DNA from: Bdellovibrionales bacterium
GTDB lineage: Bacteria; Bdellovibrionota; Bdellovibrionia; Bdellovibrionales; UBA1609
DNA: 64,000 bases
NCBI GenBank assembly: GCA_965219095.1
Contig: CBDCMT010000001.1
Span: forward strand, 704,001 to 768,000
Direction: 5' to 3'
The notes beneath the pieces are model-generated. The model ran no database searches. It saw only the letters and a program-made list of their open reading frames with translations, and was not told the DNA's origin. Positions 1 to 64,000 of this stretch are shown piece after piece. The position numbers were made by a program, and so were the translations under genes. Each line of letters begins with the position of its first letter. Position 1 is the first letter of the stretch.

Positions 1-957
1 CTCTCTTGTAGTACGTCTTACTGCACGAAAAGTTTCTGAGGGGTTTTTTAATCTTACTTGTGATTTTGTAGGGTGAATGTTCACATCTATATCATGATCA
101 GGAAGGGATATAAAAACACAAGCTGAAGGGTATTCTGAGTGCATGAGAAGACCCCTATGAGCATCTAAAAGAGCTGACATAAGAGCACGATCTTGAATCC
201 ACCTTTTTTGTGCGAATAAGAAAATAGAGCGATTAGTGCTTGTTGTTTCGTTAGGGGCTGTAACAAACACTTCAGCAACCGTGGATCCCACTTGGATTTT
301 GTTATGATAGATTTTTTTCACCTCTAAGATAGTTTCGATTCTTTTAGAGGGAGTATCCTCCTTAGGCCAATAGAACAAGAGCTTACCGTTTTGTTTTATT
401 TTAAATTGCACTTCGGGATGAGAAAGAGCCATGGCTTTTAAAGCGTTCTTTATATGAAAAAGCTCTGTGTGATCAGACCTTAAAAACTTAAGGCGTGCGG
501 GAACGTTTTGAAAAAGCTCCTCTACAATTAAAGTGGTTCCTTGGGTGTGGCTACTTATTTGGACTTTTGAAAGTTTTCCAAAATCAGAAACTATTTGGTA
601 AGCTTCTTTGGAATCTTTGCTTTTAGATGTAATATGAACTTGGCTTACAGAGGAGATACTTGATAGAGCCTCACCACGAAATCCAAAACTATGAAGGTTC
701 CAAAGATCATTTACGTTTTGGATTTTACTTGTTGTATGAAGAAGAAGACATTTTTGCAAATCAGCCTTTAAAATACCATGACCGTTATCTTTGATAAGAA
801 GCTTTCTCCCTCCTTGTTGTAAATGAACTTCAATTTCTGTAGCATAGGCGTCTAAAGAGTTTTCCACCAACTCTTTGACCATATGGGAGGGTCTTTCAAC
901 AACTTCTCCTGCAGCAATTTGACTTATAACGTCATGGGATAATGTCTCAATACGCAT
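1..957 (-). CDS. mutL: DNA mismatch repair protein MutL, N-terminal part (runs off window)
   Basis: Manual translation from CAT at 955-957: MRIETLSHDVISQIAAGEVVERPSHMVKELVENSLDA...DNGHGI...HTTSKI...SFGFRGEALSSI, the GHKL ATPase motifs of MutL. Confidence 0.96.
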   Translation of the reverse strand, partial: MRIETLSHDVISQIAAGEVVERPSHMVKELVENSLDAYATEIEVHLQQGGRKLLIKDNGHGILKADLQKCLLLHTTSKIQNVNDLWNLHSFGFRGEALSSISSVSQVHITSKSKDSKEAYQIVSDFGKLSKVQISSHTQGTTLIVEELFQNVPARLKFLRSDHTELFHIKNALKAMALSHPEVQFKIKQNGKLLFYWPKEDTPSKRIETILEVKKIYHNKIQVGSTVAEVFVTAPNETTSTNRSIFLFAQKRWIQDRALMSALLDAHRGLLMHSEYPSACVFISLPDHDIDVNIHPTKSQVRLKNPSETFRAVRRTTRE

Positions 958-1041
958 AACCTTCTTTGTTTTTACTGAAAAAATCTTATTTTATCAAGTC
1001 GGTATAATACAAATTACAGAAATTAATTCGACGGTAAATCA

Positions 1042-1222
1042 TCTATCAAAAAGTATGTCAAGAAAAAACACTTCTCCATTTACAAAAAATATAAAAATTT
1101 TTTTGCATACGGTCACGAATATTCTAATCACCTAAGAAAAAACTTCCTGCACTTCCTTTCCATTTTTTAATGACTCTTCCTTTACATATTGTAAAACAAA
1201 CATATTCCTATTATGCGTCTAT
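1042..1222. repeat. ~180-bp segment repeated in inverted orientation at 11154-11335
   Basis: TCTATCAAAAAGTATGTCAAG...CCTATTATGCGTCTAT; near-identical reverse complement at 11154-11335. Confidence 0.9.
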
Positions 1223-1293
1223 AGTGAATACGCTTAGATTTTCCGATCGATTCTCTAGAGAAAAAAACTGAAAACCTAAACGGAAGCACTATA
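1220..1293. mobile_element. IS630-derived miniature element (MITE-like)
   Basis: TATAGTGAATACGCTTAG...CCTAAACGGAAGCACTATA; the same unit recurs at 19527-19601 and its end matches the IS630 end at 51114. Confidence 0.75.
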
Positions 1294-1519
1294 TCTGAAC
1301 CTTTTCGGTTTTAAATCATGAATTTATGCCAAAGATTTAAAACCTTAGATTATAGTAAATTTCAGGAATAGAGGATGTGCTATTCGTCGAAATGAATTTT
1401 TTATAAATATCATTTTTATTAAGCTATCTATCCTCACCTCATAAAGTCATTATTTGTATTGTTACTTACTATGCAAGAAACTTTAAACAGATGATTTTAT
1501 AAGATTGTTTTATTATTAT

Positions 1520-3040
1520 GGCTCCTCCCGGGAATCTGTGGGTGAAAAGTAGCTAGAAATCCCCCAAAAAGGCTCATATTAATCAAAGCAAGAGTAAGAC
1601 ATTCTATCTTGTATTTTTGAGTTCTTTGAGGCCCTTACTGGCCTCTATCACCTCCGGTGATTGAACTCAAAAACATTCATTTTATTTGCTTTTATTTGCT
1701 GTGTTACATTAAAATTTTAAAAAAGAAGCACCTACTTCCCAGATGCCTTAAAATGTTATTCAAAAAAAAAAAGAAGGAGGGAAGAGATGCTTTTGAAGAC
1801 TATACTAAATGATTGTTTAAGATGGAAGTCTTTTGTATACGGAGACATTTATTTTTCAAAAGATAGAAAGTCAATTAATGTTCCTATTAAGGCTCGTAAA
1901 AATGGCCAAGCTTTTTGTAGTGTTTGTAAGAAGCCCTGTTCAGTGTATGACAGAAGTAAATCATCACGGGACTTTGAATCCCTTCCTATTTTAAGTTACA
2001 GGGTGTTTTTTGTTTATTTTGTAAGAAGAGTTAATTGTCCTTGCTGTGGGGTAAAAGTTGAGTATTTACCTTGGGCCGATGGTAAGAAGAGTTTAACGAT
2101 CTTTTACATGAAGTATTTAGCAGACTGGTGTCGTCACCTGTCTTGGAAAGAGGTTTCTTGTAAGTTTCATGTCAGTTGGAATCAGGTCTATGCTTCGGTA
2201 GAATGGGTCGTAGAATATGGTTTAAAACAAAGGGTTTTAAAGGGAATACAAGCTATAGGTGTAGATGAAATACAATGGAAAAAGAACCATCAGTATCTCA
2301 CCTTAGTCTATGAAATAAGCAAAGAAAGTGTTCGTTTGCTATGGATAGGAGAAAAAAGAACAGAAAAGAGTTTTAGAAAATTCTTTGATTTACTAGGAGA
2401 GAAGTCAAAAGATATACGGTTTGTGTGTTCTGATATGTGGAAGCCTTATTTAAAAGTCATAAAGGAGAGGGCAAGTGGAGCTTTACACATATTAGATCGG
2501 TTTCATATCGTAGCAAGACTCAATAAGGCTTTAGACGAAGTGAGAGCTTCAGAACACAAAAAAATGAAAGAAGACGGGTATGAACCCCTTTTAACAAAAG
2601 CTAGATGGCCCTTGTTAAAAAATGCAGAAAATTTAAAATCTTATGAAAAAGTAAAATTAAGGCATTTAATACAGTACAATTTAAAAAGTATCCGCTGTTA
2701 TTTTTTAAAAGAAGACTTCCGACAGTTATGGACCTATGTTTCACCAACTTGGTCTGGTAAATTTATAGACAGTTGGACGAGACGAGTCATGCTTTCAAAA
2801 ATTGAACCTATGAAAAGAGAAGCAAAAACCATACGAAGACATAAGCTACTTATTCTTAATTACTTCAAGGCTAAAAAAACCTTCTCCTCAGGGATTGTAG
2901 AGGGTTTAAACAACAAAGTAAAACTCACTATGAGAAAATCTTACGGCTTTAGAACCTCTAAAGCTATAAAAATCGCCTTATATCATAACCTTGGAAAACT
3001 GCCAGAACCTCCGGGAACCCACAGATTCTTTTGAGGAGGC
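1520..3040 (+). mobile_element. ISL3-family insertion sequence, apparently intact
   Basis: Terminal inverted repeats GGCTCCTCCCGGGAATCTGTGGGT / GCCTCCTCAAAAGAATCTGTGGGT; 8-bp target duplication ATTATTAT at 1512-1519 and 3041-3048. Confidence 0.93.
1787..3034 (+). CDS. ISL3 family transposase
   Basis: Zn-finger CSVC/CPCC, IGVDE, CSDMWKPY, DRFHIV, EGLNNKVK...SYGFR motifs. Confidence 0.95.
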   Translation: MLLKTILNDCLRWKSFVYGDIYFSKDRKSINVPIKARKNGQAFCSVCKKPCSVYDRSKSSRDFESLPILSYRVFFVYFVRRVNCPCCGVKVEYLPWADGKKSLTIFYMKYLADWCRHLSWKEVSCKFHVSWNQVYASVEWVVEYGLKQRVLKGIQAIGVDEIQWKKNHQYLTLVYEISKESVRLLWIGEKRTEKSFRKFFDLLGEKSKDIRFVCSDMWKPYLKVIKERASGALHILDRFHIVARLNKALDEVRASEHKKMKEDGYEPLLTKARWPLLKNAENLKSYEKVKLRHLIQYNLKSIRCYFLKEDFRQLWTYVSPTWSGKFIDSWTRRVMLSKIEPMKREAKTIRRHKLLILNYFKAKKTFSSGIVEGLNNKVKLTMRKSYGFRTSKAIKIALYHNLGKLPEPPGTHRFF

Positions 3041-3048
3041 ATTATTAT

Positions 3049-3332
3049 TTACATTTTTACGTTCTCCATAAGGTTTATATTTTTTTCCAGACTTGAAAAC
3101 ACCTAAAGTTAAAGCTGCAATTCTTCTAGTTAGTAGCGTTTCTAGAAGTGTGTGGTGGTAAATTTTTTTTGATCAACTCTTCATGAAAATCATTAAATTC
3201 ATTTTTATTTCCTATAACTGAAAGTGCAGCTATCTTAAAAACACTTTTCATTTGTGGGCAAAACCTAGACTTCTTAGTTCCATAAGACCTTCCACCACTC
3301 ATTTTATGTAGTCGAACGTGAAAAATTGACAA
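3049..3332 (-). pseudogene. IS110 family transposase C-terminal remnant
   Basis: SGGRSYG...KSVFKIAALS, continuing after a frameshift as RRIAALTLGVFKSGKKY. Confidence 0.65.
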
Positions 3333-3644
3333 AGGCCTAGAATTTTTATGCTGTATGATCTTTATCCCTGTTATTTTCTACTATAGAGGGTTAATATTTT
3401 TTCATAACTTAAACAAAACAGTAGTTTCCAAGAAGGCGTACAGGCCTTCTAAGCCATTTCAGTGAAAAAAACGAAAAAAGACGCAACCTCTAGTATTAAC
3501 TTTCTAAAATTTTGAGAAGTTCCTGATAAAAGACTATTAATATGTAATGGACGTTATATGATCTGACAGTTACCATATTAAATCAATTGACTCTCACCCC
3601 CTAGTAAGCTCAGAGGCTTAGTGCCAACAAAGCCGAATGATTTT

Positions 3645-4616
3645 TTAAATTTTTAAAGAATCAGTTTTTGCAGCTTTTAACTGTTCAGAGAGAAAATGTG
3701 CTTCCTTTCGGTCACAATACTTTTCACTAACAAGAAAAAGGGTATGGCGACCTTTGTTTTTTAACTCTCCTGAGGCAGGTTTTAGCTCTTGAAACTCTCC
3801 TTTATTTTTCTCAGCAATGTACTTTGGTAAAATAGCTATATAGTCATTAACCAAAGCCACTTGTCGAATTAAATCATAATTGTCTGCTATAAAAGAAGGG
3901 TTTAATTTTTTGCTATTTTTATTCTTAGAAAACTGATTTAAAAATTGAGACATATAAAGAGGTAGACCTTCTTCTTCTGCAGAAAGCATTGCTAGCTTTT
4001 TTTCCTCTAAAGCTTCTTCTAACGTTAAGGATATTCCAGAAGAAATAGAAGAAATATAAAAACCTAATTCTGTTTCAAACACAGCTTCGGTGTAAAAACC
4101 TTCAAGCAAAAAAGAATCAGCCGCTAAAAGAGCAGAGCAAATTTTACCTTGACGAAGAAATTTTAAAAGTTTGTCGTTTTTATCTGTATAAACTTTTACA
4201 TGTAAATGAGGAAAGAGATTCTTTAATCTTTCAAAGAAAAGGGGGAGAAAATAACAAGATAAGGCTTCATAAACTCCTAGTTCAATGTAATCAATGCGAA
4301 ACTTGCTTTGCATTTGGATGTTGAGTTGGTCAAAAGCAGAAAAAACCACTTCACACCTTTCAATAAGTTGTTGAGCCTCTTTAGAGGCAGAAACTAAACC
4401 GTTTTTATGACGTACGATCAAAGGTTGCTTAAATGTTTCTTCTAAAGATTTTAAATTTTGGGAAACAGCAGATGGAGTAATCTTTAAAGATTGGCTCGCT
4501 TTTCTAAGACTTCCTAACTCTAAAACTTTCTTTAAAACCCAGACCTTTTTGATATTCCCCATATCAATTTTCACATGTTTTGAAGGTGAAAGGTTATTTA
4601 ACGTATTTTTTTCCAC
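3645..4616 (-). CDS. LysR family transcriptional regulator
   Basis: HTH GSLRKASQSLKITPSAVSQNLKSLEE followed by a substrate-binding domain; ~300 aa. Confidence 0.93.
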   Translation of the reverse strand: MEKNTLNNLSPSKHVKIDMGNIKKVWVLKKVLELGSLRKASQSLKITPSAVSQNLKSLEETFKQPLIVRHKNGLVSASKEAQQLIERCEVVFSAFDQLNIQMQSKFRIDYIELGVYEALSCYFLPLFFERLKNLFPHLHVKVYTDKNDKLLKFLRQGKICSALLAADSFLLEGFYTEAVFETELGFYISSISSGISLTLEEALEEKKLAMLSAEEEGLPLYMSQFLNQFSKNKNSKKLNPSFIADNYDLIRQVALVNDYIAILPKYIAEKNKGEFQELKPASGELKNKGRHTLFLVSEKYCDRKEAHFLSEQLKAAKTDSLKI

Positions 4617-4692
4617 AAGCCTGTTTCCTTTTAAATTCTCTATAGATATATTCTTATTTTTCTATTTTTACAAATTTTATGTAAAACAAGCA

Positions 4693-5355
4693 TCATAGAC
4701 CCTCAAAAGCTTGATATAAGAAGAACAAACCTGCAAAAAATATAAGGACAGAGCTGATTTTGTGAATTTTTTTCATCCAGCCTCCCGATTTTGGAAGATT
4801 TTTTACACTCATCATTCCTAGTCCTACAACAAGGAAAATAAAGGTAGAGCCAAGGGCATAGAAGAACATATAAATGCTTCCGCTTAAAAGCTGAGTAGAG
4901 GTAGAAATCGTGACTAAAACAGCACCTAATACAGGAGTAGTGCAAGGAGAAGCTAAAAGAGCAGCTCCAGCACCTAAAGCTATAGGAAAAAACACAGTCC
5001 CACTTAATTTTTTAAATTCTATTTGGTTGGCTGTTTGTAAAAAGCCGGGAACAAAATTGAAAAGAGAAGCTATTCCAAAAGCAATCAAAATCAAACCCAT
5101 TGAACCCTGAACAAAAGGATTTTGAGAAGAGAACCCGAAAATTTCTCCTAAACTTACAGCAAGAATTCCCAAAAAAGTAAATGTTAAAACTTGTCCTGTA
5201 AAAAAAAGTATAACATTTATTTTTTTTCCACTTTCAGCTTGTGAGCCAAAATAACCTAAGCTAATAGGAATCATAGGGTACACACAAGGACTTAAAGAAG
5301 TTAAAAACCCAGCCCCTAACACGGTAAAAATTTTATACAAAAAAATCCCTTCCAT
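4693..5355 (-). CDS. ccdA: CcdA / DsbD-transmembrane-domain disulfide transfer protein
   Basis: LTSLSPCVYPMIP and ASPCTTPVL motifs, six hydrophobic helices, LPKSGGWM. Confidence 0.9.
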   Translation of the reverse strand: MEGIFLYKIFTVLGAGFLTSLSPCVYPMIPISLGYFGSQAESGKKINVILFFTGQVLTFTFLGILAVSLGEIFGFSSQNPFVQGSMGLILIAFGIASLFNFVPGFLQTANQIEFKKLSGTVFFPIALGAGAALLASPCTTPVLGAVLVTISTSTQLLSGSIYMFFYALGSTFIFLVVGLGMMSVKNLPKSGGWMKKIHKISSVLIFFAGLFFLYQAFEGL

Positions 5356-5831
5356 TATTGACCTCCCTTTGAAAAATATTTGAGGGCTGGTTCAAGATTT
5401 CCTGAACCTACTTGCAATACCTTTGCTACAAGACCATTTTTGGATTCAATGACAGCCCAGTGAGGAACAGAAAAAGCTTTCAAGGCTTTACCAATGACAT
5501 TGGACTTGTCTACATAAATAGGAAGTTCAATTTTATACTTTTTAATAAACCTTTGTGCCTTTTTAAACTTTTTGTCTTTATTAATGGAGAAAATGGGAAC
5601 ATTTTTTTGATGAAGATTCTTGAGAGTAGTTTTTAGTTTTTGCTTACAATCAGGACACCATTCTGCCCAAAAATAAATAAGAGCTTTTTTAGTGAGTTCC
5701 CATTTTTTAATTTGATTGTGATTCATAGCTAGCTTTAGATGAGAAAGATCAATTGTCTTTTCTTTTGAAAAAGCTATAGAAGAGATAAGAAAAATAAATA
5801 AAAAGGAAGAGAAAAATCTTTTCATTTCCAT
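5355..5831 (-). CDS. TlpA/ResA-like periplasmic thioredoxin
   Basis: Signal peptide, FWAEWCPDC active site, SVP cis-Pro loop. Confidence 0.88.
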   Translation of the reverse strand: MEMKRFFSSFLFIFLISSIAFSKEKTIDLSHLKLAMNHNQIKKWELTKKALIYFWAEWCPDCKQKLKTTLKNLHQKNVPIFSINKDKKFKKAQRFIKKYKIELPIYVDKSNVIGKALKAFSVPHWAVIESKNGLVAKVLQVGSGNLEPALKYFSKGGQ

Positions 5832-6367
5832 TCTCCTGTAACACCTTCTAACTGATCTACCCCTAAAGCACCCGTATGTTGAAATACAATTTTTCCTTCT
5901 TTTTGAACAAGAAGAGCAGGGACAGTTGAAGAGCCGGGAAAGTATCTTTTAAATAAATTCTCGGAGTCTTTTTGTACTCCTACTTTCCACTGAACTTTAT
6001 GAGATTCTTTCCATTCTTTTGCATCTTCAAGAGCAAACTCCCCAGACAATCCAACTAAAAAAGTAACAATTTCTACATGATCGGGAAGCCTTCCTCTAAG
6101 GTCTTGTGTTATTTTTTCTGAAATTTCTTTAGCTTCAGCACTACAAGTTGTACAAGTATCTTGAGCGAAAATAAGAGCTAAAGTTTCTTTTTTTAAATCC
6201 TCATTTAAGTTAAAGTCCTGCTCAGTAGTAAGGGTAAGTTTTCCTGTGATTTTTTTTCCAATAGATGAAGGAGGCTCAACAGAGCTTCCAGTACTAAGCT
6301 GCGTTCCACAACCTGTGCTTAAAGCTGTTAGTAACAGCAGTAAAGTAATTTTTTTTAGATAATCCAT
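5822..6367 (-). CDS. Thioredoxin-fold (redoxin) lipoprotein
   Basis: Lipobox STGC, FAQDTCTTCSAE, TVP loop, HTGAL. Confidence 0.8.
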   Translation of the reverse strand: MDYLKKITLLLLLTALSTGCGTQLSTGSSVEPPSSIGKKITGKLTLTTEQDFNLNEDLKKETLALIFAQDTCTTCSAEAKEISEKITQDLRGRLPDHVEIVTFLVGLSGEFALEDAKEWKESHKVQWKVGVQKDSENLFKRYFPGSSTVPALLVQKEGKIVFQHTGALGVDQLEGVTGEWK

Positions 6368-7386
6368 TTAATACCTCCTTGAAAAGTATGGGATTGATAA
6401 TCTGTGTTTGTGTTTCTTAAAATATAAGAAACATTCAAAAGCCATCCAACTCCTTCATAGTTGAGTTTAAGACCATAGGAGTCTGTTCCAAGAGCTGTTA
6501 TGCCTCGGTTGTCCTCATAGTTTTCTTTTTCTCTCACAAAGCTATAAGAGGCCTCTAAAGAGAAGTCATATTGAAACTCCCAATAAAAGCTTCCTTCAAG
6601 CCATAAAACACTGAAACGACCGCGGTCATCCTTTAACTCAGTTGTAGCTTCATTTAAAAACCCTGTGTGAACACGAAATGTCAATTCATTAGAAAGGCCA
6701 ACTCCATTTCTTATTTCCACTCCATAGTGGTGAGGGCGATCCTTTTTACGTGTTCCAAAAAACAAAAGAGTGTTCACTTTCCATTTTGCATTGAGAACCT
6801 CACTCCAGTTTGCTTCATAGCGAAAAGAAGTAAGGTTTCTAGGTCTATTCTTTGTTTCCAAATTTTTCGTCGGATCAATATAGGTTGAAGCAGGCTGGTC
6901 TTTGGTGATAGAGGACAAACGAAAACCTAAACTTCTTTTTTTATTTAATAGACTTCGGTTATAGGCAAAAGAACCTGCTAAAAAAGAAAAAGGAGATGAG
7001 CCAAAGCTTCTTGCAACAAGAGCTGTGTAAGAGTTTTTTCCTTTTTGGTAGATTGCACTTAAGTTCATAGCATACTCTTTTTGGTCAAAGGTACGTGAAA
7101 GAGGAGTTTCTTTTCCATCTTCATCTCTTAGAAGAAAATTAGAATAGTCTTTTTTTGCTAAGTCGGCAGAAAAAGAAAGAGTCCAGTAGTTTTTCAAAGT
7201 AGGAAGTTGTAAGTTGAACCGGCTTAAATAACCTTTTGTTTTTTGTCTATTATTAGGCCGAAAAAAATCTATACTTCCTTTCTGATTTGTTAAAATGAAA
7301 TCAAATCCTGCAAGCCCCTCCGCAGCTCTTGCTGGCATAGAAAACAATGTGAGTAATGCAATAATCAGTGAGAGCAACTGGAGCAT
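6355..7386 (-). CDS. Outer-membrane beta-barrel protein, DUF3570-like
   Basis: Signal peptide, alternating amphipathic strands, C-terminal FQGGIKWII; context next to a Cys-tailed small protein and thioredoxins. Confidence 0.6.
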   Translation of the reverse strand: MLQLLSLIIALLTLFSMPARAAEGLAGFDFILTNQKGSIDFFRPNNRQKTKGYLSRFNLQLPTLKNYWTLSFSADLAKKDYSNFLLRDEDGKETPLSRTFDQKEYAMNLSAIYQKGKNSYTALVARSFGSSPFSFLAGSFAYNRSLLNKKRSLGFRLSSITKDQPASTYIDPTKNLETKNRPRNLTSFRYEANWSEVLNAKWKVNTLLFFGTRKKDRPHHYGVEIRNGVGLSNELTFRVHTGFLNEATTELKDDRGRFSVLWLEGSFYWEFQYDFSLEASYSFVREKENYEDNRGITALGTDSYGLKLNYEGVGWLLNVSYILRNTNTDYQSHTFQGGIKWII

Positions 7387-7631
7387 GAATTCCCTCCACT
7401 AGTTCCATCTAAAGGATTTCTCAAACCAAAAGCTAATGAAGTCTCCCCTATGAAGAGAGCTTGATTTAAATCCAAAGACTCTTGATTAAGAGGGCTTTCG
7501 GGTCTTAAATAAGACTCTTGGTTTGAAGGACTTGACTTAGAATTTTTATTTTCGTTAAGCTTTTTTTGCGAAAAGGAAGTTAAGCTAAAAAAAACAGTTC
7601 CTATTATTGCTACTAAAGTTATTTTTTTCAT
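7365..7631 (-). CDS. Small secreted protein with C-terminal GGNSCSSCSH (DUF4266-like)
   Basis: Signal peptide, Gly-rich linker and terminal CxxC; directly upstream of the barrel gene. Confidence 0.6.
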   Translation of the reverse strand: MKKITLVAIIGTVFFSLTSFSQKKLNENKNSKSSPSNQESYLRPESPLNQESLDLNQALFIGETSLAFGLRNPLDGTSGGNSCSSCSH

Positions 7632-7698
7632 AAACCTTTCTTTCTTCTTAAAATTGTAGATTGTTTCACTCTATTCATCAAGGCAACCTAAACGTTCG

Positions 7699-8289
7699 CT
7701 AATTAGATAAAATTGACTCCATCCTTTCAAAATCACTTGTTCCCATAAAACCTATATGTTTGAAGAGAACAACATTTTTTCTGTTGTCTAAAATATAGAC
7801 CGTGGGAGTAGCAGAAACATAATAAGCTCTTGTTGCATCTCTTTGGCTATCTAAGAAAACAGTAGCTCCTAAAGAACTAAGCTCTTCTCTTTTAGTACGT
7901 GCGTACTGTATCAACTCATTTTGATTGTAATCAACTCCAATATAGTTAATTTGTACATTATTTAAAAGCTGAAAATGATCTGAAAAGTATTTAAGAAACT
8001 GGTTATGTAATATCGTACAAGCATTACAGTAAATAGAAAAAAACTTAAGGATCGTGTACTTTTGGCTCTCCATTAAAGGTTCTCTAATGCACCTTTCATT
8101 TGTCGCTCCCGAAGCTTCAATTCCTGTTAAAACAATACAAGGAGCATGATCGTTCTCATGTATTTGTAAGCTGACATGACTTGATGGCTCATTAGCTTGT
8201 ACATTATAAGCTTGAAAGCTGGCAGAAAAAGCTAATATAAGCAATACTAACATGTATGATAAGATGTTTTTTGTTTTTACTGTTTTCAT
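7699..8289 (-). CDS. TlpA-like thioredoxin-fold protein, copy 1 (CNAC)
   Basis: Signal peptide, FFSIYCNAC, ATPTVYILD. Confidence 0.85.
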   Translation of the reverse strand: MKTVKTKNILSYMLVLLILAFSASFQAYNVQANEPSSHVSLQIHENDHAPCIVLTGIEASGATNERCIREPLMESQKYTILKFFSIYCNACTILHNQFLKYFSDHFQLLNNVQINYIGVDYNQNELIQYARTKREELSSLGATVFLDSQRDATRAYYVSATPTVYILDNRKNVVLFKHIGFMGTSDFERMESILSN

Positions 8290-8353
8290 AATACCTCCTC
8301 TTTGTTAATAACCAATATAATCACTAGTCAATTTTTGATCAAGAACAATTTAC

Positions 8354-8380
8354 CTTAACACAAAGTTAAGAAAAGATTAA
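8354..8380. promoter_or_regulatory. Putative LysR-type operator, tandem TTAA-N7-TTAA
   Basis: CTTAACACAAAGTTAAGAAAAGATTAA upstream of the operon; conserved as CTTAACATAGAATTAAG at 12325-12341 upstream of the paralog. Confidence 0.6.
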
Positions 8381-8668
8381 GTTTTTTTCCTTATAATTCT
8401 TAACTGTATGAGAGGAAAAAGCCTTATAGGAATGACCTGCTTTTTAAAAAGGAAAAAATACAAATAAACAGCGTTCAAACTTCAAACTAGGAATAGGGAA
8501 AAAGATACAAAGTTAAAAGAGCTTGTCATTGGTGTTTGATCTTCCCATCTTGATGCCAAGAAGCACAGAATACAAGTCTAATGAAACTAATGAAAAGGCT
8601 CAATTCTCAAAAAATTCTTGTAAACTTCTCTTCTAACAAACTTCTCTCTTATTTTAGCCTGAAATGAG

Positions 8669-8882
8669 GATGTCCGTAATCCCGTTAGACTTTCAAAAGG
8701 GACTTTTTCATAATTAAGCTATCTCCATTTGTTTTTCAAGGGTTATTTTATTTATTTCTTCTATAAATAGAGGGATTTGTTTATATCCCCTGATAGTGCA
8801 AAATTTTTTCTCAACATGTAACAAGGAAGCTGCGACCCATAAGGAGATTTGTCGAGGATTTTTTTCCAATTCTTCACCCTTC
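8669..8882 (-). pseudogene. IS256-family transposase C-terminal remnant
   Basis: RVKNWK...WVAASLLHVEKKFCTIRGYKQIPLF (frameshifted). Confidence 0.6.
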
Positions 8883-8883
8883 C

Positions 8884-9147
8884 TCCTGAGTTTGCCCTTT
8901 CAAATTTAGCTATTACCTTAAGTGCCTGAAATAACTAGGTTTATGCGTTGTACCAATTAAAAAGACATACTACATTTTTCTACATAGCAATAAGCCCCCA
9001 ATAAATATTCACAATTATGTTATTTCATAGGCTCTTTCAGGAAACTCCTTTCCAAAGAGCTTATAAATTTTCTTAGCCTTTGCAGATAACTTACGAGGAA
9101 GGCCATAAACTTTAGAGGGAACTTTTACTCTATTTCGAATAATATTA
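8884..9147 (-). pseudogene. IS1634-family right-end remnant
   Basis: End CCTGAGTTTGCCC resembles the inverted repeat at 54940; SKVYGLPRKLSAKAKKIYKLF resembles the C-terminus of 55054..56676. Confidence 0.6.
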
Positions 9148-10097
9148 GGGCGTGTCCTCATTTGACTGGACCTTTACTTTGAAGTTTAAGCCAAATAAAC
9201 ATACATGCTATAGATAGCATAGCTTTGAAATTTCTAGCAAGCTTTTCAAATCGAGTAGCAATACCTCTAAAATGCTTAAGACGAGCAAAAAGGTTTTCTA
9301 TCTTATGTCGAGATTTATAGATATGACGATCAAAATCTTTATTTTTCTTTTTGTTTTCTATTTTTTCGTCTCGGTATCACAGGCTTTACCTTCTTATACC
9401 AATTACAGAAATTAATTCGACATTTTCATGTTCAAATTTAAAATTTTAAAATTGAACATGAAAATGTCGAATTAATTTCTGTAATTGGTATAAGTAGCCA
9501 GAAAATCATACCCTTGAATCTGTGTAACTAAATCTTTTTTCGACATGACTCTAAAAATTTAACAGAGTTTTATCAAAAAGCCAGGACGCAATGCGTTAAA
9601 AGAATGTCGAATTAATTTTTGGAAATGGTATTACTACGAGCCTTATCTCGTATCTCATCCGAGTCATAGGCCTTGTCAGCAATCAAATACTCACTATGAA
9701 ACTCATCATTAAATCACCTGCAACTTGACTGTCGTGTACTTCACCCCCAGTGATTTTAAAACAGAATGGATTTCCATGCACATCGGACCATAACCCTTTT
9801 TGTGCCCACCTATTAAAGCGATTATATGCTGTCTTCCAAGGACAGAACTGTTCAGGAATATTACGCCACGGACTGCCTGTGCGTAATTTCCATAAAATTG
9901 CTTCCATAACATTTCTATTGTTTGCTGAATGATAACAGCCTTTCTCTCTTATAATAGCTTCCAGATCCTTCCACATAGAATCTGTTAAAACTTTTCTTAA
10001 CATAACACCTCCCTTTGTTATGAGCTTTTTACAATCTTCATAGATATTCAACACGCCTAAGGGCTTGAAAAAGGTCTAGGAAAATGAGGACACGCCC
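9148..10097 (-). mobile_element. IS5-family element, degenerate, interrupted by an IS630 remnant
   Basis: Inverted repeats GGGCGTGTCCTCATTT at both ends flanked by TA; LRTGSPWRNIP...WKTAYNRFNRW and RHKIENLFARLKHFRGIATRFEK fragments. Confidence 0.88.
9393..9494. repeat. 102-bp near-perfect palindrome made from an IS630 end
   Basis: CTTATACCAATTACAGAAATTAATTCGACATTTTCATGTTCAA-A-TTTAAAATTTTAAA-A-reverse complement; one mismatched pair. Confidence 0.95.
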
Positions 10098-10135
10098 TAG
10101 AAAAGGAGGGATTTTACGTTATGAAAAAACTAATA

Positions 10136-11062
10136 ACCCGAGTTTCGACTTTTTTCAGGGCTAAAGGCTAGCTAATATAAACAAATACCTCAGACTTTTG
10201 TAAGATTTTCTTGAAAAAGCAACTTACAAGAAAAAACACCTTGAGAGTTGCAAAAAACATACAAGGAGGTCTAAGATGTTTAATTCTAATTCTAATTCTA
10301 ATTCTATCATATCAATTTATGTTCTTGTCGATGATTTTTTAACCCCTCTCATACAGCAGCATCCAGAACTGGTTCCCAAAAATAAAGGAGGTTTTTCTTG
10401 TGCTATGTCTCCCAGCAAAATTGTCACTCTTTATCTTACTTTTCCAAAGTTCTGGCTTTAGGAATTTTAAAGCCTTTTACCAGTTTGCAAAAGTCTATCT
10501 TAAATCTTATTTTCCTAAAATGTTGTCTTTCTACTTCAGGCTTTAGAAAACGCTTCCAAGAGCTTATCACTTGGAAATTTCTCAGTCCTAGCTTCTCTGA
10601 GGCTTCCTTTGCACCTATTTCCTCTGCTAATTCAATGGCTTGCTTTTTAAACTCTTCCGAGTACTGTTTTACTTTTTCCATTCTTTCTTTTACCTCCATT
10701 TTACGGAGACTTTAAGAGAAAATTGACTGTCCGCAGAAACAGGGGAAGTTCAGACCCTTTTCAAAAAGCTTTTAAAGAAGGGAGTTAAGCTTATTACAAA
10801 CGTTAAATTAAATATGGAGAACAAATTGATTCCCTTATTTGACAAGTTGATGTTGAAAAAACGTTCTGTTGTGGAAACAGTGATTGGAGTGTTAAAAGGA
10901 GAGTTTCATCTTGAGCATTCTCGCCATCGTAGCCCACAAAACTTTGTCATCAATCTTTTAGGTACTCTCATCTCCTATTGCTTAAAACCTAAAAAACCCT
11001 CCATTCAACTTAAAACTCAAAACAGGAGCTTCTGAACAATATATAAAAGTCGAAACTCGGGT
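10136..11062 (+). mobile_element. IS982-family element, internally disrupted by an IS3 fragment
   Basis: Inverted repeats ACCCGAGTTTCGACTTTT; duplication TAATA at 10131-10135 and 11063-11067; KRSVVETVIGVLKGEFHLEHSRHRS motif in 10814..11035. Confidence 0.88.
10525..10752 (-). pseudogene. IS3-family left end and truncated orfA
   Basis: Near-identical to ~54378-54605; YSEEFKKQAIEL HTH; end TGAACTTCCCCTG. Confidence 0.85.
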
Positions 11063-11667
11063 TAATACTAACATTTTTATTTTTGATGTCTTTAGGAGGA
11101 CTTTCTTATGGAGACGTCGCAAAAAAAGGCTGGTCATCCATATTTTCTTTTTCATAGACGCATAATAGGAATATGTTTGTTTTACAATGTGTAAAGGAAG
11201 AGTCATTAAAAATGGAAAGGAAATGCAGGAAGGTTTCTCTTAGGTGATTAGAATATTCGTGACCGTATGCAAAAAAAATTTTTTATATTTTTTGTAAATG
11301 GAGAAGTGTTTTTTCTTGACATACTTTTTGATAGACATTTTTATGTTCAAATTTAAAATTTTAAAATTGATTTAAGGAAAAGCTCCAGTTAGGAGATTTT
11401 AAAAAAACTTCTTTTGAGGTGAGGTTGAATTTTCATAAGATATGTTTATTTCAAGTATATCTATTTGTTGTGCGAATCGATTGATGGGTTAAAATAAGTG
11501 AAAAAAAGTGAGGGTAAAATTTAAAATGAAAAAAATCAGTTACACAATTTAATTTATAGGTTCAAATTAATTTACAAGCTCAAAATTAGAATTTTTATTT
11601 TCATTTCTTATTGTTATTGCAAGATTGTGGGCTGTCTCACTTTATTGCAAGACAACCTAGTTATTTG

Positions 11668-12288
11668 TTAGTTAGATAAAACTGATGTCATTTTTCGAAA
11701 GTCACATGCACTCATAGGCCCTTGATGCCTAAAGAGTACAACATTTCTTCTGTTGTCTAAAATGTAGACTGTGGGAGTAGAAGAAACATTGTAAGCCTTT
11801 TTTGCATCTCTTTGGCTATCTAAGAAAACAGTAGCCCCTAAAGAACTAAGCTCTCCGCTCTTATTATGTGCATACCGTATCAACTCACTTTGGCTACGAT
11901 CAATTCCAATGTAGTTAATTTGTGTATTGTTTAAAAGCTGAGAATGATCTGAAAAGTACTGAAGAAACTCCTTATGGAGTCTAGTACAATCAGTACAGTG
12001 AACAGAGAAAAACTTAAGAATGGTGTACTTTTGACTTTCCATTAAAGGCTCTCTAATGCACCTTTCGTTTGTCGCTCCCGAAGCTTCAATTCCTGTTAGA
12101 ACAACACAAGGAGCATGACCGCCCTCCTGTATTTGCAAATTAACTTGATCTAGTTGATGGCTCATCGCTTGTGCGTTATAAGCTTGAAAGCTGACAGAAA
12201 AAGCCACTACAAGCAACATTGACAAGTACGATAAAATGTTTTTTGTTTTTGTTTTTGTTTTCATATATACCTCCTTGTTCTTCAACAT
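11668..12288 (-). CDS. TlpA-like thioredoxin-fold protein, copy 2 (CTDC)
   Basis: Paralog of 7699..8289; FFSVHCTDC, STPTVYILD. Confidence 0.85.
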   Translation of the reverse strand: MLKNKEVYMKTKTKTKNILSYLSMLLVVAFSVSFQAYNAQAMSHQLDQVNLQIQEGGHAPCVVLTGIEASGATNERCIREPLMESQKYTILKFFSVHCTDCTRLHKEFLQYFSDHSQLLNNTQINYIGIDRSQSELIRYAHNKSGELSSLGATVFLDSQRDAKKAYNVSSTPTVYILDNRRNVVLFRHQGPMSACDFRKMTSVLSN

Positions 12289-12786
12289 ACATAATGAATC
12301 TATTTTTGATCAAGAATAATTTGTCTTAACATAGAATTAAGAAAATCTAACTATAGCTATTCAGCACAGCAAAAGATGATTCGTTTTTCAAAAGAAAATA
12401 AAAAGCTTTTGATCCTGAGAACAAACAAGGAGGGTAAGAGAGGAGGGCTGTTATTGACATTTGCGTTATTTAAATTTCATAGCTTGATTGAATAGACCCT
12501 TAAGTTCTGTTCCTTAGAAAATAAGTCCCTTTCTTCAGAAAAAACGATTCTCACTTTTACAAGAGATGACCACTGTTCGGAAAATAAACTAACGGTAAGA
12601 TTTAAATACCCCATATAACTTTCATAATTTTTACAAGTTTCTTCTGTCTTTTTAGCTGTATTATCTACAGAACAAATTTTTTGTATTTCTGTTAAACTCT
12701 GTTCATAATTGTAAATCTCAAGATAAGAGCCATGCTGTTTTGTGATAACATTTACATTTTTCTTTTTTAATCTTGAATGCAAAAGA

Positions 12787-12972
12787 GCGTTGTTGTACAC
12801 AAGTGTTTTAGATCAAGTTGTTTCCACTTGAAGTGACATCATTTCTATTAAGTTTGGAGTCTGATAGCTGAAGGGGTCTTCATGTGATTAAGAATCCTGC
12901 ATTTTATGAAGGCTTCATTAGCTTGATTCATAAAATTTCTTGAATTAAGTTTTGATTCCAGAAATTGTTTGA
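12787..12972 (-). pseudogene. IS5 (IS903-like) right-end remnant
   Basis: Reverse complement of ~59124-59310 (KLNSRNFMNQANEAFIKC). Confidence 0.7.
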
Positions 12973-13194
12973 TAGGAATCATTCACAAAAACTTCTCTAT
13001 ATTTTTGTAATGGAGAAGGTCTTAGGAAAACGTACAATAAAATCAATAAAAACTTCTCCTTTAAAATCTAAGAAACATTCTCCTCGTAGAAATCAAGGGC
13101 TGTTAAAAAACAGACTTATTCTTAAAATACTTATTTAAAAAAATAAAGGAGGGAAGAGATATTTTTAAAGACTATCATAAATAACTGATTGCAT

Positions 13195-13622
13195 TTCAAC
13201 AGCAAAGGCAGATCAGATTTTAAGTAATTATAACCACTTACAGAAAATGAAAGAATCTATCCCTAAAGTTATTAGTTCAACTGATCATTTCGAATCTCAT
13301 TCTATAGAAGAATTCAAAAGAAAATTTAAACCAGGAACTCAAGTTTTTATCAAGTCTTTAAATCACATAGGGATTGTGCAAAGTATGGTCAATAAAAAAG
13401 GAGAACTTGAAGTTCTTTTCAGTCGTTAAGGTTTTCAGTACCTTTAGATGGAACTCAAAATGACACCCCCTCCTATGATAAAATAAGTTCTTTTCAAAAA
13501 AGGAACTTTGTAGAAAGTTCTGTTACTGCAAACAATGTGTTAGATGTGAGAGGCTTATCTGTAGAAAATGCTACTGAAATGTTAGAGAAAAAAATTGATG
13601 AAGCCCTTTTAAAAGAAATGGA
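13195..13622 (+). pseudogene. mutS2: MutS2 C-terminal remnant (KOW and start of Smr domain), cut by IS66
   Basis: FKPGTQVFIKSLNHIGIV, then after a frameshift NVLDVRGLSVENATEMLEKKIDEALL, ending at the IS66 end. Confidence 0.7.
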
Positions 13623-14870
13623 GTAACTGCTCACCTACATTGTTCAGTTATCCCTAACTTTAGAGCTGTTTTAAGATAAAAGTCTTGCTCTTACAGATTT
13701 TCTTTTAAATACTTTTTTCAAATGACAATAAATAAGACCTCCATCAGAAATGAGATTGAAAATATAAGAAGTGACTTTGATAAGCTTGCAAAGAAAGGTT
13801 CTGTGCCTACTGAGATTTCTGTGATTGTTGAATCTCTCTTTAAGGTTGTGAACATTCTGATTGTTGTGCTTTTAGAAAAACAGGTTCGAAAAAATTCCAG
13901 CAACAGCGGTCTTCCTCCTTCGCAAGATTTTAATCGTCAAGGGAATCGTAATAAGAAGGCTAGGGAGAGTCAAAAAAAGGGCTCTAGGCTTATCAGTAAA
14001 GATACAAAACAGCGAGGAGACTGTCTTTTCCTCAGAGTGTTCTCAGTGTGGGATGTGTTTAAAGACAGCAGAGGTAAAAAGCCTTGAAAAGCGTAAAAAG
14101 ATTGATATTTTTTATGAAATTCAGACCCATACTGTAACTTCTGAAGTTAAGGATTGTCCCTCATGTGGAGCTAGAAATAAAGGTCAATTCCCTAAAGGTA
14201 TGAGTGGTCCTCTTCAGTATGGTGTAGGCATTAGAGCTTCCATCATCAATTTCATTATAGTTCAGATGCTGTCTTTTAGAGCGTGTTGGGGAACATTACA
14301 TGGGGCTTATAGGTCGAATGATTTCTCCTGCAGTTATGTTGAGATACATTGCTGAATTAGGAGAGTTTCTTAAAAGTTGGGAAGAGCAGATGAAAGAAAA
14401 GATACTTGAATCAGAGGTCATTCATGTTGATGAGACCTCTATGAGGGTTAAGGGTAAAAACTACTGGATTCATACTTATAGTTCAGGAGAATTAGTCTTG
14501 CAGTTTCTCCACCTTTCAGGTGGAAGGGAAGCCATAAAAGATATTGGTCTCTTGGATAGATATGGAGGAGTGCTTGTGCATGATTGTTGGAGTCCTTACT
14601 TTTGTTATGATAAGATAACTCATGCTTTGTGTGTGGCTCACCTTTTGAGAGAGCTTAAATTTATAGAAGAAAGCAATGGATTCAAATGGGCTACAAATCT
14701 CAAAAAACTTCTTAAAGAGACTGTGGAGTTAGTTCATAAAAAAGAGTCAAGAGTTCTGACTCAAAAAGAGTACGAAACTCTTCAGAGAAGGTATAGGAGT
14801 ATTCTTACAAAAGGCTTAAAAGAGCTTCCAGAATTTCCTAAGAAAAATGGCAAGAAAGGACGAATAAAAG
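13623..14870 (+). mobile_element. IS66-family element, frameshifted and truncated
   Basis: End GTAACTGCTCACC; NSSNSGLPPS, CPSCG, IHVDET, LVHDCW, HALCVAHLLREL spread over three ORFs. Confidence 0.9.
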
Positions 14871-14902
14871 TGTAATAGACGTTATATGATCTGACAGTTA
14901 CC

Positions 14903-15258
14903 CTTTATGCGATCATCAAACTTTGGAGGTTTTCCAGGACGAGGATCATCTTCAAGAGCTTTTTTCAGCCCAGAATTCTCATAGTTTTTTTGGATGTTGA
15001 AAACAGTTCTAGGAGTTATCTCTAAGTAATCTGCTGTCTCTATGGCAGTTAAATTTTTGTTCCTTAAGTTTAGAACATTGGCTCGATATATGGCTCTTGG
15101 ATTTTTAGACTTCTTTATAATTTTAAGAATTTCTCTCTTATCTTTTGGCTTTAATAAATTTAACATATGAGTATTAAAACATAATAAAAAAAAATTAAAT
15201 AAAATGACCTGGATTAAAGGCTTGAAAATTGTGAAAAAAATTACTGGTCAGAACACTA
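14903..15258 (-). mobile_element. IS630-family left end with HTH fragment, inserted at TA in a recombinase gene
   Basis: ORF 14882..15166 (ADYLEITPRTV...LEDDPRPGKPPKF); end TAGTGTTCTGACCAG abuts the start of recombinase homology. Confidence 0.75.
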
Positions 15259-16067
15259 GAAGTAAAAATCAGAGTGCCCAGGACATTTTAATTGAAGAGT
15301 TAGGCAACCTTAGTGAAAAGAAATCTCAGGTAGAAGAAGAGATCAAAAAGCTCAAAAGGGAAAAGTCTCAATTCAAAGACAACATCATTTCAGCAGAGAA
15401 TATCTTTTCAGCACTCAAGGTTGTAAATAAGACTCTGCCCAAAATCACTCCCAGACAGCAAAAAGAGCTTCTCTCAGAGATCATCAAGAAGGTTGTGGTC
15501 TATAAACATGGCTTAGGCGTGGAGTATTTTGGGGCCAAAAAGTCTAAAATAGGAAATTGGGTTCAAGCGGTCAAAAATCCGCACAGTGTTTGTGTTGGTC
15601 GAGAAACCAGTAAATTGTGCGAGTTTCCCTATCTGTTTGATTTTCTTAGTCTTTTTCCAATTCCATACAGAGCAGAAAACCATAATTTCAGCGAGCTTTA
15701 TAAAAAACATCAATTATCCCTAAAACAAATAGCGGAAAAAACAGGAGTTAGCAAAAGCACTGTTTTGAAAAAACTTAAGAAAGAAAATGTAAGCAGAAGA
15801 GCACAAGAAGATGCCCAGACAAACCCTAAGAATTACCGTTCTCCTAATCCACCTTTTGGTTTTAGAGTTATTGAAGGGAGACTAGTGCAAAATAGAGCAG
15901 AAATTCACATTTGCAGGAAAATTATCCACATGAAAAATGATGGCCTATCTTTTAGTGCTATCAGTACCCAGCTAACAAAAGAAGGCATTAAAAACAGGAA
16001 AAAAACAACCTACTGGTGTCACAAGCATTTAAAAAGAATTTATAATTACTGGAAAGATAAACTATAA
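15256..16067 (+). pseudogene. 3' remnant of a second serine recombinase gene reading through attP into an HTH plus recombinase DNA-binding extension
   Basis: 15256-15601 is a slightly diverged direct repeat of 48570-48915; the frame continues into LSLKQIAEKTGVSKSTV (HTH) and PPFGFRVIEGRLVQN...GLSFSAISTQL...W. Confidence 0.85.
15580..15621. other. attP-like site of the serine recombinase (dyad centred on CG 15600-15601)
   Basis: CGCACAgtgtttgtGTTggTCGAgaAACcagtaaatTGTGCG; the dyad centre coincides with the end of homology to the tRNA junction. Confidence 0.8.
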
Positions 16068-16089
16068 TCAAAAACAAGGGGGTAAGACT

Positions 16090-16272
16090 ATGTTTTCTAT
16101 ATTTTCCATTCCAAAAATCGTAGGAGCTATTGTAAGCTTCTTTCTGATTTGTTCTTTAGTGGGGAAACCTGAAATTCCTATGAAGATGATTTTGAAGCTT
16201 CAAGCGGAGACTTTTAAAGTTATTGATCAGGATTGGGGGAATCCTGCTGTGTTTAATACTATAGATCATTAA
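16090..16272 (+). CDS. Small hypothetical membrane protein
   Basis: Ribosome binding site GGGGGT, one hydrophobic helix, follows the recombinase extension. Confidence 0.55.
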   Translation: MFSIFSIPKIVGAIVSFFLICSLVGKPEIPMKMILKLQAETFKVIDQDWGNPAVFNTIDH

Positions 16273-16284
16273 ATCTTCTCTCAA

Positions 16285-16683
16285 CTACTGTCTAGTGATT
16301 TTTTTAAAAATTTTTTGCCACCATGATATTCTTTTTATCTTTCTCTGTATGTCCGTTTCTTTTTCATGTCTATCTCTAAGCCTACCTATATATATTTCTT
16401 CTTCGGACCATTTTTTGCACCATTTAGTTTTACTCTCCAATATCATATAATGACTTTTACAAGGAAGTCTCCAGTTTCCTATTGATGGTAGTACACTTAT
16501 AGTATCTCCATCATATTCAACTCTCCACTCACTTCGACCTAATGGAAGGCTTACTTCAGACCCACAACCGCATGCACACATATGTTCAATGAGTCTATGT
16601 TTTGTAGATATATACAAATCTCCTTCATTCATTTTTTCAGGCATATTTTCTATCCATATAGTTCGCCAAATAGTAGTTTTCAT
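16285..16683 (-). CDS. DUF6527-like protein
   Basis: HMCACGCGSEVSLPL...PSIGNWRLPCKSHY motif. Confidence 0.85.
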   Translation of the reverse strand: MKTTIWRTIWIENMPEKMNEGDLYISTKHRLIEHMCACGCGSEVSLPLGRSEWRVEYDGDTISVLPSIGNWRLPCKSHYMILESKTKWCKKWSEEEIYIGRLRDRHEKETDIQRKIKRISWWQKIFKKITRQ

Positions 16684-16745
16684 TTTTTTCTCAATCAGTA
16701 TTAATTAATGTTTTATCTAATGCTTTTCCTTACAAATTGCTTTAA

Positions 16746-17963
16746 CTATTTACCCATCAGTATTGTTCCTGAAGGCGTGGCATAATTTAGTAAGTTGTGG
16801 TCGCTATCTCTATCACTTCTATAAATTCCTTTTTTTATCTTCCACTCTATAATGGCCAATGCTGCCCCTAACATATTTAGTTCCGCTGTTTGAATATTGC
16901 TTCTATAAATATCAATGATTGGTTGTTGATTATTTTGTACAATATTCGTTGAATTTCTTGAATTATTCACTTGATATTCTTTCTCTATTTTTACCATACC
17001 TACAAGTTGACTATCATTCTCTCCTTCCTTTTCAACTCCGATGCCAACACTCAAATGAAACACTCCTAATTCATTACATTTTCTTTGAATTTCTCTTCGG
17101 CTATTTAGATTATCTACGGCAATAAATACTGTGTTATAGTTTTTTAAAGTATCTAAATTTTTGTTATCAATTTTATTCTTGTGTGTGTGTAAACCCTTTG
17201 CTCTAATGTTTTTATAAGACTTCTCATGCCAATCGACCTTTGCCATGCCAAACTCGTTCTTATGTACGGCCCCTGCTAGTCTAAATGCACTATCAGTTTC
17301 TATAGTGTCATGATCATATAAATGTAACTCTTTGATATTTGTTTTTACAAGTACATCAACTAAATAAGACCCTGTACCTCCTACTCCTATAACTGCTACT
17401 ATTTCATCAGAAATTTTATCTTCTATTCCTTTTGTACCATTACGGTATTGGCTAGAATTAATATATACAAATCTTTCATCTGAATTATCTTTATTTACTT
17501 CTCCATTTTTTGATCGCTCTAAAACTCCTGGAGTTTTACTTTCAGCATGAAAGCTAACTTCCTTTATATATGTTGTTATCTGCTCATAATAATCGTTATA
17601 CGCTCTTTTCTGTCCATCTTGTTTTATCATTCTTGACCACTGCATATATACGACAATATCCTCTCCAAGGTTATGTCCATTGGTCCATTCTGCACAGCAA
17701 AGATCGTCTTTCATACTTTTTCCTTCAGAGTTATAGGGTATTTCTCCAGTCCACCATACAGTATGTTCTGTTGGTTGCTGTGTTTCCTGCCTTTGAGAGT
17801 CAATATTTAGACTGGTTACTATATCAGCATACTTAATTTCGTTTTGAGATAAATAAGGAACATTCTTTATAATTAAATAGCCACCTCTTATTTCTATATT
17901 ATACTTTTCACTTATTAACTTAGAGAGATCTTTACTATGATTTATCAGTGAGTATGACATCAA
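16746..17963 (-). CDS. E2-like (DUF6791-type) plus ThiF/E1 adenylyltransferase fusion
   Basis: N-terminal GGYLIIKNVPY...HTVWWTGEIP; VAVIGVGGTGSY, LYDHD, FIAVD, QTAELNMLGAALA. Confidence 0.85.
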   Translation of the reverse strand: MMSYSLINHSKDLSKLISEKYNIEIRGGYLIIKNVPYLSQNEIKYADIVTSLNIDSQRQETQQPTEHTVWWTGEIPYNSEGKSMKDDLCCAEWTNGHNLGEDIVVYMQWSRMIKQDGQKRAYNDYYEQITTYIKEVSFHAESKTPGVLERSKNGEVNKDNSDERFVYINSSQYRNGTKGIEDKISDEIVAVIGVGGTGSYLVDVLVKTNIKELHLYDHDTIETDSAFRLAGAVHKNEFGMAKVDWHEKSYKNIRAKGLHTHKNKIDNKNLDTLKNYNTVFIAVDNLNSRREIQRKCNELGVFHLSVGIGVEKEGENDSQLVGMVKIEKEYQVNNSRNSTNIVQNNQQPIIDIYRSNIQTAELNMLGAALAIIEWKIKKGIYRSDRDSDHNLLNYATPSGTILMGK

Positions 17964-18192
17964 ATTTCATTTCATTCACAATTGGTGTTGTTTCTCCTTC
18001 CTTAAGAATTCCTTCCGGTCTATCTTTTGGCCCATCTTTCCATCTAACATCATATTCATAATCTGGCCCTTGTTTCCCATCAGGATAAGCACGATTTACT
18101 ACTTCAGCAAAACTTATTTTGTCATCTGATATTTTATATTCTCTACCCCTAATATAAATTAAAATTCCTGCTTCACTCATTTTGACCTCCAT
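17935..18192 (-). CDS. Ubiquitin-like (multiubiquitin-domain) protein
   Basis: IYIRGREY...ISFAEVV...GILKEGET...MKFDVILTDKS pattern; overlaps the E1 gene start. Confidence 0.8.
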   Translation of the reverse strand: MEVKMSEAGILIYIRGREYKISDDKISFAEVVNRAYPDGKQGPDYEYDVRWKDGPKDRPEGILKEGETTPIVNEMKFDVILTDKS

Positions 18193-18215
18193 TAAATTTA
18201 TAAATATTTATTAAA

Positions 18216-18742
18216 TTAATTTCCACCCTCTCCACCAACAACATTGCTTCTTCCATCTGACACTAGTTTAAAAGGCCTAAAAAAGTCAAGCAAGCTATTT
18301 TGTTCATAAACCTCTAAGATATCGCTTTCTGTAAGATTGAGATGAGTATATTTCTTGCCAAGCTCACTTAATAAAAAATCCACATTAAAAAAATCTTCAT
18401 TTTCTCTAACAAGCCTTGTTATTTCAGCTCTTAGATGAAATATCATAAGCTCACTATCACCCTCAAAGCCATAATCCTCAGAACCATCAGAAAGGGAATA
18501 AATTCCATAGTCACTCTTATCTTTCTCGTCCTTACTTTTAGGAGGGTTTGTGCCACCTTCTCCTCCAAGGATAATAGGCCCCTCACAAGGATTTCTTTAT
18601 CAATTGAAGGAAAACAATTACTTTCTACTTCTGAACCTTCATAGATTTTAATTTCTGCACTTTCATTTAGCTCATTATTTACAAAGCCCAAAGCAACTTG
18701 AGTGAAGATAAGAGTTAATGTTGCAAATAGTATTTTTTTCAT
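18216..18742 (-). pseudogene. Secreted protein with two GGEGG motifs, split by a single-base frameshift near 18597
   Basis: Adding one A (GATAAAAGAAAT) joins 18443..18742 to the frame of 18216..18446: signal peptide...CFPSIDKRNPCEGPIILGGEGGTN...NVVGGEGGN*. Confidence 0.7.
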
Positions 18743-18834
18743 TTTAATTCTCCTTTGTTATTTTTTGGTTGTGATAAAGTATCTGCTGTTATTGTGACAA
18801 ATGTTGGCTCTCCATCTAAATCCTCTTCCTTATA
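18739..18834 (-). pseudogene. C-terminal remnant of a paralog of regulator 20677..21525
   Basis: YKEEDLDGEPTFVTITADTLSQPKNNKGELK* aligns with YSEEDENGEHSFFILGSDTLTQPEISTGEEQ*; same ATGA overlap with the downstream gene. Confidence 0.7.
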
Positions 18835-18908
18835 ACCTGAAATCTGTTAATTTTGGTACTAGGTTTTTATTCGGCCCTCGTAATGCTTCGCATTAGTCGG
18901 AGGGGATT

Positions 18909-19484
18909 TTACAACTTAAAGCTGTGTGGGATTTCTTGAGTCACATTAAAAGCTTTATAAAGGCTCTTTTGCTTACCGGATAACTCTCCTAATCTTGTTT
19001 GTCCTGTGGCCAATTTATAGAACTTTAATTTGTCTAAAATTTTATAGACCTCTGTTTTTGAAAATTTCTTGTACAGATTCTTTTCTTTCATCACATTGTT
19101 TATGTGAGAGATTAAAATTAAAGCTATAAAGTTAATAAATAAACTTCCTCTCATGGTTTGTAGCGAATGAGTCCTCGCTCGCTTTTCATTTATATCATGC
19201 TTGAAAGACAAAAAAATCTTTTCAATGCTATCTTTGTTTCTATACAACTCTAAGATCTCATCTTTTGAAAGCTTTTGATCGCAATCGGTAAGTAAAATCA
19301 ACACACCCATTTTTCGCATCTGCTTTTTAATATAATCCAAATCTCTCGAAATAAAAAAACCCCCCTTTTTCTTGACAACTGTAAAGCGCTTCTTGGCACT
19401 CTTTAAGGTTTCTGCTATGCACTCATCGCACTCTTTCTTTGTCCTAAATTTCTTCTTAGAAAATCTTCGCTCAAAACAATCCAA
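18909..19484 (-). pseudogene. IS1634-family transposase C-terminal fragment
   Basis: YRNKDSIEKIFLSFK...FINFIALIL; homologous to the C-terminus of 52539..54191. Confidence 0.85.
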
Positions 19485-19500
19485 CTTCTCTATCTTAGGA

Positions 19501-19603
19501 AACTGAAAACCTAAACGGAAGCACTATATAATGAATACGCTTAGATTTTCCGGTCGATTCTCTAGAGAAAAAACCCTGAAAACCTAAACGGAAGCACTAT
19601 ATA
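19501..19603. mobile_element. IS630-derived MITE plus an adjacent extra end
   Basis: CTGAAAACCTAAACGGAAGCACTATA occurs twice; unit matches 1220-1293. Confidence 0.75.
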
Positions 19604-19775
19604 CCATGAATCACCCTGAATCCTAACACCTAAGGATAATAAAGTGTTCAGAGCTGAAAGGGATTCTCTTCAATTTTGTTCAATTCTGAAAGCTTTTTTT
19701 ATAGACTAAAATAAGGTTTTTCACGCTGAAAGAGATTTCTGTTTATTTTCTTCTATCATGACAACCCTTATTAAA

Positions 19776-20354
19776 TCATTTTTTTCTAAACTTAATATGA
19801 GGTTTTAGAATAAATTTTAGCTGTTCGATGTCTTGTTCAATCTTTTTTTTATGCCCATTAGAGCCATAGATATTTTTTAAATTGTTAGCGACCACTTCTG
19901 CCCCACGGGTATCAACATAACTTTCTGACCATGTCTCTTTAATTTCTATTATTTCATTATATTCTATCAAAGCTTTCTTAATAGTGTTTTCTATGTCTCT
20001 TAGGAGTTCAAATGCTTGATCTTCTAAAAAAATTTGAACACTTTTAATGCTAGAAGAAAGAGATTCCAAATCTTTTTTATAGAAATCCATTTTTCTAATT
20101 ACTTTTTTCCTCATCCTTTCATATTCTTTTAAACCCTCATCTTCCTGATTCGTACTTTCAAGGGGAGGGAAGAATGAATTATAAACTTCTTTGATTCTTA
20201 ATGCACAATAAAGAGCCTCAGAGGCAACTTCTGCATTCTTCTTTAATAAGGCTTCTTTTTTCCAGTTATTAAATGAATAATATCCAAGCCAGACTAAACC
20301 TAAGCCTCCTATTCCTGAAAAAAGCAAACCTATTGCAGAAAGAAAATCACACAT
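19776..20354 (-). CDS. Hypothetical protein, N-terminal membrane anchor and helical domain
   Basis: 192-aa ORF; transmembrane segment followed by NNWKKE. Confidence 0.7.
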   Translation of the reverse strand: MCDFLSAIGLLFSGIGGLGLVWLGYYSFNNWKKEALLKKNAEVASEALYCALRIKEVYNSFFPPLESTNQEDEGLKEYERMRKKVIRKMDFYKKDLESLSSSIKSVQIFLEDQAFELLRDIENTIKKALIEYNEIIEIKETWSESYVDTRGAEVVANNLKNIYGSNGHKKKIEQDIEQLKFILKPHIKFRKK

Positions 20355-20377
20355 TTGAATATTTGTGAATATAATAT

Positions 20378-20680
20378 TTAGTTTCCACCAACAGTCCCCA
20401 TATCAACTCTCATACTAGAAACCTGAAACTCGTTTCCTAATGAGAATTTAGAAAGGTTTTGTTCTTCTAATGCAATTTCCTCAACCAAAATAGGGTTATA
20501 CCCTAAATCAAGGAGTCTTTCTTTGTTTTCCTCAACACTTAAATCCTTATTATTTTCAACTTCAAAGCTAATTTCTAAAGCTTCATAAAAAAGGTCAGAT
20601 ATTTCTTCAAATTCAAAAGAGGTGTATCCAAAAGACTGAAAGCTAAATAACAAAATTAAATAAAAAATCATATTCTTCAT
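20378..20680 (-). CDS. Small secreted acidic protein ending MGTVGGN
   Basis: Signal peptide (SFQSFG); ATGA overlap with the upstream regulator. Confidence 0.75.
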   Translation of the reverse strand: MKNMIFYLILLFSFQSFGYTSFEFEEISDLFYEALEISFEVENNKDLSVEENKERLLDLGYNPILVEEIALEEQNLSKFSLGNEFQVSSMRVDMGTVGGN

Positions 20681-21525
20681 TGTTCTTCTCCTGTAGATAT
20701 TTCTGGTTGAGTAAGGGTATCTGAGCCTAAAATGAAAAAAGAGTGTTCTCCATTTTCATCTTCCTCAGAATAGAGTTTTGTTAGTTCATCAATGGCATTT
20801 TTCATAATTTCTTTCTGCCTCCTTCTTTTTTCAGAGCTTAACTTCCCACAAAGAGTTTTAAATTGATTAAGTCCTTTATCTACTTCTGTGGGTTTTAAAT
20901 AGTAAGCTAAGTCACTTATCATTTTCTTTGTAATGGTATTGTCAATATACTGATTTTGATGTTGCCCTGTAATCCTTCCAGTTTCATCTTTTACTAAAAT
21001 CTTATCTTTTAACATTTTATCTAAAACCTCTAAAGCAAAAGAGTCTAAAGTGTTGGCAATTTCACTTTTTGTAGTTCCACCCTTATTATAAGCTAAAACA
21101 GTAATAATTCGCCCTTCTCTTGTCTGCAAATAGCTTTCCTTAATGGGACTGATTATGGCTTCAAAGTTTACAGTCTCAAGCCCTTCAAAGGATTTTCTTA
21201 AAAATTTCCCCAGCTGTCCTTTTGTGTTTTGAAGAATGTCTTTGATTGTATTTCCGCGATAAACGCCAAAAACAATTTTTCTAACAACCTCTGCTGAAAT
21301 CTTCTTCTTTGTCACCCCGGTTAATAGGTAGTGAATAGTTGTAGAGCTTAGGCTATTTCTAGCACAAAAGCCATTAGCTGAAATGTTAGGATTCTTATCT
21401 AAATAGCTTTGTAAGACTTCTTTTAGTTCAGAGATCATTTCTGAGTAAATAATATCTTTTTTATCTCTCGTAGAGGCATAAGGGAGGCGTTTTTCTACTT
21501 TTCCAAAATTTGTATTCTCAATCAT
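20677..21525 (-). CDS. HTH regulator, TIGR02147/DUF4423-like
   Basis: YLDKNPNISANGFCARNSLSSTTIHYLLTG HTH-like region and a second wHTH-like region; start at 21525 has a ribosome binding site (ORF track starts at 21597). Confidence 0.6.
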   Translation of the reverse strand: MIENTNFGKVEKRLPYASTRDKKDIIYSEMISELKEVLQSYLDKNPNISANGFCARNSLSSTTIHYLLTGVTKKKISAEVVRKIVFGVYRGNTIKDILQNTKGQLGKFLRKSFEGLETVNFEAIISPIKESYLQTREGRIITVLAYNKGGTTKSEIANTLDSFALEVLDKMLKDKILVKDETGRITGQHQNQYIDNTITKKMISDLAYYLKPTEVDKGLNQFKTLCGKLSSEKRRRQKEIMKNAIDELTKLYSEEDENGEHSFFILGSDTLTQPEISTGEEQ

Positions 21526-21591
21526 AAAAGTTCCTTTTGAGATTTGATATAACACTAGAAAAAAGAAATCAAGCCTCTTGAAAGAATATTG

Positions 21592-21654
21592 TTCCAACTA
21601 GAAAACTTTTTACTTACTTTTTTCCATTTGGAAAGTGTGTTATTCCACATGGAA
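21592..21654. promoter_or_regulatory. Repeated palindromic operators TTCCA-N2-TGGAA in a divergent promoter region
   Basis: TTCCAACTAGAA (21592), TTCCATTTGGAA (21622), TTCCACATGGAA (21643). Confidence 0.55.
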
Positions 21655-21817
21655 AGGTTTTTTTAAAAACTATGCATCATTTTTTCTAAGTGGGAAACTA
21701 TTTAGAATCATTAAGTTTTTTCTCTTGATTTTTTCCTTTGAAGAAGCTTAAAACATTCAAACTATAGAAAAACAAAGACTAGATCTCTTCTTCATTTATC
21801 AATCAAAAGGAGAAAAT

Positions 21818-22321
21818 ATGAATAAAAAAGAACTAGAAGTCTTAAGAAGAAAGTCTAAAAAATGGTCACCACAAGAATGGGAAAGCTATCTTAAAGCCAT
21901 AGAGGTAGAGCGTTCTGAGAGTTTGATTTCCCCTAAGAAGCATGAAAAATTACAGAAGAAGGATAACCTCTTTCTCTGGAGTGATGATGTCTCTGAAGAG
22001 AAGTCTGACGAATTTAAAGTGCTTGCAAAAAAAGCTTTAAACCAGCTTACATTTAAGCAAAGAACTGTTATTAAAATGATCTTTTGGGACGGACTCTCTG
22101 AAAAGGAGATTTCAAAAAAATTATGCCTCTCCACTTCTTCCGTGAGAGACCGAAAAGCTCAAGGATTACAAAAGGTTAGAGCCTATTTTAAGGGCTTCAT
22201 ACCGACCGTGTCCCCCTATATAGGGGCTAAAAAAACTTCGAACGCCCTCAAACCCATTTCTCAAGCCAGTTTATCTCATGCTATTTTTGCGTCTAAAAAG
22301 GGGAGACATCATGTTGCTTGA
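21818..22321 (+). CDS. Sigma-70 region 4-like HTH protein
   Basis: ALNQLTFKQRTVIKMIFWDGLSEKEISKKLCLSTSSVRDRKAQGLQK. Confidence 0.8.
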   Translation: MNKKELEVLRRKSKKWSPQEWESYLKAIEVERSESLISPKKHEKLQKKDNLFLWSDDVSEEKSDEFKVLAKKALNQLTFKQRTVIKMIFWDGLSEKEISKKLCLSTSSVRDRKAQGLQKVRAYFKGFIPTVSPYIGAKKTSNALKPISQASLSHAIFASKKGRHHVA

Positions 22322-22532
22322 AGAAAAACTCCACAAAGCTTTATGGAACCTAAACCCAGAGGAAAAAGTTATTATCCATTGTCGATTCTGGGAGCACATG
22401 AGTATTTTAGAAATTTCACATTTTCTAGGTTACTCATGGGATGAAACCTATCAACTACTCAATGAAACTCTAAAAGAGCTAAGAGAAGAGCTTGCAGATT
22501 ATCAAGATTATTCACTAAAGAACGCTTCGTAG
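22311..22532 (+). CDS. Second small sigma-70 region 4-like protein
   Basis: ALWNLNPEEKVIIHCRFWEHMSILEISHFLG; ribosome binding site GGGAG before the ATG at 22311. Confidence 0.7.
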   Translation: MLLEEKLHKALWNLNPEEKVIIHCRFWEHMSILEISHFLGYSWDETYQLLNETLKELREELADYQDYSLKNAS

Positions 22533-22552
22533 AAAAACAAAAGGAGGAGTTT

Positions 22553-22996
22553 ATGAATTCAAATATATTAAAAATAGAACCTAAATTTTCAGAAAAGCCA
22601 GAGGCAAAAACTTTTGAAATCTTTAAAGGAGAAAGAGATAACTATGGGAAAGTCAGAAGAAAGCGAACACTTGGCCAAGCTAGAATTTTTGAAGGAGCAA
22701 AGACTTACCATGTGTTTATCAAAACTCTTTTAAGGGCAAAATTTTATCTTTTACCTGAAAACAGGAATCCTCAAAAATATGAGTATGTCATTTTAACAAG
22801 AGAGCCAAGTCAGACTCCTGATAAAAAGTACTACTGGAATAGTGTGGGAGAAGGAAAGATTCTCATGGGACAAAATCAAGGTCTTATGAAGCTTGAATGG
22901 GATTTTTTTGGAAGTGACGATATTTATATGAAACTCGATCCTATGGAAGAAAAAGCACCAGAGAGTATTGACTTAAAGGGGGCTAGTAATGAATAA
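22553..22996 (+). CDS. Hypothetical ICE protein
   Basis: Strong ribosome binding site AGGAGG; in operon with the pilin gene. Confidence 0.7.
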   Translation: MNSNILKIEPKFSEKPEAKTFEIFKGERDNYGKVRRKRTLGQARIFEGAKTYHVFIKTLLRAKFYLLPENRNPQKYEYVILTREPSQTPDKKYYWNSVGEGKILMGQNQGLMKLEWDFFGSDDIYMKLDPMEEKAPESIDLKGASNE

Positions 22997-23288
22997 GGCT
23001 TATCGGTTTAAAAAAATTGTAGGCTTTCTATGTCTTACAGGAGCTTTTTATTTGCTCCTGCAAGAGCCAGTATTTGCAAGCCTTGAGAGTTCACTGGTCA
23101 GCATCAAATCAAGGCTTACAGGGGTCATCTTGCCCCTTGTTTCTGTGATTGGGCTTGTAGTAGCAACCTTTAGCTTTATTACAGGAAATCCTAATGCAAA
23201 ACAACATATTATCTATGCTCTCGTGGGGTCGGCGATTGGGTTTGGAGCTCAGTCAATCATTGATTTTATAAGTTTTACTATTTACTAA
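22989..23288 (+). CDS. VirB2/TrbC-like pilin
   Basis: Long signal peptide (PVFA) plus two hydrophobic helices; upstream of virB3/virB4. Confidence 0.7.
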   Translation: MNKAYRFKKIVGFLCLTGAFYLLLQEPVFASLESSLVSIKSRLTGVILPLVSVIGLVVATFSFITGNPNAKQHIIYALVGSAIGFGAQSIIDFISFTIY

Positions 23289-24131
23289 ATCTTTCAAAAA
23301 TAAATTATATATATTTAGACCAATGCCTACTTCAATACTGACAAGGCTTACCCAAGTCCTACTTTCTATTTCAGGCATGAAACTCTGAAAAATAGTAATA
23401 ATCAATATAAAAATCAAGAAAAAATAAACCTGAGGTTTAATCAGCTTTAATTCTTTTAAAGAATTGTGCCATAAATGCAAAAACAAAGAACTGGATGAGA
23501 TTAAAATAAATACGAAAAGTATCCACAAAAGTTTTTCTATAAACTGAAATAAGCTCATCTTATTTTCCCTTTCTATCTTTCCACCCATTCTATTTTCAAC
23601 CGTGTTCTTATTTTTATTAAGTTTTCCTAGATTTTCCATTACATTCTTCTTTGACTCTCCTTGTGATCTTACAATAGCCATTACTTTCGGAGAAATAGAA
23701 TGGCTATTGTACTGATATGAAAAATCAGAAGGTAATTGATAGAAAACGGTAATGTCTTTATTGATTTCCTTTGAATTTTCTCTTATTAAAAGGTGAGAAG
23801 ATTTTTTATAGTTAAAGATTTCATTAAATATTTTCAAAGATTTTTTATCTTTTGGCACAAGATAAGCATAATTGTATTCTCCAGAAAAACTAATTTCTTC
23901 TTTTTTCAAAAGAGATCTAAAATTTTTATTTTTCTTATGAAGATCAAAGCCCATAAAATTTTCTTCTACAAAATCCATAATTGGCTGTTTAACAGATTCA
24001 CTTTTTATAAAATATTCAGTTTGCAATACAAAAGGTAAAATTATTAGTAATAACCCTATGATGTTACTAATCTGAATATTATTTGATTTTATTTTCTTTG
24101 CTTTCACATTTGTAGGTATATCGTAAATCAT
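23253..24131 (-). CDS. Hypothetical membrane protein (cargo, antisense within the transfer operon)
   Basis: One N-terminal and three C-terminal transmembrane segments; very AT-rich. Confidence 0.65.
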   Translation of the reverse strand: MIYDIPTNVKAKKIKSNNIQISNIIGLLLIILPFVLQTEYFIKSESVKQPIMDFVEENFMGFDLHKKNKNFRSLLKKEEISFSGEYNYAYLVPKDKKSLKIFNEIFNYKKSSHLLIRENSKEINKDITVFYQLPSDFSYQYNSHSISPKVMAIVRSQGESKKNVMENLGKLNKNKNTVENRMGGKIERENKMSLFQFIEKLLWILFVFILISSSSLFLHLWHNSLKELKLIKPQVYFFLIFILIITIFQSFMPEIESRTWVSLVSIEVGIGLNIYNLFLKDLVNSKTYKIND

Positions 24132-24180
24132 AAGAAAAACAAGCTATTTTTATTTAATTATTTTAGATATAGGAGGAAAG

Positions 24181-24528
24181 ATGAGCTTACTCACATCAAA
24201 AACCCCTCGACAACTTGAGGGAAAACTAAAACTACTAGGCTTTGAACTTATAGACTTACTTTTAATTTTTCTATACCTCTCAATCAGCAACCTATTATTC
24301 GGACAAACCACGCTTAAATTTCCAATTGTTTATATAGGCTCAATAACCCTTGCCATAACTCTCTACTTTACAAAAAAAGGCAAACCAGAAAACTATCTCC
24401 AAGATAAACTCCAAAGCCTTACTAACCCAAGTACATACTCCGCCAATCTTCCTGACACCAAATACAAACCTTATTTTAAAAGGGAGAGTTATGAACAAAA
24501 ACCCAACACCTCTAAAGAACTTCTCTGA
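24181..24528 (+). CDS. VirB3-like protein
   Basis: KLKLLGFELIDL, two transmembrane segments, GKPENYL; overlaps virB4. Confidence 0.65.
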   Translation: MSLLTSKTPRQLEGKLKLLGFELIDLLLIFLYLSISNLLFGQTTLKFPIVYIGSITLAITLYFTKKGKPENYLQDKLQSLTNPSTYSANLPDTKYKPYFKRESYEQKPNTSKELL

Positions 24529-26944
24529 ATTTACTACCGAACACTCTCTCGCCGAACAACTTCCCTTTTGGGATTTCTTTGATAACTCCGTTGCTTTATC
24601 TGACGGCACTCTTGTTCAAGGACTAAAGCTAGAAGGCTTAGCAATTGAATCTAAAACTCATGAAAAAATAAACTCTCTTACTCTAGCTTTGCGTTCTTTT
24701 TTAAACGGACTTATTGACAATACAGAAATTAGCTTCTTCATAAAAAGCCACTCTGATCACAGCACAATCTTAGAAACTCACGAAAAACTAAAATCACACA
24801 ATAAAAACATCAATGAAATATCAAAAGACAGGCTAAATCTTTTAAAAAAGGAATGTCTTAATGAAAACCTTTTAAGAAAAGACATTTACGTCTTTATCTA
24901 CAACAGACCAGAAAATATAGCTAACAAAAAATCACTCTTTGACTTTTTCAAAACTCGCAAATCTTTCCAAAGCATTACACAAAAAAAACACGAACGAAGA
25001 TTAAAAAACACTCAAACTCTCACCACTTCTATTGCCGACACACTTTCTACTTCTGGAATAAAAAGCAAAACCTTAAGTAAAAAAGAAATTAAAAACCTTA
25101 TTTATGAATTTTTAAACCCAGAGAGGTCAAAGCACCAACCAACCCCTAAAGAAAATACCTCCCACAAAGAGCAAGTCTTTAAACCAAAAGAGTTAGAAAT
25201 TATTCCTGAACTTTCTTGCACCTCTCCTCGTGAAGAGCTTATATTTTCTGATTTTGTTACTGGACACAAAGACCTTTTCTATGATGAACACTACCACAGA
25301 ATTTTAACTCTAAAAACTCTACCTGAATACACTCAAAGCTCACTCATTGAAAGGCTTATAAATTTTCCTATGGCATTTTTTCTATTCATTCATATTAAAG
25401 TGCCCAATCAATCAAAAGAGCTATCCTTACTACAAATGAAAAGACGAATGGCACATTCTATGAGTTTATCTCGAAACGAAAGAGTTAGTGATATTGAAAG
25501 TGAATCTCAGGCCGACTCTATAGAGGAATTAATCAGAGACGTCATAGAAACTGGGCAGAAGATTTTCTTTTTTCAAATGGCAATTAAATTGCAGGATAAA
25601 AGTCCAGATAACTTAGAAGCAAAATCAAAATCCATAATGAATGTTTTTCGCCAGCTAAATGGAGCCGAAGGATTTGAGGAGACTTTGGCAAGCTTTAAAG
25701 TTTTTAAAACCCTTATTCCTTTTGGCAATTTAACTATGGCAAGGCCTAAAAAAATAAAAGCAAATAACCTTGCTGATTTTTTACCAGTTTATCAAAGCTA
25801 CACAGGAGTAGATCAAAAACCAATTTGTCTCTTTAGAAACAGAGAAAAAGCCCTTGTTAAATATGATCCATTTCATTCTAAACTTTCTAACTACAATTCT
25901 TTGGTTACAGGCTCCAGTGGATCGGGGAAGAGCTTTTTAAACAATCTTATTTTGCTTCAATCTATCAAGGAAAACTCCATGAATTTTATTATTGATATTG
26001 GCGGAAGCTACAGAAAAATTTGCAAACTAATAGGAGGTCAGTATGTTGATGTTGCCCCATCATCTAATAACTCAGAAGAAAATCCCAATTCACTCTCGTT
26101 TAATCCGTTTGCATTACAAGGAAACGCAAAGGCTCCAAATTCAGGAAAGATTAAATTCTTATTGGCACTTATGGAGAACTTATTAACGGATGTTGAGGGA
26201 GAGAAACTTCCCAAATTAGAACGTGCTTTATTAGAGGAAAAAATTGATGAACTTTATAAGTTCAATAAAACTCCAAGACTCTCGGACTTTAAAAATCTAC
26301 TTAAAAATTCAAATGATAAAAAACTTCAAAACTTTGCTAAAATGCTCTATCCTTGGACAAGTTCAACTCCTTACGGAAAACTTCTAGACACTCAAGGAAA
26401 CTTTAAAACTGAAAATGATTTTGTAGTTTTTGATCTTAAAGGATTATCAAATTACCCAGACCTTCAAAGTGTTATGATTTTAATTATCACTGATTTTATT
26501 TTACAAAGAGTAGAATCCAACGACACTAAAACAACTTTAAAAAAGAAACGCATTTTAATGGATGAGTGTTGGGAGCTACTTAAGGGAAAGGCTAGTTCAA
26601 ATTTTATGGAGTATTGTGTGCGAACTCTTAGAAAAACTGGATCTGGCATAACATTCATCACTCAAGGGATAGAGGAAATTGCAAATCATGAAATAGGCTC
26701 TGCAATCTTAAACAACACTGCCACGAAATTTATCCTCCAACAAAAAGGAGACCTAAAACCTGTTGAGAAGATATTAAAGCTTAATGAGAGGGAACTCTCC
26801 CTTGTAGCAAGCCTTCAAAGTAAAAAAAGAGAGTTTTCAGAGGCTTTTATGATTCAGGGAGAAGAAAAAACTGTCATAAAGCTCTATCCCTCGCAAAAAG
26901 AGTATTGGATAGCCACCAGTGATGCTGAAGATAAATTAAAATAA
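24491..26944 (+). CDS. virB4: VirB4/TraC-family conjugation ATPase
   Basis: Walker A GSSGSGKS, IIDIGGSY, Walker B ILMDECW, RTLRKTG...ITQ. Confidence 0.92.
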   Translation: MNKNPTPLKNFSEFTTEHSLAEQLPFWDFFDNSVALSDGTLVQGLKLEGLAIESKTHEKINSLTLALRSFLNGLIDNTEISFFIKSHSDHSTILETHEKLKSHNKNINEISKDRLNLLKKECLNENLLRKDIYVFIYNRPENIANKKSLFDFFKTRKSFQSITQKKHERRLKNTQTLTTSIADTLSTSGIKSKTLSKKEIKNLIYEFLNPERSKHQPTPKENTSHKEQVFKPKELEIIPELSCTSPREELIFSDFVTGHKDLFYDEHYHRILTLKTLPEYTQSSLIERLINFPMAFFLFIHIKVPNQSKELSLLQMKRRMAHSMSLSRNERVSDIESESQADSIEELIRDVIETGQKIFFFQMAIKLQDKSPDNLEAKSKSIMNVFRQLNGAEGFEETLASFKVFKTLIPFGNLTMARPKKIKANNLADFLPVYQSYTGVDQKPICLFRNREKALVKYDPFHSKLSNYNSLVTGSSGSGKSFLNNLILLQSIKENSMNFIIDIGGSYRKICKLIGGQYVDVAPSSNNSEENPNSLSFNPFALQGNAKAPNSGKIKFLLALMENLLTDVEGEKLPKLERALLEEKIDELYKFNKTPRLSDFKNLLKNSNDKKLQNFAKMLYPWTSSTPYGKLLDTQGNFKTENDFVVFDLKGLSNYPDLQSVMILIITDFILQRVESNDTKTTLKKKRILMDECWELLKGKASSNFMEYCVRTLRKTGSGITFITQGIEEIANHEIGSAILNNTATKFILQQKGDLKPVEKILKLNERELSLVASLQSKKREFSEAFMIQGEEKTVIKLYPSQKEYWIATSDAEDKLK

Positions 26945-26988
26945 ATGTAGAACCGAATGCTTGATTTTAAACTTCAAGATTTTAAAAT

Positions 26989-27612
26989 TTAATCATTATC
27001 ACAAATACTTGAAGAGTACTTTTCTTGTACCTCCTGATTTTTAGGGAAAACAACCAAAATAGCATTGCCTTTGCTTTTCTTAATCTGAACAGTAATATTT
27101 TGTCCTTCTTTATCTTTTAATATTAAAGAATCCCCTCTTTTCAAATGATTATAAGAGCTTGGCACTCTTAAGATTGCTTTGTTACCTTTACTTTTCAATG
27201 CAGAAAACATCTCACATTTATCATTTAAAGGTTGATCGTAAATAATAGCTTTTATAATTGCTTTACCCATACCCCAACTACTAAAACCAATTCCTTCAGT
27301 ATCGACATTTTCAATAATCAAAGCGTCTGCACCACATTTGCAAGCATGAGGTTTTGCTTGGCTGATAGCTTCATTGACATTTCTACCGTGGAATACAGTC
27401 GTTCCTGTTCTTGAGTCTATTAGACATGCTACTTTATATTTTTTTTTAATTTCTTTAGCACTTGAATAAACATCTAAATTACAAGTAGGGGGCTTTTCAG
27501 TGGTATTAATACCTGAAATTCTTGTAGTACCAACACTAGCACAAGCATTAAGAAAGATTAAAGGTAGAATGATCAAAAATTTCATGCTTTTCATGCTTTT
27601 CATGCTTTTCAT
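26989..27612 (-). CDS. Putative lipoprotein
   Basis: Lipobox LNAC; KPHACKCGADALII. Confidence 0.7.
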   Translation of the reverse strand: MKSMKSMKSMKFLIILPLIFLNACASVGTTRISGINTTEKPPTCNLDVYSSAKEIKKKYKVACLIDSRTGTTVFHGRNVNEAISQAKPHACKCGADALIIENVDTEGIGFSSWGMGKAIIKAIIYDQPLNDKCEMFSALKSKGNKAILRVPSSYNHLKRGDSLILKDKEGQNITVQIKKSKGNAILVVFPKNQEVQEKYSSSICDND

Positions 27613-27616
27613 GCTT
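27581..27616. repeat. 9-bp tandem repeat (TTCATGCTT)x4 at the lipoprotein start
   Basis: Gives MKS-MKS-MKS-MKF with four in-frame ATGs. Confidence 0.95.
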
Positions 27617-28223
27617 ACGTTAAGATTAGCATTTTATAGCCCAATCTTAATTGGCAAAAGGTCTAGTTTTCTATGGATAAATATAAAAATTTTTCTCTTT
27701 AGAATATGATAGTCGAAATCAAAAACGGTCATTAGGAGCTAGACTTGATGGGACTGGTGTGTCTCTAGAATAGGACGCATCTCCATAGCTGGTGAAGGGG
27801 AAAATCAAGAGAAATTCATAAAATTAAAACTAAAAGCTAGCCTTACGGTGTAATAGTTCTATTTAAGTTCTCAAATTATTTTGTCGATAAATAAAATATG
27901 TGAAACCGAAGCAAATGAGGAACAGCTTCTAATGAATAAATTTCTTTTATACAATATCTTTCTTTTAAGCCTTTTTCTCTTTAGTTGTAACGATTCTAAA
28001 AAGCCATCAGTTACAACTCCTCCATCTAGTTCAAATTGCAAAACGGGTTACCATTTAGAAAATAATAAATGTGTTCCTAATACTAGAAATTGTGTTCCTA
28101 ACGGAGAAGGCTCTCAAACTTGGGAAAACGATGCTTGGGGAGCTTGCACATTTTCAAGTTGCAACACAAATTATCATGAAGAAGGTGGTTTCTGTGTTTC
28201 TAACACAAGAAGTTGTGACATTA

Positions 28224-29631
28224 TACCAATTACAGAAATTAATTCGACATTTTTATGTTCAAATTTAAAATTTTAAAATTGACTTAAGGAAAAGTTTCAA
28301 TTAGGAGGCTTTAAAAAAGTTTTTTTTGAAGGGAGGTTGAGTTTTCATAAGATATGTTTATTTTATGTATATCTATTGTTGTGTGAATCGATTGATGGGT
28401 TAAAATAAGTGTAAAAAAGTGAGGTTAAGATGTAAAATGAAAAAAATCAGTTACGCAATTTAATTTATAGGTTCAAATTAATTTACAAGCTTGATTCATC
28501 TTGTTGTTTTGCCCAAGATCGAGTGCATAATTTTTTAATCCTGCCCTCCTGATCGCAAAAAGTATTCCAGGCCTCACAACAAGTATTCAGTATATGGTCA
28601 TAGTTTTTAAAACATGCATTCGATAATTTGATCCTTCGTAATTGTTGCCAGACTTGTTCCATGGGATTTAATTCTGGACTATAAGGAGGTAAAGGCATCA
28701 GGGATAAATTCTTAGGAACTATCAAAGTCTCTGTGGTATGCCAACTGGCTCTGTCCATTAAAACAATTCCATGATAGTTTTCTTGAATATTTTTAGATAT
28801 CTCATCTAAGTGAATTTGCATCATCCCTGAATTACATTCCGGTAAAATCCAAGCACAGCCTTTATCTTTATCCGGACAAACTGCTCCAAAAATATAAGTG
28901 GATAAAAATTGTCTTTGTCTCACAACTCTAGGTCGTGTGCCTTTTCTTGCCCAAATCCTGCTTAAAGAACCTTGCTGGCCTATTCTGCATTCATCCTGCC
29001 ACCAAATCTCTATTTTATGAGTCTGAATCTTTTCCTTTATTTTCTCCACCTCTTCTGGAAAATGTTCCTTAAACTGTTCCATAGCTTCTTGTGAAGTTTT
29101 AGGATGAAGAGAACGACCACTGATCCATACAATATTAAGACGGTCTAAAAGAGCATAAACCCCAGAAAGAGAATAGCAACAGTCAAATTCATCTGCTAAA
29201 AGTTCCTGTATTCCCTTTGCTCCTATGCTTCCTCCTTCTCTTGTGTCTTGAATTTCATCTAACTTGATTTTGAAGTTCTCTTCTTCTGTCACTGGCAAAC
29301 GGGGTTTACGTCCTCTGCCTTTTCGATCTATCAATCCCTCGTAATCAAAGTCTACAAAAGACTGTAACCAGGATTTGATACTGTGACGGTGATACAAAAC
29401 CATACCTGCTGTTTCTTGAATCGATTTTCCTTTTTGCATATGGTGCAAAGCTTGAAGTTTTATCTTGATGTTGGCACTTCTTTCCACTTTGTAAGTAGCT
29501 AGAAAATCATACCCTTGAATCTGTGTAACTAAATCTTTTTTCGACATGACTCTAAAAATGTAGCAGAGTTTGATTAAAAAGCCAGGACGCTATGCGTTAA
29601 AAGAATGTCGAATTAATTTTTGGAAATGGTA
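28224..29631 (-). mobile_element. IS630-family element, intact
   Basis: Inverted repeats TACCAATTACAGAAATTAATTCGACATT / TACCATTTCCAAAAATTAATTCGACATT; TTA duplicated on both sides. Confidence 0.92.
28483..29547 (-). CDS. IS630 family transposase
   Basis: WWQDECRIG, LMDRASWH, LPPYSPELNPMEQVW. Confidence 0.95.
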   Translation of the reverse strand: MSKKDLVTQIQGYDFLATYKVERSANIKIKLQALHHMQKGKSIQETAGMVLYHRHSIKSWLQSFVDFDYEGLIDRKGRGRKPRLPVTEEENFKIKLDEIQDTREGGSIGAKGIQELLADEFDCCYSLSGVYALLDRLNIVWISGRSLHPKTSQEAMEQFKEHFPEEVEKIKEKIQTHKIEIWWQDECRIGQQGSLSRIWARKGTRPRVVRQRQFLSTYIFGAVCPDKDKGCAWILPECNSGMMQIHLDEISKNIQENYHGIVLMDRASWHTTETLIVPKNLSLMPLPPYSPELNPMEQVWQQLRRIKLSNACFKNYDHILNTCCEAWNTFCDQEGRIKKLCTRSWAKQQDESSL

Positions 29632-30039
29632 TTAGTAATGGTGAAGGATCTCAAACTTGGGCAAACGGTTCTTGGGGTAATTGTGTGCTTTCAAGATGTC
29701 ATTCAGGTTACCAAGAACACACAGGTGCTTGCATTTTAAGTTGTTCTGATGATCAACATATTGAAAATGAAGAATGTGTTCTTAATACTCGTAATTGCAG
29801 TATTCTTAACGGTCATGGGACTCAAACTTGGAGCAGTAATTCTTGGGGTACTTGTACTTTTTCAAGCTGTAATTCAGGTTACTATGAAGAAGGTGGTTCC
29901 TGTATTTTGGACACAGGAACTACCCGTCACATCTGCTTTGCGTTTAACTCAGATAGGACGGAAATTACTGATTACTTTGGTTTGGATAATAATGGCAATG
30001 TATGTCCCAGAGATGTTATTATACCTGTAGGGATTTTTG

Positions 30040-32270
30040 CTATTGGGAGAAGTGCTTTTGCAAATAATCAGTTAACTTCTGTAACAATTCCAGATAATGT
30101 GACATCTATTTGGAGAATTGGAGAAGATGCTTTTGCAAATAATCAGTTAGCATCTGTAACAATTCCAGATAGTGTGACATCTATTGGATACAGTGCTTTT
30201 GAAAATAATCAGTTAACTTCTGTCACAATTCCAGGTAATGCGAGTTTTATTGGAAGCAGTGTTTTTGCAAATAATCCTTTAACATCAGTTACGATTTCAC
30301 ATGGTTCTACATCTATTCGGAACAGTTTTTTTGCTGGCAATAATTTAACTTCTGTAACAATTCCAGATAGTGTGACATCTATTGGGAGAAGTGCTTTTGC
30401 AAATAATCAGTTAGCCTCTGTAACAATTCCAGATAGTGTAACAAGTCTTTCAGGGTTTTCTTACAATAATTTAGCCTCTGTAACAATTCCAGATAGTGTG
30501 ACATCTATTGGGCACAGTGCTTTTGCAAATAATCAGTTAGCCTCTGTAACAATTCCAGATAATGTGACAGAGATTGAGCACAGTGCTTTTGCAAATAATC
30601 AGTTAACTTCTGTAACAATTCCAGATAGTGTTACATATATTGGGAATGGTGCTTTTGCAAATAATCAGTTAGCCTCTGTAACAATTCCAGGTAATGCGAG
30701 CTTTATTGGGCGCAGTGTTTTTGCAAATAATCCTTTAACATCAGTTACGATTTCACATGGTTCTACATATATTAGGAGCAGTGCTTTTGCAAATAATCAG
30801 TTAACTTCTGTAACAATTCCAGATAGTGTTACATCTATTTGGCCCAGTGCTTTTGCAAATAATCAGTTAGCCTCTGTAACAATTCCAGATAGTGTTACAT
30901 ATATTGGGAATGGTGCTTTTGCAAATAATCAGTTAATTTCTGTAACAATTCCAGATAGTGTGACATCTATTGGAGAAAGGGCTTTTGCAGATAATCAGTT
31001 AGCCTCTGTAACAATTCCAGATAGTATTACGTCTATTGAATACAGGGCTTTTGCAAATAATCAGTTAGCCTCTGTAACAATTCCAGATAGTGTTACATAT
31101 ATTAGGAGCAGTGCTTTTGCAAATAATCAGTTAGCCTCTGTAACAATTCCAGATAGTGTTACATCTATTGGGCCCAGTGCTTTTGCAAATAATCAGTTAG
31201 CCTCTGTAACAATTCCAGATAATGTGACAGAGATTGGGCACAGTGCTTTTGCAAATAATCAGTTAGCCTCTGTAACAATTCCAGATAGTGTGACATCTAT
31301 TGGGAATGGTGCTTTTGAAAATAATCAGTTAGCCTCTGTAACAATTCCAGATAGTGTTACATATATTGGGAATGGTGCTTTTGCAAATAATCAGTTAATT
31401 TCTGTAACAATTCCAGATAATGTGACAGAGATTGGAGAAAGGGCTTTTGCAGATAATCAGTTAGCCTCTGTAACAATTCCAGATAGTATTACGTCTATTG
31501 AATACAGGGCTTTTGCAAATAATCAGTTAGCCTCTGTAACAATTCCAGATAGTGTTACATCTATTTGGCCCAGTGCTTTTGCAAATAATCAGTTAGCCTC
31601 TGTAACAATTCCAGATAGTGTTACATCTATTTGGCCCAGTGCTTTTGCAAATAATCAGTTAGCCTCTGTAACAATTCCAGATAGTGTTACATCTATTGGG
31701 AATGGTGCTTTTGAAAATAATCAGTTAGCCTCTGTAACAATTCCAGATAATGTGACATCTATTAGAGACAATGCTTTTGCAAATAATCAGTTAGCCTCTG
31801 TAACAATTCCAGATAGTGTTACATCTATTGGGAATGGTGCTTTTGAAAATAATCAGTTAGCCTCTGTAACAATTCCAGATAGTGTGACATCCATTGGGAG
31901 CAGTGCTTTTGCAAATAATCAGTTAACTTCTGTAACAATTCCAGATAGTGTTACATCTATTGGGAATGGTGCTTTTGAAAATAATCAGTTAGCCTCTGTA
32001 ACAATTCCAGATAGTGTAACATCTATTAGAGACAGGGCTTTTGCAAATAATTCTTTAACATCAGTTACCATGTCAGATAGTGTTACTCAATATTTTGCGA
32101 ACAGTGCTTTTGCAGATAATCAGTTAATTTCTGTAACAATTCCAGATGGTGTTACATCTATTAGGGATAGAGCTTTTGAAAATCAATCTTTTGTATCAGT
32201 TACGATTCCAGATAGTGTGACATATATTGGAGAATGGGCTTTTGCAAATAATCAGTTAACTTCAGTGATT
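30040..32270 (+). repeat. ~34 tandem 66-bp (22-aa) coding LRR units
   Basis: Consensus [22 protein letters not shown], nucleotide-conserved core GCTTTTGCAAATAATCAGTTAGCCTCTGTAACAATTCCAGAT. Confidence 0.97.
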
Positions 32271-32652
32271 ATTTTAAATGGAGGCAATCCTCTCAGAATT
32301 AACAATAATGCTTTTACAGGAAATGATGGTTTAACCACCGTTTGTATAGAGCAGCTAAGCTACAATTTCTACAATATCCGGATAGTAAGCAACCCTCCTC
32401 TTTTAGGCGTAACTCTAGTTTATGATGACGATGGGGATTGCACTAACAATTCACCTTGATATGAAATAGTGAACTTCATTTGTTGGAAAGTGAAGAAATT
32501 AGAGAAATTCAAGCTTGGATAGGGTGGTCAGATAACCGACTTACAGTATTGTTAGAGCAATTTACTGTCCTTTTCTCTAGATTAAGATAGAATTTATTTC
32601 CATTAATGAAACTCCTATAAAGATTATAGCTAATCATGATCGATTAGTTATT

Positions 32653-33396
32653 ATGGAAACAGAGGAAGTTCAAAGCAAAGAGATGCTAAGTCTAGCTCAT
32701 CATAGAAGCCGAAAACGCATAAGAGACTTAGGAGAGGTTTTTACCCCTGAAAAATATGCACAAGAAATGTTAGATATGTTAGATAAATCTGTCTGGGGAA
32801 ATGTAAACACTGTTTTTTTTGAACCAACTTGCGGACATGGGAACTTTGTCATTGCTATTATCCAGAGGCAACTAAAAGCATTTTTCAAAAAGGCTAGCAA
32901 ATCAAAAGTTAGAAAGTCTCACTTTTATTCTGTTGCAAATACTTTAAATAATTTATGGGCAATAGATGTTGATAGAAAAAATATAGATTTTTGTAGAAGT
33001 CGTGTTTGGAGTATAGTTTTTAATTTTTTACTAGATAATGAAAAGAGAGGGCTCAGAACTAGTATTTTTATAGATAAAAACAAAGATTTTCTAGCTCATA
33101 TTCTTTCTTGTATTAAATATCAAATTCATGAAAATGAAGCTCTCTCTTGCCTAGAGGACGATCCTATTAAAGCAAAAGAAGCTTCCAACAAGACAAATGT
33201 TAGTAGAAAGTGGTTTAAGAAAAACAAGCACAGACCCATTGATTTTAAACTTTCTTGGTGTGAGTACTTTAAAAATTTAAAAAAATCAAAACCTATTCCT
33301 ATAGAATATAAAAGAAGCATGAAATTTATAGATTCATTTGAAAAAAATATAAAAAACAACCGGTTTAAAGATTTTAATTTTGCGAAAGTAGCTTAG
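32653..33396 (+). CDS. N6-adenine methyltransferase-like SAM-binding subunit (no NPPY)
   Basis: GEVFTP and FFEPTCGHGNF motifs. Confidence 0.8.
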   Translation: METEEVQSKEMLSLAHHRSRKRIRDLGEVFTPEKYAQEMLDMLDKSVWGNVNTVFFEPTCGHGNFVIAIIQRQLKAFFKKASKSKVRKSHFYSVANTLNNLWAIDVDRKNIDFCRSRVWSIVFNFLLDNEKRGLRTSIFIDKNKDFLAHILSCIKYQIHENEALSCLEDDPIKAKEASNKTNVSRKWFKKNKHRPIDFKLSWCEYFKNLKKSKPIPIEYKRSMKFIDSFEKNIKNNRFKDFNFAKVA

Positions 33397-33404
33397 GGGA
33401 AAAT

Positions 33405-34859
33405 ATGTCGGAGGCATTAAAATTTGTTAATACCCACGTGGTAGATATCTTAGGCAGCACAAAGGGGCGAGATCAGCCCATTATGAAAATGGACAAAGCT
33501 GTAGAGCTGGTAAAGTGCTTAGATAAAGAGGCTTTAACTAGTGATGAATACGTATTTTTCGATCCATTTTGCAAAGCTGGTGAAATTCTTCTTGCAACAG
33601 CATTAGTTAGAAACCTCTATAAATCAAAGAGAGGCTTAGTGGACACTTACAAAGTATTTGAAGATTTATACAAAAGTAATAGATACTTTGCTCTTGCTCC
33701 AGATGAGAGGCACTACTTGCTTACTCTTAGAACCTTTTACGGAAATGAAAAATCTCATAATAAAAACTTTACAAAAAACATAAGAAATGGCAACTATCTT
33801 TCAGAAGAAAATGGTCGCCTTGATAAGGACAAATTTAACAAGGAGTTAAAAGCCATGTTGGAATATATTAAAGAAAAAACCGGAAGCAAGAAGATTGTTA
33901 CCGTAGGTAACCCCCCTTATCAAGAAGAAGATGAAGGCTACGGAAAAAGTGCTAAACCTATTTATAATATTTTTATTGAATCTCTAATTGATTCACAAGA
34001 AATTCACAAGTTTTCCTTAGTTGTTCCTGCCCGTTGGTTTTCTGGAGGTAAAGGGTTAGATAATTTTCGTAGTCATATGATAGAAGATAAAAAACTTAAG
34101 AAAATAACTTATTTTGAAAATTCTTCTTTTGTTTTTCCTACTGTAGATATTAGAGGTGGAGTATGTTTTTTATATTGGGATAAAAACCATAAAGGAGAAA
34201 CTATTATTGATAATGGAAACCAAACAGAAGAAACGGATCTTTCTAAATGGGATATTATTGTTCCTCATACAGAGGCATACTCAATACTTAATAAAGTATT
34301 AAAGAAGGGTAATACATTTGTTTCTGAAGTAGTGTGGCCGAGAAAGCCTTTTGGTTTACCAGGAAATTATTTTTCAAGAAATCAATTGAATTATTCTGAA
34401 TCAGATCAACCTGTTGAATGTTTAAGTGTAGGAAAAATAATTAACAAAATTCCGAGAAGATTAATTCCAACAAATACAGATAAAATAAATGAGTATCAAG
34501 TAGCTTTTCCAGAAGCTTCTGGTGGTGGTAAAGGCAAGAGGGATCAAATTCTTCCTCGATCGAAGCACTTTTTTATTTTGGAAAGAGGACAAATTTCAAC
34601 AGAAACTTACAGTGTGGCTCATAGTTTTACAAATAAAAAAGAAGCTGAAAATTTTTTATTTTTTTTAAGAACAAATTTCGCAAGGTTTCTTTTGGGTCTG
34701 AGAAAACCAACGCAACATACAAAAAGAGAAACATTTGCTTGGATTCCTTTATTAAATACCAAACAACTTTGGACAGATGAGGGACTTTTTAAGTATTTTA
34801 ATATCAATCTAGAGGAACAGAAATACATTGTAGAACAAGTAGAGAAATGGACTGCTTGA
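33405..34859 (+). CDS. Eco57I-like N6-adenine methyltransferase with target recognition region
   Basis: FDPFCKAGE, VGNPPYQ, VPARWFSGGKGL, RGGVCF. Confidence 0.88.
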   Translation: MSEALKFVNTHVVDILGSTKGRDQPIMKMDKAVELVKCLDKEALTSDEYVFFDPFCKAGEILLATALVRNLYKSKRGLVDTYKVFEDLYKSNRYFALAPDERHYLLTLRTFYGNEKSHNKNFTKNIRNGNYLSEENGRLDKDKFNKELKAMLEYIKEKTGSKKIVTVGNPPYQEEDEGYGKSAKPIYNIFIESLIDSQEIHKFSLVVPARWFSGGKGLDNFRSHMIEDKKLKKITYFENSSFVFPTVDIRGGVCFLYWDKNHKGETIIDNGNQTEETDLSKWDIIVPHTEAYSILNKVLKKGNTFVSEVVWPRKPFGLPGNYFSRNQLNYSESDQPVECLSVGKIINKIPRRLIPTNTDKINEYQVAFPEASGGGKGKRDQILPRSKHFFILERGQISTETYSVAHSFTNKKEAENFLFFLRTNFARFLLGLRKPTQHTKRETFAWIPLLNTKQLWTDEGLFKYFNINLEEQKYIVEQVEKWTA

Positions 34860-34912
34860 GCAATTTTTTTGAATATTGAAAGATTTTTTATAATTTCAAT
34901 GGGAAAGCATTT

Positions 34913-35614
34913 ATGGAAAAAAGAGCAAATCGTTCAATGATACTTACTCAAAAGTTAGAAGGTATCTCAAAAAAGATATTTGAAAGATATAAAAAAAAAG
35001 TTATCCAGTATATTGGAAACACACCAGGAGTATATGCTCTTTATGATGAAAAAGAGTTATATTATGTAGGTCGTGCCTCTGATCTAGTAAAAAGAGTTAA
35101 TAATCACTTAAAGGATCGACATTCTGCACTTTGGACTCATTTTTCGGTTTATTTTACCAAAAAAGCACAATATGCAAATGATATAGAAGCTGTAATTATT
35201 TCTATAGCACAACCTAAAGGGAACAAAGTGAAACCCAAGTTGGGAAAAGAAAGAAAGCTTAAAGATATACTTAGAAAAGCTATAAAAGAAAGTCATCAGG
35301 AAGAATTAAGAGAGTTGGGATTAGGAAGGAAAAGAAGGGTTGATTCAAAGAAAAAAAGTAAGAATAGACCTAATCTGAAAAATTGTTTTAAAAAAAATAA
35401 ACCTTTGATGAAATCTTATAAAGGCAAACCATATAGAGCTGTTTTACTTAAATCAGGTAAGATTAAATACAAACAAAAATTGTATAATACTCCTACTGCG
35501 GCTGCACAAGCAATTGTGCATAAGCATTCACCAAATTCAGCTGTTAATGGTTGGCACTTTTGGTTCATCAAAGATTCTGAAAATAATTGGGTTAAATTAA
35601 GTGATCTGGATTAA
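34913..35614 (+). CDS. GIY-YIG nuclease fused to a RAMA-like modified-DNA reader domain
   Basis: GVYALY...YYVGRA...RVNNH; C-terminal YNTPTAAA...VNGWHFW. Confidence 0.8.
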   Translation: MEKRANRSMILTQKLEGISKKIFERYKKKVIQYIGNTPGVYALYDEKELYYVGRASDLVKRVNNHLKDRHSALWTHFSVYFTKKAQYANDIEAVIISIAQPKGNKVKPKLGKERKLKDILRKAIKESHQEELRELGLGRKRRVDSKKKSKNRPNLKNCFKKNKPLMKSYKGKPYRAVLLKSGKIKYKQKLYNTPTAAAQAIVHKHSPNSAVNGWHFWFIKDSENNWVKLSDLD

Positions 35615-35619
35615 GAGAG

Positions 35620-38067
35620 GTGATCGATATGTCTGAGAAACTAGAACTCTATGTTTATACCACACCTACTTGGCAAAAACAAGGTTTGTTAAAAGTAGGG
35701 CATTGCCTCAAAGGTCGTCATGAAAAACGAATCTATGAGCAATTTGGAGCCAGCAATCCAGAGAAACCAATAATCCTCTGGGTTCGAAACTTACCCAAAG
35801 GAAAAACTGATCATCATATCCATAAACAATTAGAGCAAAATGGTATAGAAAGAAAACCAGATGGATCAGGTCAAGAATGGTTTTACGCTCAGTTAGATGA
35901 TGTAAAAAAAGCTTTCAATCAAGTCGCCTATGGCACAGATAGAAAAAATAGTTTTTCTTTAAGAAAAGAACAAGCTGAAGCTGTAAAAAAAGCAAGTGAT
36001 TGGTTTAATAAAGAATATGAATATAAAACTATAGACTCTGCAACTCATAAAAATAGATTTTTATTAAATGCTAAAATGAGGTTTGGAAAATGCTTTACTG
36101 GTATTCATATTGCAAAAGCCATTGATGCTAGAAAAACTATCGTTGTAACTTATAAGCCAAGAGTCATAGAAGAATGGCTTGAAGCTGTCAATGAACATAC
36201 TGACTTTGAAAGCTGGCAAGGAATTCGTGCTAAGGAAGACAAAAATCCTAATGAGCTTTTCTTGACAGATGATAATAACTTACTTCAAAGCTCAAACCTT
36301 TTAGTTCTTTGTGTTTCTCTGCAAGATTTAGATATTTCTGAAACTGGAGGAGTAAAAGATAGGCTAAAAGAAGTTTTAAAAGTTGATTGGGACTTATTAA
36401 TTTTTGATGAGGTTCATTTTGGAGGCAGAACAGATAGAGTTTCAAACATTTTAAAGTATCTAAAGCCAAAGTTTAGGCTTGATCTTTCTGGAACTCCATT
36501 TCGCTTAATCGGAGCTATCGACTTTTGTCCAGAACAAGTTTTTACCTATAGCTACCTTGATGAACAAGAAAACAAAAAACAGGAAATTAAAAACGATCCT
36601 AATAATGAAAAGCCTTTCATTTACAGGCAGATACCAGATATAAACCTATCAACTATTGAAATTACCGATAAAGATATAAAAACTCAGCGAGAGAGATTTT
36701 TAACGGATGATAGAGATTTTTCTCTCAACGAACTCTTTAGAACAAGTGGCAAAGGTTTTCTTCATAATGATGCTGTTGATAACTTTCTTGAAAGTCTATC
36801 TAAAAGAGAGCATGGAGCCACAGCTTTAAGCGTTTATGGAAGGCTAGGAGATAATCTAGGACTTCCCTCTAAAAGACATAGTGTATGGTGGCTAAATAGA
36901 GTTAATTCTATAAGACAGCTTATAAAAAAATTAAAAAATCATCCTATTTTTTCTCAATATGAAATTATCAATGCAGCCGGAGGACGTTCAGATGAAGATG
37001 ATTTGGATGATGTTATTTTTGCCAAAGGAAAAGATGATATTCTTAAAAAAATAGAAAAAGTCAACTCTGGAAAAGTTAATAAAGCAGGAACTATCACTCT
37101 TACTTGTAGAAAGTTTTTAACAGGAGTAACTATTAAGCCATGGGACTCTATTTTAATCCTAAATGATATTGAATCGGCTGAGAGTTATTTTCAAGCCATT
37201 TTTCGTGTTCAATCTGCATGGATAGGCGAAAACCCAAAAGATGTACTTAAACCTAAGGGATGGGTTTTTGATTTTGCTATTTCTCGTTGCCTTAGAACAA
37301 CTTATAGCTATGCTCGTGCCTTAACAGATCAAATTGATCAGCAAGATAGCCATAATCAATTAAATCTTAATAGGAAGGGCAATGTAGAGAGAATTACAGA
37401 TGGACTCTGCTCATCTCTTGATATAAAAACTTTCTATCAAGGGAGTTTAAAAAGTGATCCTGTTACATCTAGGGAAATCTTTGAAGCTGTTAATAGTGAA
37501 GGTGCAAAAATTGCTCTTGCAAAACGAATTACTAGTAATATGCTGGTTTCTTTTCCTGCTCTTGCACTATTAGAAGTTCACCCTCATTTGTATGAAGCCT
37601 TAAAAAATGTTAAAGGATATAGAACTCAAGAAGTAGGAAGTATTGATGATTTAGTTAGTATAGGAAAAGAAGCTAAGGAAAAATTAAAAGAAGATAGAAA
37701 CAAAGAAAAAACAGAAGAAGAGATTGAAGAAGAAACAAAAAATGAAATAGAAAAGGAAAAAGATAAGAAAAAAAAGAGCAAGAAAAAATGGTATGCTACT
37801 CAGATAAAAAGACTTGCTATTTGCATGGCAGACTTTATTTATATGACAAAATTTAGAGAGTATAAAATTGATCATGTTATTGAAACCAAAGACTCTGAGT
37901 TCTTTAAAGTTGTCACTGGGGTCAGTAAAGATGATTTTACTGACCTATGCGATAAAGGTTTCATTCATAGAGAATCTCTCAATAGAATTGTACGAGAATT
38001 TAAACATCAAGAAGAGAGTTCTTTGAAGCCAGAAGAATATATTTTTGAGCACGTTAAAGTGGCATAG
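35620..38067 (+). CDS. T5orf172/GIY-YIG-like nuclease plus SF2 (ResIII-like) helicase restriction subunit
   Basis: LYVY...LKVG...RIYEQF...EWF; NAKMRFGKC, IFDEVH, LSGTPF, YFQAIFRVQ. Confidence 0.85.
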   Translation: MIDMSEKLELYVYTTPTWQKQGLLKVGHCLKGRHEKRIYEQFGASNPEKPIILWVRNLPKGKTDHHIHKQLEQNGIERKPDGSGQEWFYAQLDDVKKAFNQVAYGTDRKNSFSLRKEQAEAVKKASDWFNKEYEYKTIDSATHKNRFLLNAKMRFGKCFTGIHIAKAIDARKTIVVTYKPRVIEEWLEAVNEHTDFESWQGIRAKEDKNPNELFLTDDNNLLQSSNLLVLCVSLQDLDISETGGVKDRLKEVLKVDWDLLIFDEVHFGGRTDRVSNILKYLKPKFRLDLSGTPFRLIGAIDFCPEQVFTYSYLDEQENKKQEIKNDPNNEKPFIYRQIPDINLSTIEITDKDIKTQRERFLTDDRDFSLNELFRTSGKGFLHNDAVDNFLESLSKREHGATALSVYGRLGDNLGLPSKRHSVWWLNRVNSIRQLIKKLKNHPIFSQYEIINAAGGRSDEDDLDDVIFAKGKDDILKKIEKVNSGKVNKAGTITLTCRKFLTGVTIKPWDSILILNDIESAESYFQAIFRVQSAWIGENPKDVLKPKGWVFDFAISRCLRTTYSYARALTDQIDQQDSHNQLNLNRKGNVERITDGLCSSLDIKTFYQGSLKSDPVTSREIFEAVNSEGAKIALAKRITSNMLVSFPALALLEVHPHLYEALKNVKGYRTQEVGSIDDLVSIGKEAKEKLKEDRNKEKTEEEIEEETKNEIEKEKDKKKKSKKKWYATQIKRLAICMADFIYMTKFREYKIDHVIETKDSEFFKVVTGVSKDDFTDLCDKGFIHRESLNRIVREFKHQEESSLKPEEYIFEHVKVA

Positions 38068-38076
38068 TTAAAAATT

Positions 38077-38210
38077 GTAACTGTTCACTTAAATTCTAGT
38101 GATTTTAAAAATAAATAAAATCAGTGAATTATAGTTTTAACATTGCCCCGACCACCTAAAAGAACAAATCTAAAGTTAGGGATAACTGAACAATGTAGGT
38201 GAGCAGTTAC
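38077..38210. mobile_element. IS66-derived miniature element
   Basis: Ends GTAACTGTTCAC...GTGAGCAGTTAC; the right ~40 bp are the reverse complement of 13623-13663. Confidence 0.8.
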
Positions 38211-38283
38211 AAAAAATCATTTATTAACATCCTACGTAAAACTCAGATTTACATTAAAGTATTTTTCACAAATGGAGAAAGAC

Positions 38284-38961
38284 ATGAAAATAAAAATTTT
38301 CACACTACTCCTATGCCTAATCTCAGCCATTCCCTCTCACGCTTTCTGGGGCGGAGACTTAATCTATCTATCAAAAATACTCCAGCAGTCTATCTATCAA
38401 CTAAAGCAACTCCAAAAAATCACAGGAGCTAACGAAGAAACTCTAAAACTCTTGAGAGACACCAATCGAGGACTTCACGAAGCCATGTATGTTGGAGACA
38501 CAATCAATAGAACTCTTAAGGCAGGAACTTTTTCCAAACTAAAAAACTTAAACGAAAGCATCCAAGCTGTTAAGAATCTCTATGGAAGAATCCCAAAAAC
38601 TAGTGAGGCAACTTTGCAAAAAAAGACCGATCTCTCTATCGCTGAAAGCTTAAATCATCACAACAACGTCTACAGATACGCCAAGCAAACTGATGAGCTT
38701 GCAAAACAGATGAAACACTATGCTCACAGAGCTTCACAAGCTGGGGCTACTAAAACAATTTTAGAATCTCAGGCCATAATGATTCACACGCTCAATCAAA
38801 TCTTAAGAACCAATGCCACTTTGTTAAAAATTCAAACCCAAGAACTTGCTCTTAAAAATAAAGCTAACAAAAATCACTCAAGACAATTTCAAGTTCAGTA
38901 CTCTGAACTTGGGAATGCTTTCAAAAATCTAAAACCAAACTATAACCTCACCTCTTTTTAA
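38284..38961 (+). CDS. VirB5/TrbJ-like secreted helical protein
   Basis: Signal peptide (PSHA), Gln-rich helices, upstream of the VirB6-like gene. Confidence 0.55.
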   Translation: MKIKIFTLLLCLISAIPSHAFWGGDLIYLSKILQQSIYQLKQLQKITGANEETLKLLRDTNRGLHEAMYVGDTINRTLKAGTFSKLKNLNESIQAVKNLYGRIPKTSEATLQKKTDLSIAESLNHHNNVYRYAKQTDELAKQMKHYAHRASQAGATKTILESQAIMIHTLNQILRTNATLLKIQTQELALKNKANKNHSRQFQVQYSELGNAFKNLKPNYNLTSF

Positions 38962-38985
38962 AAAATCAAAAATAAGGGAGTCGTT

Positions 38986-39774
38986 ATGGATAATTTCAAT
39001 CTTCTTGCCCCAATGGCAAGAGAACTTTATTTTGAATTAAAATACCTCTACTTTTTACTACTCCCATTATTTTTCTTAACTGCAATCACCATTACTTGGT
39101 TTCAAGGATCAGGTGACTTTGTAGAAAAAACAAAAAAAGTTTTTATTGGAACCATCTTGCTTATTGCTTTCCCTGAAATCTCCCAAGCTATCTTAGATAT
39201 TACAAATGGTCTTGCCGATAAAATTGATGACATGAGTGGAATTGAAAATATTATGAAGCAAGCTGGACTTAAAATGGAAAGCTATCAAAAACCAAGCTTC
39301 AAAAGTCTCCTTGCTTTTGGTGATATGTTAATCGCCGTACTTACTTATCTCTCCTATCTAATTATGTACTGTGCAAGATTTATCATGGTAGCAATTTTTC
39401 ATTTTAGTTGGGCATTCTTAACCATTCTCTCTCCTATAATTCTTCTTTTCCACGTATTCAGCAGTAAAATGACTGTAAACCTCTTTAGAAGTATGGTGGA
39501 GATTGCCTCATGGAAGATAGTCTGGGCGATACTCTCTTTAATTCTAAAGACCCTCCCTTGGGGAGAAACCATAGCCATTAAGGGCAACTATTTAACTCTA
39601 ATTGTCATGAACTTTGTCGTAGCTCTTTCAATGGTGGCAACCCCAATAGTGGTAAGAAGCCTTGTAGGCTCTGGTTTTACAGCTTTTACAAGTTCTTTAA
39701 CACCCCTCGTAGCTATAACTATGACATCTGTAAAAGCTAAAGCTATGCATTTAGCTAACTTGATAAAAAAGTAA
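38986..39774 (+). CDS. VirB6/TrbL-like polytopic membrane protein
   Basis: Five to six transmembrane segments, ILSPIIL motif, position in the transfer operon. Confidence 0.6.
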   Translation: MDNFNLLAPMARELYFELKYLYFLLLPLFFLTAITITWFQGSGDFVEKTKKVFIGTILLIAFPEISQAILDITNGLADKIDDMSGIENIMKQAGLKMESYQKPSFKSLLAFGDMLIAVLTYLSYLIMYCARFIMVAIFHFSWAFLTILSPIILLFHVFSSKMTVNLFRSMVEIASWKIVWAILSLILKTLPWGETIAIKGNYLTLIVMNFVVALSMVATPIVVRSLVGSGFTAFTSSLTPLVAITMTSVKAKAMHLANLIKK

Positions 39775-39959
39775 GTATGACCATTTGAATAAAATCAAAT
39801 GCCTTGATAATACCTTAGAGTTTATCATATCCTTATAGTTAAGGGGCAAAAATACAGCAATATGAATACAACTCTTATCTCAAATAACATTAAAAAAAAT
39901 TTCCTCTAGACAAGAACAAAAAGGAGATCAGAGAGCCTTTCCAGTTTTGCTGGCTTCGT

Positions 39960-40154
39960 CCACAGAAAATCTGCAATTGCATAACAGAAGGTACATAGGA
40001 AATAAAAATAGTTGAAAAGAAGAAATCACAAAAAAATCATACACTCCAGATTCTTACTTTCATTGATACTAAACAGCAAAAAAGGACTTGTAAAAAGAGT
40101 AGGCTCTGATAAAGGCGGGTACTGGAAAGTCCTCAAAGCTAAATCCAAAAAATA
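39960..40154 (+). pseudogene. Degenerate winged-helix C-terminal fragment
   Basis: KGLVKRVGSDKGGYWKVLK* readable; upstream frame broken. Confidence 0.45.
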
Positions 40155-40193
40155 ATCCATTTTTTTAAAATTTAAATTAAAAAAGGAGTTATC

Positions 40194-40793
40194 ATGAAAA
40201 ATTTCATGTCTCGTAAATACTTTGAGGTTTGGGCAGACGAACAAGCTCAAAACTCAATTCTAAAAGGCTTGTTAGCCTTTTTTGTAACTATTAACATAGC
40301 TCTGATTATTTCCCTAACAATACTCTCTAGCAAAAAACCCTATCTTATCTCTATTGATAGCAAAACAACCAAGATAAACACATCAAAATCAATCCCTGAA
40401 AACTTAATCAAAAAAGAAATCATAAACGCTATCACTCGCTTTATAAAATTACGTCACAACTGGAATGATAAAACTATAGAAACAAATCTTAAAAAATCAG
40501 CTCAATTTATAGCTCCTCAATTTAAAGCTAAGTTTTTAAAAGCACACAAAGAAAATATGAAGACTGCTAAATCTAAAAAGATCACTCAAAAGTTCTACTC
40601 TTCAGAAATCAAGATTGATTCTCTTAAAAAAGAAATCCTCTTTACGGGAGATAGAATTCTAATCGTTGATGGGCTTCGAGCCACTCAGCCTATGACTTTT
40701 AAATTAAACTACATCTTTGCAGATAGAACCGAGAGCAATCCAGAAGGAGTTTATATTCTAAAAGAAACTCTCATTTCAACCCTAACCCACTAA
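40194..40793 (+). CDS. VirB8/TraE-like bitopic protein
   Basis: One transmembrane segment, RTESNPEGVYI motif. Confidence 0.7.
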   Translation: MKNFMSRKYFEVWADEQAQNSILKGLLAFFVTINIALIISLTILSSKKPYLISIDSKTTKINTSKSIPENLIKKEIINAITRFIKLRHNWNDKTIETNLKKSAQFIAPQFKAKFLKAHKENMKTAKSKKITQKFYSSEIKIDSLKKEILFTGDRILIVDGLRATQPMTFKLNYIFADRTESNPEGVYILKETLISTLTH

Positions 40794-40806
40794 AAGGAGT
40801 GAGAAT

Positions 40807-41655
40807 ATGTTTAAAAAAGAAAAGTTAGAAAGTGTTTTTCTAACTGAAAAGAACCGGTATTCTAAAAAGAAAAATCTCAAAGTAAAAAATATTGTAGTTG
40901 TCTTATCTCTGGCTTTACTTGCTATTTTAGTTCTTGGAATTATCTTTGAAAAAAAAGAAATAAGGACAAGAGAACAACCCACCAACTATTTTAACAATCT
41001 CCCTCATAAAAACCCTTCTCTTTTGAGTAAATACAAAGAACCTGAGTATGATGATATTAAAATAGAAGATGCTCCAAAACCAATTACAAAGACTTCTTTC
41101 AGCAAAGATGCTCTTATTGGCTCAAAGCAAGCTGTAGAGCTTTTAGGCAAAGTCATATCTAATTCAAGAGGTGTCGTCCCCATACGAGTAAAAACCATCA
41201 CTCATAAAAACTCAAAAGACTATGAGCTAGACTTTAGGCTAAAAGAAGGCACTCTTTTACTGGGAAAAGGGAGGGTGGATAGATTATCAAAAAGACTCCA
41301 CATAACTTTTCATAGTCTGCTTATAAAGGGCAAGAGAATTTCTATTCAAGCTAAAGCCTTTATGGAAGATGGAACTTTTGGAGTTAAGGGAGAGTACAAC
41401 TCAGGAGAGCTAAAAAAATATGGCTCTCGTTTTGGCTCAAACTTTATTGGCGGAGTCTCTCAAGGCTTAAAGGAAAAAACTATTACTAAGTCAGGAAACG
41501 TTTTAGAGCTTGGTGGTTTAAAAAATGCTATTTTAAACGGACTATCTCTTTCTTTCTTGGACTTTGCTCAAGATAAAGCTAGAGGCAATGAAAACCCAAG
41601 TGCTGTCATTATCATTCCAGACAAAACAAAATTCTTTGTTTATTTTGAAAACTAA
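40807..41655 (+). CDS. VirB10/TrbI (TraM)-like protein
   Basis: One transmembrane segment, linker, GTLLLG...RLHITF...DGTFGVKG...IIIPDKTKFFVYF. Confidence 0.7.
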   Translation: MFKKEKLESVFLTEKNRYSKKKNLKVKNIVVVLSLALLAILVLGIIFEKKEIRTREQPTNYFNNLPHKNPSLLSKYKEPEYDDIKIEDAPKPITKTSFSKDALIGSKQAVELLGKVISNSRGVVPIRVKTITHKNSKDYELDFRLKEGTLLLGKGRVDRLSKRLHITFHSLLIKGKRISIQAKAFMEDGTFGVKGEYNSGELKKYGSRFGSNFIGGVSQGLKEKTITKSGNVLELGGLKNAILNGLSLSFLDFAQDKARGNENPSAVIIIPDKTKFFVYFEN

Positions 41656-41664
41656 GGGTTATTT

Positions 41665-43230
41665 ATGAAAAAAGAAATTAAAAGTGAGGGAACTCATCTT
41701 TCATTTATTATTCTTATACTTTTTTGTGTATTTATTTACAAGATAGCTCCGTTTGCTTTTTACTTATATCAAAAATTCAAGTGGCATGCTCTTTTTGTTC
41801 TTATTCTGATTTTATTCACTGCCATTTTTATTTTAATTTACCAATATATAAAAAATAGAGACAAAAAAGATGACAAAGATCTATTCATAGGATTTAATCA
41901 TAAAAAACCTATTTTTATCTCCAACTCTCAAAGAACCACTCATGCTCAAGTTATAGGAACTACTGGCTGTGGAAAAACAGAGAGTGTGATATTGCCTTGG
42001 ATTGTTCAAGACATTCAAAATGGAAACGGTGCTTTAATTATTGATGGAAAAAGTGATAATGATTTTTTGGATAAACTTTATAGCTACACGATAAAATTTA
42101 AAGGAGAAAAAGATTTTAAGCTCTTTTCTCTTGCTAACACTAAATGGTCTTATAGTTTTAATCCCTTAACTGGAGCTTCCAGTATTGAAATCGCTGAAAA
42201 AGTTTTTTCATCATTTCAGTTTAAAAATGAATACTATAAAAATATCCAGTACAAAATCTTTCTAAGTTTAATCTCTCTTATAAGAGAAAAGACCACCCCT
42301 ACTTTTAAGCTCATTTATGAACTTTTAAATGATACTGATACTCTTTATATTTGGGTTGAAACTTGTAAAAGCAAAAATACCAAAAAAATTCTTGAGGGCT
42401 TTGTGGCACTCCCAGAAAAAGAGCGAGAAGAGAGAGTTAGCGGTCTTGAAGCTCAAATCTCTCACTTTTGCCAAAATCAAAGTCTTTTTGATGAAACAAA
42501 AAATTCTATCTCCATAGAGAATGCTCTAAAGAATAATCAAATCCTCTACTTTCAGCTCCCCACTATGCTTTATCCCTTTTTAGGAGAAGCTACAGGAAAG
42601 CTTGTGCTTCAAAACCTTCAAAGTGCAGTCTCTCGCAGACACCTCTCAGATAAAAAAGGAAAACTCTTTAGCGTGTATTTAGATGATTTTCAGGATTATA
42701 TCTATTCAGGCTTTGCAAGTCTTCTTAACAAGTCAAGATCAGCTAATGTAGCTATGGTCTTTTCTCACCAGTCCTTAGGAGACTTAGAGCGTGTTTCAAG
42801 CTCATTTTCTGATGTAGTTCTAACCAATACTAACCTCAAAGTGATTATGAGAACCATTGATCCTAAAACCTGTGATTATTTTGCTAACTACTTTGGAACC
42901 AAAAGCACCATGAAAGAGACCGAACAGACCGATAAAGGGTTATTAGGAGCAAGTCCAACAGGAAGAGGGAGTCTTAGAAAAGTAGAAGAATTTATCTTTC
43001 ACCCCAACCTATTTAAAAAAATCCCAGTAGGCATTGGTTTGGTTAGTATTCCAAAAGTAAGTTCCGTAGAGCACCTTGAACTATCCTTTCCTAGAGTAAA
43101 GCCCATAGAAAAACAAGCTCTTAAAGCTATTAAAAAAGGGTCTATAGAAGCATCTAAAACAGAATTGAGGAAAGAAAAAGAGAGTAAAGATGTTATTGAA
43201 GAGACTCTTAAAAATAAGGAGAAAAGATGA
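41665..43230 (+). CDS. virD4: Type IV coupling protein (VirD4/TraD-like)
   Basis: Two transmembrane segments, HAQVIGTTGCGKT, IIDGKSD, SFNPL, YLDDF, KSRSA...HQSLGDL. Confidence 0.88.
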   Translation: MKKEIKSEGTHLSFIILILFCVFIYKIAPFAFYLYQKFKWHALFVLILILFTAIFILIYQYIKNRDKKDDKDLFIGFNHKKPIFISNSQRTTHAQVIGTTGCGKTESVILPWIVQDIQNGNGALIIDGKSDNDFLDKLYSYTIKFKGEKDFKLFSLANTKWSYSFNPLTGASSIEIAEKVFSSFQFKNEYYKNIQYKIFLSLISLIREKTTPTFKLIYELLNDTDTLYIWVETCKSKNTKKILEGFVALPEKEREERVSGLEAQISHFCQNQSLFDETKNSISIENALKNNQILYFQLPTMLYPFLGEATGKLVLQNLQSAVSRRHLSDKKGKLFSVYLDDFQDYIYSGFASLLNKSRSANVAMVFSHQSLGDLERVSSSFSDVVLTNTNLKVIMRTIDPKTCDYFANYFGTKSTMKETEQTDKGLLGASPTGRGSLRKVEEFIFHPNLFKKIPVGIGLVSIPKVSSVEHLELSFPRVKPIEKQALKAIKKGSIEASKTELRKEKESKDVIEETLKNKEKR

Positions 43231-44018
43231 AAGACATTCGTTTAAAAAAAAGAGATTTAGAGATTTTATATCATATTTCCACTCAAAGCTTTGCTACTGT
43301 ATCTGAACTCTATGATCTTTTTTGGAAATCAAAAAAGAACTCTAAGTCTCATTACAAGAGACTTTATCGACTAAAAGAACATAGATTTATCGATACTCTA
43401 AAAGCTCCTCTAAATTCTGAATCTGGATACACTATCACTCTAAAGGGGCAGAATTTATTAAGAGCTTATGGTTATAAGGTGAGTCCCTGTGTGATTAAAA
43501 AAGATTGCTACACTGGAAGTTATGAGCATGATCTTTTGTTAAATAGCTTAAAAAACATTCTCTTAAAGAGTCCTCTTGTTGAGAATTTTATCCCTGAATA
43601 TCAGATAGCTTATAGAATTTTAAAGGACTTTAATGTTAAAAGAAAGTACCAGCTAAAGGATAAAATCCCTGATGGGCTTTTTACTCTTTTAGTTCAAAAA
43701 AAACCTCAGAAAGTTGCACTTGAATTAGAGCTAACTCTCAAATCTAAAAGAAGGTATGAGACTATTTTTTCAAAACATCTTCTCACAAAAAGCTGGAATA
43801 TAATATTTTACATTGTTAAGGATGGGAAAATGAGAGAAAAACTTTTAAGTTACATTAAAGAGTTCAAGAGAAAAAACTCTCTATTGAGAACTGCAAGAAA
43901 CTTAAACAGCATCTACTTTTCTCTTTTAGATGAGTTCCTAGATAAAGGACTTTATGCGAACTTTACCAATGAAAGAATGGAATTTTCTTTGAAAGATTTA
44001 GAGAAAAAGACAAGCTAG
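43227..44018 (+). CDS. Replication-relaxation family relaxase
   Basis: RDLEIL wHTH, HDLLL, IPDG, VALELELTLKSKRRY; overlaps the coupling protein stop. Confidence 0.8.
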   Translation: MKDIRLKKRDLEILYHISTQSFATVSELYDLFWKSKKNSKSHYKRLYRLKEHRFIDTLKAPLNSESGYTITLKGQNLLRAYGYKVSPCVIKKDCYTGSYEHDLLLNSLKNILLKSPLVENFIPEYQIAYRILKDFNVKRKYQLKDKIPDGLFTLLVQKKPQKVALELELTLKSKRRYETIFSKHLLTKSWNIIFYIVKDGKMREKLLSYIKEFKRKNSLLRTARNLNSIYFSLLDEFLDKGLYANFTNERMEFSLKDLEKKTS

Positions 44019-44130
44019 AAAGGAAGCTTAAAAGTGGAACCCCTAATGGCAACTGGTGTCCATTAGAAAAAATGAGGCCTCAACAAGGCGATAGTTTTAA
44101 TCTATTGAAATACTTAAGTTTTTTAAAGGT

Positions 44131-44227
44131 CACACCCCCTGCCTTCTTCGGACAACTACCCGTGACCTCGCTCTCTCCACATAGTTACGATAGCGAGGTC
44201 ACGGCTAGACTCGAAGGCAGGGGTGTG
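44131..44227. other. GC-rich nested inverted repeat (oriT or structured RNA candidate)
   Basis: Outer CACACCCCCTGCCTTC/GAAGGCAGGGGTGTG; inner CCGTGACCTCGCT/AGCGAGGTCACGG. Confidence 0.55.
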
Positions 44228-44283
44228 GTATAGGTAGTCAGTAATAGATATTTTATTTTGTAAAAGTAAAGTCAGGAGGTTTT

Positions 44284-44508
44284 ATGGCTTGTAGAGTAGG
44301 AATTACAACTGATCCAAAAAGAAGAAAACAAGAGTGGGAAGAAGAATATCCTAGCTTAAGAGATTGGGAAATCTTAGAGAGTAGCTTAAGCTATTCAAGT
44401 GCTCAAAAAAAAGAAAACGAATATGCACAAAAATATGGTTGCGCATCCAGTCCAGGTGGTCCAAATGACGGAAGTTACAACTGGTCGGTTTATAAATTTA
44501 GCTACTGA
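44284..44508 (+). CDS. Small hypothetical protein, GIY-YIG-like
   Basis: Ribosome binding site AGGAGG; RVGITTDPKRRKQE...AQKKE. Confidence 0.6.
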   Translation: MACRVGITTDPKRRKQEWEEEYPSLRDWEILESSLSYSSAQKKENEYAQKYGCASSPGGPNDGSYNWSVYKFSY

Positions 44509-44522
44509 ACTTATTTAATGAG

Positions 44523-45701
44523 TTGTTAAAAATGACTTCTTCAGAAAACTTTGAGACTTTTGAAACAGATGAAGCAGAAATAATAGCTAATAAGAAAGCT
44601 AATCGTATTTATGTGGCTGATTTCCAAAGTGGAGAAGGTAAATATATTAGTACTGTTATTGGTGAAGATTCCCATAATTTTGATTTAAAAGCTAGAATTT
44701 CCCCTAAAGTTGAAGTCCGTATCACATATATTACAAACAAAAACCGTATTGAAGGTGTCAAAATTTCTAAACTTAAAAAAGATGGTAATATACAGGAAAT
44801 CAACCTCTCTACATTAACATTTGAAGGAATACTTGGGTTATTAAAAATTTTTTCTAATCTTGATTTAAATTCAATAAATAACCGTGCGTTAGTATTGGAT
44901 TCAAATATTGTAAAAGATCCGTCAAAACTACAAAATCACTTAAACACAATACTTGCTGATGAAAGAGGATTAGCGATACTCTCAGAAGTTGCTAAATCAA
45001 AAGGACTTATTTTTGAAAATGATATAGGAAATATAAAGAGGAAACGTGAAGCATTAGAACTGTTTGCTGAATTATTGGGAAATGATAGTTTTTTTGAAGA
45101 ACAAAAGAAGGATTTGGAAAAAAATAGAGATGAAGGTGTTTGGCAATCTTTTTTTGAAAAAAACAAGTGGATTTTTGGTTATGGCCTTGAGTATATATTC
45201 AATGCACCGATCAAAAAGGAAAAATATGAGCAAACACTTATTGGAGCAAACTTTTTAAGTTCAGGTAAGAGGCCTGATGGAATACTAAAAACGCTTGGGC
45301 TGACACAATTTTTAAATATTGTTGAAATCAAAACTCATAAACATAATATATTAGAAAATAATGAGTATAGAGCTAAAGCTTGGAGAATAAGTAGTGAACT
45401 GAGTGGTGCTATTGCTCAATGCCAGCAATATGTACATAATAGTATGAAAAATCTACAAGAGTACATTGAACTAAAGGATTTAAAAGGTAATCGGATAAAT
45501 GAAGAAGTTTTTAATTTCCAGCCTAAATGTTTTTTAGTTATCGGAAATATGCACAGAGAATTTGTTAAAAATGGTAAGGTTTTGAACCCTGATAGATTAT
45601 CTTGCTTTGAGTGTTTTCGTAAAAACTTGTTGAGTCCTCAAATAATCACATATGATCAACTGTATTATCGTGCAAAATATATTATAGAGGATGCTCAATG
45701 A
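44523..45701 (+). CDS. sduA: Shedu anti-phage nuclease SduA (DUF4263)
   Basis: WQSFFEKNKWIFG, RPDGIL, VEIKT, ELSGAIAQ, LVIG, IITYDQL. Confidence 0.88.
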   Translation: MLKMTSSENFETFETDEAEIIANKKANRIYVADFQSGEGKYISTVIGEDSHNFDLKARISPKVEVRITYITNKNRIEGVKISKLKKDGNIQEINLSTLTFEGILGLLKIFSNLDLNSINNRALVLDSNIVKDPSKLQNHLNTILADERGLAILSEVAKSKGLIFENDIGNIKRKREALELFAELLGNDSFFEEQKKDLEKNRDEGVWQSFFEKNKWIFGYGLEYIFNAPIKKEKYEQTLIGANFLSSGKRPDGILKTLGLTQFLNIVEIKTHKHNILENNEYRAKAWRISSELSGAIAQCQQYVHNSMKNLQEYIELKDLKGNRINEEVFNFQPKCFLVIGNMHREFVKNGKVLNPDRLSCFECFRKNLLSPQIITYDQLYYRAKYIIEDAQ

Positions 45702-45939
45702 ACAGAAACCTCAACGCTAACTGTTACGAAAGAAATTTTTCAAAAGCGGAGCAATAATTGATTTTAATGAATACGGAAATACTTCATCAGAATATGGCTG
45801 GAAAATCGATCATATTCATCCTGTAGCTAAAGGCAGAGGAGATGAGCTTTCAAATCTTCATTCTCTTCACTGGAGGAGCAACAGCTCAAAAAGTGATGAC
45901 CCGGATATTCCGTCTCAATACTGCAAAATCACAAGCTAA
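45698..45939 (+). pseudogene. HNH endonuclease, frameshifted
   Basis: YGWKIDHIHPVAKGRGDELSNLHSLHWRSNSSKSD is out of frame with the ATG at 45698. Confidence 0.75.
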
Positions 45940-46194
45940 CACGCCCACCATTCCACAAATCAAACTCCTCCAGCTTTTATTACTCATAGATAAAAACTTG
46001 TCTCACAAGCTATTTTTCTTTTTTTGATTTCTATTTTTATTTCAGAACATTTCGATATCTCCTTTTTACCCGTTTTGATAGCTCGCTTTTCAGTCAGCTT
46101 CTTAACGGCTTTTTTACAAATCTCATGCCTTCGGTTCCCTCAGTCACTCAATTTGTTTTTCAAAAAAGCCTAAAGCCTCCTTCAAGCTCGCCTT

Positions 46195-46245
46195 TTTCTT
46201 TGAGGGCTGCCCCCATCCATTGGTGAGGGACAGCCCTCAAGAAAA
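46195..46245. promoter_or_regulatory. Strong hairpin upstream of ORF 46288
   Basis: TTTTCTTTGAGGGCTGCCCC...GGGACAGCCCTCAAGAAAA. Confidence 0.5.
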
Positions 46246-46287
46246 TAAAATAAAAAAAACAAAACAGGCAAAAAAAGGAGGCCAAAA

Positions 46288-46755
46288 ATGAAAGAACTAA
46301 ATAAACAAGAAATCACACAAAAACTAGAAAAAATCGCTTTTCTTGAAACAACGCCGTTTTGTTATTCGTGTTACATCAAAGCACCTACAGGAGTTTGTCA
46401 TAATTGTGGTACGGACGATTTAATGCTTGAGCTTGAAGGCTTTGGAGTTGAGTACGGAACCGAATGGGTCTATAAACAACTTTTAAAAGAAGCTCTTGAT
46501 CCAGTCAATACAGAGGAAGTATTTGAGACTATGATTGATGAGTGCTACTCAGAAGATACAAAAATCGGTTGGCTTACAGTGGATACAGTAACTGCCATTA
46601 AACAGCTTGATGAAATCTCTTGGAACTTAGCTAAAGATGAATACATAGACGGCTTAGTTTCAGATGAAGAACTCATAACCTTCGATGAAGTAAACTACTA
46701 CTCAAAGCACGATATTCTAGAATTTGTAGAAAAATACAAAGGAAAAGTGGCCTAG
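46288..46755 (+). CDS. Acidic Zn-ribbon hypothetical protein
   Basis: CYSC...CHNC; D/E-rich; strong ribosome binding site. Confidence 0.75.
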   Translation: MKELNKQEITQKLEKIAFLETTPFCYSCYIKAPTGVCHNCGTDDLMLELEGFGVEYGTEWVYKQLLKEALDPVNTEEVFETMIDECYSEDTKIGWLTVDTVTAIKQLDEISWNLAKDEYIDGLVSDEELITFDEVNYYSKHDILEFVEKYKGKVA

Positions 46756-47082
46756 GCCATTTTTCCTTTTAAATAAAAGGAGAAAAAATTTATGAAAGAA
46801 AAATTTTCTAAAATTGCTATCTCAAATCAAGCCAATGAATCTCTTATAAAAATGCTAGAAGCTCTCAACAAGGAGACATCCACTAAAGTCAAAAAACAAG
46901 CCCTCACTTCTTTTATTATTGAAAGCTATGAAAAAGAAAATATGAAGACCATCCTTTTTAAAAGACTGGTTATCCATTTTTTCTGAAATGAACCATATCT
47001 TATGAAAACCCAACCTCTATACTCACCACGTCAAACCTAGAAAACAATAAAAAAGCTTGTTATCCTTGAAAGGAGTTGTTGT

Positions 47083-47298
47083 ATGAAGCAGAGAAAAAAA
47101 TCTCGCTCCATAAGAGACTCTATGCTAAACAATATAAAATGGATTCCCGTAGAATTAAGTCAGGAGGAAGAAGATGAAAGAATCGAAAAAATCGCAAACA
47201 TGTTACAGCGGTTCATGGAGGAAAATAGCAAAAGGGGAAAATCCCTCAAAAGCCATGTCCTCAAAAAAGAAGACTTCAAAAAAACGATTAGATTATAA
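47083..47298 (+). CDS. Small hypothetical protein overlapping the recombinase start (directionality factor candidate)
   Basis: Ribosome binding site AGGAG; position only. Confidence 0.45.
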   Translation: MKQRKKSRSIRDSMLNNIKWIPVELSQEEEDERIEKIANMLQRFMEENSKRGKSLKSHVLKKEDFKKTIRL

Positions 47299-48931
47299 AT
47301 ACAAGATAGCTTCTTATGTGAGGCTTTCTCCAAGTGATGAAATTAGAGAAGAAGGCTCTCTTGTATCTCACCCACAAAGAATCAAAAATTTTATCAATAT
47401 GAAAAACAATACAGAGAAGAATTGGGGAAAGGTTATTGAAACTTACACAGACAAGGATTATTCAGGGAAGAACTTAAACCGTCCAGCTTTTCAAAAAATG
47501 TGTAGAGACATTGTTTTAGGAAAGGTTAATGCTGTTATCGTAACAGAGCTTTCAAGGCTTAGTAGAAGTGTTAAAGATTTTTGCCAGTTTTGGGATTTTC
47601 TCAAAGAACATAAAGTGAAGTTTTTCAGTTTAAAAGAAAACTTTGACACCTCAACTGCTATGGGAGAGCTTATGGTTATCCAAGCCATTAGCTTTGCTCA
47701 ATTTGAAAGACAAACCACTGTAGAGCGTATAAAGCATGGAGTTCACGCAAGAGCAGAGAGAGGTCTTTCTAATGGTGGACAAAGAATGTTAGGCTATGAT
47801 CTTCACCCTGAAAAAAAATGCCATTTGAAAGTTAATGAAGAAGAAAAACCTATAGTTCAAATGATTTTTAAAAAACTTCTAGAGCTGGGTTCAACATTTA
47901 AAGTTTTAAACTTTTTAAATCAAAATGGTTATACCACTAAGTCTTTTGTAAATAAAAAGGGAGAAAAAAGAGGCGGAACAAGATGGACTGCTTCGTCCTT
48001 ATACACTGTTCTCACCAACTTTTCCTATTTAGGAAAAAGAGAACTCAACAAGAAAAATAGAAATAAAGATCAGTCAGAGCTTTCTATTTCTGAAAGATAC
48101 AAAGTTTATGATAGCCAATGGCCTGCTATTATTGATAAAAATCTTTTTAATGAGGTTCAAGATCGTTTAGAAAAAAATAAAAAAGAATTAAGAGCCAGCA
48201 ATCATTGTTATATTCTTTCAGGTTTAACTTATTGTGGAGTTTGTGGAGATAAACTTGTAGGGAAAGGAAGCTCAAATAGAGAAGGAAAAAAATACTTTTA
48301 TTATGGCCACAGAAGAAAGATGATGACTTATGGAGATCGGCATTTAAAAAAATGTGACTTAGAGCATGTTCCTGCCCACACTATAGAGGAGGGTGTTTTA
48401 TTTCGACTCAAAGAGTTATCAAAAAATAAGGCTCTTTTAGTAAAGCTTGCTCAAAACAACACCTACCAAAACAAGGAAAGTCTCAAACAGCAGGAAAGCC
48501 TTATGTACTCTCGCCTAGAAGCCTTAAAGGGCATAAGAAAGGATATAGAGAGTCTCACTCAGGCCATTGCTAGAAGTAAGAATCAGAAAGCTCAGGACAT
48601 TTTAATTGAAGAATTAGGCAACCTTAGTGAAAAGAAATCTCAGGTAGAAGAAGAGATCAAAAAGCTCAAAAGGGAAAAGTCTCAATTCAAAGACAACATC
48701 ATTTCAGCAGAGAATATCTTTTCAGCACTCAAGGTTGTAAATAAGACTCTGCCCAAAATCACTCCCAGACAACAAAAAGAGCTTCTCTCAGAGATCATCA
48801 AGAAGGTTGTGGTCTATAAACATGGCTTAGGCGTGGAGTATTTTGGGGCCAAAAAGTCTGAAATGGGAAATTGGGTTCAAGCGGTCAAAAATCCGCACAG
48901 TGTTTGTGTTGGTCGGAGAGACAGGATTTGA
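47255..48931 (+). CDS. Large serine recombinase (integrase)
   Basis: YVRLS catalytic motif, DKDYSGKNLNRPAF, LSRLSRS, recombinase domain, CGVCG Zn ribbon, coiled coil; stop lies inside the antisense tRNA (ORF track start 47174). Confidence 0.95.
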   Translation: MSSKKKTSKKRLDYKYKIASYVRLSPSDEIREEGSLVSHPQRIKNFINMKNNTEKNWGKVIETYTDKDYSGKNLNRPAFQKMCRDIVLGKVNAVIVTELSRLSRSVKDFCQFWDFLKEHKVKFFSLKENFDTSTAMGELMVIQAISFAQFERQTTVERIKHGVHARAERGLSNGGQRMLGYDLHPEKKCHLKVNEEEKPIVQMIFKKLLELGSTFKVLNFLNQNGYTTKSFVNKKGEKRGGTRWTASSLYTVLTNFSYLGKRELNKKNRNKDQSELSISERYKVYDSQWPAIIDKNLFNEVQDRLEKNKKELRASNHCYILSGLTYCGVCGDKLVGKGSSNREGKKYFYYGHRRKMMTYGDRHLKKCDLEHVPAHTIEEGVLFRLKELSKNKALLVKLAQNNTYQNKESLKQQESLMYSRLEALKGIRKDIESLTQAIARSKNQKAQDILIEELGNLSEKKSQVEEEIKKLKREKSQFKDNIISAENIFSALKVVNKTLPKITPRQQKELLSEIIKKVVVYKHGLGVEYFGAKKSEMGNWVQAVKNPHSVCVGRRDRI

Positions 48932-48986
48932 ACCTGCGACCCTCTGCTCCCAAAGCAGATGCGCTACCAAGCTGCGCTACTCTCCG
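48910..48986 (-). tRNA. tRNA-Pro (TGG)
   Basis: CGGAGAG...TCTGC-TT-TGG-GA-GCAGA...GGTTCAAATCC...CTCTCCG-A-CCA. Confidence 0.97.
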
Positions 48987-49284
48987 TTTAATTTACCTAC
49001 TGATTTTTCTTCTTTTTACAAGAAAACATCATAAACTATTTTAATGTCAAAAGAAACTTGTAAAATACAGTTTTGGGTTAATAAAACTTTAAAATTTGTT
49101 TTTATAATCATTGAAAAATATAGTTTAATTAAGGAAACTTTAGCTTTCTTTAGCTAAAAAGTCGTAAAAGTACGAAATTGCTACTTTCTTCAGGCCTTTA
49201 GTCCTGTGTTCCTATTTGACATATAACTGAATGCTTTTAATGATGAAATTGTAGAAAAAAAATAAACTAAAAAAGGAGAAAGTA

Positions 49285-50535
49285 ATGAAGATAAAATTTA
49301 TAATGACTTTCTGTGTTCTTTTTGTTATAGCTATGAATGCAGAAACAAGACCTATGGGTTCAAAAAAAGGCAAAATAGATCATGATATACGGGTGCGTGC
49401 AACAAAACATCATAATAAGTCTTTTTCTTATGAAACACGCTATCTGTTAGGCTATAGTAGATCCATTAAGCAATTCACTCTTCATGGAGGCCTATTCTTC
49501 AATGTTAATAGTTTAAGAACTAACTCCGCAAACGATAATATTTTTAGGCCCCAATCCACTAAAAGAGAATTAAATTTTTATAAAGCTTATGTTTCTTGGA
49601 AAGCCAAGAAACTGACTCTTCATGCAGGTTATATGCCTATTGAATTAGGAGAAGGAAGTGTTATGAATACCAATGATTATTATGATATGCCTTTAGCTTT
49701 TTCTGGTATAGGGGGTGTTTTTTCAACGAAAACTTTTGACTTCAGTGTCTATCATCTTGATCTTGAATTTAACTTCATTCGAGAACAACTACCAGACCCA
49801 TCAAAAGATACAAATAAACAATTAATTCTGTTATCCTATGATCAAAAAAAGCTTCCTAAAGGTATCAATCATGTCAATCTCCATGCCCTCTTTTACAGAG
49901 ATTTGAAACCCTCAGATAAGGGAGAATCAGCAAATGAAAGACGCTATCACTATGGTGCGTCTATCAGTGGTGGCTTAAAACAATTTGATTACCGTGCCGT
50001 TTATGCCATTCAAAGAGGAGATAACAATACAATTGCCAATAAGGATATTGAAGCATCTATGTTAGATGCAGAAATTGGTTTTAAGCTCTCTACTGCTAAG
50101 AAAAGAAGAAAAAGTGTTTTTAGAGGAACTCGTATTTATATAGGCTATCATTCAGAATCAGGAGACAAAGGCCTTGATTCTGAAAAAAACTACAATCCTT
50201 TTTATTATGATCGTTACAACCGTTCTGGTTTGATGGACATCATTTCTTGGGGTGTTAATAGAAGGCTTGGTTCAACTGTAGAACTTAACGGCCTTTCCAA
50301 TCTCTCAGCAGGGATTACTTTAAAAACAATAAAAAATATTAATCTAGGATTTCATTACAACCGCTTTAAACTAGAGGAAGATAACTATGGAAAAGAGTTC
50401 GATTTTACAGCAGAAAAAATTTACGGAAAAACACTCAGTACTTTAGCTCGTGTAGGTTATTTCATGTTTGAAAATGAAGATGATAACAATGAAAATTCTT
50501 TAGAATATCAAATTCAATTGAGATGGAAGTTTTAA
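49285..50535 (+). CDS. Outer-membrane beta-barrel, alginate-export (AlgE)-like
   Basis: Signal peptide, SGD...YNPFY...GLMD, YGKEFDF, terminal QLRWKF. Confidence 0.65.
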   Translation: MKIKFIMTFCVLFVIAMNAETRPMGSKKGKIDHDIRVRATKHHNKSFSYETRYLLGYSRSIKQFTLHGGLFFNVNSLRTNSANDNIFRPQSTKRELNFYKAYVSWKAKKLTLHAGYMPIELGEGSVMNTNDYYDMPLAFSGIGGVFSTKTFDFSVYHLDLEFNFIREQLPDPSKDTNKQLILLSYDQKKLPKGINHVNLHALFYRDLKPSDKGESANERRYHYGASISGGLKQFDYRAVYAIQRGDNNTIANKDIEASMLDAEIGFKLSTAKKRRKSVFRGTRIYIGYHSESGDKGLDSEKNYNPFYYDRYNRSGLMDIISWGVNRRLGSTVELNGLSNLSAGITLKTIKNINLGFHYNRFKLEEDNYGKEFDFTAEKIYGKTLSTLARVGYFMFENEDDNNENSLEYQIQLRWKF

Positions 50536-50545
50536 AACTGACTTT

Positions 50546-51064
50546 ATGTCACTAACAAATAAAGAGAAAAACATCATTGTAGTGGCTCTTCTTTTAGGAG
50601 GAGCCATTTTCATTTTAATTCTTTTTCCTCCTCATAACATATGTGACACTTATGTCGATCAGTTTAAAAAAAAATCAGAGAATTTTTTTCAAATCCACAA
50701 TAAGGCCTTTGAAACATGTAAAAAAACATCCTCTTCAGGGGGTTGCTTACTACTTTTTTCAAAGCTTTTAAGTTTTTCCCAGCACTTGCTTAACACTCCT
50801 TCTGAATGCCAAAGAGCTCTTTCTAATTCAAAAGTAAAAAAAGTTTTATGGGAAAATCTTGAACTTATAGCTCTTTTATACCCTCTAGGTTGGTTAAGTT
50901 CCTCTGATCAAGATCTTTTTTGCCAATTAAAACACTGGTCTATTAAATTCTATGGAGAAAATTCTTGGGAAAAGTTTGAATCTAAAATCACAAAAGTGAA
51001 AGTCAAAAACAATAAAGCAAGAGAAGAACACATTTTTTCTCAGCCTTGTATTGGTTTTTTTTAA
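50546..51064 (+). CDS. Hypothetical membrane-anchored Cys-containing protein
   Basis: Transmembrane segment, PPHNIC, several Cys residues. Confidence 0.7.
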   Translation: MSLTNKEKNIIVVALLLGGAIFILILFPPHNICDTYVDQFKKKSENFFQIHNKAFETCKKTSSSGGCLLLFSKLLSFSQHLLNTPSECQRALSNSKVKKVLWENLELIALLYPLGWLSSSDQDLFCQLKHWSIKFYGENSWEKFESKITKVKVKNNKAREEHIFSQPCIGFF

Positions 51065-51113
51065 CTTAGTCGTCCGTGAAAAAACCCGAAGCCTTTAAAT
51101 GTAATAGACGTTA

Positions 51114-51646
51114 TATAGTGCTTCCGTTTAAGTTTTCCGTTTTTTTTGAGTTGAGGTCTAGTTTTTATTCTAAGGCCTTGATAAAAAGTCATTTTATTTT
51201 TAAAAATAGTTTCATATGTCAGGGTTTCTATCAAAAAAAGAGCGAAAAGATTTACTCTATGAACTATCTCTAGAGAAAAATCTTAAATACGCAAAAAGGA
51301 TTATGACAATTCTCCATTTAGATAAAGGTGAGTTGTGTAAAGATATTTCCCGTTTTCTTTTCATTGATGAGGGCACGATAAGAGCCTGTAGAGATCGTTA
51401 TAACAAAGGTGGGATAGAGTGCTTAATCAACGACAATTACAACCCTAAAAGGTCCTTTTTAACTAAGAAAGAGGAGAAAATGCTTTTAAAGGAATTAGAG
51501 AAAAGAATTTTTCCATCATCACAGTCTGTCATCCAATTCATTGAGGAGAATTTTGGTGTTACGTACTTTAACAAGTGGTGTAATTGATCTTCTCCATCGC
51601 CTTGGTTTTTCTTATAGAAAAGCCACAGCGATACCAGGTAAGGTAA
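51114..51646 (+). mobile_element. IS630-family 5' fragment, truncated by IS3
   Basis: End TATAGTGCTTCCG; HTH ORF 51216..51587 then frameshifted LLHRLGFSYRKP. Confidence 0.8.
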
Positions 51647-51675
51647 TGATCTTCCCCCAAAAAAGTGGACAGTTT

Positions 51676-52527
51676 TTATGTTCTTAAAGCCCTCCTTTGT
51701 TTAAATTCTTTTGGGCTCATGTATTTCAAGGAAGAATGCATTCTTACCTTGTTATACCAATCCATGTAAATTGCAATTTTTTTTTCCAACTCTTCCTTTG
51801 TTGTACAGTCTTTGTATTCCAGTTCATCCTTCAACGTATGGAAAAAGCTCTCCACAAACGCATTATCATAACAATTTCCTTTCCTAGACATAGATTGCTT
51901 GAGGCCAAAGAATTTCAATTCTTTTCTAAACCCTTCACAACAATATTGAACCCCTTGATCCGAGTGGATTATCAAGCCCTCTAAGTTCCCAGAAACAGAT
52001 TGGACTGCGGCTCTCAGAGCCTGTTTTGAATGAACCCCGTCCAAGCTCTCACAGAGCTTCCAAGACTTAATCTCTCGATTATAGACATCTAAAAATACAA
52101 CCAAATACAGAAATTTATCTCTAAAAGGAATATAGGTTAAATCCGAACACCATACCTGGTTTTCTTTTCCTGCTTGGCTCTGTCCTGTCTTAAACAACCG
52201 AGGAGACTTAATCATGAGAGGGTTATTCTTTGTTGTTCTAGGAACATAGGGTTTTTTCTGACGGGCACTGAGATTCTTTAGTTTCATAATTCGAGCTACT
52301 TTGTTTTCTCCAGCACTCACTCCGCAACGCTTTAATTCCCTATACACCCTGGGGGAACCATAACAGCCTTTATTTTTTTTAAAAATAGATTCTATGTTTT
52401 TCTCCAGATTTTTATCCTTTTCAAGCTTTCCCCTGGTTTTTAAAAAACTATAAAAACCAGAACGAGATCCTCTTAATAATTCGCAAATGCGAAGCACTGG
52501 ATGCCCTTTCTCTTTTACATAAAACAT
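51676..52527 (-). CDS. IS3 family transposase OrfB
   Basis: WCSDLTYI, HSDQGVQY, SMSRKGNCYDNAFVESFF. Confidence 0.93.
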   Translation of the reverse strand: MFYVKEKGHPVLRICELLRGSRSGFYSFLKTRGKLEKDKNLEKNIESIFKKNKGCYGSPRVYRELKRCGVSAGENKVARIMKLKNLSARQKKPYVPRTTKNNPLMIKSPRLFKTGQSQAGKENQVWCSDLTYIPFRDKFLYLVVFLDVYNREIKSWKLCESLDGVHSKQALRAAVQSVSGNLEGLIIHSDQGVQYCCEGFRKELKFFGLKQSMSRKGNCYDNAFVESFFHTLKDELEYKDCTTKEELEKKIAIYMDWYNKVRMHSSLKYMSPKEFKQRRALRT

Positions 52528-52537
52528 AGCCTTAAAT

Positions 52538-54239
52538 CCTAAAATCCCGTTGAGTTATAACTAGGTTTGAGCTTTTTCAACAATTTAAACGCCGAAAAAA
52601 TTTCTTTTTGACGTTTTGATACTTCGGCTAAAATGATCTTATCATTTGCAAGATGGTAAACTTTAAGTTGATCAAGTGTTCTAAATAACTCCTTTTTAGT
52701 AACTTTTTTGTACAACTTTTCCTGATTCATAATCTTATCAATATGAGAAATTAAAATCAAAGCTAAAAAGTTTATAAAAACACTTCCCTTCATTGAAGTG
52801 GATGATTTTACCCTACTCCTTTTTTCAAGAATATCGTGCTTAAAAGATCTAAATAATCTTTCTATCCCATCTCTACTACGATAAAGCGATAACACATCCT
52901 TCCGATCTAAACCCCTTTCATTTGTAATAAAAATAAACTTTCCCATTTGCATAACTGCCTCTTTGAGGAAAACTTCATCTCTTTCTATAGTAACCCTTTT
53001 GTTTCTCTTCTTTACTTTAAAGAATCTTCTCTTTGACTTCATTGTTTCTTTAATATATTCTTCGGCACTTATTTCATCTTTAAAACCCTTCTCTGAAAAA
53101 ATTGATTCCAAATATGACATTTTTCTTATCAACAAACTCTCCTCCCTTGCTCTTCTTTCTTTATCTAAAAAAATATGTGCTACACACATAACTCCATTTA
53201 TTTCTACCTTAGTCCTTACATGAGAGTAAACATTTTCATTGTATAAAAAAGAGCAAATAGGTTTGCTGATTTCTTCATCAAAATCATAAACTAATTGTTT
53301 TGCTTTTCGTGTTGTAAAGACCAGTGGTAGGAGGAATTTTAGCTCTTTGTTATTCATTTCTCGTATATTTTCCTTACTATAAAAACCTCTATCCATAACA
53401 AAATAATTAACATTAAGTTTATAGTACTTAATCAGTTTAATTATGTTTTTTAAAGTTACTACATCCGATATACTTCCAGGATATATTCTATAAGCTAAAG
53501 GTAGTTGAATAGAGTTTTTCCCACGTCTACTGATAATCCCTAAATTTGTTTGACCGAGATTCTCCTTGTCACGGTTATAGCCACGTTCAACTAGTTCGTT
53601 ATTTTTAGAATAAGAAGAAATGGATGAAATATCAAACATAACTGAATATTTATTGTCCTGCTCATTAATCCAATTGCTAAAAAACACTTCAATTTGCTTT
53701 TCATTTTTTCCAATATCCAAGAGCATCTCACTTATTCTCTGGGAATCAAGCCCAATATTGGAAAAAGTATAGGTTTCCTCTTCCCATAGCGTGTATAAAT
53801 AGTAAGGATCAGCTTGGATCACTTTGTAAAATACAACAGAAAGGTATTTTTTGTAATCGTATGGAAAAACTTTTTTTAGAACTTTTGTTAAATTAATTTG
53901 ATCAGATAGATTTTTAAGTAGAAAAAAACTGCCAAATTTATAGGAACCTTTAGGAACAATAGAGTTTTTAGAAGTTAAAACAATTTTGCCTGTTTTTTCA
54001 TCCTTGCGTCCAAGATAAGTTCTTTTTTGTCTTGCTTGTTGCTTGGATTTATCCCAAAAGCTCTTGACTTCATAAACGTAAATTTTTCCTTTAATTTTTT
54101 GCTCGACTCTGTAACTCATAGTTATAATTATAACCATGGAAAAAGAGATTGCAAGAAAAAAATTTAAAAAAATCACCGTATTTTTAAGCACTTATAAGAT
54201 TTTGTCAAAATCCTAGTTATAACTTAACGGGATTTTAGG
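52538..54239 (-). mobile_element. IS1634-family element with transposase 52539..54191
   Basis: Inverted repeats CCTAAAATCCCGTT(G/A)AGTTATAACTAGG; 6-bp duplication TTAAAT; FDISS, RGYNRD, MDRGFYS, YRSRDGIERLF. Confidence 0.92.
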
Positions 54240-54246
54240 TTAAATC

Positions 54247-54552
54247 TCATTTCAGGATTTCCTTTGAAAAAAAAGCCGCTGCTTCTTTCAATATACCTAC
54301 ACTCCGCCTCTCATAGACCAGCTCCTTTTTTAACCTCTTTATTTCCTCCAATGCCGAAGCCAAGTCATGGGAAGCTTGTCTTTCTACTTCAGGCTTTAGA
54401 AAACGCTTCCAAGAGCTTATCACTTGGAAATTTCTCAGTCCTAGCTTCTCTGAGGCTTCCTTTGCACCTATTTCCTCTGCCAATTCAATGGCTTGCTTTT
54501 TAAACTCTTCCGAGTACTGTTTTACTTTTTCCATTCTTTCTTTTACCTCCAT
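54247..54552 (-). CDS. IS3 family OrfA
   Basis: YSEEFKKQAI...ILKEAAAFF. Confidence 0.9.
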   Translation of the reverse strand: MEVKERMEKVKQYSEEFKKQAIELAEEIGAKEASEKLGLRNFQVISSWKRFLKPEVERQASHDLASALEEIKRLKKELVYERRSVGILKEAAAFFSKEILK

Positions 54553-54605
54553 TTTATGGAGACTTTAAGAGAAAATTGACTGTCCGCAGAAACAGGGGAA
54601 GTTCA

Positions 54606-54939
54606 TGCTGGAAAACTGGTTTTATTGTTACGCTCTGGTCTTTTGAAACCAGTCTTTCACTCAGGTGATGAATTCATTTACCTTCGTAAGATTGTCAGTG
54701 GATATGAAGATGTGGTTAAAGCAGGAGTTCGTGTTAAAAACCAAAGATCAGCTCTATTTCGAGCTTCCCACCTTGATGCTAAGAAGCAGACACAATTAAA
54801 ACTAGCGGAAGATAAATTTGTTCTAGAAGGCTTAGATAAAGCTATCAGCGCTTATGGGGAGGAGAAAGCACGTTATGAGGCAGAGTTTAAGAGGCTAAGT
54901 AAAAAACACAAAGATATTAGAAATCTTGATAGCCTTGAT
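54606..54939 (+). pseudogene. IS110 transposase internal fragment (inverted duplicate of ~56815-57140)
   Basis: LLRSGLLKPVFHSGDEF...HKDIRNL. Confidence 0.8.
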
Positions 54940-56790
54940 CCTGAGTTCGCCCTTTAACAAACGATAAAATTCATAAGTATTTGAATATATTAGATTTTTC
55001 TGGATTGCCTCCAGATTTTAGACATACTAGGTTTTAGATGGGTTATTTTAAGTTTAGGAAGAGTTTTCTATGCGAAAAGGTTTTTTTATGTAATCTTTTT
55101 TAAATACAGCATAAATCTGTTTGGCTTCTTTGGATAAAGCTCTGGGGACAAAATAGGAGACAGAAGGTTTTTTCATTTTGTCTCCAATCACAAAAGATTC
55201 AACCTCTTTTAAAGTATCAATAAGCTCATTAAGGCTGTAATGAAGAGTAGCTTTTTTTAAAGAGAGTTCTACATACTTCAAGACAGTGTAAGCCAAAAAA
55301 CAAATAAAAAGATGAGATTTAATTCTTTCAGAGAGTCTGTGATAGATAGGACGCATCTTCAAGGTATGCTTGTTAATACGAAACAGTTCTTCAATTTTCC
55401 AAAGTGACCGGTATAATTCTAAAGGTTTCCTATTTGTTTCACATTCTATGTTAGAGCAAACTCCATAGAGGCCATCCCAAAGGCTGTCCTGAAAGATTTT
55501 ATCTGCATCTATCTGAACACTTCCTTTTAGAGTTTTAAGGTATTTTCGAACCCCACGATTACTTACTAACTTAGTGGCTGAAATTTTACCGTCTTTACAA
55601 ATTTTTTTGAGTTTTTCTAACAATCTTTGTCGTTTTTTTTCATCCTGTAATCTCCGCTTTTCACTGTAAGAAACAAATACCTTGCGATTCTTGTAGGAAA
55701 ACTCATAAACTTCAGAATTTTGGCTCTCTTTTTTAAGTTCTTTAAATTCAAAAATTTTTTCTTTTTTCTCTTTAGGTAGTTTCTTTAAAGGGCAGGATAC
55801 CACATACTCAGCCTCAATTCCTTTCTTATTTAAACTTTCAAAAAACTTAAAATTGCTATCTGAAAACATAGCTCTATCAGCCACCACACGAATTCGTTTT
55901 ACCTTATACTTCTTTACAGCTTGGTTTAAAACAAATTGCAAAGTCTTGGTCTCTGATGTGCAACCAGGAAACACCTCGTAAGCTAAAGGCAAACCCTCTG
56001 TATTGGCTAGCACAGCCAAAACCACTTGAGTTTCATTAAACTTTCCGTCCTTGCTATAACCAAAGTCCCTTAATTCTCCCTGCATGGTAGATTCAAAATA
56101 TAGGGTTGTTACATCAAACAGTAAAACATTAAAGTCCGAACCTTTGGATGCTAGAGATTCGAAAACCTTTTGCCTCAAAACATCCTCCTCTTTAAAAACT
56201 CTATCCATCATAGTCAAGACCTGTTTATGAGATATTTGTTTACTAAAGAACTTCTCTATTAGAGAACAGCTTCTTAGCTTGCTTGAAGGAGAGAAAACTC
56301 TCATAAAAACCACCTCACGGAGTACTTGGTTTATAGCCTCTTTTTTTCTTCCAGTTTCTATTAAATCTTTAAAACCTAAATCCTCCCATGCTGTTCCGAA
56401 AATGTCCTCAAAACCATGGTTATGTCTTCTCTCACCTTGGAAACGTAGGAGATCAATAGGAATCTTTTCTGAAAGGCTTGAAAGTGAAAGAAGACCCTTT
56501 TTATGTTGTTCAAGAAGCTTTTTAGCTTCTTGTTTGTATTTCTCTACGATCTTGGAATCTTTAGATTGTCCTATGGTTTTGATAATGCGATTCTTTACTT
56601 TGCCTTCTTTCCAAAAAGATTCCACAAGACGAACCACTGTGCTACCGTTTTTGCGTTTAGGACTTGTTATGTACATAATCCCCCCCCTATAAATATGAAC
56701 ATACTAAAGACATACTATGTTGTCAAGCAAAAAAATACCAATGAAATCAAATAGTTATAAATTTAATCCTTTCTTGAGGGCGAACTCAGG
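54940..56790 (-). mobile_element. IS1634-family element with transposase 55054..56676
   Basis: Inverted repeats CCTGAGTTCGCCCT; TGAT on both flanks; FDVTTLYFES, FGYSKDG, VADRAM, YRSLWKIEELFR. Confidence 0.92.
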
Positions 56791-56794
56791 TGAT

Positions 56795-57427
56795 AGAACC
56801 AATTCCTGGAATGCTATTAAGATTTCTAATATCTTTGTGTTTTTTACTTAGCCTCTTAAACTCTGCTTCATAACGTGCTTTCTCCTCCCCATAAGCGCTG
56901 ATAGCTTTATCTAAGCCTTCTAGAACAAATATATCTCTTCCGCTAGTTTTAATTGTGTCTGCTTCTTAGCATCAAGGTGGGAAGCTCGAAATAGAGCTGA
57001 TCTTTGGTTTTTAACACGAACTCCTCTTTTAACTACATCTTCATATCCACTGACAATCTTACGAAGGTAAATGAATTCATCACCTGAGTGAAAGACTGGT
57101 TTCAAAAGGCCAGAGCGTAACAATAAAACAAGTTTTTCAGCATCAATTTTATCAGTTTTAGCCCCTTCACTTAAAAGTCTGTTCCGAAGAGGATCACAGA
57201 CTATGAGCTCATCAACACTATCCTTTAATTCTGAATACAACCACTGTCGAAGTTGTAGTCTCTTCGATAGTCAATATCTTCTTACCTTTCAGGGTTTTTA
57301 AATAGGCACGAAGATTCCCAAGATCTGAAATCGTGTCCATAGTCTTAATATCTTTTGATTTGCCTGTCATCCTTGAAATGGCCATGTTACTTTGTGCCCA
57401 ATCTACGGCTATATAGTGATCATACAT
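56795..57427 (-). pseudogene. IS110 family transposase, frameshifted and truncated
   Basis: YIAVDWAQ, IEETT, KTDKIDAEKL (DEDD RuvC-like), SIPGIG HhH. Confidence 0.85.
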
Positions 57428-57789
57428 TTTATTTTCCTCCTTTGTTGGTTTGTTTATAAATAAAGTCTTGAAATCCTATTTTACATCTTTTTTTTGCTTT
57501 TTCCTTTTTTTCGAGTAAGCCTTCACAAAAATACAGGCTTAATCGAAAAAAAAGGGAAAACACACCCTTTGAGGCCTTAAAAACCAGGCCAGCTAAAGGG
57601 TTTAGAATTTGTCTCGAAAAGCTCACCTCCTTCTGCAAGTACTTTAGGGTCACTATCATGGCTTAAACCAGTGACCTGTCTTTTTGATTTACCGTTATAT
57701 GATCTGACAGTTACCCTTTCTGGGTTGATAAAAAACTGTCTGTCAGTTTGCGTTCTGTTCAATCATAAATGTGCCTAATTTCGTTTCGA

Positions 57790-58263
57790 CTATTTGGGGT
57801 TATTAGTAAGATCCCAGTAAAGAGAGTACTTTTGACCTTGAGGATTGATCTTAATTTTGTCAAGATCGACGTTGACTAGAGCTTCTTCTTTCACTTCAAT
57901 AAATTGCGTTGTTCTACTATATATTAATTCATAAATCCCTTTTTTAAGAGGCACCTCTTCGTTTAATTTTTTTGTTGTTAAGCGATAGCAACTATATTTT
58001 TTGAGAACCTCGAGAGTTCTTCCTTCGCAGGCGTAAATAGAGTATTCAGAATCTTGTCCTTCTCCTGGAACGCCATTAACCCTAAAAATCCCTCCTGTAT
58101 TTTTAGGAGGAGTTACTGCTAAGGGTGAAGCCTCCAGAGAGTGATGTGATTTTTCTAGTGAAGCTTGTAAAGTTAAGCTCGAAACTCCTTCTTCTACGAC
58201 GTCTCCATAAGAAAGTCCTCCTAAAGACATCAAAAATAAAAATGTTAGTATTAATTTTTTCAT
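57790..58263 (-). CDS. Secreted hypothetical protein (possibly truncated)
   Basis: Signal peptide and ribosome binding site AGGAGG; its 5' end is duplicated at 10098-10135 plus 11063-11119. Confidence 0.65.
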   Translation of the reverse strand: MKKLILTFLFLMSLGGLSYGDVVEEGVSSLTLQASLEKSHHSLEASPLAVTPPKNTGGIFRVNGVPGEGQDSEYSIYACEGRTLEVLKKYSCYRLTTKKLNEEVPLKKGIYELIYSRTTQFIEVKEEALVNVDLDKIKINPQGQKYSLYWDLTNNPK

Positions 58264-58407
58264 AACGTAAAATCCCTCCTTTTCTAAGTTATTTTGTTTC
58301 TTAAGTCCTGTTTTCTAATCTACATAATAAAGGAAAAGACCCTTATCCTTATGTTAAAAGCATAACCCTATATGAAAAAAAAGAAGAAATAACTTTTTGC
58401 GTTATGA

Positions 58408-58466
58408 TACCAATTACAAAATTTCAATGATTTAAAAAAATGTCGAATTAATTTTTGGAAATGGTA
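58408..58466. mobile_element. Minimal IS630 derivative consisting of two ends only
   Basis: TACCAATTACA...GTCGAATTAATTTTTGGAAATGGTA matches both ends of 28224..29631. Confidence 0.7.
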
Positions 58467-58521
58467 TAACACTTTTTATTTTGGTATTGCCTTGCAAGGC
58501 TTTCCGTTATTTTTTTAATAT

Positions 58522-58596
58522 TGGATGCGGCGGCAGGATTCGAACCTGCGAATGTCAGAATCAAAATCTGATAGCTTACCGCTTGCCGACGCCGCA
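58522..58596 (-). tRNA. tRNA-Gln (TTG)
   Basis: TGCGGCG...TCAGA-TT-TTG-AT-TCTGA...GGTTCGAATCC...CGCCGCA-T-CCA. Confidence 0.93.
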
Positions 58597-58677
58597 ACGA
58601 TTTTCTTTTACTATCTCTTATGTTCTTGATTTTTGAAATCAGAGTCAAGTCTTCTAGAAGTCTGATTAAAAAACTGA

Positions 58678-59079
58678 ACTTCCTCCTTCTCTTTTGTCTT
58701 GAATTTCATCTAACTTGATTTTGAAGTTCTCTTCTTCTGTCACTGGCAAACGAGGCTTGCGTCCTCTGCCTTCTCGATCTATCAATCCCTCGTAATCAAA
58801 GTCTACAAAAGACTGTAACCAGGATTTGACACTGTGACGATGATACAAAACCATACCTGCTGTCTCTTGAATCGATTTTCCTTTTTGCATATAGTGCAGA
58901 GCTTGGAGCTTTGTCTTGATGTTGGCACTTCTCTCCACTTTGTAAGTAGCTAGAAAATCATACCCTTGAATCTGTGTAACTAAATCTTTTTTTGACACTC
59001 TAAAAATTTAACAGAGTTTGATCAAAAAGCCAGGACGCTATGCATTAAAAAAATGTCGAATTAATTTTTGGAAATGGTA
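58678..59079 (-). pseudogene. IS630 5' fragment (same family as 28224..29631)
   Basis: Near-identical N-terminal ~105 aa and left end. Confidence 0.9.
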
Positions 59080-59310
59080 TAATTATGGTCGTCGTTCTAT
59101 TGCTGAAACGACTATGTATCGATTCAAACAACTTCTGGGATCAAAACTTAATTCAAGAAATTTTATGAATCAAGCTAATGAAGCCTTCATAAAATGCAAG
59201 ATTCTCAATCAAATGAAAACTCCTTCAGCTATCAGACTCCAAACTCAATAGAAATGATGTCACCTCAAGTGGAAACAACTTGATCTAAAACGCTTATGTA
59301 CAATAAAGCC
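59080..59310 (+). pseudogene. IS5 (IS903-like) 3' fragment
   Basis: YGRRSIAETTMYRFKQLLG...ILNQM; end ...CAATAAAGCC. Confidence 0.8.
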
Positions 59311-59404
59311 GTTAGGAACCCTCAATAGGGAGTTTTTTCATAATTGGGTTTTAAAAAATTAAAGGAAAGTATGAAATAAATTATGCAATTGTAAAAATAA
59401 GGCC

Positions 59405-60403
59405 TTAAAAATTTTCATCAAAAACTACATCTCCTGATACACCGACTTGATAGGCGGAAACTCTTCTTTCAAAAAAGTTAGCTAACTCTTGAGTGTCTTG
59501 AAGTTCCATAAAAGGAAAAGGGTTCTTTTCTTTGTACCGGGGGCGGATTCCCAAAGCCTTAAGTCTTAGATCTGAAATGTATTTTAGATAGGTTTTCATA
59601 TCATTTAAACTAAGACCTGCTACACCATTTGATAAAACATCTATAGCAAAGATTGTTTCACATTCTATAGCTTCGTCCATCATAATACAAATAAGATCTT
59701 TCATTTGAGGATTCATAAGTTCCGGTTCTTCTCTGAGAGCCGTTCTGAGCACTTCGAAGGAAAAATTAATATGAACACTCTCATCTCTAAACACCCAGTT
59801 GGTTCCTGTAGCAAGTCCATTGAGAAGACCTTTCGATCGTAAAAAATAAACATAGGCAAAGGCAGCAAAAAAGAAAAGTCCTTCAATAGCACCTGCAAAA
59901 CATATTAAGTTCATAATGAACCTTCTTTTGTCATCTTGGGTTTTGAGTGCTTTCAAATTTTCAATAGAATCCATCCATTTGAAGCTAAACTCCGCTTTTT
60001 TGCGAATGGAGTTAATGTTATGTATAGCTGCAAAAGCTTTCTGTCTTTCTTTTTCATCAGGGACGTAGTTATCTAAAAGAGTAAGGTAGAACTGTACATG
60101 TAAAGCTTCTTCGTAGAGTTGTCTTGATAGATAAAGTCTAGCTTCTGGAGAGTTAATGTGTTGATAAAGGTTTAAGACAAGGTTGTTACCTACAATGGAA
60201 TCACCTGTAGCAAAAAAAGCAACTAAGCGGTGAATAAGAAATTTTTCATTATCATTAATTTTAGAATTAAGATCGATTAGATCAGAGTTAAAATCAACTT
60301 CATCAACAGTCCAAGTGTTTTTAATAGCATTTTTGTACATCTCATAAAACACAGGGTACTTCATAGGTCTTAGTGTTAAATTAAATCCTGGATCTAAAAT
60401 CAT
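59405..60403 (-). CDS. nrdB: Ribonucleotide reductase class I beta subunit
   Basis: FFATGDSIV, EEALHVQFY, IEGLFF, RDESVH, NFFERRVSAY. Confidence 0.96.
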   Translation of the reverse strand: MILDPGFNLTLRPMKYPVFYEMYKNAIKNTWTVDEVDFNSDLIDLNSKINDNEKFLIHRLVAFFATGDSIVGNNLVLNLYQHINSPEARLYLSRQLYEEALHVQFYLTLLDNYVPDEKERQKAFAAIHNINSIRKKAEFSFKWMDSIENLKALKTQDDKRRFIMNLICFAGAIEGLFFFAAFAYVYFLRSKGLLNGLATGTNWVFRDESVHINFSFEVLRTALREEPELMNPQMKDLICIMMDEAIECETIFAIDVLSNGVAGLSLNDMKTYLKYISDLRLKALGIRPRYKEKNPFPFMELQDTQELANFFERRVSAYQVGVSGDVVFDENF

Positions 60404-60418
60404 AATCGACTCCTTTCT

Positions 60419-62800
60419 TTATTGGCAGGCTTCACATGTTTGTGGTTTTTCTAAAGAACAAGCTACAGCATCTTGGTCTGTTGCAGCTTGAACAGTGATT
60501 TTCGATATCTTTGTTGCAGGCCTTGAACGCAAGTAATATGTTGTTTTCAGCCCCTTTTTCCAAACATACATATACATGCTGGAGAGTTTTCCTATATTAG
60601 GGCTTTCCATAAAAAGGTTAAGAGATTGGCTTTGATCAATATAAGGTGCTCTAGACCCTGCTAAATCAATAAGGCTTTTTTGAGATAATTCCCAAGTGGT
60701 GCGGAAAAGTTTTTTAAGATCGTCTGGAATCTCTTCAATATTTTGCAAAGAACCCTCATAGTTTTTAATTTTTTGACGAATTTGCTCATTCCAAATTCCC
60801 CTTTGCTTTAATTCTTTAATCAAGTAGTTGTTGATTTGGATGAATTCACCAGAAAGGGTTTCTCTTTTAAAATAATTAGAAATTTGAGGTTCTGTAGCTT
60901 CATAGACACCAGTGATAGAAGAGATAGTTGCTGTAGGAGCGATAGCAATGATCAAAGAGTTTCTCAAACCATATTTTTTAATATCTTTTTTCAGTTTCAT
61001 CCATTTTTTTTCATCAGTGGGTTTTACATTCCAAAGGTCAAACTGAAGCTTTCCTTGTGAAACTCGTGTTTTATCAAAATTTTTGTGGATTCCTAGTTTT
61101 TTTGCTAAATCACAGGAAGTTTTTATAGCTTCATAATAAATATGTTCTTGAATTTTTGTTGAAAGTTCTAAAGCTTGATGACTGTCAAAATTAAGCTTCA
61201 GCTTGAAGAAAACATCTTGCAAGCCCATAACACCTAAACCCACAGGTCTCCAAACTGTATTGGAAGCTTTTGCTGTTGTTATAGGATAGAAGTTAATATC
61301 AATCACACGGTCTAAAAATTTCACAGCCATCTGAACAGTTTCGGATAACTTTTTAAAATCGAAATTTCCTTTGTCGCTTACATGGCGACTTAAGTTCACT
61401 GAGCCTAAGTTGCAAACGGCCGTTTCGTTATGAGATGTGACTTCTAAAATCTCTGTGCAAAGGTTAGAGAGGTGAATAACATGCTCTGGTTTTAAGGTTT
61501 GGTTTGATTTTTTATTGGAAGAATCTTTAAAAGTGATCCAACCATTTCCTGTTTGAGCTAAAGTTTTCATCATACGAGCATAGAGTTTTTGGGCTGGAAT
61601 TTGCTTTGTATAAAGACCCTTGTTTTCAGCCTTTAAGTAAATGGTTTCAAAATCTTTTTCATAAGTATCAATCAGTTCAGGAACAGTTTTAGGATCAAAC
61701 AAAGACCAAAGCTCATTGGCTTCAACTCTCTTCATAAAAAGATCAGGAATCCAATTAGCTAAATTTAAATTATGAGTTCTTTGAGCTTCATCACCTGTGT
61801 TGTCTCTGAGTTGTAAAAACTCTTCAATATCAGAGTGCCATGTTTCTACATAAACACAGGCAGCTCCTTTTCTTCTACCTCCTTGGTTTACGGCTGCAAT
61901 GGAGGAGTCTAGGGTTTTCAGCCAAGGGACTAAACCATTAGAGTGACCATTTGTACCTTTAATAAGAGAGCCTCTGGAACGGACTCTTGAAAAGGAAACT
62001 CCAATTCCTCCTGCAAATTTAGAAAGCAAAGCTATATCTTTGTATTTATTGTAAATAGAGTCTAGGCTGTCTTGGGGAGAGTCTAAGAGGTAGCAAGATG
62101 ATAGCTGAGAGTGCGGGGTAGCGGAATTAAAAAGCGTAGGAGAGCTTGGCATATAGTCTAAGCGAGAAATGAGATCATAAAATTCTTTAGCTTCTTGAAA
62201 GGTATGACTTAAACCACAAGCTACCCGTAAGAAAAAGTACTGAGGTGTTTCAATTACATCTCTTGTTTGGGGGTGTTTTAACAAATAACGATCATAAATT
62301 GTTTTCAATCCAAAATAGTCAAGACGATCTGTTCGAGCTGGTTGAATGGCAATGCAAAAAGCTTCTTTATTTTCTTTGATAAAATGGTACTTTTCTTGTG
62401 ATAAAAGGCCTTGCTTATAAGCTACTGTAGCGTATTCAAAGAAGTTGTTGATTTTATTTTGTGTGATCTCTTCAGAAATAAAACGGTTAAGAAGACGACT
62501 TGCTAGTTTAGAATAAGATGGTTCTTCTGCGATCAATAAAGCGGCTGTGCGTATACAAAGCTGATCTAACTCTTTTGTAGTGGCTCTATCGTAGAGGCCG
62601 CTGATAGCTTTAGTGGCTACCCTCATAGGATCCACTTCATCTAAGCCTGTGGAGCAAGCAATGACTACGTTGATAATTTTGTTTACGTTGACAGGCTCTA
62701 AGGCTCCATCTCTCTTACAGACTCTCATAATTTTTGCACCTGATTTAGAAACAGGTTGCACATTTGTTGTATCGGTTTGGTAAATTGTCTCTTGATCCAC
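60419..62800 (-). CDS. nrdA: Ribonucleotide reductase class I alpha subunit with ATP cone
   Basis: VCKRDG, SPTLFN, LSSCYL, SNLCTEI, APTAT, KTTYYLR, C-terminal CEACQ. Confidence 0.97.
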   Translation of the reverse strand: MDQETIYQTDTTNVQPVSKSGAKIMRVCKRDGALEPVNVNKIINVVIACSTGLDEVDPMRVATKAISGLYDRATTKELDQLCIRTAALLIAEEPSYSKLASRLLNRFISEEITQNKINNFFEYATVAYKQGLLSQEKYHFIKENKEAFCIAIQPARTDRLDYFGLKTIYDRYLLKHPQTRDVIETPQYFFLRVACGLSHTFQEAKEFYDLISRLDYMPSSPTLFNSATPHSQLSSCYLLDSPQDSLDSIYNKYKDIALLSKFAGGIGVSFSRVRSRGSLIKGTNGHSNGLVPWLKTLDSSIAAVNQGGRRKGAACVYVETWHSDIEEFLQLRDNTGDEAQRTHNLNLANWIPDLFMKRVEANELWSLFDPKTVPELIDTYEKDFETIYLKAENKGLYTKQIPAQKLYARMMKTLAQTGNGWITFKDSSNKKSNQTLKPEHVIHLSNLCTEILEVTSHNETAVCNLGSVNLSRHVSDKGNFDFKKLSETVQMAVKFLDRVIDINFYPITTAKASNTVWRPVGLGVMGLQDVFFKLKLNFDSHQALELSTKIQEHIYYEAIKTSCDLAKKLGIHKNFDKTRVSQGKLQFDLWNVKPTDEKKWMKLKKDIKKYGLRNSLIIAIAPTATISSITGVYEATEPQISNYFKRETLSGEFIQINNYLIKELKQRGIWNEQIRQKIKNYEGSLQNIEEIPDDLKKLFRTTWELSQKSLIDLAGSRAPYIDQSQSLNLFMESPNIGKLSSMYMYVWKKGLKTTYYLRSRPATKISKITVQAATDQDAVACSLEKPQTCEACQ

Positions 62801-63119
62801 GAAGCCCTCCTTGTCCTATCTTTTATTAAATAACTCTAACGATTGTGTGTTGTTTTTAGAAAGGATATCTCAAGCTATAAGATTTTCAAGGAAGTTTTTT
62901 TTATAGTTTTCATAACAAAAAAAATCAGGTCTTTAAAACTGTCACATTTCTAATCTGTTTTTTGACACCTGCCCAAATAACAAGACAAAAAAATGACACT
63001 AAGTCTCTATTCTAACAGTAAATAAGAAGTCAATGCATTGCAAAAAGAATGAATTAAGTTATCTTTTTTGTTTTGCGTTATTTTTTGGCCTTTGATCATT
63101 TGTCTTTTAAACTGTTTTT

Positions 63120-63362
63120 ATGGATTTAAAAAATATGCGTGATGGATTTATAGAAAAAATCACTGACATCAAAGAAAAAGATTATGGCGATTTTAAAAGA
63201 AAAGCTGGTCAGTACTTGAATAAACTTCAACAGCAACTTCAAAAAGATCATCTAGACACTTACTTTGATGAAATCCGATGTGAGGTTATTTTTACCCCCT
63301 CTGAAGATGTAGAGAGTGCTAGAGAAAAGATCATCAGTTGGGCGGAGAGTTTAAAAATTTAA
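63120..63362 (+). CDS. Hypothetical protein
   Basis: 80-aa ORF abutting the next gene. Confidence 0.55.
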   Translation: MDLKNMRDGFIEKITDIKEKDYGDFKRKAGQYLNKLQQQLQKDHLDTYFDEIRCEVIFTPSEDVESAREKIISWAESLKI

Positions 63363-64000
63363 GTGAAACTATGTCTTGTATCTTTTGTGAAGACTTTGGA
63401 TCTTTCTCCTGTAAAAACAAGGTTAAAAAAAGACTTAGGGGATAAAGCTACACGTACTTTTTATACCTTAGCTCTCCAAGCCACAGAAGATCTTATGAAA
63501 AAAGTATCGCAGGATTTTTCCTGTTTTTGGGCTGTTTGTGAAAAAAAAGCTGTAAATCATAGCCTTTGGGTTTCTTTTCCTACTTTGTTTCAAGGGGAGG
63601 GAGGTTTGGGGGAAAAGCTTTTTTCTATTTATTTTCAGCTTATGTCTAAAGGCAGTGTTGTTTTTATAGGTATGGATTCTCCTCATATTAGCTATAAAAC
63701 CTTTTACAAGATCAGGGATGCGTTTAAAAAACGAAATAGTGACTTTGTTTTAGGTTTAGCAGAGGATGGAGGTTTTTATGTTCTTGCTATTTCACAAAGG
63801 GTTGTTTTAAAAAGGAGTGATTTTATAAGCATTACCTACAGTTCATACCAAACAGGGGCTTTATTAGCTAAAACATTAGAGAAGAAAGGAAGGGTTGAAT
63901 TTTTAGATGTGCAAACAGATATTGATAAAAAGGAAGACTTTAAAAGGTTAAAATGGCCTTCTGAAAAAGATCTCTTACCTTCGCAAAAAAAATTAAAACA
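63363..64000 (+). CDS. DUF2064/TIGR04282-like glycosyltransferase-fold protein (runs off window)
   Basis: From GTG at 63363: VKTRL...QGEGGLGEKL...IGMDSP...LGLAEDGGFY...DID. Confidence 0.8.
   Translation, partial: MKLCLVSFVKTLDLSPVKTRLKKDLGDKATRTFYTLALQATEDLMKKVSQDFSCFWAVCEKKAVNHSLWVSFPTLFQGEGGLGEKLFSIYFQLMSKGSVVFIGMDSPHISYKTFYKIRDAFKKRNSDFVLGLAEDGGFYVLAISQRVVLKRSDFISITYSSYQTGALLAKTLEKKGRVEFLDVQTDIDKKEDFKRLKWPSEKDLLPSQKKLK

Follow-up and report, generated by a model that had tools for sequence, protein, structure and literature searches.

Introduction

The appeal of serine integrases is that recombination of attP with attB needs no protein but the integrase, whereas a separate factor is required for the reverse reaction. 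They exchange strands at two bases and make no long repeat. Two described systems tie a recombinase gene to the state of its element. The integrase gene of SSV1-type fuselloviruses contains its own attP and encodes a tyrosine recombinase, which is split into two non-functional parts, and in Tn4451 a promoter of the gene for TnpX, the large resolvase, is assembled when the circular intermediate forms.

Further related arrangements are described. In the integration-dependent immunity of mycobacteriophages and related phages, attP lies inside the repressor gene and the free and integrated forms of the protein differ in activity (PMC8092301), and a corynephage preprint reports an integration-dependent change of a phage protein (bioRxiv 10.64898/2026.10.29.762952). 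The filamentous phage phiRSM uses a small serine recombinase whose attP and attB are a tRNA 3' end in reverse orientation (PMC3816273), and in synthetic fusions of an integrase to a recombination directionality factor (RDF), the C-terminal accessory protein changes the sites recombined (PMC5737554).

The window analysed here is a stretch of 64,000 nucleotides from the genome of a Bdellovibrionales bacterium (G000; 3.11 Mb in 2 contigs, 34% G+C, hundreds of IS copies), and its features are collected in Table 1. With a probability of roughly 0.78, the element in this window was integrated by its own large serine recombinase, the attP of which lies inside the recombinase reading frame, so that the circle must encode an enzyme of about 708 residues and the integrated element one of 558. 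The original prediction of such an arrangement is supported: the frame is conserved in all 14 pairs compared, and two other genomes contain long genes.

As in SSV1, attP lies within a recombinase gene, and insertion at a tRNA gene alters the recombinase that is encoded; unlike in SSV1, the enzyme is a serine recombinase, which keeps every canonical domain and loses just an accessory module at its C-terminus. With the integration-dependent immunity systems it shares a change of a protein's C-terminus upon tRNA integration, but those systems use tyrosine integrases that cut a repressor, which loses a degradation tag of 15-30 residues, whereas here a folded 155-residue module of the recombinase itself is removed and a difference in activity is predicted. 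phiRSM likewise places a serine recombinase at a reversed tRNA 3' end, but its enzyme is of the small resolvase type with a shared core of 13 nt, and the available part of its description mentions no frame across attP. The likeness to the integrase-RDF fusions is that an accessory domain is covalently attached to the C-terminus of a serine integrase; the present fusion differs in being natural, in being undone by recombination itself and in having a putative DNA-binding module, not a known RDF, as the partner. As in Tn4451, expression of a large serine recombinase is tied to the circle joint, although it is the coding sequence that is assembled here and the promoter in Tn4451.

A search of the full-text literature, with subscription journals outside its scope, returned no description of a large serine recombinase with an ORF spanning attP, and none appears in the available parts of the survey PMC10083194 (where the word tRNA is absent), of PMC12884075 or of an ocean integrative element preprint. 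This suggests that what is new is the occurrence in a large serine recombinase of the attP-in-gene principle known from tyrosine recombinases.

Table 1. Features of the window, sibling elements of the same genome and pairs of extension and integrase in relatives. Positions are those of the window unless a contig (C1, C2) is named; dots within codon phases mark codon boundaries.
Feature	Position	Strand	Target RNA	TGG codon phase	Basis or remark
Multi-copy insertion-sequence DNA	13609-15262	.			IS66-family transposase fragments, IS630-like HTH ORF; Pfam DDE_Tnp_IS66, HTH_29
Left ORF, 287 aa	15204-16067	+			IS-derived start, integrase C-terminal fragment and extension; ORF list
Left repeat copy	15256-15601	+			By alignment, 5'-truncated sibling integrase gene, of which the final 346 bp with the P arm are left
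attP-like site (P arm - CG - P' arm), imperfect 42-bp dyad	15580-15621	.			Centre between 15600 and 15601
155-aa extension	15600-16067	+			About 29 low-confidence P'-arm linker residues, HTH 30-61, recombinase-domain-like module 88-151
Integrative conjugative element, about 33.3 kb (window pair)	15602-48915	+	tRNA-Pro	T·GGT	Pfam scan of 32 ORFs; synteny with two other elements of the genome
Integrase ORF	47174-48931	+			558 aa from ATG 47255; C-terminus RRDRI-stop inside antisense tRNA
Right repeat copy	48570-48915	+			Intact integrase 3' end and its P arm, by alignment
attR (P arm - CG - tRNA body)	48893-48936	.			Sequence comparison of junction copies
tRNA-Pro(tgg)	48910-48986	-			ARAGORN
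Element 2 (G000)	C2:339303-370080		tRNA-Met	TTG·GTG	Integrase end at tRNA-Met (C2:339117)
Element 3 (G000)	C1:128729-152611		tRNA-Met	T·GGT	Integrase end at tRNA-Met (C1:152605)
Pair, G063:C17 right-hand element			tRNA-Met	TTG·GTT
Pair, G061:C4			tRNA-Met	GGT
Pair, G045:C12			tRNA-Val	GGT
Pair, G106:C14			tmRNA	GGT	TGG repeated there, register slightly ambiguous
Pair, G032:C1			tRNA-Asp	GGC
Pair, G047:C1			tmRNA	TGG·TGG
Pair, G147			tRNA-Met	GGT
Pair, G133			tRNA-Asp	GGC
Pair, G131			tRNA-Pro	GGT
Pair, G199			tRNA-Pro	GGT
Pair, G199 decayed 2.8-kb element			tRNA-Ala	TTG·GTG

The element and its integrase

Between its att sites the element encodes type IV secretion proteins (Pfam VirB2/TrbC, VirB4-like TraG P-loop/TraC, VirB8/TraE and TrbI) together with a coupling protein (Pfam TrwB/TraG-D), and it is an integrative conjugative element. 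None of its 32 ORFs matched a relaxase family of Pfam at E <= 0.001, and 15 of them gave no match at all. Its defence cargo comprises Shedu, ThiF with DUF6791/DUF6527, an Eco57I-type methylase and ResIII, and an IS630 is inserted within it.

The integrase, which is present in the protein database in its 558-residue form (P0001), is a large serine recombinase with the catalytic, Recombinase and zinc ribbon domains. In the 585-residue ORF, Pfam places Resolvase (PF00239, E 1.5e-31) at residues 46-197, followed by Recombinase (PF07508, 3.5e-18) and Zn_ribbon_recom (PF13408, 2.4e-7). The nearest NCBIfam families are CcrB and XisF, each scoring under its own cutoff, and residues 424-520 give weak, sub-cutoff Pfam matches to the coiled-coil-rich families KIF9 and Spot_14.

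At its 3' end the gene enters, in antisense, the only gene with a tgg anticodon that ARAGORN finds in the genome. The final five codons and the stop are antisense tRNA, the crossover CG falls on nucleotides 5-6 of the tRNA, counted from its 3' end, and the terminal ACCA is derived from the element; the layout predicted for this end, with the ACCA supplied by the element and the protein ending RRDRI, is borne out by ARAGORN and by reading the ORF. When the assembled contigs of three public runs were compared with 48300-49700, one contig, from a second sample, bridged attR (48848-48965) with zero differences, the remaining matches being tRNA-like loose ends that stem from other organisms.

The crossover site and the extension

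At the left copy, the CG was proposed to be the centre of a 42-bp dyad, and the dyad is there, albeit imperfect: at the C-G step in its centre, 13 of the 21 positions of each arm are complementary, shifts of 1-6 bases score only 4-8, and a score of at least 13 is reached at 87 of 63,940 positions in the window. The site thus has what is expected of a serine-integrase att site, namely a short, imperfect dyad and little homology between attP and attB; in at least eight related elements, the left and right junctions have merely 6-8 nt in common. A search for arm-type repeats around attP gave just short matches of chance quality.

The P arm codes for the final ~20 residues of the canonical enzyme and the P' arm for a linker, beyond which the same frame runs on into an HTH and a recombinase-domain-like module. 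The expected open frame of 155 residues is present, with its first ATG not before residue 110, and its content was examined with Pfam, AlphaFold/Foldseek and a PDB profile search. Pfam matches Recombinase (PF07508) at positions 2-48, where the score of 24 bits exceeds the cutoff of 21.1; the matches to many HTH families, including HTH_7-like ones, all stay below cutoff. An AlphaFold2 model built with 28 homologues (mean pLDDT 85.2) shows a three-helix HTH, followed in the downstream module by a β hairpin and three helices. The top Foldseek matches in the PDB are complexes of large serine recombinases with DNA, those of SPbeta (9dxh), Bxb1 (9iu8) and A118 (4kis), at E 0.008-0.1 and with probability near 1; the fit to 9iu8 has an rmsd of 1.9 over 84 columns. 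The 28-homologue profile in turn matches residues 170-244, in the recombinase domain, of the SPbeta integrase at E 4.6e-7. As modelled, the extension is an HTH joined to the first part of a large-serine-recombinase Recombinase domain, in agreement with the HTH and second recombinase-type domain originally predicted. Recent duplication of the Recombinase domain of the same integrase was considered as its source and rejected, the BLASTP similarity between the two being not significant.

Conservation of the frame in relatives

Pairs were defined as an extension and an integrase on one contig, in the same orientation and with the extension first, and the codon phase of the TGG (antisense CCA) was compared between the two genes, which lie 15-64 kb apart in full-size elements and about 1 kb apart in the decayed G199 element. 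Conservation of the frame across a reconstructed attP was the test that the original prediction had set, and the phase is the same in integrase and extension in 14/14 pairs. The pairs cover five genera, six tRNA species plus tmRNA, and three phases (T·GGN in 10 pairs, xTG·GTN in 3 and TGG·TGG in 1), with linkers of 12 to 28 codons from the core to the first conserved motif; because 10 of the 14 have one phase and are related, the pairs are not independent. G156, where integrase and extension are about 3 Mb apart, was excluded. Another locus (G056:C8), kept apart, consists of an integrase, 4.4 kb, a P-arm copy of ~45 bp and an extension, with no tRNA, and its phase agrees.

The sole out-of-phase junction is found in G063:C17, where a different, complete integrase lies directly before the extension and stops at a TGA on the core. 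This integrase has 40% identity with the one at the tRNA end over 374 aligned residues, and the site is where two different elements meet.

The targets are varied. Of 17 integrase loci fetched from other genomes, all except L057 extend, in antisense, into the 3' end of a gene for tRNA (Met, three; Val, Ala, Asp and Pro, two each; Ser and Leu, one each) or for tmRNA (three). In the window, in every pair and in two further genomes (G286 and G357), the crossover lies inside an ORF that continues across the junction.

Long genes and distribution of the module

In those two genomes the frame occurs naturally as a long gene. On contig G286:C32, an uninterrupted frame of 744 residues (740 from the first Met) contains, besides Resolvase, Recombinase and zinc ribbon domains, an HTH (606-650) and another Recombinase stretch; ATT GGT GGA is read through in frame. 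G357:C126 has the last 650 residues of such a gene, the contig edge cutting the rest. The two contigs are either unintegrated elements or tandem junctions.

In the family, the extension occurs in 30 of 109 genomes (E <= 1e-5) and the integrase in 36 (E <= 1e-40); 23 genomes have both, 7 only the extension and 13 only the integrase. Among the best 150 of 505 matches in 1.84 billion representative proteins there is no full-length fusion: almost every one is a call of the module by itself, about 113-215 aa long, and the longer ones listed consist of a C-terminal integrase fragment plus the module (P0127, which is Element 2, and P0168). A word-based search for proteins of more than 504 aa with the module found none, but this is evidence of little weight, given that the two long genes were afterwards obtained from the genomes of the order.

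The predominance of stand-alone calls, of 150-175 residues, would fit a module that is an independent small gene, such as a regulator or directionality factor beside attP, with a shared frame that is due to descent and has no meaning. The distribution can be read in the same way: across the order, 189 of 384 genomes have the module by a profile search (E <= 1e-8); in five genomes, of which four are single contigs, it comes with no integrase match at E <= 1e-30; and of the 30 family genomes with the module, 7 lack the integrase at E <= 1e-40. Many stand-alone calls begin MV(D/E)(R/Q)P, their ATG being made up of one flank base and the TG of the CCA end, and in the xTG class, where an ATG, GTG or TTG overlaps the CCA end, this codon is usable as a start, so that the module may also be made alone when integrated. 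In the T·GGN and TGG·TGG classes, however, the xTG codon at the CCA end is out of frame, and when integrated, five of the 14 extensions (G032, G045, G133, G131 and G199) have not one ATG, GTG or TTG from the upstream stop to the HTH. In line with the original prediction, the extension has no start that is conserved across the pairs, although in the xTG class it may start at the CCA-end codon. No Shine-Dalgarno-like GGAGG was seen by eye upstream of the module in L010, L013 and G063. An independent gene would moreover have to keep phase in 14 of 14 pairs across three phases and linkers of 12-28 codons, and it would not account for the long fused genes; this reading is distinctly unlikely.

The left junction

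The two repeat copies align without gaps over 346 bp at 97.7% identity (8 mismatches), in keeping with the repeat of few substitutions first described, and in both the homology stops at TGGTCG, after which the left copy continues with AGAAACCAGTAAATTGTGCG and the right copy with antisense tRNA-Pro(tgg). Since serine integrases exchange only at two bases, the repeat is not a product of serine integration. Left of 15601, the downstream flank of the tRNA (B arm) would be expected, but a P arm and 346 bp of integrase gene are found, and the left junction is accordingly P-CG-P', attP-like and not a normal attL. This point was absent from the original prediction, which was made from the letters of the sequence.

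On its 5' side the left copy is bounded, at 15256-15262, by the end of the insertion-sequence DNA, which has up to 83 matches in the genome and removes the 5' part of this integrase copy; the first 20 residues of the left ORF match ~25 other places in the genome. The left copy has 97.1% identity with C2:1839653-1839999 and 93.4% with C2:1826944-1827289. By its alignment, it is the IS-truncated relic of a second, sibling integrase gene. An older element was sought to the left of the IS and was not found there, just thioredoxin, DsbD and LysR-type genes and IS.

The extension has three copies in the genome, each at the far end of a syntenic element of 24-33 kb. In all three elements the integrase reads into a tRNA, the frame is stop-free across the junction into the extension, and the 3' end of the element's own integrase is directly repeated (346 bp at 97.7% in the window, 782 bp at 100% in Element 2 and 234 bp at 97% in Element 3), each repeat ending 6-7 nt inside the tRNA and bordering, at its 5' end, on IS DNA. 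That all three relics are this short is not expected from random deletion; the cause might be recombination that removed longer repeats, or else an origin of the relics that was site-specific. P-type left arms are also present in G045, G056:C8, G063, G286 and G357. At least eight elements (G061, G047, G032, G106, G147, G133, G131 and G199) have an ordinary attL, with a left arm unlike the P arm; in G061 and G147 this arm is the tRNA terminator hairpin.

The attP-like left junction most likely arose by tandem accretion at an occupied tRNA. A sibling element would once have stood in tandem on the tRNA-distal side, and an IS-mediated deletion would have left the 346-bp relic of it, so that the junction would join the P arm of the old element to the P' arm of the present one. 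Stages of such a tandem are found in relatives, a complete heterologous integrase occupying the left position in G063 and a decayed one in G045, and these intact and decayed stages support the relic reading. From the textbook pairing of attP with attB, one would not expect a serine integrase to build tandems; the second element could have entered the occupied site by homologous recombination between siblings of 97% identity, or by integrase-mediated attP x attR recombination.

The latter route can be taken further, in that an incoming attP may have recombined with the attR of a resident sibling and the repeat may be a regular product of the family, perhaps through the long form of the enzyme. 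The P-type left arms in several genomes, including all three elements here, would then be explained, as would the shortness of the three relics and the joining of one P arm to four partners exactly at the CG. attP x attR pairing is, however, barred for the serine integrases that have been studied. Pairings other than those of the standard reaction do not recombine, according to PMC3783163. In addition, each of the three relics is bounded by an IS end, an indication of IS-mediated deletion, and the siblings share 1.9 kb at 97% identity, with which tandems are possible by homologous recombination. An origin of the left junction by the integrase itself is therefore doubtful. It is extremely improbable that the repeat is an artefact of assembly in which reads of circular and integrated forms were mixed. 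The fully identical repeat of Element 2 is what such mixing might give, but in the window there are 8 differences between the copies, unique IS-flanked DNA adjoins the left one, the layout recurs in three elements spread over two contigs, and attR is bridged by a contig from another sample. Two of the differences sit 55-60 bp before the core, a distance over which the public data, as assembled contigs of three runs, leave them unphaseable across the junction.

Proposed function and significance

With attP inside the integrase frame, the 708-residue enzyme would be made upon excision or transfer, whereas integration would replace linker, HTH and recombinase-like module by a few antisense-tRNA codons; the 558-residue enzyme of the integrated state would keep all canonical domains. 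Loss of the module would presumably matter to the enzyme. The module most likely adds DNA contacts on the form that must integrate, although any specific role has about one chance in three.

A more far-reaching and tentative proposal is that recombination in this clade acts as a switch of enzyme architecture, with only the circle making the long integrase and the module altering the choice of sites. The module could then permit integration, including attP x attR attack on an occupied tRNA, and such activity of the long form would account for left junctions so often being attP-like. After integration, the short form would be either competent for excision or locked, and directionality would be set by the position of attP, instead of or besides a separate directionality factor.

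The arrangement would mean that recombination itself strips a folded, putative DNA-binding module from its own enzyme, and it is kept in a large clade targeting tRNA and tmRNA genes, in an order in which about half of the genomes searched carry the module. If the two forms differ in site choice, this would be a natural, self-resetting device for directionality or copy control and, if true, a new design principle for integrase tools. For annotation, it means that the integrases of such elements are called about 150 residues short and that the orphan module at the opposite end is taken for a small gene with no relation to them. A further question raised by the attP-like left junctions is whether serine-integrase elements stack at an occupied site, as tyrosine-integrase islands do.

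Junctions of the P arm within the genome

The P arm of the window element occurs four times in the genome, joined at the CG to four different partners, namely P', tRNA-Pro, unrelated sequence and the inverted P arm of a paralogue of 71% identity. The junction of a 98% paralogue at C2:1826944 was considered as a fragment of tRNA-Pro(ggg) and rejected, as only 2 further bases match. In serine integrases, a non-palindromic central dinucleotide fixes the orientation of recombination. The central dinucleotide appears to be GG in Element 2 and TG in Element 3 and G063, while in the window it is CG, a palindrome, with which control of orientation would be lost under this rule, consistent with the head-to-head P-CG-P junction observed at C2:1839654.

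Additional integrase copies in the source genome

Outside the window, the source genome carries a copy of the large serine integrase gene (locus L004, 98% identical) whose junction lies at the same CG, the inferred central dinucleotide of the crossover; the flank joined to it there is non-tRNA DNA (GGGTAATGTG...), 54 bp of which are similar to positions 38097-38150 of the window, within the present element. A further locus outside the window (L003/L007) consists of a convergent pair of integrase genes overlapping by about 12 bp, one of which is a 71% paralogue whilst the second is a frameshifted copy in two pieces, with 96-98% protein identity. The P arms of both meet head to head in the palindrome TTGGTCGACCAA. 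If the palindromic CG central dinucleotide permits sites to recombine in the wrong orientation, such a joint would be the expected product. This genome contains no copy of the 155-aa extension for either the L004 integrase or the two paralogues of the pair.

Coordinates of integrase loci, module-associated genes and cargo
Feature	Location	Context
Integrase copy (L004)	G000:C2:1826943-1828685	source genome
Integrase pair (L003/L007)	G000:C2:1837917-1841306	source genome
Module L075	G120:C1:2814559-2815056	
Module L076	G151:C1:2969020-2969568	
Small resolvase-type serine recombinase	G063:C17:11811-12575; G056:C49:6494-6913	after module
60-aa membrane ORF	window 16090-16272	after module
924-aa ORF, ~30 tandem 66-bp units	window 29685-32459	inside conjugative element
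Defence-type cargo	window 16285-17963, 33405-38067 and 44523-45701	present element
Insertion sequences (examples)	window 1042-3542, 8957-11580, 13609-15262, 28070-29642, 51094-59310	
ISL3 copy	window 1516-3040	

The module in other settings

In P0128, a 180-aa call of the representative protein library, a sense-orientation tRNA is followed by a P'-like stretch and then by the module; its element appears to be inserted in reverse, with the module end adjoining the tRNA body. The modules L075 and L076 are preceded by a core of the tmRNA type (GGTGGA) or the tRNA-Pro type (TGGTCGC), and the complete genomes that carry them contain no integrase match at E <= 1e-30. Such modules could be left ends orphaned when the rest of the element was lost; alternatively, the search may have overlooked a divergent recombinase.

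Two elements from other genomes have a gene for a small resolvase-type serine recombinase directly after the module. This gene has no counterpart in the window, where the conserved membrane ORF takes this place.

Cargo and insertion sequences

Each 66-bp unit of the 924-aa ORF encodes a 22-aa leucine-rich repeat of the BspA type, and the units are 60-93% identical to one another. The defence-type cargo comprises ThiF+DUF6791 with DUF6527, an Eco57I-type methylase with a GIY-YIG/RAMA protein and a ResIII helicase, and a Shedu SduA_C protein.

Insertion sequences occur throughout the window and saturate the source genome, which holds well over 100 near-identical copies of the ISL3 element; this saturation is consistent with an organism that is restricted to a host or has recently passed through a bottleneck.
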